In this document: piece after piece, positions 1 to 64,000 of the stretch
Layout: each line of letters begins with the position of its first letter
Position numbering within the stretch: the first letter of the stretch is position 1
IMG/VR virus record: IMGVR_UViG_3300043570_003617
Length of the DNA: 64,000 bases
Strand: one strand, 5' to 3'
Source: a virus
Program-made: the position numbers and the translations under genes
Notes under the pieces: model-generated
The model's input: the letters and a program-made list of their open reading frames with translations, nothing else
What the model was told of the DNA's origin: nothing
The model's database searches: none

Positions 1-908
1 AAATTCCTGGACTTTACTACTTTTTCATTGGTGAAGAAGTTGGTTGTATTGGTTCTGGATTAGCCGCTAAGAGTGGTGACTTCAATGGCAAATACGATAG
101 AATTATTTCATTTGATAGAAGAGACGTTGGTTCTGTAATTACTTACCAATCATCTTCAAGATGTTGTTCAGATGCTTTCGCAGATGCTTTAGCACTTCAG
201 TTGAACAAATCTGGATATGGATTGTCATATAAAAAAGATGAAGGCGGTGTTTATACTGACTCAGCTGAGTTTGTTGATATCATTCCAGAGTGTACTAACC
301 TTTCAGTTGGTTATTATAAAGAACACACTGTAAATGAATCACAAAATATTAAACACTTAGAAAAACTTGCTGAAGCTTGTTTGAAAGTTGATTGGGAAAA
401 TCTTCCAACTAAAAGAGATCCTTCTAAAACAGAGTATAAGTCTTATAATTACGGAGCTAGAACAAAAACTTATGAAACTTATGATTCTACTCACACAGGT
501 AGATCATCTAACTGGAGAAATAGAGACTATGGATACCACGATGATTGGTATGACCAAAGTGATGTGACTACTGATGGTTGGGATGGTTGGGATAAAAGTC
601 CTAGCACTAGTTCTTGGCCAGGTGAAGAAGAATATGGCCAATTTAAGAAAAGTCGTAAAAGAAATAAGTCAAAATCTTATTTTGATAGTGGTGGCGAATT
701 GGTTCCTTTCAAAGAAAATCAAAAGGTTTATAGCACCGATGCTTTATCTAAGAATAATCAAAACTATTACGATAGTATAATTGATAAAATTATTGACGAG
801 GAAATGACTAAAGAAGATATTGAGGTTATTAAAGAACAATATCTAGATATGACTAAGGATAATGATAGATTATTTTATCAATATCTTTTAGGAAATATTA
901 TCGACTAA
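1..908 (+). CDS. Zn-metallopeptidase-like protein (M28/M42-type EEVG motif), 5' end truncated by window edge
   Basis: Frame is open from nt 3 with no stop, so the gene starts upstream of the window. Motif FIGEEVGCIGSGLAA resembles the metal-binding EE motif of M20/M28/M42 peptidases. Confidence 0.45.
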   Translation, partial: IPGLYYFFIGEEVGCIGSGLAAKSGDFNGKYDRIISFDRRDVGSVITYQSSSRCCSDAFADALALQLNKSGYGLSYKKDEGGVYTDSAEFVDIIPECTNLSVGYYKEHTVNESQNIKHLEKLAEACLKVDWENLPTKRDPSKTEYKSYNYGARTKTYETYDSTHTGRSSNWRNRDYGYHDDWYDQSDVTTDGWDGWDKSPSTSSWPGEEEYGQFKKSRKRNKSKSYFDSGGELVPFKENQKVYSTDALSKNNQNYYDSIIDKIIDEEMTKEDIEVIKEQYLDMTKDNDRLFYQYLLGNIID

Positions 909-1110
909 AATCAATAATATCAGTAGACTTAATTATTTCATCAGGAGCATTAGAAATTTTAGAATTAGGAACATTATGACTAACTTTATAAGAAACTTTA
1001 GACAACTTCTCAAGTATTTTAACCGGAGTAACCATGTCATTATACCAATATTCTACAAGAACAATGTCACCTTCTTTATAAAACGATTTAAACTCTAATA
1101 AAAACTTCAT
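898..1110 (-). CDS. hypothetical small protein
   Basis: 70-aa ORF fills the gap between flanking genes. TATATA-type motif lies directly upstream on the minus strand. Confidence 0.35.
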   Translation of the reverse strand: MKFLLEFKSFYKEGDIVLVEYWYNDMVTPVKILEKLSKVSYKVSHNVPNSKISNAPDEIIKSTDIIDFSR

Positions 1111-1125
1111 AAACTATATATAAAA

Positions 1126-2073
1126 ATGTCAATACTTATTTTTAACGATGAAATGTACAGCTTTCTACAATTCGCTCAAAGAGATTCTATTATAGCTGCT
1201 TTATTTTTACAAGGAGACTCATCGCATATCAATGATGAAGGTAACTATATTAAAAGAGTCAATGATGAAATTGATGTAGTTTCATTTTTACCAAAATCTA
1301 AATATGAAAAGGTTGAAGATAATTGGGAAAATGGTCGAGTTAAAATTAAAATTGGAAGATTTGTTAGAAAGTTCTTAACAGAGTTCTCATTTAAGAATTT
1401 TAAAGTGACTGATACTCTTATTGAAAAATTTGTAAATCTTTATAAATCTTATTTTTCAAGAGACACTTCTAAATTGAAAATTTTTGAAGGTGAAGAAATT
1501 CTAAAGTATTATTTAGAGGATAACTACCACACGGTGAATGGTAGTAGATTTGGCACTCTTTGGAATTCTTGTATGAGACAACCAGAAAGAAATAAGTTTA
1601 TGAAACTTTATGCTAAAAATAAAGATAAAGTTAAATTGTTAGTTTTCTTTTCAGATGATGATAAAGTAAGAGCAAGAGCTTTATTATGGGAAGGGGTTAA
1701 AGACCATAAAGATTCTACTAAAGAATATAAATTTATGGATAGAATTTATTATGTTTATGATCATGATATTAACTTTTTCAAAGATTGGGCTAAAGAAAAT
1801 GGTTACATTTCCAAATGGGAACAAAGTGCTAAAACAGAACTTTTATTTGATATTGATGGTGAGGTAAAAAGGTTACAACTTTATGTGAATTTAGATGATA
1901 GTGGATTATCTTATTTTCCTTATTTAGACACATTTAAAAATTTCTATGTTAGTAAAAGTAGATTTTCAAATAGTCAAAATTACAACTTTGATTATGTATT
2001 AGTACAAAGTAATGGTCAAGTCGAAAGAGAACCTGAACCAGATGAATACTTTGATGAAGACGATAATAATTAA
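1126..2073 (+). CDS. hypothetical protein, paralog of 24427..25950 over a shared ~250-aa domain of unknown function
   Basis: Shared blocks GxLxNSCM, RALLW, KFMDRIY, AKENG[YW] and YPYLDT[FL]K with ORF 24427..25950. TATATA motif abuts the ATG. Confidence 0.7.
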   Translation: MSILIFNDEMYSFLQFAQRDSIIAALFLQGDSSHINDEGNYIKRVNDEIDVVSFLPKSKYEKVEDNWENGRVKIKIGRFVRKFLTEFSFKNFKVTDTLIEKFVNLYKSYFSRDTSKLKIFEGEEILKYYLEDNYHTVNGSRFGTLWNSCMRQPERNKFMKLYAKNKDKVKLLVFFSDDDKVRARALLWEGVKDHKDSTKEYKFMDRIYYVYDHDINFFKDWAKENGYISKWEQSAKTELLFDIDGEVKRLQLYVNLDDSGLSYFPYLDTFKNFYVSKSRFSNSQNYNFDYVLVQSNGQVEREPEPDEYFDEDDNN

Positions 2074-2075
2074 AT

Positions 2076-2105
2076 AAAAAACCCACCAATTAGGTGGGTT
2101 TTTTA
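2076..2105. terminator. bidirectional rho-independent terminator
   Basis: Stem AAACCCACC / GGTGGGTTT with loop AATTA, flanked by an A-run and a T-run, between convergent genes. Confidence 0.75.
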
Positions 2106-2864
2106 TTAAAATTCTTTTTGTTCCGAACGATACTTATCATATCGATTAGCAATTTGTATCAAGAATTTATTTCTAACAATATCTTCATTATTAAATTCAA
2201 ATAAACAAAGGTCATTCATTCCATCAACCATTTTAATAAAGTCGTTATATCCTGAGTCTCTTTTTCTAACATCATATTGTGATGTATCTCCCATCATAAC
2301 TGCTCTAGAGTCATTACCTAAACGAGTAACCCATAACATTATTTGTTTAATAGAAGCGTTTTGACACTCATCTAATAACATTATACAATTATCATAAGTA
2401 GAACCTCTCATATAAGCTAACGGCTCAAATACAATCTCTTCTGTTGAGAATAGAAAGTCAACTGTTGTTTTTCCTATAATTTTACAAAATGTTGTATAAT
2501 AAGATTGTTTGTAAGGATGTAACTTATCTTCCATACTTCCTGGTAAAAAACCTAAGTTTTCTCCAGATTCTTGAATAGGTTTTGTAATAATAATTTTTTC
2601 AATTTTTTTGTCAGCTAAAAGTGCTAAAGCTGCGTAACAAGTAGTGTAAGTTTTTGATGTTCCTGCGGGACCGTGAACAACTGTTAATATGTTGTTTCTA
2701 ATACCTTTATACAATTCTTGTTGTTTCTCACTAAGATGTACATTTGATTTTTGAAATTCTTCTTTAGTTAGAGAATTTTTCTTTCTTAGATTCTTTTTGT
2801 ATTCAAAATCTTGAACACCTTCTTGAATTTGACCACTTACTTCGTTTTTATATTTACTCATCAA
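2106..2864 (-). CDS. phoH: PhoH-like ATPase
   Basis: Walker A VVHGPAGTSKTY and Walker B-like IMLLDECQN. Length and architecture are typical of phage PhoH. Confidence 0.85.
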   Translation of the reverse strand: MMSKYKNEVSGQIQEGVQDFEYKKNLRKKNSLTKEEFQKSNVHLSEKQQELYKGIRNNILTVVHGPAGTSKTYTTCYAALALLADKKIEKIIITKPIQESGENLGFLPGSMEDKLHPYKQSYYTTFCKIIGKTTVDFLFSTEEIVFEPLAYMRGSTYDNCIMLLDECQNASIKQIMLWVTRLGNDSRAVMMGDTSQYDVRKRDSGYNDFIKMVDGMNDLCLFEFNNEDIVRNKFLIQIANRYDKYRSEQKEF

Positions 2865-2934
2865 AAAGTTATTATTTTTAATTATATATTGGTATTATCT
2901 GCTTACCTTTTATTGATGACATAGAGATATAAAC

Positions 2935-2948
2935 TTTTAATATATAAG
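2935..2948 (+). promoter_or_regulatory. putative promoter, TTTTAATATATAAG box
   Basis: Instance of the recurring AT-rich TATATA motif, ~22 nt upstream of the GTG start at 2970. Confidence 0.4.
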
Positions 2949-2969
2949 TGAAACCATAACCTTAAACTT

Positions 2970-3185
2970 GTGAAAAAGGAAGATGATTTAATTTATGACT
3001 TAATATTCTCAGATGTAGACTCTTTTATAATAGATGTCTCCGAATATGCGGATGATATTTATAAATATGAAGAATTTATTTCTAAAATAAAAAAAGTTCT
3101 TAAAAAATCAAAAGTATCAATTTCCAAAAGTGCGGTTGAAGTGGATAGTAAAACCGTAATTTGGAAATTAAAAGTTAAAAAATAA
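2970..3185 (+). CDS. hypothetical protein (GTG start)
   Basis: 71-aa ORF immediately upstream of and co-oriented with the giant gene. No in-frame ATG, so a GTG start is inferred. Confidence 0.45.
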   Translation: MKKEDDLIYDLIFSDVDSFIIDVSEYADDIYKYEEFISKIKKVLKKSKVSISKSAVEVDSKTVIWKLKVKK

Positions 3186-3187
3186 AT

Positions 3188-6100
3188 ATGTGGACATACA
3201 ATAGTACTTATAACAAATGGTCATCAACTGATGATAAACTTATTAAAAGTGATTTTGATTTCTTAAAACAAGAATTAAAAGCTACAAGATTTTATGCTAA
3301 ATCTCTTAGTGGTGCTACTTATTTACCTATTAACGGAACCGATGATGTTTATGATATATTGGGAAAATATCAACCAAGAAATTGGTATATTAGTGTAGCT
3401 GGTTCTCCTTATAGTATTACAACAATACCTTCACAACACGCTACTCCAATAGATATTGATACTTCTTATAACTACTATACTAAATATCTATCCGAATATG
3501 GATTAACACTTAAAAATCTATTTACTCCAAATAGATTGATAAAAGATTCAATGGGTAACTACAACTATGTTGATGTTGCTACAACTGATTTATTAGATCT
3601 TTCAATTAGTGATATAAATCTTACTATAGATGGTGTTAGATTAATTAATGGTCAAAAAGTTTTAGTTAAAAACCAAATAAGTAATATTACTTTACTAAAT
3701 ACAATTAATCCAAATACTTATTTCACAGGAAACTATATAATTATTCAAGATTTGGGAGGAACTGTTGAATATGAATATTATAATGAAGAAAATGGAATTT
3801 ATAAATATTCAAATGGGAGTTTAGTTAGAGATGTTGATTTAGATGATTATAAAAGATGTATAAGATATAGCGTTTCTGTTAAATTGGGAACTAATAATAA
3901 AGGTAAACAATTTCACTTATCTAGATTATTAGATGGTTATTATCCAACTACTTCATTAAATCAACCAATTGAATTTAAAGAAAAACACAATTGGATACTA
4001 AGAAATAGAGTTGATTATAATAATTTATTTGAAATAAACTACTATGATGTAATTAAACACGGAACTCAATCTTATTCATTTGATGCTGTTATATATAACA
4101 TACCAACTAGAACAATATCTGTTGGTGAGTTTGGTGTTATATTAAATACACAAGAAGGTAAATCTAATATTATACCAAATAAATATAAAGTTAATCTTAG
4201 AGGTATTTCTGAAACTACTAACTATTATTGGATATGTGGTGATGAAAATACAGTTTTAAAAGTTAGAAAACACGATTTTAATATTGAAAGAATATTGACT
4301 GAAAATGTTCCTTCTTTACAACCGCTTATTGTTAAAACAAATCTTAAATCAATATCATTTTTTAATGATTTAAGAGGTGTTGTTGTTGGTGAGTTGAATA
4401 CAATTTTATACACTAAAAATGGTGGATACAAATGGGAAAGAATTGAACTTGATGATTTTAACACATTTAATTATAACAAAGTTTTATACACTACAAATAG
4501 TAGTTTCTTTATTGCTGGAAATGTTGGTGTTTTAATTGAAATGGTTGAAACTATAGGTGGTTGGACTGCTTATAAAAGAAGAGTTTCTAGAAAAATTGAT
4601 GAGGACGATGAGTACCTATTAGTTGATAATATAAATGATCTGTATAAAACAACTATCTCTACTTGGGGATTGAGTTATTCATATAGCACACAATCTATTC
4701 CTACTGATAAAGAATTACTTTTCTTAGCGTGTAATAATAATATTATATCAGCTTATGATATAAATAATTCTTTTAGTGCAGTAGGCACTGATTTTATTTA
4801 TTTTGATTTTGGAGCTGACTATGGAGATATTAAAAATATAACAAGAAGAAAAGAAACAAATTATTTTTACTTTACTGGAACTGATAAAATAAGTGGTGAA
4901 GATGGTGTTTTTTCATTTAATATTAGTAGTTTTAATTATCTAGGAATTGGTAATTCTTATTCTAATACTACTATTTCCTCAATTCCTGCTACATCTGAGT
5001 ATTCTAATATTTATCCAAATGAAATTTTCGATTACAATGGAGATGAATTATTAATATGTGGTAATACTTCTTTATTGAAATTATCTGGATATAGTCCAAT
5101 TAATTTTACAACATTAGATTCGACATTTGAAGATAAGTTAAAATCTAAACTTTTAGTTTTAGATTATGATATAGCAAGTAAGTTAAATTTCTTCACAGAT
5201 GCTGGTGAATATAGATTACCAAACTCTTTGAATTTTAATAGTGATAATATTACTACAACTGGATCTTATATAGGATTCAAGCCTATTGAACACGCTCTTA
5301 CAACAACCAATACTGGTACTTATTCTGAGAAAAACTGGATAGAGTATTGGAGAGATAGAGAAAAAACTTTTGAATTTTATAATAATAATCCACTTAGTGA
5401 TTCTAGTAAAGTTTTAATATCTACAACATTCTCACATGTTTTTTACGGATCTTCTTTTAGTTTTGTCGGATCTAATATCACTGGTTCTGCTTCACAACTG
5501 GTTAAATTGGCACCTAAAATATTAGATAAAAATTCAAGTAGATATAATGGATATGGTTTGACAGCAATATCAGCACCTACATCAAATCATAATATTTTCT
5601 TATATGATTATTTAATGGTTGTTAGATTATTGTCAAGTACCTTCTCTGCTAATGTTGGTGATGTTATGAAACTTGAATCAGTGGTTGTTGATGGTGAGTT
5701 TGTTATTAACAAAATAAGAACATTCGGTAGTTATAAATACGCTTATATGTTTACTGATTTTAATCAAAATATAATAACTGACTTACAATCAACAACTCAT
5801 AGTGTAACTTTAACTAACTTAAATAAATATACAACATCTGATGAATTAAAATCTAGATTTAATCAACATCCAATATCAACTGGATATAAATTAGATACTG
5901 TTAATTATGTACCAACTAGTTCAACTAAATGGACTTGGGGAATGCCAAACATTTCTGGTAATATTTTTTCTACACTCGGTGTTGGTTTTAATTACACAGC
6001 TGTTGGTGGTAATTTACTTATAAATATAAATTGTTTATCAAATTCTGGAACTAATTATAGTTCAGACTTTGCTACTCTTCCAGTAAATACTTTATGGAAG

Positions 6101-9100
6101 TTTAGTGATGTTTCAGGAAATTATATTTACTACACACAGACATCTCTTGGATCTAATTTACCAATATCATACTATGAGTTTCCACTTATTTATGTGAGTG
6201 GTACTCCTTGGATTCCTTTATCTGGTGATATTATAACAGTTGAAGCTATAGGTCTTGGTGGTTATTTAGGATCAAGTTTATTTGAAATAAGTGCTAGATT
6301 TAATAGCGATACTTCTTACTATAACTTACAAACTTCATTTAATACAGGATCTGTATTACCTATAGTAAATCAAGGATTTACTTATAGTTTCTCAGGTGGT
6401 GTTTCGGCTTCTTCTGTAATTACAAGTTTAACTTATAGTTTCTCAGGTGGTTTTTCATCAAGTAATGTTCCAGTAGTAATTGCTGGTAAAGGAACAATTG
6501 GCTTTAGTGGTGATGGTGGTCCTGCTCCAGATGCTGAATTAGATCGTCCGATGGGATTAGCTTACGACATGAATGGTAATTTGTATATAACAGATACTAA
6601 TAATGGTCGTCTTAGAATGGTTGATCTTAGTACTACAATAAATACTATTTCTGGTAACAATCCAGGTTCTTATGGACCAGATTCAGTTTTTGCCTTCTCT
6701 AGTGATTTATACGAACCTAGTGATGTTGCTATTGATAATATTAATAGAATCTATATATCTACAATTTCTGGAAGTGGATCAGCTCCATATAATGTTGTTA
6801 GAAGAATAGATGTAAGTGGAACAATAGATGTTTACGCTGGAACTCCTGGTATTGGAGGTGCATATGGTGGTAATGGAGTTCCTGCTAGTATGTCTAAATT
6901 AAATTCACCACAGGCTATTTGTATTGACAATAACAATAATATTCTTTATATATGTGACACATATAATAATAAAGTTAGAAAGGTAGACTTAATTGCGGAT
7001 ATTATAACTGATTTTGCTGGTACTGGATTAATTGGTTTTGGTGGTGATGGTGGACTCGCTTTAGGAGCTAGATTAAATCTTCCAACCGGAATCACTGTTG
7101 ATTCAATTGGCGATGTTTATATAGCAGATAGTGGTAATAATAGAATCCGAAAAGTTTCCTTTTTAAGTGGTAGAATAAGTACTGTGGCTGGAAACGGAGC
7201 ACCGGGATATGGTGGTGATGGTATGCCTGCTGTATTAACTAGATTGAATAATCCAACTGGTGTCGCTGTTGATATGGCTGGTAATATGTATATTGCTGAT
7301 AAAGATAATAATAGAATAAGATTAGTTAAACCAAACGGTATAATATCAACATTTACATTAACTCCTGGTATTGAAAAACCTAATAAGGTAATAATTACTC
7401 CAACACAAGATATAGCTTATTCAACTTCGTTTAGTGATCTAGGTGGATCTGTTTATTTTCTTGAAAAACCAGAAGTATCAGCTACTTTATCAGGTCAATT
7501 AACATTTTTACCAGTTGATGGAGACATTTCTACTTTAGAGTTAGATGGTGTTCCATATGTTTATACTTTTAGAAATAGCCCTTCATTACCTGGTGATATA
7601 CAAACTAGTACTACAATCAATAATGTGTTAAACAATCTTTTAACCGGTATAACACCTTCATTATCATCATCAAGTGTTTTAGGTGATTTTATTAATTTAG
7701 AAGCAGCTTCTGGATATGGATCAACACCAAATGGAAATTCAAATTGGTTTTTAAATTTTTATTCAATTGTTACAACACCTGAAACTTTAGCAACTTTAAG
7801 TGGATCAATGAGTTTTCTACCATTAGATGGAGATACTTCTATATTAACTTTAAATGGCACATCAAGTACATATACTTTTAGGGATACACCATCGTTATCA
7901 AATGAGATTCAAATAGTTGGTACAATTAATGGGTGTTTGAATAAACTTATACTTGGTATAACATCATCTGCTATTTCAACATATTTATTATCAACTTCTG
8001 TTACTTCAACAAGCTTTAATTTAATATCTGCTTCTGGATATGGATCAATTCCTAATTCAACAATAGCTACATTGAACCCATCTTGGTCATTATCTTTATC
8101 TTCAACTACTGGTGGTGCTTTTGCTGAAGTTTCAAATGATATGGTTTATACTAGTGGTTTCTTAAAATTTGGATATTCACCAACATATAATTTAATGGAT
8201 TATTTAACAAGTATAAATAACATCGGTGATCCAAATCCAACATTCTATGCTAGTAAAGAATATTTAGCAATGCCGGAATATAGAGGTATACCATTTGGAA
8301 GTTTAACATCATCAACAGCTTATATAGACACTAATGGAATGACTTATTCTGGTGGTGCTATGTCAATGAATGGTAATAAAATACTACTTGGTGATGATTT
8401 AAAATTAGAATGGGATAGTGTATTCATAAATACATTTGTTGATGTTAATATTTATGGATCGGCTACATACTCAACTACTAAATTATTAGTTCTTAATAAA
8501 TATTATGATTTTAATAATTCAGCATATGCTATTGAATTTCATAAAAGACTAAACTTTACACTTGGTGATGCTAATATACTATCTGGTGGATCATTAGACA
8601 TTATTTCAAGAAGACATTTATATCAAATCAGTGAAGATTTACAATATTTAAATAATATACAAAGATCTGAAGGTAAAATAACTGAAGTATATCAAGGACT
8701 AACATATTCAAATTATGAAAATGAACTAAACTTTAAAATACCAACTGATTCTTATGCTAGGATTTTACTTTCAGACGCTGAAACTATTCAATCATTAAGT
8801 TCAATAATATATGTAGATGATAAAAATGAGTTAGCTCTTAATATAACTAAATTATCCAAAGAGTATATTGTTCCAATTTCTAATACTTCTAATTTTGCAG
8901 GAAAATTATATATTTCTTGTTCAGAAAAACATGATTTATTTACTGGAGATTCAGCTGTTTTAGAATTCAATGGAGGAAGTCAATCATCACAAACTCTTAA
9001 TCAACAATATTTTGGATATCATGTTATTACAAAAATAACAGATTTTGACTTTGTTACAGATATTGACTATGGATCTTCTGTGTTGGTTGGAAATGATATT

Positions 9101-10465
9101 GGATCTGTTAAATATATTAAACAAGATCCTTTCTTTAACTATCAACCAGTTGATATAATAGACTATGGTGTTGATCTTAAAGGAGAACAATCAATTGAAT
9201 TATCTGTTGAAAATATTAAATTATCAGGAACTAAATATAGCTTAATAGATGTTGATTATGAAAAATATAGATTTAGATTAATTGATGGATTAAACTTTGA
9301 AACCTTGAATCTTTCTTACCAATGGTTGCTTGAAGCTGAAATATCAGGAGCTGTTATTGGATTAGATGGCGCTGATATTGTTTGGTATAAAGGAACTTGG
9401 GAATCAGGAAGATGGTTTGGTGGTACATGGCAATCAGGTGTTTGGATGTCAGGTGATTGGTATGGTGGTGTTTGGAATTCAAATATAACAACTGATAAGA
9501 TATTATCTGTTAAAGTTGATACAAAAACCAATGATAAAGAACAATCACTATGGTTCGATGGTAGATGGTATGATGGTACTTGGAACAATGGTACTTGGAA
9601 TAACGGTAGATGGTATGGCGGTACTTGGAATAATGGTATGTGGAATAAAGGTATTTGGAATGATGGTACTTGGAACAATGGTTTGTTTGAAGGTGGTATA
9701 TGGGTATTAGGTACTTGGAATTCTGGCACTTTCAATACTAATAGTGAGCCTGCTTATTGGTTAGATGGTCAATGGAAAGGCGGTGACTTTGAAAATGGTA
9801 TGTGGTATAACGGAAACTGGGAACAAAAGAATGGTTTGTCTAGATTCGGAACAAATGCCTTCAACAGTAGAACAGCTACTTGGCATGGTGGTAAATGGAT
9901 TAGTGGTAGTTTCTACTCTAAATTACTAACTGATATTAATGGAAATCCGGATGTTTCTGAAACTCATAAGTACTCTATTTGGAAGACAGGTCAATGGTCA
10001 TCTGGAGAGTGGTATGGTGGTATTGCTTATAATATGGATTTCAAAACAGGAACTTGGTATGGTGGTATATTAGAAGATATTCAAATAGTTGGTATTGACA
10101 CCACTGAAAATACATTTATTCTGAATGGTATATTTAAGTTTAATTTAGGAGATACTATTACTATAATTAATAATCAAGTTAATAATATCTACTCGGTATT
10201 TGGTTCTAATTCTAGTCCAAGTAAATATATAATTTTAAAACAAGACGAAGATATTGTAAACGAAAGAACTATTATTTATGTTAATAGAAATTTATCAGCT
10301 ATTGGATCAGCCGTTGCTTCACCAGTAAATACTGGATTAAGAGTAGTTAGTAGATTTAAGAATCTAAACTGGAAATCAGGTATATGGACAAATGGTATAT
10401 TTGAGAATGGACTTTGGGAAGGTGGTATCTGGTATAATGGTATATTTGAAGCTACTTGGTCATAA
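3188..10465 (+). CDS. giant 2425-aa virion-associated repeat protein with an NHL-repeat propeller, a duplicated ~110-aa domain and a C-terminal Trp-pentapeptide (G-x-W-x-x) repeat region
   Basis: Uninterrupted 7.3 kb ORF. NHL-like blades (DRPMGLAYDMNGNLYITDTNNGRLRMVDL; LNLPTGITVDSIGDVYIADSGNNRIRKV) lie at ~nt 6490-7330. A tandem duplicated domain (ATLSG..FLP.DGD.S.L.L.G..YTFR..PSL) lies at ~7470-8080. Period-5 repeats GTWNNGTWNNGRWYGGTWNNGMWNKG occupy ~9300-10465. Confidence 0.9.
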   Translation: MWTYNSTYNKWSSTDDKLIKSDFDFLKQELKATRFYAKSLSGATYLPINGTDDVYDILGKYQPRNWYISVAGSPYSITTIPSQHATPIDIDTSYNYYTKYLSEYGLTLKNLFTPNRLIKDSMGNYNYVDVATTDLLDLSISDINLTIDGVRLINGQKVLVKNQISNITLLNTINPNTYFTGNYIIIQDLGGTVEYEYYNEENGIYKYSNGSLVRDVDLDDYKRCIRYSVSVKLGTNNKGKQFHLSRLLDGYYPTTSLNQPIEFKEKHNWILRNRVDYNNLFEINYYDVIKHGTQSYSFDAVIYNIPTRTISVGEFGVILNTQEGKSNIIPNKYKVNLRGISETTNYYWICGDENTVLKVRKHDFNIERILTENVPSLQPLIVKTNLKSISFFNDLRGVVVGELNTILYTKNGGYKWERIELDDFNTFNYNKVLYTTNSSFFIAGNVGVLIEMVETIGGWTAYKRRVSRKIDEDDEYLLVDNINDLYKTTISTWGLSYSYSTQSIPTDKELLFLACNNNIISAYDINNSFSAVGTDFIYFDFGADYGDIKNITRRKETNYFYFTGTDKISGEDGVFSFNISSFNYLGIGNSYSNTTISSIPATSEYSNIYPNEIFDYNGDELLICGNTSLLKLSGYSPINFTTLDSTFEDKLKSKLLVLDYDIASKLNFFTDAGEYRLPNSLNFNSDNITTTGSYIGFKPIEHALTTTNTGTYSEKNWIEYWRDREKTFEFYNNNPLSDSSKVLISTTFSHVFYGSSFSFVGSNITGSASQLVKLAPKILDKNSSRYNGYGLTAISAPTSNHNIFLYDYLMVVRLLSSTFSANVGDVMKLESVVVDGEFVINKIRTFGSYKYAYMFTDFNQNIITDLQSTTHSVTLTNLNKYTTSDELKSRFNQHPISTGYKLDTVNYVPTSSTKWTWGMPNISGNIFSTLGVGFNYTAVGGNLLININCLSNSGTNYSSDFATLPVNTLWKFSDVSGNYIYYTQTSLGSNLPISYYEFPLIYVSGTPWIPLSGDIITVEAIGLGGYLGSSLFEISARFNSDTSYYNLQTSFNTGSVLPIVNQGFTYSFSGGVSASSVITSLTYSFSGGFSSSNVPVVIAGKGTIGFSGDGGPAPDAELDRPMGLAYDMNGNLYITDTNNGRLRMVDLSTTINTISGNNPGSYGPDSVFAFSSDLYEPSDVAIDNINRIYISTISGSGSAPYNVVRRIDVSGTIDVYAGTPGIGGAYGGNGVPASMSKLNSPQAICIDNNNNILYICDTYNNKVRKVDLIADIITDFAGTGLIGFGGDGGLALGARLNLPTGITVDSIGDVYIADSGNNRIRKVSFLSGRISTVAGNGAPGYGGDGMPAVLTRLNNPTGVAVDMAGNMYIADKDNNRIRLVKPNGIISTFTLTPGIEKPNKVIITPTQDIAYSTSFSDLGGSVYFLEKPEVSATLSGQLTFLPVDGDISTLELDGVPYVYTFRNSPSLPGDIQTSTTINNVLNNLLTGITPSLSSSSVLGDFINLEAASGYGSTPNGNSNWFLNFYSIVTTPETLATLSGSMSFLPLDGDTSILTLNGTSSTYTFRDTPSLSNEIQIVGTINGCLNKLILGITSSAISTYLLSTSVTSTSFNLISASGYGSIPNSTIATLNPSWSLSLSSTTGGAFAEVSNDMVYTSGFLKFGYSPTYNLMDYLTSINNIGDPNPTFYASKEYLAMPEYRGIPFGSLTSSTAYIDTNGMTYSGGAMSMNGNKILLGDDLKLEWDSVFINTFVDVNIYGSATYSTTKLLVLNKYYDFNNSAYAIEFHKRLNFTLGDANILSGGSLDIISRRHLYQISEDLQYLNNIQRSEGKITEVYQGLTYSNYENELNFKIPTDSYARILLSDAETIQSLSSIIYVDDKNELALNITKLSKEYIVPISNTSNFAGKLYISCSEKHDLFTGDSAVLEFNGGSQSSQTLNQQYFGYHVITKITDFDFVTDIDYGSSVLVGNDIGSVKYIKQDPFFNYQPVDIIDYGVDLKGEQSIELSVENIKLSGTKYSLIDVDYEKYRFRLIDGLNFETLNLSYQWLLEAEISGAVIGLDGADIVWYKGTWESGRWFGGTWQSGVWMSGDWYGGVWNSNITTDKILSVKVDTKTNDKEQSLWFDGRWYDGTWNNGTWNNGRWYGGTWNNGMWNKGIWNDGTWNNGLFEGGIWVLGTWNSGTFNTNSEPAYWLDGQWKGGDFENGMWYNGNWEQKNGLSRFGTNAFNSRTATWHGGKWISGSFYSKLLTDINGNPDVSETHKYSIWKTGQWSSGEWYGGIAYNMDFKTGTWYGGILEDIQIVGIDTTENTFILNGIFKFNLGDTITIINNQVNNIYSVFGSNSSPSKYIILKQDEDIVNERTIIYVNRNLSAIGSAVASPVNTGLRVVSRFKNLNWKSGIWTNGIFENGLWEGGIWYNGIFEATWS

Positions 10466-10476
10466 ATTATAATTTA

Positions 10477-10493
10477 AATTTAATATATACAAT
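10477..10493 (+). promoter_or_regulatory. putative promoter AATTTAATATATACAAT abutting the ATG
   Basis: Identical 17-mer also abuts the ATG of 19097; a very similar box abuts 20812. Confidence 0.5.
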
Positions 10494-10895
10494 ATGATTA
10501 AAAAGTATTCACAATTCATAAAAGAAGCTGATGAGGTAGAAACACCTGAAACAGAAAATCAAGAAGTTGCTAAACCTCAATCTGACAATAAATATACAGA
10601 GTTAAAAGAGGAAGTTAAATCTATGATTGAAAAAACTATTGATAAAAGCGGTGGTGATTTCGAATCATTTAAAGATAAATTTGTTAAATCACCAGAAGAC
10701 ACTAAGATTGAAGGATTTATAAATGATTCAGATATCTATGAGTTTTACTTAAAGTTTAGAAATGATATTGATGAATTATTAAATAGTGTTAAATACTTTG
10801 ATGAAGTACCAAGTGAGTCTAATACTTTTGGATTATATGATTATATCATAAGTGGTACTGAAAGAGCTGTTATTGAAGCAGTTAAGACACTTTAG
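10494..10895 (+). CDS. candidate packaged internal protein with T4-like capsid-targeting N-terminus (MIKKYSQFIKE)
   Basis: N-terminus resembles the T4 IPI/IPII/IPIII capsid-targeting sequence MKTYQEFIAE, including an I-x-E cleavage-site-like ending. One of at least 6-7 such ORFs in the window. Confidence 0.6.
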   Translation: MIKKYSQFIKEADEVETPETENQEVAKPQSDNKYTELKEEVKSMIEKTIDKSGGDFESFKDKFVKSPEDTKIEGFINDSDIYEFYLKFRNDIDELLNSVKYFDEVPSESNTFGLYDYIISGTERAVIEAVKTL

Positions 10896-11355
10896 TCCTT
10901 TTCTTCTCTGGTGCTTTTCCTTTAAAATTTAGAAAATCTATATTTTTAGTTTTTACTAAGATAACATCTTCAATTTCACTCAATCTTTTTTCGGGAAAGT
11001 GAAATAAATCATTCATAACTAGAATTATTTCTACTTTATAAGTATTTTCTATACTTCTTAGTTTTTCAATAACATCAATAATACTTTCTTTTTCTTTTCT
11101 TATAATAAAGTTTATTGGATCTATCACTACTTGTGAGATAGAATTTTTAAGCATTCCACCATTTGACATTAATTCATATTCAATATCTATTTGAAAACAA
11201 TTTGTAATAAATCTTACATCTAGATTTTCTATTTTTAGTTTTAAAATAGATTTATCAGAGTCTAGTACAAAGTACATAGACTTTCTTTTCTTATTAAGAA
11301 GGCTTAAAGCCTTGGTTGTTTTGCCTGAACGACATTCTCCGTGAATTATTACCAT
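10882..11355 (-). CDS. P-loop kinase-like protein (possible dNMP kinase)
   Basis: N-terminal Walker A IIHGECRSGKTT resembles the T4 gp1 dNMP kinase loop GVKRSGKDT. 157 aa. Confidence 0.4.
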   Translation of the reverse strand: MVIIHGECRSGKTTKALSLLNKKRKSMYFVLDSDKSILKLKIENLDVRFITNCFQIDIEYELMSNGGMLKNSISQVVIDPINFIIRKEKESIIDVIEKLRSIENTYKVEIILVMNDLFHFPEKRLSEIEDVILVKTKNIDFLNFKGKAPEKKRTKVS

Positions 11356-11789
11356 ATATATTGTCTAATAATAGACCAAGTATCTAGATGTAGATGAAAA
11401 TGATTTATTATTAGATACAAATATACAGAAAATTTAAATATTAAAAAAGACAATGATATGTATTTATGAAAAAATGTAAATTTTATTGGTTTGATAATAA
11501 GATTTAATAAAAATGAAATCACTAAAAGTGATCCAAATACATACCAACTATTTGTTATAAATCCACCAATAATCCAGACAAGTTCTATTGAAGATAAAAC
11601 ACTAGATGTTTCTGAGGCTGAATGTTCTTCTTTACTTCTGTAATCTTTTCTAATTGGTTTTTTACCAGTTACTTTTTCATATTTCTCTATCCACTCTCTA
11701 GTAGAGTATATCTTTCTAAATCTTAGAATAATCGAAAGTATTGAAAAGGCGACTAATAAACCAATTGCATAATATATATGTCCTATCAT
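11349..11789 (-). CDS. small integral membrane protein
   Basis: 3-4 hydrophobic segments. Overlaps the stop of the upstream gene by 7 nt. Confidence 0.5.
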   Translation of the reverse strand: MIGHIYYAIGLLVAFSILSIILRFRKIYSTREWIEKYEKVTGKKPIRKDYRSKEEHSASETSSVLSSIELVWIIGGFITNSWYVFGSLLVISFLLNLIIKPIKFTFFHKYISLSFLIFKFSVYLYLIINHFHLHLDTWSIIRQYIW

Positions 11790-11883
11790 AGTTATTATAT
11801 TTATTAAATATTGTTTGTTTGCTTTTCAAAGAAACAGAAGATGTAAATAATTATATATAGATTATAAAATAATTGATTAATAA

Positions 11884-14610
11884 ATGGCGTCTACACCTCT
11901 TTATAAGTTTCTAAAAGCAAATGGTACTTCGTTTTATGCGTTCCCAGGCGCAGCTGAGGATATATCAGCAGCTTACCAAAATTCAAACTATAGAATGTAT
12001 TTTTCAAAGTTTGTTCTATTGGATTTACCTAAACAAAATTTAACAGCTGGAACAATGTCAAATCCAATTTTATTTGATTTTGACAATAGTTTTAGTAAAT
12101 CACCAGTTGCAACACCCCCTGCGGATTATAAAGAACAACTAATAGAATCATTAAGAAATTATGTAGCCAATCAAGAAGTTGTTATTAGAGAAAGTAGACT
12201 AAATAACACTAAATATTATTACGATACAAATGCTTTAGAAACTCCAACTGAGAAAATATTTTTCAAATGGTGTAAGAAATTAAATTTAATTGATTTTGAA
12301 GCAGCTATTCCTGAAGATGAATACTTTAGTAGTATGGCTGAGTTTCAAAGAAATAATATTAATGATGATAATTATTTTCCAGAGTATTTATGGAAAGAAA
12401 GAGAAATTATTCCTTGGGACACTATTTCATATGATTCGAGTTCTGTTGCTGCTTATTCACAGTATCTTGAAATAGAATTTTCAGGAAAAACTAACTTTAG
12501 AGTTGGTGATAAAATTAAAATATTTGATGTTAGTAATACTACCATAAGCACTAACGGTTTATATAATACAAGTATGGATGGTTCTGATACCCCTGAAGGA
12601 ATTCAAACGAATGTATTATACATAACTCCAGATAATGGAACAACTGGTCAAAAAGTAGTAGTTGATATTCTTACGACAATATCACAACTACCTGAAACAA
12701 CAGGACAAGCTGAGTTAGTTTATCATAGATTAGTTCAATATATTGGTGAAGTAACTGGTGTTAGTAATGTTCAAGAAGCTAATAGAAATTATACTGAGGT
12801 TTATGCTCATATACCAGATCATACTGGACAAACACCTGATATCTTATTTAGAACGATGTTAGATGTTAACTATAAACCAAATTTAACATTCCCTATATTA
12901 CCAAGTCAATATCAATCTGAAGTTATGGGTGCTGAGTTATTTAACTCTCCTTTAGTAAGTTCTCCTCAGAATTATCCAGGTTCTTATTTTGCACAATTTG
13001 ATACTCCAGATTTTACATATGAAACAGCTACTGGTGATTCAATTAGAAGAAGTGGTGATTATTATGGTGTTAATGGAGATATTAACAATCCAATTGTTGA
13101 TGGTTCTACAATAGATGGTATTTCATTAGACTTTAATAATAGTCACTATGTTAAAATGAATATTTTTAATAAAGTTTTAACTAATTTTGATCAGTTTAAT
13201 GCTTTAGAAGTTAATAATAATCCCCCAGAAGATTTTGAATTTAATGCTATTTTATGGTATTACACTGTTCAAAAGCCAGATGCTAATGGTAATCAAGTTT
13301 CTAAAAGTAACTTATATGGTATATCTTTCTTAGATAATCCAGATAACAATCCAATCACTGATGAGATTGGTGTTAGATTCCCAGTTTATAAAAAATTAGT
13401 TTCTAATGGATTACAAGACGGTACTTCATATGCTTTCAGTTTAAATTTGAACTTTAATATATCAAATGATAATCCACAACAATCATATAACCCAGAAGCA
13501 ATAAACTCATTATTTAGTATGAATTTATTTAATCAAGCTATGAGTAGGTTGTCGTCTACTAATGATAGTTTCTTAAATATAATTGCTGAACAAGGTAATG
13601 TAAAAGATGAGATTACTTCATTAAAACAATTGCTTTATACTCAAACAGATTTAGCTACTATAAATGCTAAGATTTCAAATTTAGAAGGTTTATTAAAGTT
13701 ATATTCTACTATGCAATTTGTTAGTAGTGATAGTATTTCTGTTGTTACTAATCCTGGTACTCCAAACACAGTTTCTATGTTTAACCAAGAAACAAGTTAT
13801 ACGAGAATTGATAGTGTTAAAACTACTAGTTTATATCAATCTACTGGTATTATTCCATTAAATTTATCAGTTCCAACTAATAAAAATTTTTTATTAATTA
13901 TTGATAATAATGATGAGGTTGATTTAACTTTACCAAATAATGATAGATTGACTGTTGTTCTTGATAGAGACTTAGATTATAGACAAAAGTTAGATATTTA
14001 TATTAAAGGATCTAATTTAGCTTCTCAAAATAAAAAATTAGATATTTATATAAATAGTACAGTTGCAACAACTGCAGCAAGTTCGATAAATACTTCAGAA
14101 GTTTTATTATTGGGTGATATTGATTTACCAGTATTCTTTAATACTGTTAATTCACTTCCTAATTCTGCTTATTTGTGGAAAGATTTCAATTTTGATATTG
14201 ATTTTAATAAAACTATTCAATATACAACTGGTGATATACTTGAAGTTCCATTAGTAGGAAATACTACAATTATAAATAATTCAATAAAACCAGGTGATGT
14301 ATTTACACTTAATAATTTTTATGTAGGAACTTCTTCTATATTTGATTTCTCAGGACAATATAAAGTTGATTCATTAGGTGGTTCAACTAGTTCATACATT
14401 TACTTAAATGCGGATAGTAATCCAGATTTAGTAGCTTATGGATCTTCAGCTTCTTTACCATTTTATTTTCATGGTACTTCTTCTACTTTACTATCAAATA
14501 CTCCTTATTTCAGTTTGAATAAAGGTAAAAAAATTAGTATTACTAGAATTTCAACTTCAAATACTTCATTAACTGAAAAATACCACATTGATATCGAAGA
14601 TATAAAATAA
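11884..14610 (+). CDS. hypothetical large (908 aa) structural-module protein
   Basis: Long ORF in the co-oriented structural block. Ser/Thr/Asn-rich. No recognisable catalytic motif. Confidence 0.7.
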   Translation: MASTPLYKFLKANGTSFYAFPGAAEDISAAYQNSNYRMYFSKFVLLDLPKQNLTAGTMSNPILFDFDNSFSKSPVATPPADYKEQLIESLRNYVANQEVVIRESRLNNTKYYYDTNALETPTEKIFFKWCKKLNLIDFEAAIPEDEYFSSMAEFQRNNINDDNYFPEYLWKEREIIPWDTISYDSSSVAAYSQYLEIEFSGKTNFRVGDKIKIFDVSNTTISTNGLYNTSMDGSDTPEGIQTNVLYITPDNGTTGQKVVVDILTTISQLPETTGQAELVYHRLVQYIGEVTGVSNVQEANRNYTEVYAHIPDHTGQTPDILFRTMLDVNYKPNLTFPILPSQYQSEVMGAELFNSPLVSSPQNYPGSYFAQFDTPDFTYETATGDSIRRSGDYYGVNGDINNPIVDGSTIDGISLDFNNSHYVKMNIFNKVLTNFDQFNALEVNNNPPEDFEFNAILWYYTVQKPDANGNQVSKSNLYGISFLDNPDNNPITDEIGVRFPVYKKLVSNGLQDGTSYAFSLNLNFNISNDNPQQSYNPEAINSLFSMNLFNQAMSRLSSTNDSFLNIIAEQGNVKDEITSLKQLLYTQTDLATINAKISNLEGLLKLYSTMQFVSSDSISVVTNPGTPNTVSMFNQETSYTRIDSVKTTSLYQSTGIIPLNLSVPTNKNFLLIIDNNDEVDLTLPNNDRLTVVLDRDLDYRQKLDIYIKGSNLASQNKKLDIYINSTVATTAASSINTSEVLLLGDIDLPVFFNTVNSLPNSAYLWKDFNFDIDFNKTIQYTTGDILEVPLVGNTTIINNSIKPGDVFTLNNFYVGTSSIFDFSGQYKVDSLGGSTSSYIYLNADSNPDLVAYGSSASLPFYFHGTSSTLLSNTPYFSLNKGKKISITRISTSNTSLTEKYHIDIEDIK

Positions 14611-14656
14611 TGCGTCTTTTGATTTTAATATATAAGTTAAAATAAAAAGATACATT

Positions 14657-15811
14657 ATGTCAATAGGATGTGGAGCAAATTTATTTGGTACAAAAAGTCA
14701 GTTTATCAAAACTAATGGTGGAGATTTTATTGCTGTTGATGGTTCAAACACCAGAGAGAGACTAATATTATCGGATTTAAGAATACCCTATAAACAAATA
14801 TTAAAGAGCAGAATAATACTTAAAACTGGTCAAACAAATTACTTATTAAATCATTTAGGTCTTGGTGATAATGCCACATTCCTTTGTATGAAAGCTGTTT
14901 ATGATACTAAAGCTGTTATAGAAGCTGATAGATATGTAAATTGGAGTTATTATGATGACTTAACTAGAATTAATAGTTTTGCTGATATGATGGTTTTGAC
15001 TGGTAATTCAACTCACAGAATTCCTCAATTATATCTTACAAATCCTAGTGATAAATATCCAGTTTTTATAGATGTTATGGTTGGTGTTATTGATGATAGT
15101 TATTCAATATTTACTGATACTATTAATCAAAGTGGTACATCATTTACAGGTTTAGAATATACGGATATTCATAGTCATGTTGTTGGTGAATCACTTGTTA
15201 TTAATGATAAAAGTTCTCCAGTTAAACCTTTAATTTATATTAGATTGAGTGATATTAATTCAATTGAAAGAAGCGGTCAAATTTTAATTATAGATGATTC
15301 TAGTTTAGGTATTATATTTTTACAATTCTTAACTGAAAATGATACTTATCAAGCACATTCATTACTAAATTATGTTTTAGAACATCCAAGTACTAATATA
15401 GATACTTTAAGTCCGGTAAGTGATAGTCTTGATCCTATTCTTCATTTTTATGATAAGGTTGGTGCTGAATATATTGCATTTAATGGAGCTACTGCTGGTG
15501 TTCCTTATGATACAAGTTTTGGTAATACCTTCTCAACTTCGATATCATTAATAACTTATGGTACAACATATTCTTGGGCACCAAATGGTGTCATAGACAA
15601 GTCTGAATTGATTTACTTATTAGTTGATTATATTGAAGATAATAGAGATGGATATATGAGTTTCTTACCTTCTAACCTAATTATCTCAGGAACAGCTGGT
15701 AATATTGATAATATACTAAACCCAGGTACATATTCAGTAACATTTAATTTCTCTGATATAGCTCATAATTATTTAGATGGTGTAATAGTAAACCTTAATA
15801 TAACTGCTTAA
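14657..15811 (+). CDS. hypothetical protein (384 aa)
   Basis: ORF in the structural block with a TTTTAATATATAAG box ~20 nt upstream. Confidence 0.65.
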   Translation: MSIGCGANLFGTKSQFIKTNGGDFIAVDGSNTRERLILSDLRIPYKQILKSRIILKTGQTNYLLNHLGLGDNATFLCMKAVYDTKAVIEADRYVNWSYYDDLTRINSFADMMVLTGNSTHRIPQLYLTNPSDKYPVFIDVMVGVIDDSYSIFTDTINQSGTSFTGLEYTDIHSHVVGESLVINDKSSPVKPLIYIRLSDINSIERSGQILIIDDSSLGIIFLQFLTENDTYQAHSLLNYVLEHPSTNIDTLSPVSDSLDPILHFYDKVGAEYIAFNGATAGVPYDTSFGNTFSTSISLITYGTTYSWAPNGVIDKSELIYLLVDYIEDNRDGYMSFLPSNLIISGTAGNIDNILNPGTYSVTFNFSDIAHNYLDGVIVNLNITA

Positions 15812-15828
15812 AAAAATTAAAAAGAAAA

Positions 15829-17019
15829 ATGATTTTTATTTACAATAGATTTTTGAGACCAATAACATCAAGTGATAATAATATTCAAGTGTTGGATAAT
15901 ACTGGTTCTGTGGTTTATACAATAAATCCATTTTCTGTAGGAACTACAAGAGTTTCAAATAATGTATTAGAAATTTCTTTTAAGAGTGGTAAAACAATAT
16001 CTATTCCATTTTCTTCAATTAATGAGTCTAAAACAGCTTTAAGTTTATTTCAATCACAACTTGATACACTTTTAGAAAAGACTCCAACATTAATGGATGT
16101 TCAAATTAAAAATTATATTGATAGTATATCTTCTTCGGGAACCTCAGGTAAAAGTGGAACTTCAGGCGTTGATGGTAATTTCTACGGATCATCGGGATCA
16201 TCGGGAACTTCAGGTGTTAATGGATCAAGTGGATCTTCTGGTACTTCTGGATCATCAGGTACAAGTGGATCTTCTGGTACTTCTGGATCATCAGGTACAA
16301 GTGGATCTTCTGGTACTTCTGGATCTTCTGGTACTTCTGGATCATCAGGCACAAGTGGATCTTCTGGTATATCAGGTATGAGTGGATCTTCCGGTACATC
16401 AGGTATGAGTGGATCTTCCGGTACATCAGGTATGAGTGGGTCTTCTGGTACATCAGGTATGAGTGGATCATCAGGTACAAGTGGATCTTCTGGGTCATCA
16501 GGTACAAGTGGATCTTCTGGGTCATCAGGTACAAGTGGATCTTCTGGTTCAAGTGGGTCATCTGGGACATCAGGTTCTGCTGGTACATCTGGTACATCAC
16601 CTTCAACCAATTTAACACTTAGTGGTGATTTAGTTGTTAGTGGTCAATCAACATTTACAGAAGTAACGGAAGTTATAAATTCAACACCATCAGGTGCTAC
16701 GGCTTCAACAGTAACTTATGACTTTTCTTCTGGTAATATTTGGTATCATGGAACTGCATCACAGAATTATATAGCAAATTTTATAAATATACCTACTACA
16801 AATTTTAGAACAATAACTACAACTGTTGTTATTGCACAAGGCGGAACTGCTTATATACCTACGACCGTGAAGATTAATGGAACTGCTTCTACTGTTAAAT
16901 GGTCTGGTGGAACTGCATCAGGTAGTGCTAATAAAGTTGATATAATTGGATTTAGTTTTATCTATACAAATAGTGGTATTCCTACTCAAGTTTTAGGTCA
17001 AATAAATTCATTTAATTAA
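15829..17019 (+). CDS. collagen-like (Gly-X-Y) repeat protein, probable fibre component
   Basis: About 160 residues of (GSSGTS)n / GMSGSSGTS triplet repeats, followed by a globular Thr-rich C-terminal domain. Confidence 0.8.
   Translation: MIFIYNRFLRPITSSDNNIQVLDNTGSVVYTINPFSVGTTRVSNNVLEISFKSGKTISIPFSSINESKTALSLFQSQLDTLLEKTPTLMDVQIKNYIDSISSSGTSGKSGTSGVDGNFYGSSGSSGTSGVNGSSGSSGTSGSSGTSGSSGTSGSSGTSGSSGTSGSSGTSGSSGTSGSSGISGMSGSSGTSGMSGSSGTSGMSGSSGTSGMSGSSGTSGSSGSSGTSGSSGSSGTSGSSGSSGSSGTSGSAGTSGTSPSTNLTLSGDLVVSGQSTFTEVTEVINSTPSGATASTVTYDFSSGNIWYHGTASQNYIANFINIPTTNFRTITTTVVIAQGGTAYIPTTVKINGTASTVKWSGGTASGSANKVDIIGFSFIYTNSGIPTQVLGQINSFN
16130..16615. repeat. tandem nucleotide repeats (18/36-nt units) encoding the collagen-like tract
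   Basis: Near-identical units ggatcttctggtacttctggatcatcaggtacaagt are repeated. They generate spurious ORFs in other frames and on the opposite strand. Confidence 0.85.
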
Positions 17020-17020
17020 T

Positions 17021-19078
17021 ATGTTATCAAGAATTAGCAATTTTTCAGGACCTTTATCAATTCTATTCAAAAGAAATTTAGATCAAAATAATTTGATTTT
17101 AGATTTACGATCAAAAATTGGACTATCTGAAATAACTTGGCAAGACCAATCATCATATAATAACGACGCTACTTTTTATGGTTCAGTTGTTACGGATTCC
17201 ATAAATGGTGAAATTGTTCTTTCATTAGATGGTGTAAATGAATACATATTTCCAACAAATGGATTTGGTAATATTTTAGACACAGGGTTTACTTATGAAG
17301 TTTGGGCTCGTCCGGGTACCTCATCAAATGGAGTTCTTTTATTAGAGACTGGGCAAGCAGCAACAAGTAGTCTTTGGAATGACAATCAAATGGCTTTTGT
17401 TTCAAATAAAATTAATGTAGGATTATTTGATCCAAATGACTTCACACCTAATTATATTACAGGTCCTACATTCTCGGTTGACACATGGTATAATATAGTA
17501 ATGACATATGATGGCACCACACTAATTGAATATGTTAATGGTGTTTCAGTTGGTAGTAGTATTGGTGTTAAGTCAAATCCATCAAGTACTTATTTATCTT
17601 TAGGTAGACCAGGTTTGGCTACTAATTACCTTGGTGGTTCAACAGGTCATTTTAAAGGTTATATAGGTGTTTGGAGAATATGGGATGGCCCTCTTGATAA
17701 CACTGAAATTCTTTTAAATTATAACACAAACAGAGAGGCATATGATACATTTATTACAAATAACACAATACTTTATTTAGATGCTGGATCTGCGTCATCT
17801 TATCCAGGTTCTGGTAGTGTTTGGTATGATTTAAGTGTACAGGATAATGATGCTACACTGACAAATACAACATATAATAGTATAAATGGTGGTTATTTTA
17901 CATTTAATGGTGTTGTAAATAGCAAAGGAGCATTGACATCATCCAAATATAATGTGGTTTACTCTGGTAAAACTGTATTTGTTACTGCTTATCTATCAAG
18001 TAACATGATTAATAATACTTATAGAGCAATTTTAGGTTCCTCAGCGGGTGTTAGAAATTTTAACTTTTATTTATATAGAAATATCAGTGGTAATTATCAG
18101 TTGCATTACTCGGCTAATAGTGTTGGTGGATTGAGTGATACTTTAACTTCTTTTACACCAGGTACTTGGTTCACTGCTGCAGTGACACAAACTACTGGTG
18201 GTTTAATGAGTTATTACTTTAATGGTCAACCAGTTGGTACTGGAACCGCTGCCTTTTCTCAATATTTATCAGGAAGTACTGAGAATGTTGCTGTTGCTGA
18301 TAATTTTTGGGATGGTAGAATTGGTTTGGCTTCTGTTTATAAAGTTGCTTTATCATCTTCTGAGATATTACAAAATCACAATGGTGTTAAGAATAGATAT
18401 TCCAATTTTGTAGATACTAACTTAGTACTTTATTTTAATCCTAATAAAGATTTAAATTATCCAAATTCTATTAATGATTTAAGTGGTAATTCATTAAATG
18501 GTACTTTATCAAATAACACATTTACGGCACCATATCTAACTTTTAATGGATCAAGTTCAACAGTATTGGTATCTGATAATTCATTATTAGAACCAGGAAC
18601 TGGTGATTTCAGTGTTGAAGTTTGGGTTAATTATTCGGTAATTGCGGGTGGTAGTAGATGTGTGCTTAGTAAAACAGATGGGCCTAATAGTGTGGAATGG
18701 GGATATGGTATTAGAACTAACTCATCCGGTTTGACCTATATGGAAGTTGGTAATGGAACTACAACATTAAATTCACCAACATATACCGTAACAACAAACA
18801 CTTGGTATCAAATTGTTGGTGTATTTACTAATGTTGCGTCAAACTCAATTGCACTTTATGTAAATGGAGTGAGTCAAGGTACTTCAACTTCTCATTCATT
18901 TACCAGTGTTAAAAATACAACACATAATATATCAATCGGTTCATTTGATAACAATATTGGTGGTTATGGTCAGTGGTTTAACGGAAAAATGGGTATAGTG
19001 AGAATTTATAACTCTGCTTTAACTGCTTCTGATGTTTCTAAAAACTTTGAAGCTGATAGAGACATTTATGAAATTTAA
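17021..19078 (+). CDS. LamG/concanavalin-A-like lectin repeat protein (probable fibre or receptor-binding)
   Basis: Three copies of the jelly-roll signature: DTWYNIVMTYDGTTLIEYVNGVSVG, GTWFTAAVTQTTGGLMSYYFNGQPVG and NTWYQIVGVFTNVASNSIALYVNGVSQG. Confidence 0.55.
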   Translation: MLSRISNFSGPLSILFKRNLDQNNLILDLRSKIGLSEITWQDQSSYNNDATFYGSVVTDSINGEIVLSLDGVNEYIFPTNGFGNILDTGFTYEVWARPGTSSNGVLLLETGQAATSSLWNDNQMAFVSNKINVGLFDPNDFTPNYITGPTFSVDTWYNIVMTYDGTTLIEYVNGVSVGSSIGVKSNPSSTYLSLGRPGLATNYLGGSTGHFKGYIGVWRIWDGPLDNTEILLNYNTNREAYDTFITNNTILYLDAGSASSYPGSGSVWYDLSVQDNDATLTNTTYNSINGGYFTFNGVVNSKGALTSSKYNVVYSGKTVFVTAYLSSNMINNTYRAILGSSAGVRNFNFYLYRNISGNYQLHYSANSVGGLSDTLTSFTPGTWFTAAVTQTTGGLMSYYFNGQPVGTGTAAFSQYLSGSTENVAVADNFWDGRIGLASVYKVALSSSEILQNHNGVKNRYSNFVDTNLVLYFNPNKDLNYPNSINDLSGNSLNGTLSNNTFTAPYLTFNGSSSTVLVSDNSLLEPGTGDFSVEVWVNYSVIAGGSRCVLSKTDGPNSVEWGYGIRTNSSGLTYMEVGNGTTTLNSPTYTVTTNTWYQIVGVFTNVASNSIALYVNGVSQGTSTSHSFTSVKNTTHNISIGSFDNNIGGYGQWFNGKMGIVRIYNSALTASDVSKNFEADRDIYEI

Positions 19079-19079
19079 C

Positions 19080-19096
19080 AATTTAATATATACAAT
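19080..19096 (+). promoter_or_regulatory. putative promoter AATTTAATATATACAAT abutting the ATG
   Basis: 17-mer identical to the one upstream of 10494. Confidence 0.5.
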
Positions 19097-20053
19097 ATGA
19101 TTAAAAGATATTTAGAATTTATAAAAGAAAATCTCAACGGTTTTAATTCACTTGGTGAGTGGATTGAATCTCTTATGGAGGATGAGTATGTTAGAAACAT
19201 TATAGCTCGTTATACAAAAGATTCTGACCATTCTATTGACTTATCAAATGCTATTAATATCTTAGATGATAAAACTAAACAAGAGATAAAAGCTCAAATA
19301 GACCATTATTTAGAAAACGGTATTGAGGAAAAAGAACCTCAGTTTTTAGTTTCTACAGATTTAGAACCTTTAACAGAATCTGAAATTACAGTTGCTGGAA
19401 AAGGTATATTTATTTCTTTCTTAAAATCATTAACAAGTTTAGGTCAAAAAGAGGTTCAACCATCTTGGGAAAAATGTCCTGATGGATTCTTATTATTTTA
19501 TCATTATCCTAATTTACAATCAGAAGATGTTAAACAAGTATTCTCAAGATTTAAGTCTTTAACTAGATATTTAGATATAGTTGATTATCAAAAGAACGAG
19601 ACAGATCTTTACTTTGGTATTAAATGTGATGGTAATTTCGAATACGGTGTTCATTATGATGTGTTAAAACCAATTGGTCAGTTTAGATTATCACAATCTG
19701 TTATTAAATGGATTTGTCAAATAGAATCTAAATCAGCTTCTTCATTAAAGAAAGAATTAGTTAATTTAACTTTAGCTGATGTTATTACATTAGGTAAGAT
19801 TAAAACAGATATGTTAACATTTAATCCAGGATATCACGAAAAGAAATTATCACCTATGTTAAAAGATAGAGTTATTTCATTTGGTTACTTTGGTGTTGGT
19901 AGATGGGATAATGGTAAAATTGATGAAGGTGAATTAATGAATGTTAAAAATAACTTTACTACTTGGTTACTTACTAAAAGATGGGGAAGTAAAGTTTTAA
20001 TAAGTGTTAAACCAAATTCTTTTTGGTTATACTTACATTTGAAATTAAAGTAA
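19097..20053 (+). CDS. candidate packaged internal protein with T4-like capsid-targeting N-terminus (MIKRYLEFIKE)
   Basis: CTS-like N-terminus. 318 aa. Confidence 0.6.
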   Translation: MIKRYLEFIKENLNGFNSLGEWIESLMEDEYVRNIIARYTKDSDHSIDLSNAINILDDKTKQEIKAQIDHYLENGIEEKEPQFLVSTDLEPLTESEITVAGKGIFISFLKSLTSLGQKEVQPSWEKCPDGFLLFYHYPNLQSEDVKQVFSRFKSLTRYLDIVDYQKNETDLYFGIKCDGNFEYGVHYDVLKPIGQFRLSQSVIKWICQIESKSASSLKKELVNLTLADVITLGKIKTDMLTFNPGYHEKKLSPMLKDRVISFGYFGVGRWDNGKIDEGELMNVKNNFTTWLLTKRWGSKVLISVKPNSFWLYLHLKLK

Positions 20054-20055
20054 TT

Positions 20056-20796
20056 ATGAAAATTAAAAACTATAAATTATTTTTAGAGTCAAATGATTTT
20101 GACTTTGATTTTTTAGCAAACATTGGTAAAATGAAACAAGCTATTATTAAAATAGTTCAACTTCATGAGAAAAAGTGTTATGATGATATTAAACTATCAT
20201 CTTATGAAAGATTTAAAGCTTCATTGAATGATTTAATTGATAGTGCTGTTAAAGGTGAATTTACAATAACAGAAGATTACTTATCTGTAATTAATTTGTT
20301 TGAAAAAGAAGTTTATAATAAAAGTTTATTTTCCTCTTATGAGGAATCAATGTTTAGTCATTTAGATGATTTGATATCTTGTTTTAATAGTTTATTGGAT
20401 AATGAAGAGAGAGATGAAGAAGATATTATGAGATTAGGAAAAGAAGCTGATCATATCTTAGATAAGATGGATGATTCTTGGGTTTATGAGAACGAATCTG
20501 ATAATAGTAATTTTGAAATTAACACTGATGGTATTGATGATGCTATTGCTGGTTTAGAAGATAGATTATCAAAAGAAACTGATGCCATGTGGACTTCTGA
20601 AGAAGAATTTGAAAAAGATATTGAATCCTATATTGGTAAAAAAATAGAAGATTTTGATTATTCTGAAAAACTTCAAGCTTTTCAATATATTGAAAATAAA
20701 GAATGGGTAAAAAATATACTTGAAGGTGGTTCTGAGAAAGATAAAAATTTTGTTAATAATTTTCTTTCACAAATGAAAGATTTATTTGAACTATAA
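20056..20796 (+). CDS. acidic hypothetical protein; start re-assigned to internal ATG (MKIKNYKLFLES), weaker CTS-like N-terminus
   Basis: Track ORF 20023 overlaps the upstream gene. The in-frame ATG at 20056 follows the upstream stop by 2 nt and gives a KxYxxF-type N-terminus. Confidence 0.55.
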   Translation: MKIKNYKLFLESNDFDFDFLANIGKMKQAIIKIVQLHEKKCYDDIKLSSYERFKASLNDLIDSAVKGEFTITEDYLSVINLFEKEVYNKSLFSSYEESMFSHLDDLISCFNSLLDNEERDEEDIMRLGKEADHILDKMDDSWVYENESDNSNFEINTDGIDDAIAGLEDRLSKETDAMWTSEEEFEKDIESYIGKKIEDFDYSEKLQAFQYIENKEWVKNILEGGSEKDKNFVNNFLSQMKDLFEL

Positions 20797-20811
20797 TTTA
20801 ATATATAAAAT
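20795..20811 (+). promoter_or_regulatory. putative promoter AATTTAATATATAAAAT abutting the ATG
   Basis: Variant of the recurring motif. Confidence 0.45.
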
Positions 20812-21123
20812 ATGAAATACTTAAAGAAATATAATGAGAGTCAAGATCAACAAGATCCTGAGTTTTCTATAACTAAGATTAAAGAAGAATATTCACAAGA
20901 TAAAGTTCAGAATATGTTAGAAAAAGAAATCAAACAATGGATTCCAGATGAGGAAGATCCTGATTTTTATTCTACTTCAGGAAATGGTGAAGCTGAAGAT
21001 GTTATTATCAATCAAATGATTGGTTGGTTTGATAAAAAGTATTATGCTTTATCTGATGAAAACTTTGAGAAAGTTAAACAATTGGTACTAAAAGAGTATG
21101 AGTTCTTAAACTTTAACTACTAA
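20812..21123 (+). CDS. small acidic hypothetical protein (MKYLKKYNES N-terminus)
   Basis: ORF with motif promoter. Weak resemblance to the CTS family. Confidence 0.55.
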   Translation: MKYLKKYNESQDQQDPEFSITKIKEEYSQDKVQNMLEKEIKQWIPDEEDPDFYSTSGNGEAEDVIINQMIGWFDKKYYALSDENFEKVKQLVLKEYEFLNFNY

Positions 21124-21132
21124 ACTAAAAAT

Positions 21133-21166
21133 GAAAACTTTTCTATAACAAGAAAAGTTTTTTTGT
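21133..21166 (+). terminator. rho-independent terminator
   Basis: Stem GAAAACTTTTCT / AGAAAAGTTTTT followed by a T-run. Confidence 0.7.
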
Positions 21167-21169
21167 TTT

Positions 21170-21502
21170 ATGAAACAACCAAGTTTATTCCCAGTGGCTA
21201 TGAAGATTGCTGTTCAAACTATTGGACAAGATTTAGTCAGTGTTCAACCAATGACTGGACCAGGCGGAATGTCCAAAGAAGAAAAAGAAAGAATTGAAGC
21301 CGAGATTAAACAAAAAAATCGTGATGGTAAAATTGATTCTTTAATTGAAGGAACCGAATATAAGGAAGAAAAATTAGAACAACATCCTGATTATAAACCA
21401 GGTAGTGGTGGTCAACTATTTTATATGGATTATAAATACAATTCTTCTACTCACAAGAAAACAAGAAGAAGTAAAAAGAAAAAGAAAGATGGTAGTATTT
21501 AA
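21170..21502 (+). CDS. small Lys-rich hypothetical protein with a gp23-like IxxDLxSVQPMxxPxG motif
   Basis: IGQDLVSVQPMTGPGG resembles AFDICGVQPMNSPTGQ of T4 major capsid protein gp23. The protein is only 110 aa, so it is not itself a major capsid protein. Confidence 0.5.
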   Translation: MKQPSLFPVAMKIAVQTIGQDLVSVQPMTGPGGMSKEEKERIEAEIKQKNRDGKIDSLIEGTEYKEEKLEQHPDYKPGSGGQLFYMDYKYNSSTHKKTRRSKKKKKDGSI

Positions 21503-21538
21503 GAGATGATGAAAACATGTTAGAGTAATATATACTCT

Positions 21539-21874
21539 ATGTTTAATATTTACTTAATATGTGCTGAATTTGAAGGAAGAAGATTGTATAAAATAGGTTA
21601 TACAAGAAGAGAAGTTTCTAAAAGAATTAAAGAGTTAAAAACCGGAAATGGTTCGGATTTATATCTTATAAATTCCTTTAAGTCAAAATGGGGAACAAAA
21701 ATAGAATCCCAACTACATAGAACATTTAAAAGTAAAAAGATAAATGGTGAGTGGTTTGATTTAACTGATGAAGATGTGAAATCATTTATGGATAAATGTA
21801 AATTATCACATGAGACTATAGAAATGATAACTACACATAATACTTACTACTTAGAGACAGGTAAACTATTTTAA
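21539..21874 (+). CDS. T5orf172 / MUG113 (GIY-YIG superfamily) domain protein
   Basis: YKIGYTRREVSKRIKELKTG plus QLHRTFKSKKINGEWFDLTDEDV match the T5orf172 hallmark (KIGxT ... lH..F ... GEWF). Confidence 0.7.
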   Translation: MFNIYLICAEFEGRRLYKIGYTRREVSKRIKELKTGNGSDLYLINSFKSKWGTKIESQLHRTFKSKKINGEWFDLTDEDVKSFMDKCKLSHETIEMITTHNTYYLETGKLF

Positions 21875-21909
21875 TAAATAGAATATAAATAAAAAATAAA
21901 CTTTCGAAT

Positions 21910-22182
21910 ATGAGCTCAATGAAAGAAATAGCAATTAGAGATTATGTCTCTAAAATTGATTTTAAAAATGATGATTGGAAACTACCACAAATCAAAGAAG
22001 ATATGCGTAGATTTTTAGGTGAAGAGCCAGGAATTGATGTTATCTACAAAAAAGATGTAATGGTAAATGAAGTATCAGGAGAAGCAAAGGAATTTGTAGA
22101 TGTTGATAAAATTCAAATCATTTTTACCGATACTGATGATAAATTCAAAAAAATAGAATTTATCTTAGGAGAAAAAATTTAA
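21910..22182 (+). CDS. hypothetical small protein
   Basis: 90-aa ORF, co-oriented and tightly spaced with neighbours. Confidence 0.5.
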   Translation: MSSMKEIAIRDYVSKIDFKNDDWKLPQIKEDMRRFLGEEPGIDVIYKKDVMVNEVSGEAKEFVDVDKIQIIFTDTDDKFKKIEFILGEKI

Positions 22183-22188
22183 TATTAA

Positions 22189-22554
22189 ATGTCTGATGAA
22201 ATTTTAATGACTGCTGATATAGTAGACTATCTTGGTAAATACGAGAATGGTGTTCTTGTTTTGCTTTCCATAGGATATAAAGGTAACTTCAGTGAAGGCA
22301 CTATTTACTATTCAAATGAAATGTTATCTTTAACTGTTGATGAAAGTATAGAAGAAGAATTAGGCATGAAGATTGAATTTTGGGATGGATATAGAGATTT
22401 ACTTATTTCAGTACTTAAAAAAGTTGTACCTTACAACGAGATTATCAATCGATTAGATGAAGTAGATTTTACAATCTATGTAGAAGATGATGAATCAGAA
22501 GAAGGTGAAGAAGTAAATGATGATGATATAGACTCAGAAGAAGATGAGTTATAA
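22189..22554 (+). CDS. hypothetical protein with acidic C-terminal tail
   Basis: ORF; C-terminus is EDDESEEGEEVNDDDIDSEEDEL. Confidence 0.5.
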   Translation: MSDEILMTADIVDYLGKYENGVLVLLSIGYKGNFSEGTIYYSNEMLSLTVDESIEEELGMKIEFWDGYRDLLISVLKKVVPYNEIINRLDEVDFTIYVEDDESEEGEEVNDDDIDSEEDEL

Positions 22555-22605
22555 ATTAAACTAAATCATAGTTATTGAATATAAATTAAAAATAGTCAAT
22601 AATTA

Positions 22606-24354
22606 ATGCTTATTAGTGAATTAGGAATTAGAGGATTCAAAAGTTATGGTAATAACGAACAAGTCTTAAAATTAAATACAGAAAAAGGAGAATTAATTCT
22701 TCTTGTTGGAAATAACGGAGCAGGTAAATCATCTTTGTTAGATTCCTTCGATTACACACTTTATGGTAAAGTTAGAGGTCGCAAAAAGAAATGGGCCACT
22801 TTATCAACACTTCCAAATAGAATTAATGGTGAACTACTTAATAGAATTAAATTTAATTCTTTAGGTACTGATGTTGAAATTAAACGAGGTATTTCACCTG
22901 GTGTCTTAGAACTTACCGAGAATGGAGTAGTCAACGAAAGAGCCGGTAAAGGTAATGTTGATGAAAAGATTGAAAAGTATATCGGTATGGATATCGAAAC
23001 TTTCAAATCTTTTATTTCTATGTCAATAAACGACTTCAAAAATTTTATTTCATTATCAAATGAAGAAAAACAACTTCTTTTAGATAAGTTATTCAACTTA
23101 GAAGTTATTAATATTTTAAATGGTATCTTAAAAGATATCGCTAAAAACAATAAAGTTAGAGCCGCTTCTTTTGATGCTGAAATTAGAACTTTAGATGATT
23201 CAATTTTATCTATTCAAAGGTCTATTGATAAAGCTATTGAAAGACAAAAAGAAGAAGCTAGATTAGCTTTAGAAAGAGAGAAAGAAGATATTCAAGCTGA
23301 GATTGATAGAATCACTGGTGAAATGAATTCTAAAAAAGATGATTATAAATCTTTAAGAGATAAAATTGATAAAATCAAAGAAAAAGAAACTGAACTAAAC
23401 AATGAATTGGATAATGAGAAAAAGCAATATATTAATACACAAAATGACATTAAAAATGTACAACGAGAAATTGACTTATATGATTCTGGTAAATGTCCCA
23501 CTTGTAGAACAGATTTTAATTCTGATCACTTTGTTGCGTTAAGAGATTCTTTTGTTGAAAAGAAATTAGGTTTTGAAAATATCAAACTTGAGATTGAGGC
23601 CAATATTACTAAAGTTAAAGAAAGACAAGTTAAATTAAAATCTTTATCTGAATCTACAACAACTGCTTTTAATGATTTAAGTTATTTATTAAAGAGTTAC
23701 AAATCAGATATTGATAAACTAGTTCAAAAGAAAGCTAGTCAAACTGTACCGGTTAATACAACTCCTTCTGTTAATATTCAAGAGTTTCAAAATACAATTG
23801 AAGAACTTGAAGATAAGAAAATAGTAAGTAAAGATAATATCACCGTATGTAAAGAAAAGGATCTTTACTACAAAGAGATGAATCGAATCTTTGGTGAAGA
23901 TGGTGTTAAGAAATCTATCATCTCTGGAATAATCAAACCAATAAATCACTTTATTGCTGAGAATATTAAAAAGATGAGTTTACCATTTGAAGTAAGATTA
24001 GATGAGACTTTTACTGCTGAGATTAAACAATTAGGTTCACCAATTGAACATGATTCTTTATCAACTGGTGAAACTAAAAAAGTTAATATTAGTATCTTAA
24101 TTGCTTACTTGAAATTGATTAGAACTAAGCGTCATATCAATATACTCTTCTTAGATGAGGTTTTCTCATCAATTGATATCGAAGGTATAGATTCTATTTT
24201 GGCTCTCTTAAAATCGTTTGCAAATGATTATAACATCAATATCTTTGTTGTCCATCATGCTATTTTGAACCAAGAGATGTTTGATAGAATATTGAAGATT
24301 AATAAAGAGGTTTTCTCTTCAATAGAAGAAGTTGATTTAAGTTATGGTGGTTAA
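22606..24354 (+). CDS. SbcC/Rad50-like recombination ATPase (T4 gp46-like)
   Basis: N-terminal Walker A GNNGAGKSSLLD, long coiled coil, CPTC zinc hook, C-terminal signature LSTGETKKV and D-loop LFLDEVFSSID. Same architecture as T4 gp46, which also has CPTC. Confidence 0.75.
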   Translation: MLISELGIRGFKSYGNNEQVLKLNTEKGELILLVGNNGAGKSSLLDSFDYTLYGKVRGRKKKWATLSTLPNRINGELLNRIKFNSLGTDVEIKRGISPGVLELTENGVVNERAGKGNVDEKIEKYIGMDIETFKSFISMSINDFKNFISLSNEEKQLLLDKLFNLEVINILNGILKDIAKNNKVRAASFDAEIRTLDDSILSIQRSIDKAIERQKEEARLALEREKEDIQAEIDRITGEMNSKKDDYKSLRDKIDKIKEKETELNNELDNEKKQYINTQNDIKNVQREIDLYDSGKCPTCRTDFNSDHFVALRDSFVEKKLGFENIKLEIEANITKVKERQVKLKSLSESTTTAFNDLSYLLKSYKSDIDKLVQKKASQTVPVNTTPSVNIQEFQNTIEELEDKKIVSKDNITVCKEKDLYYKEMNRIFGEDGVKKSIISGIIKPINHFIAENIKKMSLPFEVRLDETFTAEIKQLGSPIEHDSLSTGETKKVNISILIAYLKLIRTKRHINILFLDEVFSSIDIEGIDSILALLKSFANDYNINIFVVHHAILNQEMFDRILKINKEVFSSIEEVDLSYGG

Positions 24355-24381
24355 GAAGATTAAAAAATTATGAATATAAAA

Positions 24382-24410
24382 AAACCTCTGATAAATCAGA
24401 GGTTTTTCTT
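24382..24410. terminator. bidirectional rho-independent terminator between convergent genes
   Basis: Stem AAACCTCTGAT / ATCAGAGGTTT, with A-run upstream and T-run downstream. Confidence 0.75.
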
Positions 24411-24426
24411 TTAATATATTTATAGA

Positions 24427-25950
24427 TTAATTACAATCGTAACAACTAGTATTACCTCTTCCGTCACAATTTCCACATTCAACATTACCTCGACCGCGAC
24501 AATCAGAACATTCTATTTCTCCATTTCCATTACAATCTTCACAATTGTTATTTCCTCTACCATCACAATCTGGACATTCTATTTCATTTCCTTCTTCATC
24601 TTCAATGTTTCCAGATCCATCACAATTACTACATTCAATATCACCTGATCCTGAACAATCATTACAACTAATTTCACCTCCTCCTGAACACTCATCACAA
24701 TCAACTTCACCATTTCCATAACAATCACCACATTCAACTTCACCAGAACCACCACAAGTTTCACATGATGATGAATCACCACCACCTGTATCTTCTAATG
24801 TTAAATAATCTCCTTTTTGTTCACTACTTAATATCCCTCTACCTTCTTGAAAATACTTCAAAGTATCTAAGTAAGGATAGTTGCTATAATTTTTCTTGTC
24901 TAAATTTACAGTTAAATCTAAACTAACATTCGATCCATCTGGAGCATAAGCTTTATTATCATCACTACTATTGTTATAGTATTTAGAATACCAACCATTT
25001 TCTTTAGCATAATCTCTAAATAATTGAATATCTGAATCATTTATTGCATAGATTCTATCCATGAACTTTTTACCATCTGTTAAAGTCCAAAGTAAAGCTC
25101 TTCCTGTTATTTTATCTGTATCATCTTGTGATTTGAATATAACTAAACTAACTTGGTCAGGATTCTCTGTGTATATTTCTAACCAACTAGCTCTAGCGTT
25201 AGCCATACAAGAGTTTCCTAAAGTACCACTTCTTTGGTAATAGTTTTGATAGTTATACCAAAAGTATATTTTTTCTCCAGTTACTTCTTCAAAGAAAGAA
25301 AATTTATCATTCATTTTATCAATAGTCGCTTTGAATAGATTAACAAATGTTTCATAATCTTTATCTAAAATACCTTCAACACCAGCAGCTTTTAATAAAG
25401 CTCTTGATGCTCTACCAACTTTAACCTCTTGTCTATTCTTAGACCATATTTGATTGATTCTATCATCAGTATTTCTTAACTTCTCTACATTATAAACACC
25501 TTGACCATTTGGAAATTTAACCCAAGCATAAGTCTTACCTGATGTTTCTGATGTTACTTTAGCAACAACTTCACCTATCTCAGTTGAGTTTGGTGTGTGA
25601 ACACTTCCTTCAGGTGTATATCCTAACTTATCAAATAACTCTTGATTAGATTCTGAGTGTTTCAACCAACCACCACCTGATCCTATAAATCTAACAGTTT
25701 CTTTAGCATCGCCAAGTATTTCTTGAGCTTTTCTATCTGGAGTAAATGAAACAATATCATTCTTACTTAAATCTATATCAAAATAATTTGTTTGTGTAGT
25801 AATGTCTTTATTTTCAGTGTCTAATAAAGCTTTAGAAATTGGGTGGTCTATTTTAGCGAGTGCTTTTCTAAATTTATCAGAGAAAACCACATCAGATTCT
25901 AGTATTAATTCCAATGATTCATTAATGAAGTCTGAATATCTTTTTAACAT
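24427..25950 (-). CDS. CTS-like N-terminus (MLKRYSDFINE) protein with a conserved paralog domain and a C-terminal array of ~11 CxxCxGxG zinc-finger-like repeats
   Basis: The central ~250 aa are homologous to ORF 1126..2073. The C-terminus reads CETCGGSGEVECGDCYGNGEVDCDECSGGGE..., DnaJ-type Cys-rich repeats. Confidence 0.75.
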   Translation of the reverse strand: MLKRYSDFINESLELILESDVVFSDKFRKALAKIDHPISKALLDTENKDITTQTNYFDIDLSKNDIVSFTPDRKAQEILGDAKETVRFIGSGGGWLKHSESNQELFDKLGYTPEGSVHTPNSTEIGEVVAKVTSETSGKTYAWVKFPNGQGVYNVEKLRNTDDRINQIWSKNRQEVKVGRASRALLKAAGVEGILDKDYETFVNLFKATIDKMNDKFSFFEEVTGEKIYFWYNYQNYYQRSGTLGNSCMANARASWLEIYTENPDQVSLVIFKSQDDTDKITGRALLWTLTDGKKFMDRIYAINDSDIQLFRDYAKENGWYSKYYNNSSDDNKAYAPDGSNVSLDLTVNLDKKNYSNYPYLDTLKYFQEGRGILSSEQKGDYLTLEDTGGGDSSSCETCGGSGEVECGDCYGNGEVDCDECSGGGEISCNDCSGSGDIECSNCDGSGNIEDEEGNEIECPDCDGRGNNNCEDCNGNGEIECSDCRGRGNVECGNCDGRGNTSCYDCN

Positions 25951-25975
25951 ATTAAAAATTTAATTTTATTTATAA

Positions 25976-25998
25976 GGTTATATATTAAATATATAAAG
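25976..25998. promoter_or_regulatory. palindromic divergent promoter region (GGTTATATATTAAATATATAAAG)
   Basis: Inverted arms TTATATAT / ATATATAA. The motif AATTTAATATATAAC reads on the minus strand (toward 24427..25950) and TTAAATATATAAAG on the plus strand (toward 26019). Confidence 0.45.
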
Positions 25999-26018
25999 TA
26001 TAAAAAAAAATAAGCTTT

Positions 26019-26831
26019 ATGAAGAAAATTAAATTATTAATTTTAATGTGTTTATTTTCGGTAGTCGGATATTCACAGGTTATTGACACTGCCTACCTAA
26101 ATGTAATATCTTGGAATATTCAAAACTTTGGAAGATCAAAATCTGAATCTGATAGTGTTATGAAATATATCTGTTCAAAAGTTAAATTACATGATATCGT
26201 AGTTATTCAAGAAGTTTCTACATCGGAGTTTGGAGCACAAGCAGTAGCAAAATTAGATGACCTTTTAGATAGAACAGGAACATCTTGGGATTATGTAGTA
26301 TCTGATCCAACAACTGGTCCAGGTTCTGAAAGATACGCTTACTTATATAAGAAATCGAGAGTTAAATTAAAAGAATCAGGTTTAGAAAAAACCTTACAAG
26401 ACAAGATAAATAGAGAACCATTTAGGGCAGTATTTGTATTTAAGAAAAATGAATATTATTTATTTAATTTACACTTAGTACCAACTGATAAAAACCCAGC
26501 TGTTGAAGCGGCTCATTTAGCTTCTTTGGGCGAAACATATAAAGGTAAAAGAATCATATTTATGGGTGACTTAAATTTATCACAAGCTAGTCCGGGATTT
26601 GATGGTGTTAAGAAATGGGCTAAACCAACTTTAATAGGAAAGAAAACATCATTAAAGATGAAAGAAGGAGAAGCTGGAGAAAAACTGAATATGGAATATG
26701 ACAACTTTTTCATATCATCTAATATAATTTTAAAGAGTAGTGATGTTATAAACTTCTTTTCAGAGTTCAAAGAATTGAAAACTGCAAGAAAAGTATCGGA
26801 TCATTGTCCTATTTATTGTATAATAAAATAA
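26019..26831 (+). CDS. secreted endonuclease/exonuclease/phosphatase (EEP, DNase I-like) family protein
   Basis: Signal peptide MKKIKLLILMCLFSVVGYSQ. Catalytic blocks IVVIQEV and SDHCPIY (SDHxP). Confidence 0.7.
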   Translation: MKKIKLLILMCLFSVVGYSQVIDTAYLNVISWNIQNFGRSKSESDSVMKYICSKVKLHDIVVIQEVSTSEFGAQAVAKLDDLLDRTGTSWDYVVSDPTTGPGSERYAYLYKKSRVKLKESGLEKTLQDKINREPFRAVFVFKKNEYYLFNLHLVPTDKNPAVEAAHLASLGETYKGKRIIFMGDLNLSQASPGFDGVKKWAKPTLIGKKTSLKMKEGEAGEKLNMEYDNFFISSNIILKSSDVINFFSEFKELKTARKVSDHCPIYCIIK

Positions 26832-26844
26832 TTTAAATAAATAT

Positions 26845-27036
26845 ATGTTAATTGTAAAAGTAGAAGGAAAACAAACTTTAGAAAAAGCTTTGAAAGTTCT
26901 TAAAAGAAAATGGGACAAAACTAAAGCTATGAAAGAGTTGAGAGAAAGAAAAGAATTTACTAAAAGATCTGTTAAAAGAAGAGCTGAGATAACAAGAGCA
27001 TCTTATGTTCAGAAGAAGTATAGAAGTAATGATTAA
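26845..27036 (+). CDS. rpsU: ribosomal protein bS21 homolog
   Basis: MLIVKVEGKQTLEKALKVLKRKWDKTKAMKELRERKEFTKRSVKRR aligns by eye with bacterial S21 ([47 protein letters not shown]). 63 aa, basic. Confidence 0.75.
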   Translation: MLIVKVEGKQTLEKALKVLKRKWDKTKAMKELRERKEFTKRSVKRRAEITRASYVQKKYRSND

Positions 27037-27328
27037 TAAGTTACTTAGTTTATTTCCTAATCAAAATCATAAAACATATGATCTGGGAAAATTACAAAAT
27101 TCTGGTTTTATAAAACCGATAGAAGATTTATCGGGTTGTCCTAATTGTAAAAGTAAAAATATAACCTGGAAATTCTTTATACCAATTGGTGGTTCTAAGC
27201 CAACTATTCCATCACAAAATATTTGTAATGATTGTGGGTATAAAGATGAAAAAGGTCAGTTTGAAATGACAAACAAATCAATTTTAAGAGAAAAAAAAAT
27301 TAATAAAATATTAGATGAGCTTCAATAA
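27029..27328 (+). CDS. small zinc-ribbon protein (start at internal ATG overlapping the bS21 stop)
   Basis: CPNC...CNDC pairs. The track ORF 27005 starts inside bS21; the in-frame ATG at 27029 gives an ATGA-type overlap. Confidence 0.5.
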   Translation: MINKLLSLFPNQNHKTYDLGKLQNSGFIKPIEDLSGCPNCKSKNITWKFFIPIGGSKPTIPSQNICNDCGYKDEKGQFEMTNKSILREKKINKILDELQ

Positions 27329-27530
27329 AAGATATATCAAAAGAGAAAATTTAGAGTATGCTGCTAGTCAAGGATTAGACTATCTAATTAGTTATATAAC
27401 AAAACCTGATGCTCTTATCATAGAATCAGATGGTATTTCAAAACAAGTTTGTGATATTGTTGGTGAAACAAAAAACAAGACTGAAATGAAAGAAAAATTG
27501 AAAAATATAGGATTCTATGAATTTAAGTAA
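27315..27530 (+). CDS. hypothetical small protein
   Basis: 71-aa ORF overlapping its neighbours by 14 nt at each end, suggesting operon-like coupling. Confidence 0.45.
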   Translation: MSFNKRYIKRENLEYAASQGLDYLISYITKPDALIIESDGISKQVCDIVGETKNKTEMKEKLKNIGFYEFK

Positions 27531-28230
27531 AAACTATTACTCAATTCTTGGTGTTAATAATATATCTGATGAAAAATCAATAAAAAAAGCTTATTATAAA
27601 TTATCATTTACTCACCACCCGGATAAGGGTGGAGACCCTGTTACTTTTGGTGAAATGACAGAAGCATATGATGTTCTCTGTGGTGAACAAAGAAAAGATT
27701 ATGATATGAAGAGTAAGTTTGGTAATAGTTACAACGAATATTTTGAATTATTTGATATTAATGTAGAGTTTGATTATAATAAAGAAAAGTCAAACTATGA
27801 AAAGTTCAAAAAGAATGAAGTTTTAGATATCTATTTAGATATAGATGAATCATTTGATGGTACTTTAGAATACGAAAGATGGGTTAAATGTAAAACTTGT
27901 GATGGTACAGGTAAAGACCTTTCTGCTAAAATTTTTATTAAAGATAATGATGGTAATATTCTAAGAACATTTGATGCTGATGACGGATGTGACTTTTGTG
28001 AAGGTTCTGGTAAAGACTATAAAGGTGATTCTTGTAACTTCTGTAATGGTAAAGGTAAAATAGGTTTAACACCTTGTAAAAAATGTAATGGTGAAAAACG
28101 AATTTTAGGTAAACAAAAACTATCAGGTATTAAATTAACCGGTGATGAAACCAAAATGGAGTCAATGGGTAATTGTTCTAAAGATGTAGCAGGAATGGTT
28201 GGTTATCTTTTATTAAAAAAGAAAGTTTAA
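27517..28230 (+). CDS. DnaJ-like protein (J domain plus CxxCxGxG zinc-finger repeats)
   Basis: YYSILGV...AYYKLSFTHHPDKGG (HPD motif). Four C-x-x-C-x-G-x-G-type units: CKTCDGTGK, CDFCEGSGK, CNFCNGKGK, CKKCNGEKR. Confidence 0.75.
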   Translation: MNLSKNYYSILGVNNISDEKSIKKAYYKLSFTHHPDKGGDPVTFGEMTEAYDVLCGEQRKDYDMKSKFGNSYNEYFELFDINVEFDYNKEKSNYEKFKKNEVLDIYLDIDESFDGTLEYERWVKCKTCDGTGKDLSAKIFIKDNDGNILRTFDADDGCDFCEGSGKDYKGDSCNFCNGKGKIGLTPCKKCNGEKRILGKQKLSGIKLTGDETKMESMGNCSKDVAGMVGYLLLKKKV

Positions 28231-28869
28231 TTACCAAACTTTTTTCTCATTTTCACCTAACCAACTAAATAATCTTGTTTCTTCAACATCATGTAATATT
28301 ATAGTATGTTGGTCATTTGCATCCCAATTGTAAAACCATTTATAATTAAACAAAGCAATATCAACATCCATATTCTGAATTAAAACATCACTGAATATTC
28401 TACATCCATTTGCCCAATTTATATTATTATATGTATTTAAACAAAGAGTAATTGCTCTAGATTTCGGCGCTGATCCATATATAGTACAATCTATAAGTGT
28501 ATTGTTTTCTTGACTTGGTTTAAGTCCTGCAAAAAATGTATGATTTGGTTGTAACTTGTCTAAAATTATATCAAACGACCTTATTGGTCTAGCATCAACA
28601 TCAACGTAAATACCACCAAAATCTCTTAATAATAACAAACGAATTCTATCACATATGAATGCCCACTTATATAGATCCGGATTTTTAATATAATTTTGTA
28701 GAAATGGATCATCTTTATAAACATCTGTTAAAAGTTCGTTACCCCATAGGCGACACTCCCAATCAGGATTAATTTTTTTCATTTCTTTTGTAAATTGAAC
28801 ACAATGTGGTGGTATCTCATTTTCACCTATCCATATTTGATGTATAATCTTTGGAATATTACTTTTCAT
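28231..28869 (-). CDS. glycosyltransferase, DXD-motif sugar-binding (GT32-like) family
   Basis: N-terminal IPKIIHQIWIG and DVDARP (DXD) are characteristic of Gly_transf_sug/GT32 enzymes. Confidence 0.6.
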   Translation of the reverse strand: MKSNIPKIIHQIWIGENEIPPHCVQFTKEMKKINPDWECRLWGNELLTDVYKDDPFLQNYIKNPDLYKWAFICDRIRLLLLRDFGGIYVDVDARPIRSFDIILDKLQPNHTFFAGLKPSQENNTLIDCTIYGSAPKSRAITLCLNTYNNINWANGCRIFSDVLIQNMDVDIALFNYKWFYNWDANDQHTIILHDVEETRLFSWLGENEKKVW

Positions 28870-28884
28870 ATCTTATCATTTATT

Positions 28885-28900
28885 ATGATATATTAAATTT
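28885..28900 (-). promoter_or_regulatory. putative promoter (minus strand AAATTTAATATATCATA) for the glycosyltransferase gene
   Basis: Recurring motif ~13 nt upstream of the minus-strand ATG at 28869. Confidence 0.4.
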
Positions 28901-28967
28901 TTAAAAAAGTTTAAAAAGTAGACAAAAGCTATTTTAAAATCTACTTGTCCTCAGATAAGTGGATTTT

Positions 28968-31900
28968 TTAAGATAAAGAAAAAGATGCTAGTCCTGTATT
29001 GGTTGTTGTTATACTTAAAGTATAAGGATATACCACATTCGCTGTTAGTGTTCTTGTCGTGTTAACACTAATACTACTAGTATTAGAGTTGTGTGTCATT
29101 GTTCTACTACCACCTGTAATAGTTCCCGTTCCCCCTATAACTAAAGTAGCTGTAGTATATTGAGTTCCAAAAAATATAAAACTAGAATTAGCAGACGAAG
29201 TTAAGTTAATAGTCACAGGTGATGATGATACTGTTATAGTACCTGTTATAGTAGCCGAAGTTGTTGATGTATTACCAGATATTGTATATGGTAGTGCAGC
29301 AAATCCTACTCCAACTTTACCAGAAATTCCACTAAAATATTCTGCAGCGTAAATTCCAGTACTATTAACTGATACTATTCCAACACCAACACCAACACCA
29401 ACACCACTAACTGGAGTATTTGAATTTTGAGTTTTAATACTATCTAATCCTATAGAAATATTATCTATAAAGTTAAAATTAGCATTTGAATAATCAATAA
29501 ACGGTGATATTCCTTGGAATGGAATCTCAACCCCTTTATTTATAGTATCTTCTGTAAAGTATTGGAAGAATGGTATCATATCTACTTCATAAAAGTGTAA
29601 ATTATCAATTGTATAATCTACAGTTTGTGAAATATTACCATAGAATCTCATTCCTAAATTTCTTTTATTAAAGAAATATTCTGTTTTCTTTGTTTTCTTA
29701 GTATTTAAATGATTTACATTTTGATAAATTGGTAAAAATGTAGCATCTATAACAGTTGATGCGGTAACACCATCTAAATCATAGTAAATATTTCTTACTA
29801 TTTTATTTATATTATCAAAATGTATGCTTGGTACTGTAGTAAATCCAAAAAGACCATATCCACCACCTTGATCAGTCCATGTATTAGGCATTACATCGTC
29901 TAGTGTTCCAGAATCAAGAGAACCATTACTTGATACAATTGACAATCCAGGAAAAGCAGTTACAATATTTTCATTGGATAATCCATAATAAGGAACACCA
30001 GCCATTGAGTGTGTTACTAAATCAAAATCAACTTTTGTATATCTATTTCTACCAAGATCATACATAGCTCTATTTCTCAATGAAATATCCATTAACGAGT
30101 ATGGTGTGATGTTTAATATTCCACCATCTCCAATAGCCTGTACTTTAAGTTCTTCTCCTGTTAAAGGATAAACACCTTTATCTTCTGTTCTTGAGAATGT
30201 CAAGGAGCTAATACTGCCTCTTGAAAAGGTCCAACCTTGTGAAGTAAATCCAGACTCATTTAAATTATCAAAATAGTTTTCAAATTTTCCAGAATCTCCT
30301 ATAAAGTCAGCAAATATTTTATATTTTGTACCTAGTCTATATTTTCTAATAGTTGTTGAAAAACTATCTCTAAATATTGAATCACTTTCTAAAACATCTA
30401 GTGTTGGATAACCATATAAATTATTCTCTGAGTAGTATGAAGTTCTAAATCTACTTAATAAATTTTGAGGTTTTCCAATATTAACAGCACTTGAATCATC
30501 ATAATTAACATCAATCCAAGAGTTAAATGTAAATACACTAGCACTTTGTTCTGATTGAATAGAAGTAATTCTAGATTTATTATTTGACTTAAATGACATT
30601 TTTTGTATAACACCTTTAGACTTATTAACAGAAGATGTACCGCCCTCATTAGATGTGTCGGATCCCCACTCTTGGTCTATTACAACATGGTAATCATTTA
30701 TTATATATTTAACAGTATGTTCACCATCATATTGAGGATTTATTAATTTATTGGATTTATCAATAGTAATCACATCTTTAGAAACTAAATTATGTTTAAA
30801 TGAAAACGTTAATCCAACATATCCTATATTATCAGAATCTTTATAATATAAAGTATCTGAGAAAGTAGCTGATGGGTATTTAACCGTATTGAAGTGACCA
30901 CCGTCAAATATACCATCTATCCAATGAGAATCATACATTTCAGTAATTAGTGGATATCCCTTGAATAGTCCATAATTCCAAATACCTTTGAAATATCCAT
31001 TTAAGAATCCACCTGATAACCAAACATTTTTGGTTATATACATTCTGTGATTCTCAGAGTCTCTTTCAATTCTTCTTAAAGGAAAGTTATTATCAAATTC
31101 TACTATTATACTATCTACTGTTTTATTAATTATTGTAAAGTAGTTTTTAAGTAATCTTCTATTATCATTTATGTCAATAGCAACTATATTACCAATTGAG
31201 ATATTATCACCTACTGCAAATTTAGCAACGGATGAAGTAGGTCCTTGTATTTGTACTCTCCATTTTTTTAACATATTATAAGAAAAGTGTTGATAAACAT
31301 CATAAAACTCATACATTCCATCATCAACTCTCCATCCACTATTCCAAACTCCATTCTCCCAAATTCCTGACTTGAATGTTCCATTTCCTATTTTTGAAAA
31401 AATACTACTAACAGATAAATATTGTGTAGCATTGACTGTATTTCCTTGACCAACATTTGCTGAGTATGTAGCTCCTGTTAATCCTATAGCTGATAAAGTT
31501 GTTGGATTAGAGTATACTGAAGAATTTGTTAATAAATATTTTCTATTATTACCTGAGTGATATCCGCCTTCAACTTTTATATTTGATATATAAAATCCAC
31601 TATATGTTGCTGAAGTTGTTCCTACATAAGGACCAACAAAATAAATATATTTATTTCCTTTTAATCCATAAAAGGCTTGAGGTATTGCATAATCATATGA
31701 CGAGTAAGTACCATATGTTTGTGTCGTCAGGTCATAATTCATACTATGTGTTAGTGTGCCTAACAATATACTTCCCACAGGTGGTGAAAAAACCTCAGAG
31801 TTGTTTGATGGTAATGATGTAGATAAGTAAATGTTTACTGGATGATTTGAAATATTTTGATAGTTAAACGTTATATTAAAGCTATTATATTGTATAAATT

Positions 31901-32603
31901 TGGCTATGTAGTTATTTCTTCTATACCCAGATTTAGCCGTTTTTAATCCATTTACTCCACCAACTGGATTTTTCCCATTATTAGAAGAGTCATACCAAAA
32001 ATAAACATCTTGATCTCTATCATATAACCATCCAAGTGATACATGACTTTGAGATGTGCCTAGAAATTTTGGATTGGTTAACTCATATCCAGCTAATTTA
32101 TAGTAAGAAAAACCTTGTATTGTAAAGTCTATTTCAGTTGCAGTTAATCCTAAAATACCAGTATTTCCAATTAATCCAGCGTTAGCTCTATATAACATAT
32201 ATGTAGAACTATTAAAATCGGAATTTGGACTTGAGTAGTGATAAAAATATTGATTATTAGCGCCTGGTGTCGTAGATGGTGTAGTTCCACTAGCTTGATT
32301 AAAGTTTAGTTTGTCAATTGGATTTTTACCCCCTAATGAGTTTATACCCCAAGGTGTCATGGAAAAATTAGAGGCGGTTGCGTAAAATGAACGCATGGTT
32401 GTTTTAAATTGATAAGTCTTATTTGCTTTCCAAGAATATGGTGTTGATGTATATGTTAAAGTATATCCGGTGGTGCTTAACGTAGACCTAACAGGTGATG
32501 TATTAATATTCATTCTATTAGGTGATGTTGAGAGAACCCAATCCGGACTAGTTGATGCCCCTATTCCCACACCGGTAACCGTATATCCTGTAATCCATGC
32601 CAT
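28968..32603 (-). CDS. giant 1211-aa virion protein with Trp-pentapeptide-like repeats and a Ser/Thr-rich C-terminus
   Basis: Uninterrupted ORF with G-x-W-x-x repeats (FKSGIWENGVWNSGWRVDDG), a GVGVGVGVG tract and a Thr/Ser-rich tail. Co-transcribed with the upstream giant gene (30-nt gap). Confidence 0.85.
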   Translation of the reverse strand: MAWITGYTVTGVGIGASTSPDWVLSTSPNRMNINTSPVRSTLSTTGYTLTYTSTPYSWKANKTYQFKTTMRSFYATASNFSMTPWGINSLGGKNPIDKLNFNQASGTTPSTTPGANNQYFYHYSSPNSDFNSSTYMLYRANAGLIGNTGILGLTATEIDFTIQGFSYYKLAGYELTNPKFLGTSQSHVSLGWLYDRDQDVYFWYDSSNNGKNPVGGVNGLKTAKSGYRRNNYIAKFIQYNSFNITFNYQNISNHPVNIYLSTSLPSNNSEVFSPPVGSILLGTLTHSMNYDLTTQTYGTYSSYDYAIPQAFYGLKGNKYIYFVGPYVGTTSATYSGFYISNIKVEGGYHSGNNRKYLLTNSSVYSNPTTLSAIGLTGATYSANVGQGNTVNATQYLSVSSIFSKIGNGTFKSGIWENGVWNSGWRVDDGMYEFYDVYQHFSYNMLKKWRVQIQGPTSSVAKFAVGDNISIGNIVAIDINDNRRLLKNYFTIINKTVDSIIVEFDNNFPLRRIERDSENHRMYITKNVWLSGGFLNGYFKGIWNYGLFKGYPLITEMYDSHWIDGIFDGGHFNTVKYPSATFSDTLYYKDSDNIGYVGLTFSFKHNLVSKDVITIDKSNKLINPQYDGEHTVKYIINDYHVVIDQEWGSDTSNEGGTSSVNKSKGVIQKMSFKSNNKSRITSIQSEQSASVFTFNSWIDVNYDDSSAVNIGKPQNLLSRFRTSYYSENNLYGYPTLDVLESDSIFRDSFSTTIRKYRLGTKYKIFADFIGDSGKFENYFDNLNESGFTSQGWTFSRGSISSLTFSRTEDKGVYPLTGEELKVQAIGDGGILNITPYSLMDISLRNRAMYDLGRNRYTKVDFDLVTHSMAGVPYYGLSNENIVTAFPGLSIVSSNGSLDSGTLDDVMPNTWTDQGGGYGLFGFTTVPSIHFDNINKIVRNIYYDLDGVTASTVIDATFLPIYQNVNHLNTKKTKKTEYFFNKRNLGMRFYGNISQTVDYTIDNLHFYEVDMIPFFQYFTEDTINKGVEIPFQGISPFIDYSNANFNFIDNISIGLDSIKTQNSNTPVSGVGVGVGVGIVSVNSTGIYAAEYFSGISGKVGVGFAALPYTISGNTSTTSATITGTITVSSSPVTINLTSSANSSFIFFGTQYTTATLVIGGTGTITGGSRTMTHNSNTSSISVNTTRTLTANVVYPYTLSITTTNTGLASFSLS

Positions 32604-32633
32604 ATTTCTATATATTAATTTATTGTTTTTTTC

Positions 32634-35600
32634 TTAAGCCTGTTGTCCACCTTGAGCGACATATGTGTAAGTTGGTGTGTCAGCTACAGCATTTGCTATC
32701 TGAGTTTCTTTTTCTTCTGTATTTAAAAATATATTCCAAACATGAGTTGAAGATGTTCCACTCCAAGACATTCCTCTGAATAATATCTGTTTAACATAAT
32801 CACTAGTTACTAATCCATTAAACTCAAATGATGATCCATACCAGTTACCATTTCTCCATAATCCTTTTTCCCAGAATATATTAAACGCATTCATATATTT
32901 ACAAACTCCATTCTCCCAAATCATACCAGTAGCTGTTCCTAAATTAAAATTACCATTCTTCCATCTAGATATGTAAAAATCACTACTTTCTAAATCTCCA
33001 TTTTGCCAATAACAAGTACTATCATTTAAATTAAATGATGATTGTGTTGATCCATTTCTCTTAACATAAGGATTAAAGGAACTACCAATAAATTTACCTC
33101 TTTTAAATGAGCCATCCAACCAAACAGATGAAGACATTTCACCATTTGAGTGGTTAAATGTACCAGACTGCCATAAACCATTTTTAAATTTAGCGACTAA
33201 TCCTCTGGATTTTATAAGTCTTGCTCTTGTTGGAATTGTATATATTGGTTGATTATTTATAAATTTATCTTTTATATCTGTGAATATCCCACTTCTCCAA
33301 AGACCCCAATATGAATAACTAAATGAATCAACAAAGTCAGATGCGACACCACAAGTTAAACCACCTATTGTACTTCCACCACTTCCTTGTAATTCTCCTT
33401 GTAAAAAAATACCATTGTTCCAAACTCTACCTCTGAAAATACCACCACTAAATTCACCTGTGTACCAAGTTGAGTTAGTTAATCCATTTGCATTACCAAA
33501 TTTACCATTGTTAAAAGTTCCACTTTCCCATGTATAATTACTTTGTGTTAATGAATCACTTTGTGTCCATCCGTATCCAGAAACAAATAAACCATTGTTA
33601 AAAGTTCCTTTTTTCCATCTTCCATTACTTACAAACTGACCACCATTAAATGTTCCATTATTCCAAATTGCTGAGTTTGAAGCAGTTTGTGATATATTTG
33701 ATCCAAAAACACCCTCATTGAAATAACCATCATTCCATTCTATACTAGCATTAATATTTTTATTTAATGATGTATCTTCAGCATATAAAGTTGCATTTTC
33801 TACAACAGCATAACTAACAGTTCCATTATAGAACTTTGTATCTAGTGTAGAAACTTGATTACTTCCTATTAGACCATTTTCAAATAATCCATTATACCAT
33901 TTAGAATTCCAGAATCTACCACCTGAGAAAGTACCACCCTCCCAATCACTCTTATAAAAATCACCATTTATAAAATTACCATTTTGCCAAGAATATCTAT
34001 CGTTAGATACTGTTGCTGATGATGGTGGATAAATATTACCAAGGGTTACACCATCTTTATAATATGATCTTATTCTATTTGAATTGTATAAAGGGAAGTA
34101 AGTTGTTGGATTAGCATCAAAACTTCTTGATCCATAGAAAGAACCATTTACAAATGATCCATTAACCCATGTTGATTCTTTTATAACACCACTTGAGAAA
34201 GTACCACTTATCCATATAGAATTTTGTATAATACCATCATTCCAAACGTCTGTTCCTTTTACAAATGATGAATATAAATAAGTTGCAGAAGATAAAATAT
34301 TTGACTTATCTGAATATATTGAATCTGTAACTACCAAACTTCTTAGTTTATTTAAGTTGGTATATTCTTTATCTGAAGAATCATATGTTTCAGATTGTAT
34401 TATAGATTCTTTTATATAAGGTCTTTTGAATATTCCAGATTTTATGTCAGATTTATCTATTTTTAAACTTTTTATATAATTGTATCTATTCTTAGCATCT
34501 TTTGTATAGAAATAACTTGCGGTAACTCCAATAATTTGACTAGACGAACCAGTTATTATTTCTTGTAGCTCATAAACTCCAAATTGATTAGAACCTGAAG
34601 AAGCATCTGATTTTGATACAACTTTATAAGCATCTGGTAGTCTTGATGCAGAAACAGAAGTAATTGACACATTCAAATTATTAATTGGTACATTATCTAA
34701 TGTATATCCACCAGATGAAATTGTTATTACTGAACTTGTTATTGATAAAACTTTTGAATATGAATATGAAGCATATGTATATGTTAAACTACTATCAATA
34801 AGATTACCACCAGCAACAGTTCCATCATATATAACTAAATCGTCATTTAATACTGTGTCAAATTCTAATAAATATTGACCAGAATATGTTAGAGATATAA
34901 TATAACTGTATATTGAACTACTTGGACCCAAAGATATACTGGGATTACTAAAAATTATTCTATTATAATAATCATTATAATCTACCGTATCTAAGAAAAC
35001 AACACTTCCAACTGATAAGTAATCTAAATCACCTTCAGGAAAGAATTTATCAAAAGAAGAAGTTGCTATTAAGTATCCACTTGAAGTAGCAACAGATAAA
35101 TTATATTGACCACCAATAGAATTTTGTATTGTAATATTTGAATCATTATTATAGTTTATATGATTTCCACTATTCCATTGTGAATTTTCAAATAAACCAC
35201 TATCAAAATCAGAGTCTATTATATAAGCATTTGATATATCAACTATACTACCTAATGATGTTGACGGAGTAGCATAACTCACAGGAACTTCTGATGTATT
35301 AAAATTCATAACATGATTACCAATTAAAGGTGGTTCATTTGATATAGATGGATAATCTATATCATAAAGTTTAGCCCAAATATCAATTGAATAAAGTTTG
35401 TTTATATTTATATTAACATATCTATATGTTTTAAAATTAGTAGCACTAGTACCCTGTGTGTTAAATAAATAAGAATTTTCTTCAGGAGTTGATAAGAAAG
35501 CTGAAAATTCAATACCTCTTTTGAAGAATCGGTCATTATAAATATCATAATCTTCAACATATTCAGACCAAGCATTTATTCTAAACTTTTTATCAAAGAA

Positions 35601-37244
35601 GTTTATTACATTTTTACTATTATCATTTATTTTTAATCCTTTAATATAAAATTTGTCACCTGTTTTTAATCTATTATACGATGCCTCTGTTATATAGAAT
35701 TTATAAACCTTTTGAACAGTTCCACTTATAGATGAAAATTGAGATGATAATGTTGGATGCTCTGCAGCATTTATTTCATCATATCCTAATATCTTAATTA
35801 TATCATCACTATTATAAGTTGAATTATGAAAAACAGAATTCTTAAAATAAGAATTTACAGATTTAACACCTTCAAATAAAGTGTTATTAGCTCTTATATT
35901 TCTTAACTCAGAATTAGATACATGTGAGTTATTTAATTCACATGTATCAAAATCAGCAGTAATTATAGTATTTAAATACTCACTTGATGATCCAGTTATG
36001 TATTTTTCAACTATAGAATATGTAGCGGATTGAGAACCAATAACAGTTCTTATGATAGTTCCGTTATTTATTATAGAACTTTCTATATTTGAGTTTATTA
36101 TATAATTAAGACCCTTTCCACCATTATTATATGATTTTGATTTTTGATAAGGAAGTCCATATTCATCTATTCCTGAAAAATAACTATCAACTAAATTATA
36201 AAGTGAATTAAAAGTTCCTTTTTTCCAAGTTGTGTTTAATAAAGTACCCGTGTTCCAAGTAGATTTATCACCTTCCCAAGTTATTTGTTTATTTTGTCTT
36301 CCAAATATACCTGTGTTCCAGATACCATCAAAATCACCATCTCTAAAGTTATTTTTACTTAAAAGTGGTTGAAAATATGTAACATCAACAACCCAATCTG
36401 ATTGAGTGGGTCCAACAATCCATTTATAAACATATCCTTCTTTATACTGTTTACCATTATAAGTAAAGTCACCATTCATTATTTTAATTCTATCATTATT
36501 ATAATAGATTGGTGATAAAGCATATGAATAAGAAGCTGTTATATTAGTTGTGTCTGTAAATTCGGTTGTTATATTAGTCCAACTTTGTGTTCTTCCATTT
36601 CTAACAAAAAAACCAGGTGACCCTACAACACCACCATTAAGACCCCAACGAGCACCTGATATAGCAAATGTTGTATAGTCTTGGTCAATAAAGGATATTG
36701 TATTTTGATAACGATTAAATTTATAATCAAAAAATCCATCTCTTGTAGTTACTTGTCTGTTAGCATGTAAAAACTCTTGTTGATTTCTAATATAGTAAAC
36801 TTTAATAAAATTATCTATTATGTCCTCTTTCCAAGGTTTAACTCCAGTATAGTTTATATCAAGAACAACTTTACAATTATCTATATAAAGAACTTTATAA
36901 CCATCTCTTCCCTTTTTATACTTATCAGATTCTATTAATAAATCACTGTCATAATTACCATTAACAATAAAAACTCGATCACCTACTTTTAATGCTGAAT
37001 TTATTTCAGTATAAAATAAAGTTTTTAGAATACCTTTTACCTCATACGACTCAACCCAGTTAATTAACCTTGGACTAAATGATCTATCAATTGTTGAATT
37101 CATACCTAATATAGGATCATATCCAACTAATTTTATATTAGATCCTAATGATAAAAGCTCAGCTCTTGATATCAACATTGGTTTTGTTGATATTAAATTG
37201 CTTATTTCTTGTGTCGCTGAGTTGGTCAGTGAAAATGTTGCCAT
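32634..37244 (-). CDS. giant 1536-aa virion protein with extensive Trp/Phe pentapeptide-like repeats
   Basis: Repeats such as NGNFINGDFYKSDWEGGTFSGGRFWNSKWYNGLFENG and ESGTFNNGKFGNANGLTNSTWYTGEFSGGIFRGRVWNNGIF. A TATATA-motif promoter lies upstream on the minus strand at 37264..37279. Confidence 0.85.
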   Translation of the reverse strand: MATFSLTNSATQEISNLISTKPMLISRAELLSLGSNIKLVGYDPILGMNSTIDRSFSPRLINWVESYEVKGILKTLFYTEINSALKVGDRVFIVNGNYDSDLLIESDKYKKGRDGYKVLYIDNCKVVLDINYTGVKPWKEDIIDNFIKVYYIRNQQEFLHANRQVTTRDGFFDYKFNRYQNTISFIDQDYTTFAISGARWGLNGGVVGSPGFFVRNGRTQSWTNITTEFTDTTNITASYSYALSPIYYNNDRIKIMNGDFTYNGKQYKEGYVYKWIVGPTQSDWVVDVTYFQPLLSKNNFRDGDFDGIWNTGIFGRQNKQITWEGDKSTWNTGTLLNTTWKKGTFNSLYNLVDSYFSGIDEYGLPYQKSKSYNNGGKGLNYIINSNIESSIINNGTIIRTVIGSQSATYSIVEKYITGSSSEYLNTIITADFDTCELNNSHVSNSELRNIRANNTLFEGVKSVNSYFKNSVFHNSTYNSDDIIKILGYDEINAAEHPTLSSQFSSISGTVQKVYKFYITEASYNRLKTGDKFYIKGLKINDNSKNVINFFDKKFRINAWSEYVEDYDIYNDRFFKRGIEFSAFLSTPEENSYLFNTQGTSATNFKTYRYVNININKLYSIDIWAKLYDIDYPSISNEPPLIGNHVMNFNTSEVPVSYATPSTSLGSIVDISNAYIIDSDFDSGLFENSQWNSGNHINYNNDSNITIQNSIGGQYNLSVATSSGYLIATSSFDKFFPEGDLDYLSVGSVVFLDTVDYNDYYNRIIFSNPSISLGPSSSIYSYIISLTYSGQYLLEFDTVLNDDLVIYDGTVAGGNLIDSSLTYTYASYSYSKVLSITSSVITISSGGYTLDNVPINNLNVSITSVSASRLPDAYKVVSKSDASSGSNQFGVYELQEIITGSSSQIIGVTASYFYTKDAKNRYNYIKSLKIDKSDIKSGIFKRPYIKESIIQSETYDSSDKEYTNLNKLRSLVVTDSIYSDKSNILSSATYLYSSFVKGTDVWNDGIIQNSIWISGTFSSGVIKESTWVNGSFVNGSFYGSRSFDANPTTYFPLYNSNRIRSYYKDGVTLGNIYPPSSATVSNDRYSWQNGNFINGDFYKSDWEGGTFSGGRFWNSKWYNGLFENGLIGSNQVSTLDTKFYNGTVSYAVVENATLYAEDTSLNKNINASIEWNDGYFNEGVFGSNISQTASNSAIWNNGTFNGGQFVSNGRWKKGTFNNGLFVSGYGWTQSDSLTQSNYTWESGTFNNGKFGNANGLTNSTWYTGEFSGGIFRGRVWNNGIFLQGELQGSGGSTIGGLTCGVASDFVDSFSYSYWGLWRSGIFTDIKDKFINNQPIYTIPTRARLIKSRGLVAKFKNGLWQSGTFNHSNGEMSSSVWLDGSFKRGKFIGSSFNPYVKRNGSTQSSFNLNDSTCYWQNGDLESSDFYISRWKNGNFNLGTATGMIWENGVCKYMNAFNIFWEKGLWRNGNWYGSSFEFNGLVTSDYVKQILFRGMSWSGTSSTHVWNIFLNTEEKETQIANAVADTPTYTYVAQGGQQA

Positions 37245-37312
37245 TTATTGATTGAATTCTTTTATGTATATATTATTTATTAAGACGTTCTTTGTTATTA
37301 AACTTTATTTAA

Positions 37313-37330
37313 TTATCTTTGTAAAATAGT
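37313..37330 (+). promoter_or_regulatory. putative promoter with Bacteroidota-like -7 box TATCTTTG (TAnnTTTG), and TTTG ~19 nt further upstream
   Basis: TTAATTATCTTTGTA 15-mer shared (14/15 identical) with the region upstream of ligA at 61613..61625. Ends 0-3 nt before the Sir2 ATG. Confidence 0.45.
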
Positions 37331-38065
37331 ATGGATAAGAAAAAGGTATTGATTTTTACTGGAGCAGGAGTTTCAGCTGAAAGTGGCGTTGCTACTTTTA
37401 GAACTGGTGATGATGGTCTTTGGTATAATCATAAAGTAGAAGATGTTGCCACACCTAGTGGGTGGCGTAGAGATAGGGAAAAAGTTCTTAATTTCTACAA
37501 TATGCGACGTGCTCAAATGAAAGATGTTGAGCCAAATTTAGCGCATAAAATAATTGCTGAATTAGAAAGTGATTATGATGTTACTGTTGTAACTCAGAAT
37601 GTTGATGATTTACACGAAAGATCTGGTTCAACTAATGTTATTCACTTACATGGTGAGTTAACAAAGGCTAGAGGTTGTATGTATGACCACAAAACATCAC
37701 CATTAGATACAGTTATTGATGTGGGATATAATCCAATTAATATTGGAGATAAGTGCCCAACAACTGGTTCTCAACTAAGACCTCACATTGTTTGGTTTGG
37801 TGAAGATTTGGATCCACAATTTGTTGATATGGCTACAGTTGCTGCTAAAGAATGTGATGTTTGTATTGTTGTTGGAACTTCGATGAAAGTTTCTCCTGCT
37901 AATACAATTCCATTTTTGACTAAAGAAAGTGCTAAGATTTACTATGTGGATTTATCAGACCTTGATTTCTATGTACCAGAATATAGAACTGATTTATTTC
38001 ATCATTATCAAGAATTGGCATCAACTGGTATGGAAAAAGTTAAAAATAATTTAAAAAATATTTAA
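37331..38065 (+). CDS. Sir2-family NAD-dependent deacetylase/ADP-ribosyltransferase (sirtuin)
   Basis: Core motifs GAGVSAESGVATFR, TQNVDDLHERSG, IHLHGEL, IVWFGEDL and VVGTSMKV are all present. Confidence 0.75.
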   Translation: MDKKKVLIFTGAGVSAESGVATFRTGDDGLWYNHKVEDVATPSGWRRDREKVLNFYNMRRAQMKDVEPNLAHKIIAELESDYDVTVVTQNVDDLHERSGSTNVIHLHGELTKARGCMYDHKTSPLDTVIDVGYNPINIGDKCPTTGSQLRPHIVWFGEDLDPQFVDMATVAAKECDVCIVVGTSMKVSPANTIPFLTKESAKIYYVDLSDLDFYVPEYRTDLFHHYQELASTGMEKVKNNLKNI

Positions 38066-38066
38066 T

Positions 38067-38306
38067 ATGAACGAGAAATATTACAAAGATATGTTTGGTG
38101 GTACTAAATATGGCGACTATATGGTTTATGGTTTAGATAAATCTGAATCTAAATATAGTGATTACTCAGATTTACTTAATCAAATGGGTAGTTATTATAA
38201 CGTAGCTACTTTTCAAGAAGAATCTGAAGAAGAAAAAACTATCCGTTTAGCTAAAGAAAAGGCTGAAAAAAGAAATAATAAGATTGACCAACTTTTAGGA
38301 GAATAA
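38067..38306 (+). CDS. hypothetical small protein
   Basis: 79-aa ORF starting 2 nt after the Sir2 stop. Confidence 0.45.
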   Translation: MNEKYYKDMFGGTKYGDYMVYGLDKSESKYSDYSDLLNQMGSYYNVATFQEESEEEKTIRLAKEKAEKRNNKIDQLLGE

Positions 38307-38307
38307 T

Positions 38308-38871
38308 ATGTCACAAATATCAATTGTTCATTGGATTACGGCTTTTTTAATAGTTGTTCCTTTATTTGGATTGATTATTTCAATTCCAAGTTTTGTATCT
38401 ATGTATAAACTTGGATTCAAAGCTTATGTAGAACAATTAGTGCTTTTGAAAACAATGTTGAAAAAGATATCATCTGGATATAAAATTACTCAAAATCAAG
38501 TTTATAATTACAGCGGTGTTAGTTATAATGGTCCAAAATCAGTAACACAAGTTGAAACTAATCATTTCTTTCCAATAGTTATTAATAAAGATAATTTATT
38601 AGTTCTTAATAAGAAAGAAGGCCCTTTTAATACACTTCACATTCAATATTGTAAACATATAGATGATGAATGGAATAATAATATAGTTGAGATAAAAACC
38701 TCAAATTGTTTATTTACTCAAATTCTAAATGATAGATTTCAAAAGAAAGTTGATAATCTTATGAAAGAATCTGTTCAACTTGATGGTGTTGAAAATTTGA
38801 ATCAATTATTAAATAGTGAAATAACTTCTATCAAAAGAGAAGATAAACTTAAAGCCATATTAAATGATTAA
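38308..38871 (+). CDS. membrane-anchored hypothetical protein
   Basis: N-terminal transmembrane helix WITAFLIVVPLFGLIISIPSFV. 187 aa. Confidence 0.5.
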   Translation: MSQISIVHWITAFLIVVPLFGLIISIPSFVSMYKLGFKAYVEQLVLLKTMLKKISSGYKITQNQVYNYSGVSYNGPKSVTQVETNHFFPIVINKDNLLVLNKKEGPFNTLHIQYCKHIDDEWNNNIVEIKTSNCLFTQILNDRFQKKVDNLMKESVQLDGVENLNQLLNSEITSIKREDKLKAILND

Positions 38872-39028
38872 AAGAGACATTGTAATAGTAGACCACATCA
38901 ACATGATAAGTGCTACTAAAGTTGATCCTGATATTTTAGAAAGACTTAATCTTCGTGTTAAGAATGTTCGCAAGTATAGAGGTAAAATTGAAAGACGAAA
39001 AGAAAAAATTAAAAGAATTTATGAATAA
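38864..39028 (+). CDS. hypothetical 54-aa ORF (not in supplied track), ATGATTAA overlap with upstream stop
   Basis: ATG at 38864 overlaps the TAA of 38308..38871. The ORF runs into the frame of the next ORF. Basic protein MIKRDIVIVDHINMISATKVDPDILERLNLRVKNVRKYRGKIERRKEKIKRIYE. Confidence 0.25.
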   Translation: MIKRDIVIVDHINMISATKVDPDILERLNLRVKNVRKYRGKIERRKEKIKRIYE

Positions 39029-39212
39029 TAGAGACGTTATTGATATATTTGGTCAATTACTAAATGGTAATAAAGAAATTATGATGTTGAAGGCTAGACA
39101 AACTGGTAAGTCAAGTGTTGCCTCTCATTTAATGGACTGGAAAAAACTATATGATAAACATGAAAGAGTTAGATTAAGAAAAGAAACCATAAAACGACTT
39201 TTTAATATATAA
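38964..39212 (+). CDS. short ORF with terminase-large-subunit-like Walker A segment (EIMMLKARQTGKSSVASHLM)
   Basis: Resembles the T4 gp17 region [30 protein letters not shown]. At 82 aa it is far too short for a terminase. The track start at 38955 is GTG; the first ATG is at 38964. Confidence 0.35.
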   Translation: MFASIEVKLKDEKKKLKEFMNNRDVIDIFGQLLNGNKEIMMLKARQTGKSSVASHLMDWKKLYDKHERVRLRKETIKRLFNI

Positions 39213-39236
39213 CTCAACAAAAAGAAATAAAATTTT

Positions 39237-48100: not shown

Positions 48101-50023
48101 ATGACAAACATTTTAAATTTTATGGCAAATTATTGGTGGATTGCAGCAATTCTCCTTTGTGTAGTAATGTATAAATTCATTCTACGAGTATTTTTCGGAC
48201 TAGTTATTGTTCCAGAGGACAAGATTGGTTTAGTAACAAAAAAGTTCGTTCTTTTTGGAGAACACAAAGAACTTACAGGTGATCGTATTATCGCGGTAAA
48301 TGGTGAAGCTGGTTTTCAAGCAAAGATGCTTTCACCGGGTCTTCACTGGTGGATGTGGCCTTGGCAGTACAACATCGATATGCAAGGATTTGTTGTTATT
48401 CCAGAAGGACATATTGGATTGGTATCAGCAAAAGATGGTTTAGTACCAAAGACAGGACGTATCTTAGGTCGTAGAGTAGAATGTGAAAACTTCCAAGACT
48501 CTGTTACCTTCTTAACTAACGGTGGTCAAAAAGGTCGTCAATCATCTTTTATCACGAATGGTGTTTATAAAATCAACACACACTTATTCGAAGTTTCTAT
48601 TGTTAAACAAGCTACTATTCAAGAAAATATGGTGGGTGTAATCACATCATTAGATGGTGATCCATTAGAGAATGGTCAAATCGCTGGTAAAAATGTTGAA
48701 GGACACAATAACTTCCAAGACTTTGATAAATTCTTAGAGTTAGGTGGTAATCGTGGTTTACAACAACAAACTATCTTAGCTGGTACTTATAACTTAAATC
48801 CTTGGGCTGTTCAAGTAGAAGAAGTACAAATGACTGAGATTCCAATTGGTCACGTTGGAGTTGTTATCTCTTTCGTTGGTGAAGATGGTGTTGACGTAAC
48901 TGGTGTTAACTTCAAACACGGTAACTTAGTTGGTAAAGGACAAAAAGGTGTTTGGGCTGAACCGTTCGGACCTGGTAAATACCCAATCAACAAGTACACT
49001 AATAAGATTGAGTTAGTACCAACAACTAACCTTGTATTGAATTGGGCTAACGCTCGTACTGAGTCTCACAACTTAGATAAAGGACTTAATACAATCACTG
49101 TTCGTTCTAAAGATGGTTTCCCATTCAACTTAGATGTATCACAGATTATCCACATTCCAATGACAGAAGCACCTAAAGTGATTGCTCGATTTGGTAATAT
49201 GAATAACTTAGTATCTCAAGTTTTAGAACCAACAATTGGTAACTACTTCCGTAACTCGGCTCAAGACTCTGATGTAATCGCCTTCTTAACTACTCGTAAA
49301 GAACGTCAAGATTCAGCGAAACAACACATTTCTAAAGTATTAGATGAGTATAATGTTCACGCTGTTGATACTTTGATTGGTGATATCGTTCCACCACAAG
49401 AGTTGATGAAAACGTTAACTGATCGTAAGATTGCTCAAGAACAAGAAGTGACTTTTGAAACTCAAAAGAAAGCCGCTATCTCTCGTCAAACTTTTGAAAA
49501 AGAAACTGCCATCGCTGATATGCAGGGTGAGGTTGTAAAAGCTGACCAAGGTGTACAAATTGCTGAACGTCACGCTGATGCTTCTGTTAAGAAAGCTAAG
49601 GGTGATGCTGAATCTGTTAAAATTGCGGCTGAGGCAAGTGCTGAATCAACAAAGTTGAAAGCAGAAGCAGATGCTACAAGAACATCATTGATTGGTAACG
49701 CTGAGGCTGAGGCTATTCTTTCTAAGGGTAAATCTACAGCTGAGGCTTATAGATTGGCTGTTGACGCTATGGGTAAAGAAAACTTTACTACTTACAAAGT
49801 AACTGAAGAAATCGGCAGAAACAATGTGAAAATCATGCCAGACTTGTTAATCAACGGTGGTGGACAAAGTGGGAACGGTGCAATAGATGGATTATTGGGA
49901 GTTCAAATCTTAAACATGATGGGTAACCAAATTGGTAAGAGTATGAACGACACAACAGTGAAGTCAGTAACTACTGATGTACCTGTTGAAGATCTTTCTG
50001 TCCAAAAGAAAGACAAGAAGTAA
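48101..50023 (+). CDS. SPFH / band-7 (flotillin-like) membrane protein
   Basis: N-terminal transmembrane segment, then an SPFH domain, then an Ala/Glu-rich coiled coil (AEASAESTKLKAEADATRTSLIGNAEAEAIL) as in flotillin/YqiK. Confidence 0.75.
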   Translation: MTNILNFMANYWWIAAILLCVVMYKFILRVFFGLVIVPEDKIGLVTKKFVLFGEHKELTGDRIIAVNGEAGFQAKMLSPGLHWWMWPWQYNIDMQGFVVIPEGHIGLVSAKDGLVPKTGRILGRRVECENFQDSVTFLTNGGQKGRQSSFITNGVYKINTHLFEVSIVKQATIQENMVGVITSLDGDPLENGQIAGKNVEGHNNFQDFDKFLELGGNRGLQQQTILAGTYNLNPWAVQVEEVQMTEIPIGHVGVVISFVGEDGVDVTGVNFKHGNLVGKGQKGVWAEPFGPGKYPINKYTNKIELVPTTNLVLNWANARTESHNLDKGLNTITVRSKDGFPFNLDVSQIIHIPMTEAPKVIARFGNMNNLVSQVLEPTIGNYFRNSAQDSDVIAFLTTRKERQDSAKQHISKVLDEYNVHAVDTLIGDIVPPQELMKTLTDRKIAQEQEVTFETQKKAAISRQTFEKETAIADMQGEVVKADQGVQIAERHADASVKKAKGDAESVKIAAEASAESTKLKAEADATRTSLIGNAEAEAILSKGKSTAEAYRLAVDAMGKENFTTYKVTEEIGRNNVKIMPDLLINGGGQSGNGAIDGLLGVQILNMMGNQIGKSMNDTTVKSVTTDVPVEDLSVQKKDKK

Positions 50024-50037
50024 TCACTTCTATTAAA

Positions 50038-50074
50038 AGAAAACCCTTTGGTTAATTTCAAAGGGTTTTTTTAT
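50038..50074 (+). terminator. rho-independent terminator
   Basis: Stem AACCCTTTG / CAAAGGGTT with loop GTTAATTTC, followed by TTTTTTT. Confidence 0.7.
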
Positions 50075-50086
50075 TTTAAAATATTT

Positions 50087-50341
50087 ATGTATATTTGTAT
50101 TATGCCAAGATATAAAAAAGGAGATATTGTAATTTGCGTAACTAATAAAATGTATGGAATGACATTTCTATTAGAAGTTGGTGAACAATATCAAATTGAT
50201 GCCTTTACTGAAGTGGGTGAAAAGAATTTAGTAAGTGTAACTAATATTAAAAATAATCAAGATATTGGTATATTTGATGATAAACACTTCATGCCATTAG
50301 ATATTTGGCGTGAATTTCAATTAAGAAAGATATTAGAATAA
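50087..50341 (+). CDS. hypothetical small protein (start moved out of the terminator hairpin; alternative ATG at 50102)
   Basis: The track ORF begins with TTG inside the terminator stem. The in-frame ATGs at 50087 and 50102 are more plausible. Confidence 0.4.
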   Translation: MYICIMPRYKKGDIVICVTNKMYGMTFLLEVGEQYQIDAFTEVGEKNLVSVTNIKNNQDIGIFDDKHFMPLDIWREFQLRKILE

Positions 50342-51084
50342 TGTATAATAAAATCTACGACTTCTGTAAAGTTAGAAATCTTGGTGGTACTTACTCAAAT
50401 AGTAATGAACCTACACCAAGAGTTCAATTTCTTATGCAACTTTTAGACTCTGAAGGTATTAACTATGAGTTGGATACTTATCAGTCAAGAGGTAATACTT
50501 GCTTCAATCTTATTTTAAAAGGTGACTCTGATAGAATGGTAGTTGCACATCACGATATTGTAAATCCTAATATTGATAACGCTAATGATAATTCAGCATC
50601 TGTTATCAATGCTATTATGATTAAGAAGTTAATGCCTAAAATGAACGTTGTTCTTTTAGATGGTGAAGAATGTGGTGGATTAGGTTCTCAAAGAGTCTCA
50701 GATCAAATCAATGACGGTTATTTCAATACCATTGATTGGGTTCTTAACTTAGAATTGACTGGCAAAGGTGGTAAATATTTCTTTATTGGTAATTATCCTG
50801 GTAAACTATCTAATCATATTAAATCAATCTTTGATTGTCCAATTACAAACACTCCTTATAATGATTCTGTAACGTTTAGAAAGAACGGAATAGATTCTGT
50901 TGTAATTAATCCAATACCGCCTCTAAACGAAGGCAAGACATCTTGTGTTAAGTGGAATGATGATACTTACTTAGACTTCTCTATGTTGTATAACTGCCAC
51001 TCTTCAAAAGACACTATTGATACAATTGATATCAATGATATGAAAGATTTTGTTGAAGATGTTGTTCTTAAAATACTAGCCTAA
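50341..51084 (+). CDS. M28/M20-like zinc peptidase-like protein
   Basis: Metal-ligand-like blocks MVVAHHDIV (HxD) and LLDGEECGGLGSQ (EE). Confidence 0.45.
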   Translation: MYNKIYDFCKVRNLGGTYSNSNEPTPRVQFLMQLLDSEGINYELDTYQSRGNTCFNLILKGDSDRMVVAHHDIVNPNIDNANDNSASVINAIMIKKLMPKMNVVLLDGEECGGLGSQRVSDQINDGYFNTIDWVLNLELTGKGGKYFFIGNYPGKLSNHIKSIFDCPITNTPYNDSVTFRKNGIDSVVINPIPPLNEGKTSCVKWNDDTYLDFSMLYNCHSSKDTIDTIDINDMKDFVEDVVLKILA

Positions 51085-51101
51085 AAATTTAATATATAAA
51101 G
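51085..51101 (+). promoter_or_regulatory. putative promoter AAATTTAATATATAAAG
   Basis: Recurring motif ~25 nt upstream of the ATG at 51126. Confidence 0.45.
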
Positions 51102-51125
51102 AGTAATAAAAAACTCTTATATTAA

Positions 51126-51539
51126 ATGAATAATTTTAAGGACTTTCAAGAAATTCTGCTTCTAGAAAAAAGAATCGACCAAATATCTTCAACTATTGAA
51201 GTTACTTTTGGATTTGATGTAATCAAAACAACACATGCTGATGATAGATCTGACTTTGCTAAAAGAGGATTAGGTGGTAATCAAAATCCTATTTCAAATG
51301 CTGAAATGTCTGAATTTGTTTCTTACTTTAAGAGGGATATATCTGAAGGTATTGCTACAGGTGATATAGTGCATCAAACAGAATTTGTTATTAGAAGTTT
51401 AGATAGAGAGTTATCTATGGCTATAATAGCGGAAGAAGTTACTCAAAACTATTGGAAGTTAGTTATTAAAACTGTTTTTAGAGAATCTGATGAACATAAA
51501 TTAAAAACTGGAGTAGACCAATTAATTTATGAAAAATAA
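51126..51539 (+). CDS. hypothetical protein (MNNFKDFQEI N-terminus)
   Basis: 137-aa ORF with promoter motif upstream. Confidence 0.55.
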   Translation: MNNFKDFQEILLLEKRIDQISSTIEVTFGFDVIKTTHADDRSDFAKRGLGGNQNPISNAEMSEFVSYFKRDISEGIATGDIVHQTEFVIRSLDRELSMAIIAEEVTQNYWKLVIKTVFRESDEHKLKTGVDQLIYEK

Positions 51540-51549
51540 AAAACAGGCG

Positions 51550-51601
51550 AGTATCTGAATCGTTCCTGCCTGTTTATTAAAACCAGTATCTAAATCGTTC
51601 C
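51550..51601. repeat. 17-nt direct repeat AGTATCT[G/A]AATCGTTCC (2 copies, 35-nt spacing) in the convergent intergenic region
   Basis: Copies at 51550-51566 and 51585-51601 with one mismatch. The first copy lies in the loop of an ACAGGC/GCCTGT hairpin. Confidence 0.6.
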
Positions 51602-51651
51602 CGTTTCAACAATACAAATATAATAAATATTAATTTATATACCAAATTTAA

Positions 51652-51688
51652 AACAAAAAAACCTCAGATTTCTCTGAGGTTTTTTTGT
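51652..51688. terminator. bidirectional rho-independent terminator
   Basis: Stem ACCTCAGA / TCTGAGGT with loop TTTC, T-run after and A-run before. Serves convergent genes 51126..51539 and 51702..52799. Confidence 0.75.
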
Positions 51689-51701
51689 TAGAATTATAAT
51701 C

Positions 51702-52799
51702 TTAACCAACCGTTAAGAAGATCTTCCTTGACATGCGGTCTACTGAAAGAACTTTCACTTTGATATCTTGTCCCGGTGAGAACTTTTTACCAAGTTTCTC
51801 CATTTCTGAAGTGTGAATAAGACCAACTGTCTCATCATCAAGGTTTACTAAAGTACCAAAAGCTTTGGTGTCTTTAACGGTACCGTCAATGATTTGACCG
51901 TTTTTAATGTTATCCCAAAGAGTTTCACGAAGAATTTGAGTCAAGATAATTTTATCTTTAATCACTTCTTTGATGTAGAAATCAATTTCGAATCCTGGTG
52001 AGATTGAAGTTAATTTCTCAGCCCAATCTGGGTTAACATTTGCTTTGTGAATCATACCTGTAAGACATTCGTTGAATTCAACAAACACACCAAATGGTGT
52101 AGTTCCTGTAACGTGTCCTTGGTAAACTTGTCCGTGTTGAAGTTCTTTAACTGCTTCTGGGATAAGTGTTTGTAAATACTTACGTCTTGAAACGATGTAT
52201 GTACCTTCATTTTGAGAGTAAGATTCAATCATAACATTGAATGTCTGACCAACAATTGAATTTTGATTGTGTAGTTTATTGATACCAGCTAATGTGTTTG
52301 GCATAAATCCTGGAAGTTTAACACCACCGTGAGTTAATTCAACATCATACCCTGCTGGGTTAAGACTCTTAACATTTACCATAACTGGTTCACCTTCTTT
52401 AAGAGCTTTAAGATTAGCGTGAGCTCTTGATTCATAAAGAGAAGATACACTTCCTTTAATCATAAAAACATCTTGGTTAACATCTGTGATTAAAACATCA
52501 ATCATATCACCCATGTTGATATCTTTAAGATATTTAGTTTCACTGATTTTGTCATCTATGCGGATATCATCTTTATATCCTCTTACTCCAAAAACATATT
52601 GGTCAGCTGATTTACCAACATATTTTGCTGATACTACTTGTCCATTCTCTGGGATGCAAACTTCATCAAGATTGTATAATTTCAACATTTCTTGGTATTC
52701 CTTTGAATTTTTGTTTCTGCCACCTTTTGCAGAAAACTCTACATCATTAAAGATGTCGGCTAGATCTTCATTTCCGATTGTTTGTTTGTTCATATTCAT
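51702..52799 (-). CDS. ribosomal protein S1-like protein with multiple S1 RNA-binding domains
   Basis: At least three canonical S1 units: GEPVMVNVKSLNPAGYDVELTHGGVKLPGFMP, GQVYQGHVTGTTPFGVFVEFNECLTGMIHKANV and GQIIDGTVKDTKAFGTLVNLDDETVGLIHTSEM. Confidence 0.7.
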   Translation of the reverse strand: MNMNKQTIGNEDLADIFNDVEFSAKGGRNKNSKEYQEMLKLYNLDEVCIPENGQVVSAKYVGKSADQYVFGVRGYKDDIRIDDKISETKYLKDINMGDMIDVLITDVNQDVFMIKGSVSSLYESRAHANLKALKEGEPVMVNVKSLNPAGYDVELTHGGVKLPGFMPNTLAGINKLHNQNSIVGQTFNVMIESYSQNEGTYIVSRRKYLQTLIPEAVKELQHGQVYQGHVTGTTPFGVFVEFNECLTGMIHKANVNPDWAEKLTSISPGFEIDFYIKEVIKDKIILTQILRETLWDNIKNGQIIDGTVKDTKAFGTLVNLDDETVGLIHTSEMEKLGKKFSPGQDIKVKVLSVDRMSRKIFLTVG

Positions 52800-52854
52800 A
52801 TTTTTTATAAGTTACAATAATATAGTGTTGAGAAGTTAAAATGTTTAGTTAATG

Positions 52855-53259
52855 TTAAAAATTTCTTTTAATATTATTTCTAGTCATATAATCACGAACT
52901 CTTGCTGCTTCTTCAAACTTTTCTTGTTTGATTAGCTTATCAAGTTTAATGTTTAACTCTCTTGTGACTTCTTCTATTCCCTTTTCTTTAGAAAGTTGTT
53001 GAATATCATCAATAAAAGAACTGTAAAAATTCTCCATTTGTGATATGTCTACAAAATAAACAGGAGATGGAAGTGCCTTTTGTTGTTCAGACTTTTCACC
53101 TTCAGAAATTTCTTTTAATTTATCACTGCTTTTTAACTTTTTAATAAATTCATCAGTGAGTGCTGAGTTTTCTACTAAGTATTTAGCAAGGTGATAAGGT
53201 CTGTTTTTAAACATCTTTAATAAGATTACCAGACTTCTATATAATTCCTCGTTTTCCAT
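52855..53259 (-). CDS. UVR-domain-containing protein
   Basis: C-terminal KFEEAARVRDYM matches the UvrB/UvrC-type UVR motif (FExAAxLRD). Confidence 0.45.
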   Translation of the reverse strand: MENEELYRSLVILLKMFKNRPYHLAKYLVENSALTDEFIKKLKSSDKLKEISEGEKSEQQKALPSPVYFVDISQMENFYSSFIDDIQQLSKEKGIEEVTRELNIKLDKLIKQEKFEEAARVRDYMTRNNIKRNF

Positions 53260-53289
53260 ATTGTTTTTATAAAAAACTAACTTGATTGT

Positions 53290-53979
53290 TTATATTTTTT
53301 CAAATAAAATATTAAAGTAATACTCAAATGAGTATTGAGTAGATGGTTGTTCTTGATTAAATAACAATCTAATACTCGATCCATCAAAAGCTGTTTCAGT
53401 TTGTATTTTTTGAAACTTATTTGAATCAATTCCAATAGTTGAATTCCAAGTATTTTTGAATCTTAAAACATTTTGACTTCTTAGGTCTTTATATTTTATA
53501 TAAAGATCAATTTTACTTAATTTATATCTATTTGAAACATTTTTATCTATATATTCTCTAATTGTGGTATTTACATCATTTTTTCTAGTTAAAGATGCTT
53601 TCATTCCCTCAAATGTTCTATATCTCTTTAGATTAGCAAATAAGAAATTAGACAAAATATCATCTAGTTTTATATCTATTATCCACTTTGTACTATTCTC
53701 TTTTTGATAATCTGTTTGTGTTTCGTCAATATTCAATGAATGATTGATTTGTTTATCAACTGGTGCTGAATAAATTGGCGAATCGATTGATGTTTCTGCT
53801 GATAAATTAATTTGTTCACCACTTGTTCGTTGATAATAAATTATATTTTGATTTTCAATATAAATAGTGTCTTCAATTTCTAACATTTTAGATCCAAAGT
53901 AATTACTTTCTTCAGTCATATTGAAAGTACCATATGTTTTAGTATTGATATATTCAGATGATATATACGTTCTTCTCAT
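53290..53979 (-). CDS. hypothetical structural-module protein
   Basis: 229-aa ORF, co-transcribed downstream of the two giant minus-strand genes. Confidence 0.6.
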   Translation of the reverse strand: MRRTYISSEYINTKTYGTFNMTEESNYFGSKMLEIEDTIYIENQNIIYYQRTSGEQINLSAETSIDSPIYSAPVDKQINHSLNIDETQTDYQKENSTKWIIDIKLDDILSNFLFANLKRYRTFEGMKASLTRKNDVNTTIREYIDKNVSNRYKLSKIDLYIKYKDLRSQNVLRFKNTWNSTIGIDSNKFQKIQTETAFDGSSIRLLFNQEQPSTQYSFEYYFNILFEKI

Positions 53980-53981
53980 TA

Positions 53982-56900
53982 TTATAAACTTAAATTTTGG
54001 TTTGGGTTAATTAATATTCCAATATTAACATATTGACCTTCAGCTCCGGCAAATACCGTTGGATTAACTGTTGGATTAATAACCTGACTAGGTGTATTTA
54101 TTGAAGTTGATACATAGTAATCAAATTCCCAGGATGAAGAAAATATAAAGAAGTCTGTTGTAGTATATCCAAATTCATCTAACATGGGATATATAGATTT
54201 TTGATCTTTATTGTTTTTAAGTTTTAACACAGAACCGTCTTTATTAATTTTTCTTATTTTTCTTTCTTTCATTATTCCAAACTCAGATAAATCAACATCA
54301 AATATGTAGTTACCCACAGAAGCAGTAAATGTATTTTTTGAGAAAAGTTGTATATCATAAAAAACAGGCATATAATAACCACTAAATCTATAGATGATAT
54401 TGGATGTTATATTTTTACTACCACTATAGTTAATCATAGGCTTAGGAGTGTTTGAGTTTTTAGATATCTCTGCTGATATACTTATATTATTATAATCATT
54501 TAAATTGCTTAAATCATTAGATATTGATTCAATTGTTCTTGATGATTTTAAATTTTTTGGAGTACTAATAGGCTTTCTATCTAATGAATTATATTTCATA
54601 TTTACTTGCTCTGGTTTTTCACAAGTAATATAATAAGGAAGTTCTTGTATACTATCATAGTTATACTTACTTATAGAACCATCTTCTTCTATAATTATAT
54701 AGTTTAAATAATCAGTAAATTCATATTTATTAGTAATATTATTTATTGATTGTATAAAGTTATGAGCCGTTAATTTCTTGTTTAAATCATTATATAAACT
54801 ATCTCTATCTTTTTCTGATAAATTAGGAATTGTATTATCTGTTATAGTTATATTAATTAAAATATTTTTCCATTTTTTATTAATATAAATATTTATACCA
54901 TTCTCTAAAGTTGAAAATGATGAATTACTATTAATCATATAATATGAATCATTCATCTCTATTATAGGATTTATAGATGGTGTATAAATGATAGACGTGT
55001 CTGGTTTTAAACTATAAACTCTCGTCCAATCAGTTGACACACCTGGCTCATTTCCTGTTTCAGATCCATAAGGAATTACACCACCTGGTGTTGTTTTATA
55101 CAAAACATCATTATGTATTGAATAAGTAGATGATATTAATGTTGGATAATATTTACTAGGATTCCACAATCTAATAGGTTTCCATTTTGGAGAAGTTGAT
55201 TGTGTTTCTATCCAATAATAGAAATAAGCTGTCTTAGTAGAATTGACAAATGCTGATCTAAAGTCCGGTCTATGATGATTACTAGATGTCATTGACATAT
55301 AATATTTACCTTTAAAAAGAACCTTTTCACTAGCAGTATAACCAGTTGTATCTGATTTATATGGACTCCAAAAATCATCAGTTCCCCCAATTATAGAATC
55401 ATAAACATAATAATCTTCGTAATTGAAAACAACATCTTTATAGATATCATTTCCTATACCAGCACCAGGATAAGATGAAGTTGGGCTCCAAAATACATTT
55501 TTAGTTGGTTTATAATAATTCCAATATGGTTGATTATAAGGAGCAGATTTTGTTTTCTGAGTCATACTAGAAGTTAAATAAAAATTTGATGGATTTGATA
55601 CTATGTTATTAGCAACAGTCGATTTATATAAAATATCATCTATAACTACTATATCATTAACAACATAAGTTTTATCCATTTTCCAATCATCAAAAATAGT
55701 CCAATTCATTAAATTAGCAGATGATATTATATCACCACTTGAGGTAACAGACCATTCATTGTCAGATAATAAAATAGAAAATTTATATCCATCAAATCTA
55801 TTTGATGTTTTTAAATTAACACTTGGTTTACCTAAATCATCCTTTTTAATAGATTCAACATCATATATGAAAAATTTAATACCTTTAAATAAAGTAATAT
55901 TAGGAATAGATTTATCACCACTATTAAATAATGAGTATTTCTTTACATTTTTCTTTATTTTACCAGAATCAAAAGAAGCTTTTCTTTCAAAAAAGTATGA
56001 GAAGTAGTCAAAACTATAAGTAGCTGAAACTGTACCAACTGAGTATGTCCCTAAGTTTAAATATTTATCTAACTCAAATCTAAATGTATTATCAATTGAA
56101 CCATTTATATTATTCTCAACGTGTAACGAATGATGTATATAAGATGATGTTGATGAGTTTATTGTATAGAAGTAATCTAAATTTCTATCGACTCTTTTTG
56201 GATTTGGATCAAAAGGATTAACAGTTCTATTATAATTCTCAAATAATAAAGAGTTATTTAATAAGTAAGGCACGTCATTTACAGAGTTAGAGTTTTGAAA
56301 TCCCCATCTACAATAAACAGGATTTTTTCTCCATATTTGAGATAAGTCTCCATTTTCTATTTTAAATGTTTCGTAATTAGCTGTATACTCTGAGGCAACC
56401 GGTATATTAACTACATTATTTCTGTATGTAAAGTCATCATAATCTTTTGGATTTGAATTACTTAACAAATCAACAAGATACATCTTTGTCTCATCTGTTT
56501 TGGTTATTTCATACTTTTTTTCATACTCATATTTAGAATATTCAGTATCAACAATCTTTGTATCAAACTCTTTAATATCGGTAAATTTTAATTTGTAAAT
56601 TTTAAATTTCTTAGGTGGATTATTTTTATCAACGGCTACAAAAATAACTTTTTTAGTATAAGAAGGATCATTTTCATTAATCCAATAAATATAATTATTT
56701 TCACTAAACTGAAATGTGTAGTCACTATAAACTTTTATACTACCATCTGTTTTATCTTTTACCAAATTGTGAAACATACCATCTATTTCAATTATCCAAA
56801 TATCAGCAGATTCCCACTCATCTATAACAAAGTTTGTTAAATCATAGTTAATTAGTTTTTTATCAGATGTTATTAAACCAGTATTTTTATTTAATAAAGA

Positions 56901-58037
56901 TTGTTTTCCAACTAATTTTATATCAGAAATAATTCTCCATTTAGTAGATATTTGAGGTGTGAATTGTTGAGTAGTAACTGTTCCATTTGTTACTGATTGT
57001 AAAATATTATTACCAGTTTCTGTGAACTTTTCAACTTTATAATATTCTCCTAAATATTCAACATAGTAAACTTTATGGTCTAGAAATCCTTCCATGAAAG
57101 GATCACCAGTTGGTGAGTAAAGTATATTATTTTCTAATATAACAGCATCTGTTTTTATAAATGGTGTTATATAAGGTGATAAGGTTTTTACTTGAATCAT
57201 ATCATCTAAATAAAAGCCATAATATCTATTCATGGAATATTTTCTAAATGAGTCAGAATTGGCGGGCGTATCATCAAAGAGAAAGGATAGGTTAAGAATA
57301 TTTGGAAAAACAATAGAGTTGTTTTGATATCCATCAAATACCATTTTTTCAAACTCAAATATTTCTTTTTCTTCTTCATAAACATTTTCAAAGAACATTG
57401 ATTTACTAGTATATCCGGAATTTTTATAATCAATTCCGTTCCATTTTGTGAATTCTAAATTATCAAAACTCATTTCAAACGGAGTTAAAGGAAAAAAAGA
57501 ATTATTATTAAAATTTCTATCTAACCATTCTCCTAAATAAGAAAATTTTGTTAAATCAAATATTTTAACTGTTTTGAAATTTTGAAAAATAGAAGATTTA
57601 ATATTCTTTCTAGTTATTTTACCAATTCCCGGACCATCAACTCTAAATATTATGAATTTTTTAGGTAGGTTATTAGGTGAGATATAAAGAGGCGCAAAGT
57701 ATTCAAATTCTTCTTCGTAATTTTTATTATTTACAATATTTCTAGCACCATATTGATATAACTCATCATATTGTGATGCAAAATCATCACTCATTGAATC
57801 AACATCATTATCATATTTAATATGATAAGCAGTATCTGTTGGTAAGTCTCCATAAAAATAACTTACTAACTCATCATAGTAATTATCTTTTATAAAAGAA
57901 ACATTTTTATATTTACTAGCTGATAATTCTTCTTTTGATTCTATACTATCTAAAGAAAGACTATAGCTACTACCCACCACAATTTTGATGTTAGTAGTTA
58001 ATCCCACATTTGTACTTAAAATACCAAAACTTTTCAC
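53982..58037 (-). CDS. giant 1351-aa hypothetical virion protein
   Basis: Uninterrupted 4 kb ORF, Tyr/Trp/Asn-rich. Lies 2 nt upstream of the next gene on the same strand. Confidence 0.85.
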   Translation of the reverse strand: MKSFGILSTNVGLTTNIKIVVGSSYSLSLDSIESKEELSASKYKNVSFIKDNYYDELVSYFYGDLPTDTAYHIKYDNDVDSMSDDFASQYDELYQYGARNIVNNKNYEEEFEYFAPLYISPNNLPKKFIIFRVDGPGIGKITRKNIKSSIFQNFKTVKIFDLTKFSYLGEWLDRNFNNNSFFPLTPFEMSFDNLEFTKWNGIDYKNSGYTSKSMFFENVYEEEKEIFEFEKMVFDGYQNNSIVFPNILNLSFLFDDTPANSDSFRKYSMNRYYGFYLDDMIQVKTLSPYITPFIKTDAVILENNILYSPTGDPFMEGFLDHKVYYVEYLGEYYKVEKFTETGNNILQSVTNGTVTTQQFTPQISTKWRIISDIKLVGKQSLLNKNTGLITSDKKLINYDLTNFVIDEWESADIWIIEIDGMFHNLVKDKTDGSIKVYSDYTFQFSENNYIYWINENDPSYTKKVIFVAVDKNNPPKKFKIYKLKFTDIKEFDTKIVDTEYSKYEYEKKYEITKTDETKMYLVDLLSNSNPKDYDDFTYRNNVVNIPVASEYTANYETFKIENGDLSQIWRKNPVYCRWGFQNSNSVNDVPYLLNNSLLFENYNRTVNPFDPNPKRVDRNLDYFYTINSSTSSYIHHSLHVENNINGSIDNTFRFELDKYLNLGTYSVGTVSATYSFDYFSYFFERKASFDSGKIKKNVKKYSLFNSGDKSIPNITLFKGIKFFIYDVESIKKDDLGKPSVNLKTSNRFDGYKFSILLSDNEWSVTSSGDIISSANLMNWTIFDDWKMDKTYVVNDIVVIDDILYKSTVANNIVSNPSNFYLTSSMTQKTKSAPYNQPYWNYYKPTKNVFWSPTSSYPGAGIGNDIYKDVVFNYEDYYVYDSIIGGTDDFWSPYKSDTTGYTASEKVLFKGKYYMSMTSSNHHRPDFRSAFVNSTKTAYFYYWIETQSTSPKWKPIRLWNPSKYYPTLISSTYSIHNDVLYKTTPGGVIPYGSETGNEPGVSTDWTRVYSLKPDTSIIYTPSINPIIEMNDSYYMINSNSSFSTLENGINIYINKKWKNILINITITDNTIPNLSEKDRDSLYNDLNKKLTAHNFIQSINNITNKYEFTDYLNYIIIEEDGSISKYNYDSIQELPYYITCEKPEQVNMKYNSLDRKPISTPKNLKSSRTIESISNDLSNLNDYNNISISAEISKNSNTPKPMINYSGSKNITSNIIYRFSGYYMPVFYDIQLFSKNTFTASVGNYIFDVDLSEFGIMKERKIRKINKDGSVLKLKNNKDQKSIYPMLDEFGYTTTDFFIFSSSWEFDYYVSTSINTPSQVINPTVNPTVFAGAEGQYVNIGILINPNQNLSL

Positions 58038-58067
58038 TATTTAAAATTATTTTATTTTATTTGACTT

Positions 58068-61000
58068 TTATTGACTAGTAAAACTAACTGATTCTGATGG
58101 AACAGCATATTCAACTGATGTTGCCATAACTACTTTACTTCTATTTATGTTAAATTTAATACTAAATGTAAAAGGTCTATTTTCTGCTTCATTTTCTAAA
58201 AAGAATTTAATTTTCTTAACGTGTTTAACTGTATTACTTGATCCATTTAAGTTAATAAAACTATAGTTTGGTCCTTCTTGATTTGAATCTAACGAATTCA
58301 TTTTAAAGTAGATATTTATAGGTATTATAGTTGAATTAACATCTCCTGAGTTTATAGTTTTAACTTTATCAGAATTTGTTTCTACTATTGTTTCTAAATT
58401 AGGAACGACTGGATGAATAGTTGTTAAAAGTTTAGTTGTTGATGATCCTGAACCATCTTCATCTATCCATTTAGATGAATCCAACAAAGATTTATTACTA
58501 CCTATAAATGATAAAATAGAAGTTTCGTTATATCCTAAATTATATTCTGTTGAACTTAGTACATCAGTAAGTGAGTTAGTTGGTGGTGTATCACTTGAAG
58601 AATCTGTAGTAAATAAATTACCAATATTTTCCGTTAATTTTGTAACTGATGTTTCTAATACAGAGTCATAATTTACTGTCCAAATATATTGATTGTTTAA
58701 TTGTGTTCTTGTTTGTCCAGATATATCTGATGTTATTAACTCATTTTGGTCACTAACCCAGAAAGTTTGAGGAGCTCCTGTGTTATAAACATCTGGATTT
58801 TGTAAATAAGTTCTGCCTGATAATAAACCAAGTTCTGAACTCGTTGACTTATTTCTAAATTTAACAATAAAGTCTTTAATAACATAGATGCTATTAGAAT
58901 AAACTCTACCAGATGGTGCTCCTACTCCAGTAAATGGAGTTAAATAATTCTCACATTCAATATTAAATGTGGTTTCACTTCCATTACCGACAACATATTC
59001 ATTATTACCTCTAAGAATAACAACTTCAAGTTCACCTTTAGCTCTTTTAATTTTCTCTTCAAGTGAACTAATTCTTTCTTGTAAAGACTTTAAGTAAGTA
59101 TATAAATCTTGTGCTGTTCCATTCTCGTCTTTGAACCCCGAAAGTATTTTATTACTATCGTGATGAAAAGTAAGATTATTAACAACAACTGTATCTGATA
59201 AGTGTTCATCTAAACCTTTAGCAGATAATTCTTGATTCATTTTTATTTTTAAGTCTTCACTAGTTGCTGCCTTTAATATAAAGTCGGTGTCATTAAGAAC
59301 ATTATTTAAGTCAGTTGGAAAATCAACAGTTAAAATTTCAGACCAATCAGATTCAGTAGGAGACTCTGGCCAACCTACTTCTGAAATTGACTTTATCCTC
59401 ATTTCAACTTTCTCATTAGGTTGAATTGCAATATCAATTTGATTAATATTTGGAGTATCAGCTTTTTCAATATCTTCTATCTGCCAAGTATAAGCACTTG
59501 TAGCTGGATCATATGTTCTTTTTCTGGCATCTGTCTTAAATTCAACCCAGTTAGAGAAAGCCGCTTTTGTTTGAGTGCTATCTACTGCAAATGTTTCAAC
59601 AGGTGGTTCAGTACCATCTTTAGAAACATATCTATATTGAATTCTAAATTGAACAATCTCTTGTGGTCTTGTTCCTCTAGTTACAATAGCATCTGGCATT
59701 GTCCAGAATCCTCTGACTCTAAATTTAGGATCAACTTTATTATTCGGATTTTTAGATAAATCTATAATTTCTTGTGTTACTGTAGAAAGTAATTTAGATC
59801 TACTATCTTTTTTTCTAATCAATTCTTCAGATTCTAATGATGCTTGTTTTTTAGCTGATTCTGATTGAAATCTAACAAACTTAATTTTGTTATTTTTACT
59901 AACTAAAGCATCAGATATTTGTTCAATTTCTGACTTCAAAGTCATTTGATAATTATGTTTTTGTTTAATTAAATTTGAATCTGGTGTATCTGTTAAGTGT
60001 TTATTAATTTGAACAACTTTGAAGTTTGTTAAATTAAGAGTTGGTGCAATTGGTGTTCCAGCTAATTTATTAGGAGTTTTTTTAGCAACTAAATCCTGAA
60101 GAACTTCACCATAATCATAAACATAATCAATATAAAATTGTTCCATTGTTAAACCATCTTCAGGTGCTGTTGAATCTAATGTTAAATCATTAGTCCAAAA
60201 TCCAGTACCTAAACTAAAATTTCTTGCTAATAAATTATTATCAGCGTTTAATGGTTTAATAAAAATAACATCTCTTTCATTATAACCAACACTAATCTTT
60301 ACAGATTTTGCATAAATAACTGGTGAGTAAATTTTAATAGTTGATATTCCAACTGGGATAGGTTCCATACCTTCAACTCTTTCTAGTCTAACTCTTGGGT
60401 TTGATTCAGAGGTTGAAACTTCAATTACTTTATATCTTGTTGATGTTTTATTAGAATTAACAATTATTTCACTACCAATAGTTAATTGTTGAATTTGATT
60501 ATTAGATCTTACAACATAATTTAGAGTATCTAATACATAAAAAAGTTTTCTATTTAATCTATCTTCTTGTATTCTAAGAACACTAAAAACACCATCATAT
60601 AAAAGTTCATTAGGATCTAAATCAAATACTTGCTCATCAAATTTAGGATTAAGTGGCTCAACAACACCTGGTGTTGTATTATGCCAATTTTCAAAATCTG
60701 TTATATCAATAGATGAATTGCCTCTAAATAAAGTATTAAAACTATTTAAGGCTGATTGACCAAGTGCTGTGAAAGCACCTGAAGCATCTTTTGCAAAATC
60801 AACAATATATCTTCTTGATTGAATTTTTCTTACATTATCTTCAATCTTACCAGTTAAATCCAATTCAATAGAAACAATAGGACTTAATAAACTATCAAAA
60901 AACCAGTTATTCAAAGCTTTAAATTTAGTAATTGATCCAATTGATCCGACATCAGTTGGTTCTTTATTTAAATCTACAGTTATAATTTTCTTATAAGTAT

Positions 61001-61271
61001 TTTGATTCGTTGTTTGAATCAAAGCACCAGCAGCATCAATACTATAAAGTGAATTAATATTATTGTTAAGTCTATCTATCTCACCTTTCAACGATGTGAA
61101 AGAAGGCACAGTATAGTTTCTTAATACTCCGTTTTCATCATAAATTTGAATATTTACAGATGGGTTTTGAGTTGTTGCTAATGAATTTATTTTACTTAAA
61201 ATATCTACGATATTCTTGTTAAATGAAATGACCTGGTCAGCTACGGCCGGAAATGAACTTTGAATAGGCAT
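58068..61271 (-). CDS. giant 1067-aa hypothetical virion protein (baseplate or tail candidate)
   Basis: Uninterrupted 3.2 kb ORF, first gene of the minus-strand structural operon, with a promoter motif upstream. Confidence 0.85.
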   Translation of the reverse strand: MPIQSSFPAVADQVISFNKNIVDILSKINSLATTQNPSVNIQIYDENGVLRNYTVPSFTSLKGEIDRLNNNINSLYSIDAAGALIQTTNQNTYKKIITVDLNKEPTDVGSIGSITKFKALNNWFFDSLLSPIVSIELDLTGKIEDNVRKIQSRRYIVDFAKDASGAFTALGQSALNSFNTLFRGNSSIDITDFENWHNTTPGVVEPLNPKFDEQVFDLDPNELLYDGVFSVLRIQEDRLNRKLFYVLDTLNYVVRSNNQIQQLTIGSEIIVNSNKTSTRYKVIEVSTSESNPRVRLERVEGMEPIPVGISTIKIYSPVIYAKSVKISVGYNERDVIFIKPLNADNNLLARNFSLGTGFWTNDLTLDSTAPEDGLTMEQFYIDYVYDYGEVLQDLVAKKTPNKLAGTPIAPTLNLTNFKVVQINKHLTDTPDSNLIKQKHNYQMTLKSEIEQISDALVSKNNKIKFVRFQSESAKKQASLESEELIRKKDSRSKLLSTVTQEIIDLSKNPNNKVDPKFRVRGFWTMPDAIVTRGTRPQEIVQFRIQYRYVSKDGTEPPVETFAVDSTQTKAAFSNWVEFKTDARKRTYDPATSAYTWQIEDIEKADTPNINQIDIAIQPNEKVEMRIKSISEVGWPESPTESDWSEILTVDFPTDLNNVLNDTDFILKAATSEDLKIKMNQELSAKGLDEHLSDTVVVNNLTFHHDSNKILSGFKDENGTAQDLYTYLKSLQERISSLEEKIKRAKGELEVVILRGNNEYVVGNGSETTFNIECENYLTPFTGVGAPSGRVYSNSIYVIKDFIVKFRNKSTSSELGLLSGRTYLQNPDVYNTGAPQTFWVSDQNELITSDISGQTRTQLNNQYIWTVNYDSVLETSVTKLTENIGNLFTTDSSSDTPPTNSLTDVLSSTEYNLGYNETSILSFIGSNKSLLDSSKWIDEDGSGSSTTKLLTTIHPVVPNLETIVETNSDKVKTINSGDVNSTIIPINIYFKMNSLDSNQEGPNYSFINLNGSSNTVKHVKKIKFFLENEAENRPFTFSIKFNINRSKVVMATSVEYAVPSESVSFTSQ

Positions 61272-61291
61272 TTTGTTTCTATTGATTTTTC

Positions 61292-61307
61292 TTATATATT
61301 AAATTCT
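61292..61307 (-). promoter_or_regulatory. putative promoter (minus strand GAATTTAATATATAAG)
   Basis: Recurring motif ~22 nt upstream of the minus-strand ATG at 61271. Confidence 0.45.
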
Positions 61308-61359
61308 ACTCATTTCTTTAATATTTGTTTTTAATAATTTTATTTCATATATTTGTTAC

Positions 61360-61602
61360 ATGATGAAAATATGGACAGTTACATTTAATGATGGTGGTTG
61401 GCATAGTGGATCTCTGCCAAATTTCACTGTAGTAGCCAATTCAAAAGATGAAGCTATTGAAAAAGTTTTAGAAAAGAATCCTAGATATAAAACAGGATAT
61501 GATAAATGGGCTTCAGAATTCACTATTGAAGGCTATGTAATTGAAGTTTATGATGAAAAAACATATAACAGAAATAAAAATTTAGAAAATCTCTCTATTT
61601 AA
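61360..61602 (+). CDS. hypothetical small protein
   Basis: 80-aa ORF upstream of ligA. Confidence 0.45.
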   Translation: MMKIWTVTFNDGGWHSGSLPNFTVVANSKDEAIEKVLEKNPRYKTGYDKWASEFTIEGYVIEVYDEKTYNRNKNLENLSI

Positions 61603-61612
61603 AATAAATTAA

Positions 61613-61625
61613 CTATCTTTGTATC
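61613..61625 (+). promoter_or_regulatory. putative promoter with -7-like box TATCTTTG (TAnnTTTG)
   Basis: TTAACTATCTTTGTA is 14/15 identical to the sequence upstream of the Sir2 gene. Confidence 0.45.
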
Positions 61626-63455
61626 ATGATTGAACAACTAAAAGAACAAATTATTAAAGCGAATGACGCTTATAGATTGGGACAACCAATCATATCTGAT
61701 ACTAAGTATGACCAATTAGTTGAAGAATTATCTTTATTATCACCAGATGATGAATTACTTACAAAAGTAGGTGTTGAAATCACTGATGAAACTCGTAAAG
61801 GTAAACTACCTATTGAAATGGCTTCGATGAATAAAATCAAATCAATGAATGATGTTGATGATTGGTCTCGTCTTAAAGGTATTTCTAAAAAAGAAATGGT
61901 TATCATCACACCTAAATATGATGGACTTTCATTATGTGTTAATGAAATGACATCTGAAGCTTGGACTCGTGGTGATGGTGAGTTTGGTCAAAAATCAAGT
62001 GAACATTACTCTTTAATTCAAAATCACTTAAACTTAGAAAAAGATTCATTTAGATTTACTTATGGTGAAGTAATGATTCCTAAGCAAGTTTTTATTGACA
62101 AATTCTCTACTGACTTTGCAAATCCTCGTAACTTAGTTGCCGGTTTGTTAAACTCTAAAACTGTAAGTGAGTCTTTAAAAGATTGTCAGTATATTAAATA
62201 CGGTGCCGTTTGTAATACAATATTCGACACTAAACAAGAAGTTCTTAACGAACTTAATAAAGGTCAAAAAATTAAAGTACAATATTATATATGTGAACTT
62301 GGTGATTTATCAGAAGGTTTACTTATTGAATTATTCCATAAATTTTCAACTGAATTTGAAATTGATGGTTTAATCATCGAACTTAATGATTTAAGTTTAC
62401 AAAATAAATTAGGTCGCGAGACTTCATCAAACAATCCTGTTTGGGCTCGCGCATTCAAACACCCAAGTTTTGAACAATCTGCTGAAACAGATGTTATCGG
62501 AATTTCTTGGAATATCTCTAAACAAGGTTTATTAAAACCAATTCTACACATCACTCCTGTTAAATTAGATGGTGTTACAGTGTCTAACGTGACTGGTAAC
62601 AACGCCAGATTCGTAAAAGACTTAGGACTTGGTGTAGGAGCTAAAGTTGTCGTAAAACGCTCTGGAATGGTTATTCCAATCATTGCTGATGTTATCACTC
62701 CAGTTGAATTTATTCAACCTACAATCGAAGGTGTTGAAGTAGATTGGAATGAAGCAGGTATCGAGTTAATTACTTTAACTGAAACTGACGACCAAAAGTT
62801 AAAAAAGATTGTTGCTTTCTTTGAAATATTAGAATCTGACAATGTGTCAGAAGGAGTTATCACTCAATTATGGGAAGCTGGTTACAAAACAATCAAAGAT
62901 ATTCTTACTCTTAAAACTTCTGACTTAGAGAAGATTGACCGTTTTGGTAAGAGAAAAGCTGATATTGTTTATAAGTCTATTCAAAAGTCTGTTAGTAATG
63001 TCCAGTTGTCTAAACTACAACATGCTACAGGTATCTTCAAAGGATTAGGTTCTAAGAAATTAGTTCTTTTAGAAGACTTCAAAACTAAACCTAGTGTTGA
63101 CCAAGTAATGTCGATTGAAGGATTTGCTGAAGTATCTGCTAAATCATACATTGACTCATATGACATATTCTTTGATTTTATTAAAGATTTACCTGTCACA
63201 ATTGTCGAAAAAGTTCAAGCTGTTAAAGTTGGCACAGACCTTGAGGGTAAATCATTTGTCTTTACCGGAGTTCGTAGACCAGATTTAGAATCTGATATTG
63301 AATCTCGTGGTGGAAAAATTGGTTCTGGTGTATCAAAAACAACAACTTACCTTGTAATGAAGTCGATTGGTAGTGGTTCTTCTAAAGAGAAGAAAGCCAT
63401 TGACTTGGGTGTTGAAGTGATTACAGTAGAACAATTAGAAAAATTATTAAACTAA
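61626..63455 (+). CDS. ligA: NAD-dependent DNA ligase (LigA)
   Basis: Adenylation motif KYDGLS (KxDG), OB/HhH architecture, and a C-terminal BRCT-like segment GKSFVFTGVRRPDLESDIESRGGKIGSGVSKTTTYLV. 609 aa. Confidence 0.85.
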   Translation: MIEQLKEQIIKANDAYRLGQPIISDTKYDQLVEELSLLSPDDELLTKVGVEITDETRKGKLPIEMASMNKIKSMNDVDDWSRLKGISKKEMVIITPKYDGLSLCVNEMTSEAWTRGDGEFGQKSSEHYSLIQNHLNLEKDSFRFTYGEVMIPKQVFIDKFSTDFANPRNLVAGLLNSKTVSESLKDCQYIKYGAVCNTIFDTKQEVLNELNKGQKIKVQYYICELGDLSEGLLIELFHKFSTEFEIDGLIIELNDLSLQNKLGRETSSNNPVWARAFKHPSFEQSAETDVIGISWNISKQGLLKPILHITPVKLDGVTVSNVTGNNARFVKDLGLGVGAKVVVKRSGMVIPIIADVITPVEFIQPTIEGVEVDWNEAGIELITLTETDDQKLKKIVAFFEILESDNVSEGVITQLWEAGYKTIKDILTLKTSDLEKIDRFGKRKADIVYKSIQKSVSNVQLSKLQHATGIFKGLGSKKLVLLEDFKTKPSVDQVMSIEGFAEVSAKSYIDSYDIFFDFIKDLPVTIVEKVQAVKVGTDLEGKSFVFTGVRRPDLESDIESRGGKIGSGVSKTTTYLVMKSIGSGSSKEKKAIDLGVEVITVEQLEKLLN

Positions 63456-63459
63456 AAAT

Positions 63460-63804
63460 ATGAAAAAATCGAATACAATTTTATTTTTTATTGGAGTTTT
63501 TATACCCCTAATGGTGGGTTTAATCATCACCTTTACTTCTTGTGAAGGTAAATCCAAACCAGATCCAGATATCCACTACATTAATATGGATTGTGTAATA
63601 GTTGAAAAAATACCAACTGTTGGATCTTTTGGTAAACGTACCTCAAAAGCATTTTTAATCAGAGGTTTGAAAGACACGACATTGTATAGTGAATATGTTG
63701 ATTTATATCGATATACTATGTCAGACTCTTTATATTATAGTAGTAAAGTTGGTGACACATTACACTTTGATTATATTAGAAAAAATAGATTTTTTAAAAA
63801 ATAA
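63460..63804 (+). CDS. lipoprotein (signal peptide with lipobox FTSC)
   Basis: MKKSNTILFFIGVFIPLMVGLIITFTSCEG is a hydrophobic stretch followed by L-x-x-C. Confidence 0.55.
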   Translation: MKKSNTILFFIGVFIPLMVGLIITFTSCEGKSKPDPDIHYINMDCVIVEKIPTVGSFGKRTSKAFLIRGLKDTTLYSEYVDLYRYTMSDSLYYSSKVGDTLHFDYIRKNRFFKK

Positions 63805-63817
63805 ACATATGATATAC

Positions 63818-64000
63818 TTAGGAATTTTAATAGGATTTATTTTAGGTCTTCCAATTGGATTTATCAAGTGGAAGAAAAAGTCAACACCGGTTGTTGAAAA
63901 GTATTCAAGACGTGGATTATTACAAAAGAATTTCTCTGTTACTGACAATCTAACTAATAGAAAGAACTCAGTTGATGTTCAATATGAAATTGGTGAATTA
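63818..64000 (+). CDS. small membrane protein, 3' end beyond window
   Basis: ATG at 63818. MIYLGILIGFILGLPIGFIKWKKK... is open to the window end. Not in the supplied track. Preferred over the minus-strand shadow 63760..63948. Confidence 0.35.

What the first reader, a model, noticed from the sequence alone, without database searches (positions are those of the whole stretch)
26845..27036. Phage-encoded ribosomal protein bS21
A 63-aa basic protein aligns well by eye with bacterial S21 (VKV...ALK.LKRK...E.RER.EF.K.S.KRR). S21 is the ribosomal protein most often found in phage genomes, notably in pelagiphages and Flavobacteriia phages. In Bacteroidota, bS21 gates access to the anti-Shine-Dalgarno sequence, so a phage copy could reprogram initiation. 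The gene sits in a tightly overlapping operon: EEP nuclease, bS21, Zn-ribbon protein, small ORF, DnaJ-like.
Basis: partly seen in the sequence, partly recalled or inferred. Interest (0 to 1): 0.75.

Follow-up and report, generated by a model that had tools for sequence, protein, structure and literature searches.

The report
Huge-phage copy of ribosomal protein bS21
A very large bacteriophage that probably infects Bacteroidota carries its own conserved copy of the small ribosomal protein bS21; this is real but already well documented for this kind of phage, so the finding is correct and fairly ordinary.

Summary
Window 26845-27036(+) encodes a 63-aa basic protein. It matches Pfam Ribosomal_S21 above the curated cut-off (39 vs 27 bits). 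It aligns without gaps over residues 1-57 with bS21 of the Flavobacterium johnsoniae ribosome (7JIL, E 1e-10). dN/dS against relatives is 0.09-0.14.

The window is collinear with two published huge-phage genomes, LR756502.1 (642 kb) and LR745206.1 (635 kb). Both carry bS21 at the same position.

The protein is of the Bacteroidota type. Tyr54, which stacks on 16S A1534 to hide the anti-Shine-Dalgarno sequence, is invariant in 75/75 close homologues. Only 2 of 58 window genes have a Shine-Dalgarno core. The phage copy therefore most likely slots into host 30S subunits and keeps them SD-blind, while its altered N-terminal helix and C-terminal tail may favour phage mRNAs.

Al-Shayeb 2020, Chen 2022 and Mizuno 2019 already describe all of this. 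Three details are modestly new:
- The phage gene lacks the strong SD that autoregulates every cellular Bacteroidota rpsU recovered (15/15, against 0/35 phage copies).
- It sits in a conserved bS21 / small ORF / DnaJ module, not next to capsid genes.
- Pro41 of the family's KPS motif is replaced.

Ribosome incorporation is untested. Interest 0.3.

The parts
26845..27036 (+). Phage-encoded bS21 (rpsU homologue), 63 aa, Bacteroidota type (Tyr54, Val55; no N-terminal extension; Pro41 of the family KPS motif replaced by Arg)
   Evidence: Pfam PF01165 39 bits, gathering score 27. Gapless alignment 1-57 with 7jil_z, E 1e-10. dN/dS 0.09-0.14. Y54 in 75/75 and W23 in 74/75 close homologues.
26815..26844 (+). 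Translation-initiation region of the bS21 gene: A/T-only, no Shine-Dalgarno sequence
   Evidence: Sequence ATTGTATAATAAAATAATTTAAATAAATAT. Duplex energy with the anti-SD is +2.2 kcal/mol, against -11.4 for 15/15 cellular Bacteroidota rpsU loci. 34 of 35 distinct phage copies from IMG/VR are also SD-less.
27315..27530 (+). 71-aa ORF (MSFNKRYIK...), a short homologue of the 144-151-aa ORF that lies between bS21 and DnaJ in the published huge phages; function unknown
   Evidence: BLASTP E 1e-5 to the N-terminus of the 144-aa ORF of LR745206.1. Same position in L011 and L013. No Pfam or PHROG hit.
27517..28230 (+). DnaJ-like co-chaperone: J domain with HPD motif plus CxxCxGxG zinc-finger region, truncated relative to bacterial DnaJ. 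It is the conserved downstream partner of bS21.
   Evidence: Pfam DnaJ E 5.9e-15 and DnaJ_CXXCXGXG E 2.2e-5. 68% identical to the LR756502.1 counterpart. Lies next to or near bS21 in L001-L011 and L013.
27005..27328 (+). Zn-ribbon ORF (107 aa from ATG 27005, or 99 aa from ATG 27029) overlapping the end of bS21; a lineage-specific insertion
   Evidence: Weak zinc-ribbon Pfam hits. Present in L004-L010, absent in L001-L003, L011 and L013. Gene callers differ on the start codon.
26019..26831 (+). EEP-family nuclease/phosphatase with a signal-peptide-like N-terminus, 13 nt upstream of bS21; present only in the nearest relatives
   Evidence: Pfam Exo_endo_phos E 5.8e-11. Weak hit to MnuA membrane nuclease. 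Present in L007-L009, absent in L001, L004 and L011.
22606..24354 (+). SbcC/Rad50-like ATPase, the conserved upstream synteny anchor of the bS21 module
   Evidence: Pfam SMC_N, AAA_23 and SbcC_Walker_B. Same position in L001-L006, L008, L011 and L013.

Best explanation
This is a bS21 (rpsU) homologue carried by a huge phage of the lineage that holds the 635-642 kb genomes LR745206.1 and LR756502.1. Those phages are predicted to infect Bacteroidota.

Shown here:
- It is a full-length bS21 under purifying selection.
- It is of the Bacteroidota type, with Tyr54 and Val55 at the two positions that contact the 3' tail of 16S rRNA in F. johnsoniae.
- It sits in a phage genome whose genes lack Shine-Dalgarno sequences.
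- Its own gene lacks the strong SD found on cellular rpsU.

Inferred:
- During infection the protein binds the 30S platform in place of, or in addition to, host bS21. bS21 is a late-assembling, exchangeable protein.
- It keeps the anti-SD sequestered, so ribosomes stay tuned to SD-less, A-rich leaders like the phage's own.
- Its clade-specific changes may bias mRNA choice or make the phage copy resistant to host control. These changes are Trp23, Val18-Leu19, Lys27 and Ala28 in the N-terminal helix that faces the mRNA, loss of Pro41, and the conserved tail QKKYRSND.
- Because the gene has no SD, its synthesis is not throttled by the host's bS21 feedback loop. Filling ribosomes with the phage copy should also turn down translation of host rpsU.

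My confidence that this is a phage-encoded bS21 homologue is about 0.95. My confidence in the ribosome-substitution mechanism is about 0.6.
For: Family identity: Pfam PF01165 above threshold, PHROG 'ribosomal protein S21', and the best solved-structure match is bS21 of 7JIL over residues 1-57 with no gaps, E 1e-10. 7JIL is the F. johnsoniae ribosome (PMC9723584).

Bacteroidota signature: Jha et al. name Tyr54 (stacks on A1534) and Ile55 as the bS21 contacts (PMC7797042). The window has Y54 and V55. Y54 is 75/75 in close homologues and invariant across phage and cellular Bacteroidota sequences in A1.

Phage origin:
- The window matches only huge-phage records and is collinear with LR756502.1 positions 303-349 kb.
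- Those phages hold bS21 at the syntenic site.
- All 10 metagenomic contexts share the phage gene order.
- No species-representative bacterial genome holds a copy above 59% identity.

Selection: dN/dS 0.09-0.14, in line with pN/pS of about 0.10 for viral ribosomal proteins (PMC6375957).

Host-like initiation: 2/58 window genes have an SD core and upstream G is 2-9%.

No SD on the phage gene: +2.2 kcal/mol, against -11.4 for 15/15 cellular loci. 0/35 IMG/VR phage copies have a strong SD.

Precedent: pelagiphage bS21 enters E. coli 70S ribosomes (PMC6375957). The substitution model has been proposed for Bacteroidetes phages (PMC9723584, PMC7162821).
Against: There is no experimental evidence for this protein. 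Incorporation into ribosomes, timing of expression and any effect on mRNA choice are all untested.

TIGR00030 scores just under its cut-off.

The KPS motif at the junction of the two helices is present in all 24 cellular sequences compared. Here it reads KRS, which could change how the protein sits on 16S rRNA.

AlphaFold gives one straight helix rather than the two-helix shape, and the fold search is not significant.

In E. coli, ribosomes carrying the pelagiphage bS21 translated poorly in vitro (PMC6375957). Substitution therefore need not be beneficial in a simple way.

The host is inferred only from similarity and from SD usage. The search for cellular relatives needed exact 8-residue words, so it is biased.
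Confidence: 0.65

Rival explanations
1. The phage bS21 acts off the ribosome, as a small basic RNA-binding protein. It could bind phage or host mRNAs, act as a decoy for a host factor that targets bS21, or join another ribonucleoprotein.
For: bS21 homologues have extra-ribosomal partners in other bacteria, for example the OLE RNP (PMC12054373, listed). Pro41 of the conserved KPS motif is lost, and the tail QKKYRSND is clade-specific and strongly conserved. The gene is linked to a J-domain protein rather than to translation genes.
Against: The residues that matter for the ribosomal site (Tyr54 and a hydrophobic residue at 55) are invariant. The alignment with ribosomal bS21 is full-length and gapless. 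The only tested phage bS21 does enter ribosomes (PMC6375957).
Confidence: 0.1
2. The phage copy unlocks the anti-SD. It displaces host bS21 but fails to sequester the 16S 3' tail, switching ribosomes to SD-dependent initiation. This is a strong reading of the first reader's 'reprogram initiation'.
For: Ribosomes without bS21 gain SD recognition in F. johnsoniae (PMC9976891, PMC13000457). The phage protein differs from host bS21 at several positions.
Against: Tyr54, the residue that redirects the tail, is invariant. Only 2 of 58 genes in the window have an SD core, and upstream regions are G-depleted, so the phage would gain nothing from SD recognition.
Confidence: 0.05
3. The window is a bacterial (host) contig and this is simply the cell's own rpsU.
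For: The protein is a normal-length bS21 with Bacteroidota features. The window holds no virion hallmark gene that the PHROG or Pfam scans could name.
Against: DNA similarity is only to phage records, with long collinearity to a curated 642 kb phage. There is no SD on the gene, unlike 15/15 cellular Bacteroidota rpsU loci. No GTDB species genome has a copy above 59% identity. Giant ORFs, PhoH, Sir2 and methyltransferases at 95% coding density and 28.9% GC are typical of jumbo phages.
Confidence: 0.03
4. It is a recently captured host gene with no function for the phage (a neutral passenger).
For: Phages often carry host-derived genes. The flanking EEP and Zn-ribbon genes come and go between relatives.
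Against: The gene keeps its position across lineages whose copies are only 46-55% identical. It is under purifying selection with saturated synonymous change: dS 0.6-1.9, dN/dS about 0.1. In a short NJ tree without bootstrap support it forms a clade of its own, apart from cellular sequences.
Confidence: 0.05

Closest known systems
bS21 of huge 'Mahaphage' genomes (LR756502.1, LR745206.1, LR756501.1, LR756504.1; Al-Shayeb et al. 2020, PMC7162821)
   Same: Same kind of element, with a predicted Bacteroidetes host. bS21 lies at the syntenic position between an SbcC-like ATPase and a DnaJ-like gene in LR756502.1 and LR745206.1. Tyr54 is kept. The paper already proposes substitution into host ribosomes.
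   Different: Only 46-55% protein identity. The window's clade has its own signature: Trp23 and the tail QKKYRSND. It has no N-terminal extension of the sort the paper highlights. LR756501.1 keeps an SD upstream of its copy, which this one does not.
bS21 of freshwater Bacteroidetes phages up to 331 kb (Chen et al. 2022, PMC9723584)
   Same: Phage bS21 closest to Flavobacteriia. The aromatic residue at position 54 is conserved. Divergence is concentrated in the N-terminal helix, and the C-terminal tail is clade-specific.
   Different: In that study the gene sits on the reverse strand inside the capsid, terminase and portal module and is expressed late. Here it lies in a replication/repair-type neighbourhood, linked to a J-domain co-chaperone, with no structural gene recognised nearby. 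Its expression timing is unknown.
Cellular bS21 of Flavobacterium johnsoniae and other Bacteroidia (7JIL; Jha 2021 PMC7797042; McNutt 2023 PMC9976891)
   Same: Same length and a gapless alignment. Tyr54 and a hydrophobic residue at 55 that hold the 16S 3' tail are present, and the tail is less basic than in other phyla.
   Different: 44-59% identity, depending on the cellular sequence and the alignment span. Pro5 and Pro41 are replaced, and Phe23 becomes Trp. The gene lacks the extended SD that drives autoregulation of cellular rpsU.
Pelagibacter phage HTVC008M bS21 (Mizuno et al. 2019, PMC6375957)
   Same: A phage-encoded bS21 under strong purifying selection. It is the only phage bS21 shown experimentally to enter 70S ribosomes.
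   Different: It has a proteobacterial-type host that uses SD sequences, and it was tested in E. coli. It bears no relation to the Bacteroidota anti-SD sequestration mechanism.

Membership tests
Ribosomal protein bS21 (Pfam PF01165 / TIGR00030) | Profile match above the curated threshold | tested here: met
   PF01165 39 bits against a gathering score of 27, E 6.6e-10, covering profile positions 2-53 of 55. The stricter TIGR00030 equivalog gives 27.0 bits against 28.95, narrowly below.
Ribosomal protein bS21 (Pfam PF01165 / TIGR00030) | Small (about 55-70 aa), highly basic protein, collinear end to end with bS21 chains of solved ribosomes | tested here: met
   63 aa, pI 10.6. Residues 1-57 align to 1-57 of 7jil_z (E 1e-10) and 9i5v_9 (E 3.6e-9). 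All 20 PDB matches are bS21.
Ribosomal protein bS21 (Pfam PF01165 / TIGR00030) | Conserved K-P-S/T motif at the junction of the two helices | tested here: not met
   The window has K40-R41-S42. The close clade has K or R at position 41 in 73/75. All 24 cellular sequences compared have P.
Ribosomal protein bS21 (Pfam PF01165 / TIGR00030) | Two-helix fold as seen on the 30S subunit | tested here: inconclusive
   AlphaFold2 gives mean pLDDT 80 but one continuous helix over residues 12-60. Foldseek against the PDB returns only two matches, both chain U of ribosome entries, at E 2.9 and 8.2. The free protein is not expected to fold on its own.
Ribosomal protein bS21 (Pfam PF01165 / TIGR00030) | Physical component of the 30S subunit | not testable with these tools
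   This needs mass spectrometry or cryo-EM of ribosomes from infected or expressing cells.
Bacteroidota-type bS21 (anti-SD sequestering) | Signature Tyr54 (stacks on A1534) and a hydrophobic residue 55 | tested here: met
   Y54 and V55 in the window. Y54 in 75/75, and I or V at position 55 in 75/75. The feature is defined in PMC7797042.
Bacteroidota-type bS21 (anti-SD sequestering) | C-terminal part much less basic than in other phyla | tested here: met
   The net charge of the tail after Tyr54 is +2 (VQKKYRSND), against 0 for Lutimonas. The tails of Nitrospirota and Deltaproteobacteria are long Lys/Arg-rich stretches. The window's tail is slightly more basic than the cellular Bacteroidota tails.
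Bacteroidota-type bS21 (anti-SD sequestering) | Gene preceded by a strong or extended SD (autoregulatory element of rpsU in Flavobacteriia and others) | tested here: not met
   The window upstream region gives +2.2 kcal/mol and contains only two G (the TG of ATTGTA), with no SD-like purine run. 15/15 cellular Bacteroidota loci have AAAGGAGGT at -11.4.
Phage-encoded bS21 (Mizuno 2019; Al-Shayeb 2020; Chen 2022) | Encoded on a phage genome | tested here: met
   Collinear with the curated phage genomes LR756502.1 and LR745206.1, with syntenic bS21 in both. No virion gene was identified inside the 64-kb window itself.
Phage-encoded bS21 (Mizuno 2019; Al-Shayeb 2020; Chen 2022) | Under purifying selection | tested here: met
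   dN/dS 0.09-0.14 in three pairwise comparisons.
Phage-encoded bS21 (Mizuno 2019; Al-Shayeb 2020; Chen 2022) | Placed within the capsid/terminase/portal module (the Chen 2022 clades) | tested here: not met
   The neighbours are an SbcC-like ATPase, a Cys-rich protein, an EEP nuclease, DnaJ, a glycosyltransferase and giant ORFs. This is a different genomic context.
Phage-encoded bS21 (Mizuno 2019; Al-Shayeb 2020; Chen 2022) | N-terminal basic/aromatic extension (reported for many huge-phage copies) | tested here: not met
   Met1 aligns with Met1 of cellular bS21, and the ORF starts at the first ATG after an upstream stop.

The most novel reading that the evidence does not exclude
The phage copy is built to break the host's bS21 feedback loop. 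Host rpsU is translated mainly by bS21-free ribosomes through its extended SD. An SD-less phage gene would be made regardless of ribosome status. It would fill every free bS21 site and so shut off host rpsU translation, and the ribosome pool would be converted progressively to the phage variant.

The phage may use this together with the linked J-domain co-chaperone and the bS1-like protein encoded 25 kb away as a coordinated kit for remodelling the 30S platform and mRNA-exit region. I found no paper in the searched library that states the SD-loss point.
Probability: 0.3. Interest if true: 0.55.

Novelty: new member of a known kind. Interest (0 to 1): 0.3.

Why it matters
Phage-encoded bS21 is the commonest case of a virus carrying a ribosome part. 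Bacteroidota are the one group in which bS21 is known to decide whether ribosomes can see Shine-Dalgarno sequences. This locus adds a well-conserved and widespread clade: 252 homologues, on contigs up to 520 kb.

It comes with a clean contrast that is easy to test. Host genes carry the autoregulatory SD and phage genes do not. F. johnsoniae genetics (bS21 depletion strains, rpsU reporters) already exist, so a simple expression experiment could show whether a phage bS21 enters ribosomes, keeps the anti-SD hidden and silences host rpsU.

It does not change current thinking. It gives one more candidate, possibly a convenient one, for testing an existing hypothesis.

Tried and rejected
1. An alignment-based scan of bacterial genomes failed because no stretch was conserved enough. 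The single-protein scan worked but depends on exact 8-residue words, so the 'closest cellular relative' (Lutimonas and other Flavobacteriaceae, 57-59%) is indicative only.

2. Structure prediction and fold search were uninformative. The model is one straight helix, and the Foldseek hits to ribosomal chain U are not significant.

3. PHROG and Pfam scans of 20 other window proteins found no capsid, terminase, portal or tail gene. Phage identity therefore rests on collinearity with published phage genomes, not on hallmark genes inside the window.

4. The sigma-70 promoter scan was no better than shuffles (34 sites against 28.3 ± 6.2). No Bacteroidota -7 motif (TAnnTTTG) lies between 25900 and 27100 on the + strand. 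The promoter of the bS21 transcription unit was therefore not located.

5. No tRNA or Rfam family was found in the window.

6. I considered and rejected the readings that this is a cellular rpsU, a chance ORF, a neutral passenger gene or an anti-SD-unlocking variant (see the rival explanations).

Full report
**Observation.** The ORF at 26845-27036(+) exists as described and encodes 63 residues. It has 22 Lys+Arg and a pI of 10.6. Pfam Ribosomal_S21 (PF01165) matches at 39 bits, above the gathering score of 27, with E 6.6e-10. The match covers profile positions 2-53 of 55. PHROG 21469, 'ribosomal protein S21', matches at E 1.9e-4. The stricter NCBIfam equivalog TIGR00030 scores 27.0 against a cut-off of 28.95, narrowly below.

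Against solved structures, all 20 matches are bS21 chains. The best is 7jil_z at E 1e-10, aligning residues 1-57 with 1-57 and no gaps. The second is 9i5v_9 at E 3.6e-9. E. coli-type bS21 chains score only E 0.1-0.7. 7JIL is the Flavobacterium johnsoniae ribosome (PMC9723584).

**A real, constrained gene.** A search of 5.8 billion proteins returned 252 homologues. The 120 listed are 73-95% identical, 62-63 aa long with two exceptions, and all carry PF01165. NG86 estimates against relatives give dS 0.63-1.89, dN 0.09-0.17 and dN/dS 0.09-0.14. This agrees with the pN/pS of about 0.10 reported for viral ribosomal-protein genes (PMC6375957).

**The element is a huge phage.**
- Megablast of the whole window against 50,697 phage records hits only LR756502.1 (642 kb) and LR745206.1 (635 kb), at 73-78% identity.
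- The matching pieces are collinear. Window positions ~2.2-52.4 kb correspond to LR756502.1 positions ~303-349 kb on the same strand.
- The 634-735 kb records (LR745206.1, LR756501-LR756504) match the more-than-634-kb genomes of Al-Shayeb et al. 2020. That paper places them in the 'Mahaphage' clade and predicts that they replicate in Bacteroidetes (PMC7162821).
- tblastn finds bS21 in five such records at 46-55% identity.
- In LR756502.1 and LR745206.1 the gene order around bS21 is the same as in the window. It runs SbcC-like ATPase, (Cys-rich ~510-aa protein on the other strand), bS21, a 144-151-aa ORF beginning MGF[GN]KRYI, a DnaJ-like protein, then a giant protein on the other strand.
- The same order recurs in all ten metagenomic contexts fetched, on contigs up to 520 kb.
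- The window is 28.9% GC and 95% coding.
- It encodes PhoH, Sir2, an NAD-dependent ligase, a Toprim protein, methyltransferases, collagen-like and LamG proteins, and ORFs of 1,067-2,425 aa.
- No virion hallmark gene was recognised inside the 64 kb, so the phage assignment rests on the collinearity.
- No tRNA gene and no Rfam family were found.

**Which kind of bS21.** Jha et al. showed that in F. johnsoniae the 3' tail of 16S rRNA, including the anti-SD, is folded onto the platform by bS21, bS18 and bS6. Of bS21, they name Tyr54 (stacking on A1534) and Ile55 as contacts. Tyr54 is a phylum signature, and the C-terminal part is far less basic than elsewhere (PMC7797042).

The window protein has Tyr54 and Val55. 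Among 75 close 63-aa homologues Tyr54 is invariant and position 55 is always Ile or Val. Tyr54 is also invariant across the phage and cellular Bacteroidota sequences aligned. The sequences from Nitrospirota, Nitrospinota and Deltaproteobacteria lack it and have long Lys/Arg tails.

The nearest cellular copies found were from Flavobacteriaceae (Lutimonas and MAGs) at 57-59% over residues 1-56, then Chitinophaga-like MAGs at 50%. That scan needs exact 8-residue words, so it is biased. A neighbour-joining tree (short protein, no support values) puts the window in a tight clade with its metagenomic homologues. This clade is sister to the LR756502.1 copy and nests among Bacteroidota-type sequences.

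The clade differs from cellular Bacteroidota bS21 at several positions. Phe23 becomes Trp (74/75), Arg/Lys18-Phe/Tyr19 becomes Val-Leu, and Gly27 becomes Lys. Pro5 and Pro41 are lost, so the family's KPS motif reads K-K/R-S. The conserved tail is QKKYRSND. There is no N-terminal extension, unlike many huge-phage copies described by Al-Shayeb et al..

**Initiation signals.** Of 58 predicted genes in the window, 2 have a GGAG, GAGG or AGGA core at -18 to -4. G is 2-9% at nearly every upstream position from -20 to -1 (12% at -5), and A is 29-72%. That is Bacteroidota-style, SD-independent initiation, and it fits the predicted host.

The bS21 gene itself is preceded by ATTGTATAATAAAATAATTTAAATAAATAT, which gives a duplex energy with the anti-SD of +2.2 kcal/mol. 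In contrast, all 15 cellular Bacteroidota rpsU loci recovered carry AAAGGAGGT at -11.4 kcal/mol. This is the element that Jha et al., McNutt et al. and the 2026 structure paper show to drive autoregulation. bS21-free ribosomes translate rpsU through a 13-bp SD-ASD helix that excludes bS21 (PMC7797042, PMC9976891, PMC13000457).

The relatives L001, L004, L011 and L014 are also SD-less. L013 (LR745206.1) is intermediate at -4.7. The 735-kb phage LR756501.1 is an exception with AAGGAGGA at -11.8. Among 35 distinct phage bS21 proteins fetched from IMG/VR, none has a strong SD (≤ -8) and 34 are above -4.5.

I found no mention of this contrast in Chen et al. 2022 or in the two 2026 F. johnsoniae papers, which do not discuss phages. 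McNutt et al. speculate only that host autoregulation could be a counter-defence.

**Neighbourhood.** EEP and bS21 are separated by 13 nt. bS21 and the Zn-ribbon ORF overlap by 32 nt (start at 27005) or 8 nt (start at 27029). The next two junctions overlap by 14 nt each.

The EEP gene has a signal-peptide-like N-terminus and is present only in the nearest relatives (L007-L009). The Zn-ribbon ORF is also lineage-specific. The conserved core is bS21, the small ORF and DnaJ. The 71-aa ORF matches the N-terminus of the 144-aa ORF of LR745206.1 (E 1e-5). The DnaJ-like protein has an HPD motif and is 68% identical to that of LR756502.1.

A stem-loop with a T run follows the SbcC-like gene at 24380-24407. 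No convincing terminator lies between bS21 and the end of DnaJ. Promoter scans were uninformative.

**Mechanism.** The following is shown: a full-length bS21 of the Bacteroidota type, under selection, on a phage whose genes lack SD sequences, with no SD on its own gene.

The following is inferred:
- The protein occupies the bS21 site on host 30S subunits and keeps the anti-SD hidden.
- Its changed N-terminal helix lies over the mRNA path (Chen et al.). That helix and the C-terminal tail could bias initiation towards phage mRNAs or stabilise bS1 and the exit channel. bS21ΔC ribosomes translate SD-less mRNAs poorly (PMC13000457).
- Being SD-less, the gene escapes the host's feedback loop, and its product should depress host rpsU translation.

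A reading in which the phage copy frees the anti-SD is unlikely, because Tyr54 is invariant and the phage has no SD sequences to exploit.

**Comparison and novelty.** Phage bS21 in general is described by Mizuno 2019. bS21 in these very huge phages, and the substitution idea, are in Al-Shayeb 2020. Tyr54 conservation in Bacteroidetes phages, with divergence in the N-terminal helix, is in Chen 2022. All are published. This locus is therefore a new member of a known kind.

It differs from the Chen 2022 clades in context, because it is not in the capsid module. It differs from many huge-phage copies in lacking an N-terminal extension. The SD contrast, the bS21/DnaJ linkage and the Pro41 loss are small additions.

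Interest is 0.3. The identification is sound and the locus is a usable test case, but a specialist would not be surprised by it.

Noticed in passing
window 51702-52799 (-): A 364-aa protein with several S1 RNA-binding domains. It aligns over about 340 residues with NCBIfam '30S ribosomal protein S1' models (E 1e-27 to 1e-35, 95-121 bits), far below their cut-offs of 368-624. This makes it a bS1-like second candidate initiation protein in the same phage. Al-Shayeb 2020 noted that possible rpS1 genes occur in huge phages that lack SD sequences.
   Followed up: partly
window 24427-25950 (-): A 507-aa protein whose C-terminal ~110 residues are a run of CxxCxGxG-type repeats, like the DnaJ zinc finger (weak Anti-TRAP and BSD2 hits). 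It is conserved as a 510-aa ORF in LR756502.1 and sits beside the bS21-DnaJ module. Function unknown.
   Followed up: partly
L012 (LR756501.1, 735-kb phage) 4971-5000, upstream of its bS21: Unlike the window and the other phage copies examined, this phage keeps a strong SD (AAGGAGGA, -11.8 kcal/mol) in front of its bS21 gene. It may be a more recent capture, or a copy still under host-style autoregulation.
   Followed up: no
window 26019-26831 (+): The EEP nuclease upstream of bS21 starts with a signal-peptide-like sequence (MKKIKLLILMCLFSVVGYSQ) and weakly resembles MnuA membrane nucleases. It is present only in the nearest relatives, so it is probably an exported nuclease unrelated to bS21.
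   Followed up: partly
L061, L064, L071, L089, L099 and others (IMG/VR), about 10-25 nt upstream of their bS21 start: Many other phage bS21 genes have TATnTTTG-like sequences (for example GTATTTTTGTATTATTTAATAGGAT-ATG) just upstream of the start codon. These resemble the Bacteroidota -7 promoter element TAnnTTTG (consensus from my own knowledge, not checked against a paper here) and suggest very short leaders. The window's copy has no such motif.
   Followed up: no
window 37331-38065 (+), 2106-2864 (-), 61626-63455 (+), 48101-50023 (+): Other recognisable genes in the window are a Sir2-family protein (E 2e-46), PhoH (E 8e-54), an NAD-dependent DNA ligase with a BRCT domain, and a 640-aa SPFH/Band-7 protein. 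These are ordinary jumbo-phage cargo, recorded for completeness.
   Followed up: no
L024 (CAZMRD... contig labelled 'uncultured Bifidobacteriaceae' MAG): This contig carries a Bacteroidota-type bS21 (Tyr at the signature position) preceded by AAAGGAGGT. The contig is probably mis-binned.
   Followed up: no

What the first reader, a model, noticed from the sequence alone, without database searches (positions are those of the whole stretch)
37313..37330. Sir2 and NAD-dependent ligase share a distinct 15-mer promoter with a Bacteroidota-style -7 box
TTAATTATCTTTGTA upstream of Sir2 and TTAACTATCTTTGTA at 61611..61625 upstream of ligA are 14/15 identical. Both contain TATCTTTG, which fits the Bacteroidota sigma-A -7 consensus TAnnTTTG. 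The Sir2 copy also has TTTG ~19 nt further upstream (a -33-like element). The two genes encode the two NAD+-consuming enzymes in the window, which suggests early, host-polymerase-dependent co-regulation and gives a clue to host phylum.
Basis: partly seen in the sequence, partly recalled or inferred. Interest (0 to 1): 0.65.

Follow-up and report, generated by a model that had tools for sequence, protein, structure and literature searches.

The report
Bacteroidota-type promoters on a huge phage
The shared 15-mer in front of the phage's Sir2 and NAD-ligase genes is a conserved Bacteroidota-style host promoter (TAnnTTTG) that also precedes several other genes, so it points to the host phylum but is not a private switch for the two NAD-using enzymes.

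Summary
TTAATTATCTTTGTA lies at 37309-37323, 7 nt before the Sir2 ATG. TTAACTATCTTTGTA lies at 61609-61623, 2 nt before the ligA ATG.

The 14/15 identity is not significant in itself: shuffled AT-rich upstream regions give such pairs almost always. The core TAnnTTTG is significant. It is enriched just upstream of start codons (6/58 regions vs 1.4, P=0.002). With a TTTG 18-21 nt upstream it occurs 9 times vs 3.3 expected. It is kept upstream of all 14 other ligA orthologues examined (52-92% aa identity) and of the close Sir2 orthologues, while the two 'n' positions vary freely.

The 15-mer spans positions -17 to -3 of a clade-wide extended consensus, TTwwnTAT(A/C)TTTGTA. That consensus also precedes an 80-aa ORF, a 79-aa ORF/M28 peptidase unit, a CoaE-like unit and a possible small RNA. 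It is therefore a general Bacteroidota sigma-A-type promoter class, not an NAD-specific element.

The box usually sits 3-4 nt from the ATG, which predicts leaderless mRNAs. The window's dominant promoter-like motif is a different one, TTAATATATA (12 copies vs 2 expected). Early timing is untested.

The parts
37291..37294 (+). -33-like TTTG of the Sir2 promoter, 19 nt upstream of the -7 box
   Evidence: Kept in the three closest relatives, lost in L005 and L062.
37309..37323 (+). Sir2 copy of the 15-mer (TTAATTATCTTTGTA), taken as positions -17 to -3 of the promoter. The -7 box TATCTTTG is 37314-37321. Predicted start is about 37326 (A), giving a 5-nt leader.
   Evidence: In 6 genomes TA..TTTGTAAAATA.TATG is invariant and only the two n positions vary. 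Box-to-start geometry is from PMC6847099.
37331..38065 (+). CobB-like class III sirtuin (Sir2), 244 aa
   Evidence: Pfam SIR2 2e-46. PDB CobB 6rxj/1s5p about 2-3e-44. Independent gene calls on JGI metagenome contigs use the same ATG.
37267..37276 (-). Variant of the TTAATATATA motif (ATAATATATA) facing the divergent 1536-aa gene (32634-37244, minus)
   Evidence: The TATATA core is invariant in relatives.
61324..61355 (+). -33 TTTG, 20-nt spacer and -7 box TATATTTG (61348-61355), then 4 nt to the ATG of an 80-aa ORF
   Evidence: The orthologous ORF keeps a box 3-5 nt from its ATG in all relatives that carry the ORF.
61360..61602 (+). 80-aa ORF of unknown function, directly upstream of ligA
   Evidence: no Pfam family. 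Conserved in relatives.
61609..61623 (+). ligA copy of the 15-mer (TTAACTATCTTTGTA). The -7 box TATCTTTG is 61614-61621, 4 nt before the ATG. Predicted start is the A of the ATG (61626), i.e. a leaderless mRNA. No -33 TTTG.
   Evidence: A TAnnTTTG box lies upstream of all 14 other ligA orthologues checked.
61626..63455 (+). NAD-dependent DNA ligase (LigA), 609 aa
   Evidence: Pfam adenylation, OB, HhH and BRCT domains.
61293..61302 (-). TTAATATATA motif facing the divergent 1067-aa gene (58068-61271, minus)
   Evidence: Present at the same place in all ligA loci.
50090..50097 (+). -7 box TATATTTG just after a terminator hairpin, 4 nt before ATG 50102 (79-aa ORF, followed by an M28 peptidase gene)
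45318..45349 (+). -33 TTTG, 20-nt spacer and -7 box TATATTTG, 23 nt before the CoaE-like gene (45373-45990)
51615..51646 (-). -33 TTTG, 20-nt spacer and -7 box TATATTTG on the minus strand, after a terminator and facing about 80 nt of non-coding DNA that ends in another terminator

Best explanation
Both 15-mers are the core (positions -17 to -3) of promoters of the type read by the Bacteroidota housekeeping sigma factor (sigma-A 'Bfr'). Each has a -7 element TAnnTTTG (T-12 A-11 .. T-8 T-7 T-6 G-5) preceded by an A/T-rich block beginning TT at -17/-16. The Sir2 copy also has a -33 TTTG 19 nt upstream. Host RNA polymerase would start 4-5 nt after the G. That puts the Sir2 start at about 37326, giving a 5-nt leader. 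It puts the ligA start on the A of its ATG (61626), giving a leaderless mRNA. The promoter is one of a class used by this clade of huge phages for several auxiliary and nucleic-acid genes. It is not a dedicated Sir2/ligA element. A second, unrelated motif, TTAATATATA, heads most other transcription units, including structural-looking genes. Shown here: the sequence, its placement, its enrichment and its conservation. Inferred: recognition by host sigma-A, the start sites, leaderless translation and expression timing.
For: (1) The motif matches the published element position for position. That includes H (not G) at the n positions in the window copies, a 19-20-nt spacer to TTTG, and A/T-richness near -18 (PMC6847099). 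(2) Placement: 6/58 upstream regions vs 1.4 (P=0.002). The composite -33/-7 pattern occurs 9 times vs 3.3, and 4 of the 9 lie in the 4.8% of the window that is non-coding, in sense orientation. (3) Conservation: all 14 other ligA orthologues (52-92% aa identity) have a TAnnTTTG box 4-16 nt upstream of the ATG, or farther in the MAG contig. These include the complete 634- and 642-kb genomes and loci with a different upstream gene. In six Sir2 loci the box is invariant except for nn = TC, AA, AC, TA, GA, CA. (4) The sites sit where transcription units should begin: in divergent intergenic regions or just after terminators. (5) Sigma-70-type -35/-10 matches are not enriched (115 vs 119). (6) Host phylum: SD-like motifs occur in 2/58 genes. 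The closest DNA and protein relatives are the 634- and 642-kb genomes, whose class was predicted to infect Bacteroidetes. (7) Box-to-ATG spacing across the window plus 17 related loci peaks sharply at 3-4 nt (16 of 40 sites).
Against: There are no RNA data, so start sites, the polymerase used and timing are all inferred. ligA and the 50090 site lack a -33 TTTG, although that element is reported to be weak. TAnnTTTG is not enriched over the whole window. The host assignment is indirect. Leaderless transcripts are a minority in the one Bacteroidota species surveyed, where 87% of leaders exceed 10 nt. Many of the 31 sites behind the extended consensus are orthologues and so are not independent. 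The invariant T-4/A-3 is not part of the published host consensus.
Confidence: 0.78

Rival explanations
1. The 15-mer is a specific operator or regulon signal that co-regulates the two NAD+-consuming enzymes through a dedicated regulator.
For: 14/15 identity with zero exact copies elsewhere. Both gene products use NAD+.
Against: 14/15 pairs are expected by chance among these upstream regions. 11 of the 15 positions are the clade-wide promoter consensus. The same promoter type precedes unrelated genes. Within related genomes the two sites share only 11-13/15. In the 642-kb genome Sir2 has no box.
Confidence: 0.04
2. The motif is a promoter, but it is read by a phage-encoded sigma factor or a phage-modified RNA polymerase that mimics the host -7 specificity, not by the unmodified host holoenzyme.
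For: T-4 is invariant and A-3 near-invariant, and TT at -17/-16 goes beyond the published host consensus. Huge phages are reported to encode sigma factors and anti-sigma factors.
Against: No sigma or RNAP gene was recognised in the window. The core and the -33 spacing equal the host consensus, so host sigma-A is the simpler reading.
Confidence: 0.1
3. It is a chance resemblance in AT-rich intergenic DNA with no function.
For: TAnnTTTG is not enriched window-wide, and 15-mer near-identity is expected by chance.
Against: Sense-oriented enrichment next to start codons. Invariance across 14 other ligA orthologues and 6 Sir2 loci while flanks and n positions vary.
Confidence: 0.03
4. The conserved block next to the ATG is a translation-initiation or mRNA-leader signal rather than a promoter.
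For: It lies 3-9 nt from the ATG in most cases, and the genome lacks Shine-Dalgarno motifs.
Against: Spacing to the ATG is not fixed: 3, 4, 5, 6, 9, 13, 16 and 23 nt. One copy faces non-coding DNA. A -33 TTTG sits at promoter-like distance.
Confidence: 0.05

Closest known systems
Bacteroidota sigma-A (sigma-ABfr) -33/-7 promoters (TTTG / TAnnTTTG), as defined in Bacteroides fragilis and Flavobacterium johnsoniae
   Same: Identical -7 core. H at the n positions in the window copies. 19-20-nt spacer to TTTG where it is present. A/T-rich block near -18. Location at the head of transcription units.
   Different: These sites are on a huge phage genome. T-4/A-3 and TT at -17/-16 are nearly invariant here. 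Most copies abut the start codon, which predicts leaderless mRNAs, whereas 87% of F. johnsoniae leaders exceed 10 nt.
Host-RNAP promoters of the Bacteroidota phage phi14:2 (crAss-like), middle and late genes
   Same: A phage of a Bacteroidota host relies on host RNA polymerase for a defined promoter class, and it has separate promoter classes.
   Different: The phi14:2 motif is described as -35/-10-like and usable by E. coli sigma-70. There the host-dependent genes are middle and late, and early genes use a virion RNAP. No RNAP was found in this window.
T4-type division of labour: host sigma-70 early promoters and an AT-rich single-element late promoter (TATAAATA). This comparison is from my own knowledge.
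   Same: Two promoter classes. A host-type class precedes enzymes for nucleic-acid and auxiliary functions. An AT-rich single-block class (TTAATATATA) precedes structural-looking genes.
   Different: Timing and the factor that reads TTAATATATA are unknown here. The sequences are different.
Leaderless phage mRNAs such as lambda cI from PRM (from my own knowledge)
   Same: The promoter is positioned so that transcription starts on the A of the AUG.
   Different: Here the arrangement recurs at many genes and is conserved across a clade. It has not been shown experimentally.

Membership tests
Bacteroidota sigma-A -33/-7 promoter | -7 element TAnnTTTG (revised to TAHHTTTG) | tested here: met
   TATCTTTG at 37314-37321 and 61614-61621. 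Definition from PMC6847099.
Bacteroidota sigma-A -33/-7 promoter | -33 TTTG (or TTG) about 19 nt upstream of the -7 element | tested here: inconclusive
   Met for Sir2 (19 nt) and for the 45342, 61348 and 51622-minus sites (20 nt). Absent for ligA and the 50090 site. The element is reported to be weak in F. johnsoniae.
Bacteroidota sigma-A -33/-7 promoter | Non-random, sense-oriented placement upstream of genes | tested here: met
   6/58 upstream regions vs 1.4, P=0.002. Composite pattern 9 vs 3.3.
Bacteroidota sigma-A -33/-7 promoter | Conservation of the specified positions, with free n positions, at orthologous sites | tested here: met
Bacteroidota sigma-A -33/-7 promoter | Transcription start 4-5 nt downstream of the element | not testable with these tools
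   No RNA data. An A is available at that distance in both copies.
Bacteroidota sigma-A -33/-7 promoter | Host is a member of the Bacteroidota, and its holoenzyme recognises the site | not testable with these tools
   Indirect support only: relatives predicted to infect Bacteroidetes and SD-like motifs in 2/58 genes.
Canonical sigma-70 -35/-10 promoter | TTGACA-N16-18-TATAAT matches enriched and placed upstream of genes | tested here: not met
   115 found vs 118.8 expected in 36000-55000.
Gene-specific operator or regulon motif for the NAD+ enzymes | The motif is restricted to the co-regulated genes and conserved as a whole unit in relatives | tested here: not met
   The same promoter type occurs at four other units. 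The non-core positions diverge in relatives, to 11-13/15. It is absent before Sir2 in the 642-kb genome.
Leaderless mRNA | The 5' end of the transcript lies at or within a few nt of the AUG | not testable with these tools
   The geometry fits: 4 nt between the box and the ATG at ligA, 61360 and 50102, and a clade-wide peak at 3-4 nt. No 5'-end data.

The most novel reading that the evidence does not exclude
This clade of huge, probably Bacteroidota-infecting phages may systematically place promoters 3-5 nt from the start codon. That holds for both the host-type -7 box and the phage-specific TTAATATATA block. If so, a large share of its genes would be expressed as leaderless mRNAs, a general expression strategy in a host that lacks Shine-Dalgarno recognition. 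It might be linked to the phage's own S1-domain protein.
Probability: 0.4. Interest if true: 0.55.

Novelty: new member of a known kind. Interest (0 to 1): 0.33.

Why it matters
The result gives a sequence-level, independently testable pointer to a Bacteroidota host for an uncultured huge phage. It also sketches the phage's transcription plan. A host-type promoter class precedes auxiliary enzymes (Sir2, LigA, a CoaE-like kinase, a peptidase). A separate AT-rich class precedes most other genes. The promoters mark transcription-unit boundaries and correct one start codon (50102). They predict leaderless mRNAs that metatranscriptomes could confirm. The result does not reveal a new regulatory principle or an NAD-specific regulon.

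Tried and rejected
- The 15-mer as a statistically meaningful repeat: rejected. Shuffled upstream regions give >=14/15 pairs 99.5% of the time, and up to 2 mismatches gives 4 hits vs 2.7 expected.
- Window-wide enrichment of TAnnTTTG: absent (99 vs 110).
- N4-ATG and N5-ATG patterns by raw count: not significant (4 vs 2.1 each). Only their coincidence with real start codons is informative.
- Sigma-70 promoters: not enriched.
- Rfam and tRNA scans: nothing found.
- A phage RNAP or sigma factor in the window: no Pfam or PHROG hit and no DFDxD / NADFDGD motif in the large ORFs.
- Genome-collection scan with LigA for host clues: a single hit, a MAG contig that looks like a related phage.
- Conservation of the small-RNA candidate: not found downstream of the S1 gene in 10 relatives.
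- A third motif, AATATAAAY: weak (18 vs 12.3).
- Bacteroides phage BS-TP1 ligA (34% identity): no exact TAnnTTTG upstream.

Full report
**1. The observation**

TTAATTATCTTTGTA lies at 37309-37323 (+), and the ATG of a 244-aa ORF follows at 37331. TTAACTATCTTTGTA lies at 61609-61623 (+), and the ATG of a 609-aa ORF follows at 61626. A TTTG sits at 37291-37294, exactly 19 nt upstream of the Sir2 box. The ligA copy has none at that distance.

- The first is a CobB-like class III sirtuin (Pfam SIR2 2e-46; best PDB matches are CobB-type deacylases at about 2-3e-44).
- The second is an NAD-dependent DNA ligase with adenylation, OB, HhH and BRCT domains.
- Independent gene calls on metagenome contigs use the same Sir2 start codon.

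**2. Is it more than chance?**

The window has about 28% G+C, and upstream regions are even more A/T-rich. I shuffled the 58 48-nt upstream regions. Some pair shared >=14/15 in 99.5% of trials, with a mean of 7.6 pairs. The near-identity of the two 15-mers therefore carries no weight on its own. TAnnTTTG is also not enriched window-wide (99 vs 110 expected).

Placement is what is non-random:

| Test | Observed | Expected | Significance |
|---|---|---|---|
| 48-nt upstream regions containing TAnnTTTG | 6 of 58 | 1.4 | P=0.002 |
| TTTG-N18-21-TAnnTTTG | 9 | 3.3 | 0/100 shuffles reach 9 |
| TTNNNTANNTTTGTA | 5 | 1.5 | 0/100 shuffles reach 5 |

Four of the nine composite sites lie in the 4.8% of the window that is non-coding, each pointing at a downstream unit. 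Sigma-70-type -35/-10 matches are not enriched (115 vs 119).

**3. Other copies in the window**

The same box heads at least four other units besides Sir2 and ligA:
- 61348-61355: TATATTTG with TTTG 20 nt upstream, 4 nt before the ATG of an 80-aa ORF that lies just upstream of ligA.
- 50090-50097: TATATTTG directly after a terminator hairpin, 4 nt before an ATG at 50102. This relocates the start of a 79-aa ORF, which is followed by an M28 peptidase gene.
- 45342-45349: TATATTTG with TTTG 20 nt upstream, 23 nt before a CoaE-like kinase gene. That gene heads a unit including a DUF6915 protein and an SPFH/Band-7 protein.
- 51622-51615 (minus strand): TATATTTG with TTTG 20 nt upstream. It lies after a terminator and faces about 80 nt of non-coding DNA that ends in another terminator.

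**4. Comparative evidence**

Protein-guided searches recovered related viral contigs of 56-476 kb. They also recovered the complete 634,780- and 642,428-bp 'uncultured phage' genomes, whose LigA is 72-74% identical.

*ligA.* All 14 other ligA orthologues examined (52-92% aa identity) have a TAnnTTTG box upstream of the ATG.
- Eleven are IMG/VR loci, three of them identical in this region. Two are the complete genomes. One is a contig binned in a MAG.
- Eight IMG/VR loci (plus the 642-kb genome) have a 4-nt spacing to the ATG, as in the window. Others have 6 or 16 nt, and the MAG contig has more.
- The box is present even where the upstream gene is different.

*Sir2.* Six Sir2 loci were aligned. 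TA..TTTGTAAAATA.TATG is invariant, while the two n positions read TC, AA, AC, TA, GA and CA. That is the footprint expected of TAnnTTTG, not of a 15-mer word.

*The 80-aa ORF.* It keeps its own box 3-5 nt from its ATG in every relative that has the ORF.

*The extended consensus.* Pooling 31 sites gives T-35 T-34 ... T-17 T-16 w w n T A T (A/C) T T T G T-4 A-3.

*Limits of the shared 15-mer.* Within other genomes, the Sir2 and ligA sites share only 11-13/15. In the 642-kb genome the Sir2 homologue is operonic and has no box.

**5. What it is**

The element matches the promoter of the Bacteroidota housekeeping sigma factor as characterised in Flavobacterium johnsoniae (PMC6847099). That paper reports:
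- nearly invariant T-12, A-11, T-8, T-7, T-6 and G-5;
- no G at the n positions;
- a weak -33 element;
- A/T-rich blocks near -18 and -28;
- 4-5 nt between the element and the transcription start.

Applying that geometry gives two predictions. Sir2 would start at about 37326, with a 5-nt leader. ligA, the 80-aa ORF and the 50102 ORF would start on the A of their ATG. Across the window plus 17 related loci (185 ORFs), the box-to-ATG spacing peaks sharply at 3-4 nt (16 of 40 sites). A second peak at 9 nt consists entirely of Sir2 orthologues.

This predicts leaderless or near-leaderless mRNAs. That would be unusual, because 87% of F. johnsoniae transcripts have leaders longer than 10 nt. It is an inference from geometry; no RNA data exist.

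**6. Host**

- Shine-Dalgarno-like motifs precede only 2 of 58 genes, as expected for Bacteroidota and their phages.
- The closest relatives have the lengths of the 634- and 642-kb genomes of Al-Shayeb et al. 2020. That paper predicted all its genomes above 634 kb ('Mahaphage' clade) to replicate in Bacteroidetes.
- The best cultured-phage LigA hit is a Bacteroides phage, although at only 34% identity.

All of this is indirect.

**7. The main promoter-like motif is a different one**

TTAATATATA occurs 12 times exactly, vs 2.0 expected (0/100 shuffles). Every copy lies upstream of a gene and is oriented toward it. One-mismatch variants sit in front of further genes. The motif is present throughout the related loci.

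It precedes structural-looking genes:
- a 2425-aa NHL-repeat protein;
- the unit containing collagen-repeat and LamG-domain proteins;
- the 1211-, 1536- and 1067-aa proteins, which have no family assignment.

It also often lies 4 nt from the ATG. The Sir2 and ligA regions are divergent intergenic regions, with this motif on one strand and the -7 promoter on the other.

A host-type class for enzymes and a phage-specific class for virion-like genes resembles the T4 arrangement (my own knowledge). Timing is unknown, however. In the Bacteroidota phage phi14:2, host RNAP transcribes the middle and late genes and a virion RNAP transcribes the early ones (bioRxiv 10.1101/2020.03.07.982082). 'Early' therefore cannot be assumed. 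No RNAP or sigma gene was recognised in the window.

**8. Verdict**

- The '-7 box' reading and the host-phylum clue are well supported.
- The 'distinct 15-mer shared by the two NAD+ enzymes' and the specific co-regulation it implies are not supported.
- 'Early' expression is untested.

This is a new instance of a known promoter type on an uncultured huge phage. It has two modestly interesting extras: conserved promoter-to-ATG abutment, which predicts leaderless mRNAs, and a second clade-wide AT-rich promoter-like motif.

Noticed in passing
window 2937, 10480, 14625, 19083, 20798, 39202, 51089 (+); 25988, 32618, 40987, 44325, 61302 (-): TTAATATATA occurs 12 times exactly vs 2.0 expected. Every copy is upstream of and oriented toward a gene, and it often lies 4 nt from the ATG. 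It is the dominant promoter-like motif of the window, it is conserved across related loci, and it differs from the -7 box. The factor that reads it is unknown.
   Followed up: partly
window 51532-51611 (-): About 80 nt of non-coding DNA lies between a -33/-7 promoter and an intrinsic terminator. It contains a direct repeat, GGAACGATTyAGATACT, twice, and folds better than shuffles (z=-2.66). It may be a small RNA. There is no Rfam match, and it was not found downstream of the S1 gene in 10 relatives.
   Followed up: partly
window 50048-50341 (+): The mechanical ORF start (TTG 50048 or ATG 50087) is probably wrong. A terminator hairpin ends at 50069, and the -7 box at 50090-50097 points to ATG 50102 as the real start.
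   Followed up: partly
whole window (58 ORFs): Shine-Dalgarno-like 4-mers precede only 2 of 58 genes. Positions -20 to -1 are almost purely A/T. The window also encodes an S1-domain protein (51702-52799, minus).
   Followed up: partly
window 28968-37244 (-), 53982-61271 (-), 3188-10465 (+): Very large ORFs of 1211, 1536, 1351 and 1067 aa have essentially no family assignment. Only the 1067-aa protein hits an unknown-function PHROG. A 2425-aa NHL-repeat protein is also present, and collagen-repeat and LamG-domain proteins lie at 15829-19078. No RNAP catalytic motif was seen in any of them.
   Followed up: partly
window 40207-40243: A strong bidirectional intrinsic terminator (17-bp stem with T-runs on both strands) lies between convergent units. 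Similar hairpins occur at 50040-50069 and 51652-51689.
   Followed up: no
L092 (JALOAD010000029.1, MAG 'Candidatus Muiribacterium halophilum'): This was the only genome-collection hit to LigA (52% identity). The contig carries both the TTAATATATA motif and a TTG-N20-TATCTTTG promoter upstream of ligA. It looks like a related phage contig binned into a bacterial MAG.
   Followed up: partly
window 21882, 22578, 48071, 48084 (+); 53296 (-): AATATAAAY recurs upstream of several genes that lack the other two motifs. Enrichment is weak (18 vs 12.3 expected). It may be a third promoter class or just AT-rich background.
   Followed up: partly
window 11416-11430 (-): A full match to the extended consensus (TTCTGTATATTTGTA) lies inside ORF 11349-11789, 60 nt upstream of the ATG of ORF 10882-11355. 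It may be an internal promoter.
   Followed up: no

What the first reader, a model, noticed from the sequence alone, without database searches (positions are those of the whole stretch)
51702..52799. Multi-domain ribosomal protein S1-like gene, possibly part of a three-gene translation module
The 365-aa protein carries at least three canonical S1 RNA-binding domains and is shorter than the cellular six-domain S1. Together with bS21 (26845..27036) and an L7/L12 C-terminal-domain-like protein (45971..46441), the window encodes three ribosome-associated protein homologs. The conserved promoter box frequently abuts start codons, implying leaderless or very short-leader mRNAs. This combination suggests a coordinated strategy to redirect the host ribosome toward phage messages, which would be unusual as an ensemble.
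Basis: partly seen in the sequence, partly recalled or inferred. Interest (0 to 1): 0.8.

Follow-up and report, generated by a model that had tools for sequence, protein, structure and literature searches.

The report
Huge-phage four-domain ribosomal protein S1
A very large phage of Bacteroidota carries a shortened copy of ribosomal protein S1, plus an S21 copy and a lone L7/L12 C-terminal domain, probably to steer host ribosomes onto its own Shine-Dalgarno-less messages; this gene set has already been reported for huge phages.

Summary
The gene is real. It lies at 51702..52799 on the minus strand and encodes 365 aa. It is a truncated bS1 with a short N-terminal helix-loop-helix and four OB/S1 domains, collinear with D1-D4 of cellular S1. 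D5-D6 are missing. Only D3 and D4 are canonical by Pfam.

bS21 (26845..27036) is confirmed and is Bacteroidia-type, with Tyr54. The L12-like protein (45992..46441) has a genuine L7/L12 C-terminal-domain fold but no stalk-binding N-terminal domain.

The window belongs to the Mahaphage clade. Its closest relatives are LR756502 and LR745206. Al-Shayeb et al. 2020 already reported S1, S21 and L7/L12 in such phages, the redirect-translation model, and the lack of SD in S1-carrying phages.

The three genes sit in three separate transcription units, so they are not an operon-like module, but their order is conserved in relatives.

SD motifs are essentially absent (2 of 60 genes) and leaders are A-rich.

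A TAATATATA box is strongly enriched upstream of genes. It lies 4-5 nt from the ATG in 5-6 cases, so leaderless mRNAs are plausible but unproven. Leaderless mRNAs do not need S1.

New here: the family is a deep lineage of about 365 aa that keeps a Bacteroidia-type N-terminal ribosome-anchor motif.

Verdict: new member of a known kind, moderate interest.

The parts
51702..52799 (-). Gene for the 365-aa truncated bS1 ('mini-bS1'): N-terminal anchor plus D1-D4
52665..52799 (-). Residues 1-45: predicted helix (11-19), loop, helix (33-41). The motif L13-x3-F17-N-D-x2-F22 aligns with the F. johnsoniae bS1 anchor helix FLANFNWHNF.
52440..52649 (-). D1, a divergent OB fold (residues 51-120)
52179..52397 (-). 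D2, an OB fold with the cellular-D2-like F-M-P-N-T-L and V-S-R-R signatures (residues 135-207)
51924..52142 (-). D3, a canonical S1 RNA-binding domain (residues 220-292). It is the most conserved domain in the family.
51705..51908 (-). D4, a canonical S1 RNA-binding domain (residues 298-365) and the best Pfam stretch
51652..51689 (-). Strong intrinsic terminator (17-bp stem followed by a T-run) 13 nt after the S1 stop codon. It is usable in both directions for the convergent genes.
52855..61271 (-). Four co-directional upstream genes (1067 aa, 1351 aa, 229 aa, and a 134-aa UVR-motif protein) that probably form one transcription unit with S1. The synteny is conserved in LR756502.
61293..61301 (-). 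Promoter-like box TAATATATA 21 nt upstream of the 1067-aa gene. It is the nearest box upstream of S1 and is conserved at the same place in LR756502.
26845..27036 (+). bS21 homolog of 63 aa, Bacteroidia type with Tyr54. It has no SD and no N-terminal extension. It is the second gene of a run that starts at 26019.
25987..25995 (+). One-mismatch box (AAATATATA) 23 nt upstream of gene 26019, which heads the run that contains bS21
45992..46441 (+). 149-aa protein: an L7/L12 C-terminal-domain fold (residues 4-83) followed by a four-helix extension (85-148). It has no L12 N-terminal domain.
10481..10489 (+). Box 4 nt from the ATG of gene 10494 (candidate leaderless mRNA). The same arrangement occurs at 19084-19092, 20799-20807 and 21526-21534 (+). 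At 32609-32617 (-) the spacing is 5 nt.

Best explanation
This is a phage-encoded, truncated ribosomal protein bS1. It descends from a Bacteroidota-type bS1 and keeps the N-terminal ribosome anchor and domains D1-D4.

Shown:
- Homology, architecture and strong conservation.
- Membership of a large, deep phage family.
- Absence of SD sites, and A-rich unstructured leaders.
- A co-encoded Bacteroidia-type bS21.

Inferred:
- During infection the protein docks on the host 30S subunit at the uS2/uS8 site in place of, or beside, host bS1.
- Its conserved RNA-binding domains D3-D4 then capture the A/U-rich, SD-less leaders of phage mRNAs and feed them into the mRNA channel.
- Phage bS21 keeps the anti-SD sequestered and supports bS1 function, as bS21 does in Flavobacterium johnsoniae.
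- The gene is probably transcribed as the last gene of a five-gene unit from a TAATATATA-type promoter that also precedes tail-fibre-like genes. This would make it a middle or late function, when translation demand is highest.
- The L12-CTD protein is a separate, soluble binder of translational GTPases rather than a stalk component.
For: Architecture and homology:
- Pfam S1 E=5e-23.
- Collinear alignment to rpsA models and to solved bS1 chains.
- hhalign to Bacteroidia S1 (73-364 to 145-448) and to E. coli S1 (94-364 to 62-346), probability 97.6.
- AF2 model with four OB folds. Its best Foldseek hit is ribosome-bound E. coli bS1, E=5e-23.

Anchor:
- The profile of family residues 1-120 has F. 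johnsoniae bS1 (9zcd_A) as its best PDB hit, aligned from residue 1 (E=0.008).
- Window F17 and F22 align with F15 and F20 of FLANFNWHNF. That helix is seen bound next to uS8 and uS2 (PMC13000457).
- 20 of 111 distant family representatives carry F[DNS]W[DE], the same motif as Bacteroidia bS1.
- In E. coli the N-terminal helix Phe5/Phe9 is essential for ribosome binding (PMC4288201).

Conservation:
- More than 120 clusters at 68% identity or above, all 352-373 aa.
- 130 clusters at the 50% level with E<=1e-30; nearly all of the best 150 representatives are 345-420 aa.
- Invariant RNA-binding-type residues in D3 and D4.

Initiation context:
- 2 of 60 genes have an SD core, and leaders are A-rich.
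- The S1 leader is unstructured, -2.3 kcal/mol.

Partner:
- bS21 with Tyr54, closest to the F. johnsoniae chain 7jil_z.
- S1 and S21 occur together in all five Mahaphages larger than 630 kb.
- In F. johnsoniae, bS1 stimulates SD-less initiation, and this depends on bS21 (PMC9976891, PMC13000457).

Sufficiency of D1-D4: the two C-terminal OB domains of E. coli S1 are dispensable for growth (abstract of bioRxiv 10.1101/2021.10.20.465233).

Expression:
- Elevated NNC codon use, 0.43 against a median of 0.19.
- Terminator directly after the gene.
Against: - There is no direct evidence of ribosome binding.
- The anchor is altered. The first aromatic residue of the i/i+4 pair is Leu13, not Phe, and the Trp of the Bacteroidia motif is Asp19. 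In E. coli, F5A alone abolishes binding.
- The N-terminal alignment is marginal (E=0.008), and residues 1-27 have pLDDT below 50.
- The N-terminus is the least conserved part of the deep family.
- The best NCBIfam score is to the clostridial IspH-S1 fusion model. [quoted passage not shown]
- The host is inferred, not shown.
- Promoter, operon and timing are inferred from motifs only.
Confidence: 0.55

Rival explanations
1. Extraribosomal RNA-binding protein. The four-domain protein works off the ribosome as an RNA chaperone, an mRNA protector or a cofactor of a phage RNA enzyme. Host S1 plays such roles for T4 RegB and Q-beta replicase, and I recall that the four-domain S1 of Firmicutes is not a stable ribosome component.
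For: - The best NCBIfam scores are to the clostridial IspH/S1 fusion and to the 391-position Firmicutes-type S1 model.
- The N-terminal region is the least conserved part of the family and has low pLDDT.
- Al-Shayeb et al. themselves leave open 'on or off the ribosome'.
Against: - The protein is collinear from residue 1 with F. johnsoniae bS1, and its F-N-x3-F motif is at the anchor position.
- The Bacteroidia-type FDW motif occurs in 20 of 111 distant members.
- D1 and D2, the ribosome-binding half of cellular S1, are retained rather than lost.
- It co-occurs with bS21.
Confidence: 0.22
2. Competitive plug or host shut-off factor. The protein occupies the bS1 site but, lacking D5-D6, fails to support host mRNAs. 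Phage messages that are leaderless or have short unstructured leaders are still translated.
For: - In E. coli, overproduced N-terminal S1 fragments displace native S1, stop bulk translation and leave leaderless mRNA translation running (PMC3296737).
- 5-6 genes have the promoter-like box 4-5 nt from the ATG.
- The S1 leader and other phage leaders are unstructured and A-rich.
Against: - D3 and D4, the RNA-binding domains, are the most conserved parts of the family. A mere plug would not need them.
- In E. coli an S1 lacking the two C-terminal domains still supports growth.
- Most phage genes here have leaders or are internal to operons.
Confidence: 0.15
3. Virion-associated protein. The S1-like protein is made with structural proteins, packaged, and injected with the DNA so that it acts at the onset of infection.
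For: - Distant family members lie between a baseplate-hub gene (Phage_base_V) and a T4 gp13-like gene.
- In the window the gene ends a run that starts with two very large proteins of unknown function, and it shares the box type found before tail-fibre-like genes.
- Chen et al. raised the same idea for bS21.
Against: Gene neighbourhood alone does not show packaging. The large upstream proteins have no structural annotation. No capsid-targeting signal is known.
Confidence: 0.06

Closest known systems
rpS1-like proteins of huge phages (Al-Shayeb et al. 2020, Nature; genomes LR756500-LR756504 and LR745206). UniProt viral entries A0A8D9CG03, A0A7S9STL2 and A0A6J5NIG6 look like further members.
   Same: - Same gene family: 69% and 66% identity to LR756502 and LR745206.
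- Same neighbourhood: synteny from 40989 to 63455.
- bS21 and the L12-like gene are in the same order.
- Same proposed role, redirection of initiation in SD-poor genomes.
- BFVD holds viral proteins of 373-385 aa, two annotated as 30S ribosomal protein S1 and one as an S1-motif protein, at Foldseek E down to 5e-47.
   Different: This is a different genome: the best nucleotide match is 78% over 9% of a 20-kb query. The published work did not, as far as I could read, define the four-domain architecture or the N-terminal anchor. It called confirmation of 'true' rpS1 difficult.
Cellular bS1 of Bacteroidia (F. johnsoniae bS1, PDB 9zcd chain A, 591 aa)
   Same: - N-terminal helix-loop-helix with the pattern F-[ND]-x3-[FY].
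- D1-D4 collinear with the cellular protein.
- Works in an SD-less initiation system that relies on A-rich leaders and on bS21.
   Different: - Lacks D5, D6 and the C-terminal tail (365 aa against 591 aa).
- Only about 25% identity.
- The Trp of the anchor motif is replaced by Asp, and Phe11 by Leu.
- Encoded by a phage, at the end of a run of large genes of unknown function.
E. coli bS1 and its truncations (the N-terminal fragments S1-106 and S1-194, and S1 lacking the two C-terminal domains)
   Same: - The domain order D1-D4 aligns with E. coli residues 62-346.
- The N-terminal helix has hydrophobic/aromatic residues at i and i+4 followed by acidic residues (FAQLFEES against LADIFNDV).
- A D1-D4 protein is sufficient for growth in E. 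coli.
   Different: E. coli initiation uses SD pairing, and its S1 binds uS2 through Phe5 and Phe9. Here the first aromatic residue is Leu. The truncations were made in the laboratory and do not occur naturally.
Phage bS21 of Bacteroidetes phages (Chen et al. 2022) and phage bS21 and bL12 domains (Mizuno et al. 2019)
   Same: - bS21 with an aromatic residue at position 54, closest to Flavobacteriia bS21.
- bL12 C-terminal domains embedded in unrelated phage proteins.
- Viral bS21 and bL12 were found in E. coli ribosomes.
   Different: The bS21 here is not in the terminase/capsid block described by Chen et al. It follows an EEP-family nuclease gene. The L12-CTD protein has its own four-helix C-terminal extension.

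Membership tests
Ribosomal protein bS1 | Tandem S1/OB-fold domains, with RNA-binding S1 domains in the D3-D4 positions | tested here: met
   Pfam PF00575 E=5e-23 with two passing stretches. AF2 gives four OB folds. Foldseek top hits are bS1 chains.
Ribosomal protein bS1 | Divergent D1-D2 pair, collinear with the ribosome-binding half of cellular S1 | tested here: met
   Collinear alignments to the TIGR00717 model and to E. coli, M. smegmatis, F. johnsoniae and Bacteroidia S1. The D2 signatures FMPNTL and VSRR are conserved.
Ribosomal protein bS1 | N-terminal anchor helix with aromatic residues that binds uS2 (and uS8 in Bacteroidia) | tested here: inconclusive
   A helix at 11-19 is predicted, but with low confidence. 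The N-terminal profile's best PDB hit is F. johnsoniae bS1, aligned from residue 1, E=0.008. F17 and F22 are conserved, but Leu13 replaces the first Phe and Asp19 replaces Trp. The FDW motif is present in 20 of 111 distant members.
Ribosomal protein bS1 | Full complement of domains: six in Proteobacteria and Bacteroidia | tested here: not met
   The alignment ends at the D4 boundary and the protein stops there. It is 365 aa against 591 and 557 aa. It also scores far below every NCBIfam rpsA equivalog cutoff.
Ribosomal protein bS1 | Physical, exchangeable association with the 30S subunit and stimulation of initiation | not testable with these tools
   This needs ribosome fractionation, cryo-EM and in vitro initiation assays.
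Ribosomal protein bS21 (Bacteroidia type) | S21 fold and sequence, with an aromatic residue at position 54 that stacks on A1534 to sequester the anti-SD | tested here: met
   Pfam gives 39 bits against a cutoff of 27. The alignment of residues 1-57 to F. johnsoniae bS21 is ungapped, with Y54 aligned to Y54. The role of Tyr54 is from PMC13000457 and PMC9723584.
Ribosomal protein bS21 (Bacteroidia type) | Extended SD upstream of rpsU, used for autoregulation in Flavobacteriales | tested here: not met
   The upstream sequence is aataatttaaataaatatATG, with no SD. The feature is described in PMC9976891. Its absence is expected for a phage copy that escapes host autoregulation.
Ribosomal protein bL12 (L7/L12) | C-terminal domain fold (beta-alpha-alpha-beta-alpha-beta) with the conserved K-x3-[IV]-K ... 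L-G-L-K-[ED]-x-K surface | tested here: met
   The family profile hits only bL12 CTDs, best E=1.2e-5. The AF2 model has pLDDT 87.6. The Foldseek top 7 are L7/L12 CTDs. K16, V20, K21, L31 and K35 are invariant.
Ribosomal protein bL12 (L7/L12) | N-terminal dimerisation and bL10-binding domain plus a flexible hinge | tested here: not met
   The CTD-like fold starts at residue 4. What follows is a four-helix extension unrelated to the L12 NTD. Matches cover only positions 57-105 of the 125-position TIGR00855 model.

The most novel reading that the evidence does not exclude
The phage encodes a matched pair, a mini-bS1 with a remodelled anchor and its own Bacteroidia-type bS21. Together they would convert part of the host 30S pool into phage-specialised initiation particles. 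The altered anchor (Leu13, Asp19) would bind well only beside the phage bS21. The D1-D4 arm would prefer the short A/U-rich leaders produced from TAATATATA promoters. The orphan L12-CTD protein would capture IF2, EF-Tu or EF-G for these particles. This would be a virus-built specialised ribosome in an SD-blind host.
Probability: 0.15. Interest if true: 0.75.

Novelty: new member of a known kind. Interest (0 to 1): 0.38.

Why it matters
Bacteroidia ribosomes ignore Shine-Dalgarno sequences. How they pick start sites is an active question. Work from 2023 to 2026 on Flavobacterium johnsoniae points to cooperation between bS1 and bS21 on A-rich leaders.

A widespread, strongly conserved phage family supplies a minimal bS1 (anchor plus D1-D4), and the same phages carry their own bS21. 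This is a natural experiment on which parts of bS1 are needed for SD-less initiation. It also bears on whether viruses can bias mRNA choice by swapping exchangeable ribosomal proteins.

For annotation, the N-terminal motif and the D1-D4 collinearity give a way to tell true bS1 derivatives from generic S1-domain proteins in phage genomes. The original huge-phage paper called that distinction difficult.

Tried and rejected
- Single-sequence search of residues 1-137 against PDB gave only chance hits. A family profile was needed.
- The GTDB genome scan was meant to find the nearest cellular S1. The pattern-based scan was biased towards cyanobacterial S1. The only close hits were short contigs in MAGs labelled Flavobacteriales, Muiribacterium and Saccharofermentanales (63%, 63% and 46% identity). 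One of them, L003, has the phage gene order, so I take them to be misbinned phage DNA.
- PHROGs and Pfam on the large genes co-directional with S1 gave nothing usable beyond one family of unknown function. Whether S1 sits in a structural operon in this window therefore stays open.
- The sigma-70 consensus scan is no better than shuffles in this AT-rich DNA: 73 sites against 78 expected.
- The one-mismatch count of the 10-mer box over the whole window is not enriched (57 against 51). The enrichment appears only for exact copies and for position relative to genes.
- Rfam found nothing in the window, and there are no tRNAs.
- Alternative genetic code was rejected. Code 11 gives 96.5% coding density with ORFs up to 2425 aa.
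- Host contamination or a bacterial origin of the window was rejected on synteny with complete phage genomes and on gene content.
Full report
OBSERVATION

The ORF 51702..52799 exists, but on the minus strand. It starts with ATG and encodes 365 aa. Pfam finds the S1 domain at E=5e-23, with only two stretches passing on their own; the best is 299-364. Full-length rpsA models of NCBIfam align to residues 18-363. TIGR00717 covers its positions 17-341 of 516. All scores are far below the equivalog cutoffs.

Solved bS1 chains align collinearly. E. coli residues 58-344 match query 90-362, and M. smegmatis 35-361 match query 52-363. Profile comparisons map residues 94-364 onto E. coli 62-346 and residues 73-364 onto Bacteroidia S1 145-448. 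That span is D1 through D4.

An AlphaFold2 model built from 37 family members (pLDDT 77.5) shows four OB folds at 55-117, 138-204, 225-290 and 303-364. Two short N-terminal helices lie at 11-19 and 33-41. The model's best PDB matches are ribosome-bound E. coli bS1 chains, at E=5e-23. The protein therefore has four S1-type domains, two of them canonical, and it lacks D5-D6.

THE OTHER TWO GENES

bS21 (26845..27036) passes the Pfam cutoff. Its only PDB hits are the F. johnsoniae chain 7jil_z and one other bS21 chain, 9i5v_9, which I take to be Bacteroidota. The alignment is ungapped over residues 1-57 and includes Tyr54. Tyr54 is the residue that stacks on A1534 to sequester the anti-SD in Bacteroidia (PMC13000457, PMC9723584).

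The L12-like protein is weak as a single sequence: 21.9 bits against a cutoff of 25.9. The family evidence is stronger. 73 homologs were found, many with precomputed PF00542 hits. A family profile hits only bL12 C-terminal domains, best E=1.2e-5. The AF2 model (pLDDT 87.6) has the beta-alpha-alpha-beta-alpha-beta topology at residues 4-83, followed by a four-helix extension. The top seven Foldseek hits are L7/L12 CTDs.

The family-invariant residues K16, V20, K21, L31 and K35 align with E. coli K65, I69, K70, L80 and K84. From memory, that is the factor-binding face of bL12. There is no N-terminal dimerisation and bL10-binding domain, so this protein is not a stalk protein in the usual sense. 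Gene callers start it at the ATG at 45992, giving 149 aa.

WHERE THE WINDOW COMES FROM

The S1 protein is 69% and 66% identical to ORFs in LR756502 (642 kb) and LR745206 (635 kb). It is 41-42% identical to ORFs in LR756501, LR756503 and LR756504, and 31.5% identical to one in LR756500. Synteny with LR756502 runs from 40989 to 63455. The five genomes larger than 630 kb are the largest Mahaphage genomes of Al-Shayeb et al. 2020, which were predicted to infect Bacteroidetes.

The exact protein occurs on 20 JGI contigs with the same neighbours and is already named 'ribosomal protein S1' there. The window has 28.9% GC and is 96.5% coding under code 11. It has no tRNA genes and no Rfam hits.

WHAT IS ALREADY KNOWN

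Al-Shayeb et al. list S1, S21 and L7/L12 among huge-phage genes. [quoted passage not shown] They report that phages with possible rpS1 rarely have SD sequences, and they add that true rpS1 is hard to confirm. Their supplementary GenBank file annotates the LR745206 bS21, with a Flavobacteriaceae best hit.

Mizuno et al. 2019 described phage bS21 and bL12 domains and found them in E. coli ribosomes. Chen et al. 2022 described bS21 phages of Bacteroidetes, with late expression of the gene. BFVD holds viral proteins of 373-385 aa that match the model, two of them named 30S ribosomal protein S1. The ensemble is therefore not new.

WHAT THIS ANALYSIS ADDS

(1) The family is large, deep and constant in length. 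All of the best 120 clusters (90% level) are 352-373 aa. Among clusters at the 50% level, 130 have E<=1e-30. Nearly all of the best 150 are 345-420 aa, with identity falling to about 32%. The first hits of cellular length appear at about 30% identity. This is an old phage lineage, not a recent capture from a host.

(2) The N-terminus looks like a bS1 ribosome anchor. A profile of residues 1-120 has F. johnsoniae bS1 (9zcd_A) as its best PDB hit. The alignment starts at residue 1, with E=0.008. Window F17-N-D-V-E-F22 lies over F15-N-W-H-N-F20 of FLANFNWHNF. That helix is seen on the 30S next to uS8 and uS2.

Twenty of 111 distant full-length representatives carry F[DNS]W[DE], for example VEFDWEAYENEDY. 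This matches Bacteroidia bS1, for example EFDWDAYEKGDT. The pattern also resembles the E. coli N-terminal helix, where Phe5 and Phe9 are essential for binding uS2.

There are caveats. Leu13 replaces the first Phe, and Asp19 replaces the Trp. Residues 1-27 have low model confidence. The N-terminus is the least conserved region of the deep family.

(3) The initiation context fits Bacteroidia. Only 2 of 60 genes have an SD core of 4 nt or more, fewer than random intragenic sites would give. Upstream regions are 45-70% A, against 35% for the window as a whole, and they are depleted in G. The S1 leader is unstructured.

(4) S1 and bS21 co-occur in all five Mahaphages larger than 630 kb. The L12-like gene occurs in the two closest relatives. 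Order and spacing match those in the window.

In F. johnsoniae, added bS1 raises initiation on an SD-less mRNA. The N-terminal density of bS1 is lost when bS21 is missing. The authors propose that bS1-bS21 interactions matter for SD-less initiation.

The phage bS21 has no SD. The host rpsU in Flavobacteriales uses an extended SD for autoregulation. The phage copy should therefore escape that control.

TRANSCRIPTION SIGNALS

TAATATATA occurs 15 times, against 6.3 expected. Thirteen copies lie wholly in the 3.5% of the window that is non-coding, and all 15 point towards a gene on the same strand. Thirteen of 60 genes have an exact copy within 50 nt upstream, against 0.7% of random sites. With one mismatch allowed the figures are 21 of 60 against 4.4%.

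Distances to the ATG fall into two classes: 4-5 nt (five exact copies, six with one mismatch) and 17-29 nt. The box, and both spacing classes, recur in LR756502, including upstream of the ortholog of gene 58068.

If transcription starts about 5 nt after the box, the first class gives mRNAs that begin at AUG. In the second class that position is a purine in 7 of 8 cases, which is suggestive only. Leaderless mRNAs are therefore plausible for genes 10494, 19097, 20812, 21539 and 32603, but they are not shown.

In E. coli, leaderless mRNAs do not need bS1. The S1 gene is thus better explained by the majority class of leadered and operon-internal genes.

THE S1 TRANSCRIPTION UNIT

S1 has no box in the 55-nt gap upstream of it. 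The nearest box on its strand is at 61293-61301. Between that box and S1 lie four co-directional genes, and the scan found only weak terminator-like sites there, inside coding sequence. A 17-bp-stem terminator follows the S1 stop codon. S1 is probably the last gene of a five-gene unit.

bS21 is the second gene of a run that begins with a one-mismatch box. The L12-like gene is the second gene of a third run. So there are three units, not one module.

Distant family members lie between baseplate-hub and gp13-like genes. This hints at expression together with structural genes.

S1 has the second-highest NNC codon fraction among genes of at least 100 codons. This is consistent with high expression.

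MECHANISM AND CONFIDENCE

That this is a phage homolog of bS1 comprising an anchor and D1-D4 is close to certain. That it docks on host 30S and promotes initiation on phage SD-less leaders together with bS21 is the best-supported reading, at about 0.55.

The rivals are an extraribosomal RNA-binding role (0.22), a competitive plug that shuts off host translation (0.15) and a packaged protein (0.06).

The finding is a new member of a known kind. Its value lies in giving a concrete, testable minimal bS1/bS21 pair for the SD-blind Bacteroidia ribosome.

Noticed in passing
window 51550-51566 and 51585-51601 (+): An exact 17-mer, AGTATCTRAATCGTTCC, occurs twice, 35 nt apart, in the gap between the convergent gene 51126..51539 and S1. 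The first copy forms the loop of a hairpin. There are no other copies in the window. Its function is unknown.
   Followed up: partly
window 10470-10530 and 19073-19133 (+): Genes 10494 and 19097 share about 55 nt: the promoter-like box, then CAAT, then the first 11 codons (MIK[KR]Y..FIKE). The rest of the two proteins is unrelated. This could be a duplicated promoter and 5'-end cassette, possibly tied to leaderless initiation.
   Followed up: partly
window 25979-25995, 37267-37283, 40972-40987: Overlapping or back-to-back copies of the TAATATATA-type box lie on opposite strands between divergent genes. They look like bidirectional promoter regions.
   Followed up: no
window 48101..50023 (+): A 640-aa SPFH/Band-7 protein has the strongest NNC codon bias in the window (0.53 against a median of 0.19) and 78% identity to its LR756502 ortholog. 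It is probably very highly expressed.
   Followed up: no
window 52855..53259 (-): A 134-aa protein with a UvrB/UvrC (UVR) motif lies directly upstream of S1 here and in LR756502. A 152-aa ORF occupies the same position in the MAG contig L003. It is a possible functional partner of S1.
   Followed up: no
window 26019..28230 (+): The run that contains bS21 also encodes an endonuclease/exonuclease/phosphatase-family protein with a hydrophobic N-terminus, a zinc-ribbon protein and a DnaJ-like protein (J domain plus a CXXCXGXG region).
   Followed up: no
window 3188..19078 (+): A cluster that looks like tail fibres or adhesins: a 2425-aa protein with NHL repeats, a collagen-repeat protein (15829..17019) and a Laminin_G_3/ConA-like protein (17021..19078). 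Several of these genes are preceded by the TAATATATA box.
   Followed up: no
L002, L003, L004 (GTDB genome contigs): Contigs binned into MAGs labelled Flavobacteriales, Candidatus Muiribacterium and Saccharofermentanales carry this phage S1 family. L003 also has the phage gene order. They are most likely huge-phage DNA misbinned into bacterial genomes.
   Followed up: partly
L059 8001-9194; L060 3399-4553: Distant members of the about-365-aa S1 family (with an FDW-type N-terminus) lie between a baseplate-hub gene (Phage_base_V) and a T4 gp13-like gene on other phage contigs.
   Followed up: partly
window 37331..38065, 2106..2861, 22606..24354, 61626..63455: Auxiliary genes: a Sir2-family protein, PhoH, an SbcC/Rad50-like ATPase and an NAD-dependent DNA ligase with a BRCT domain.
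   Followed up: no
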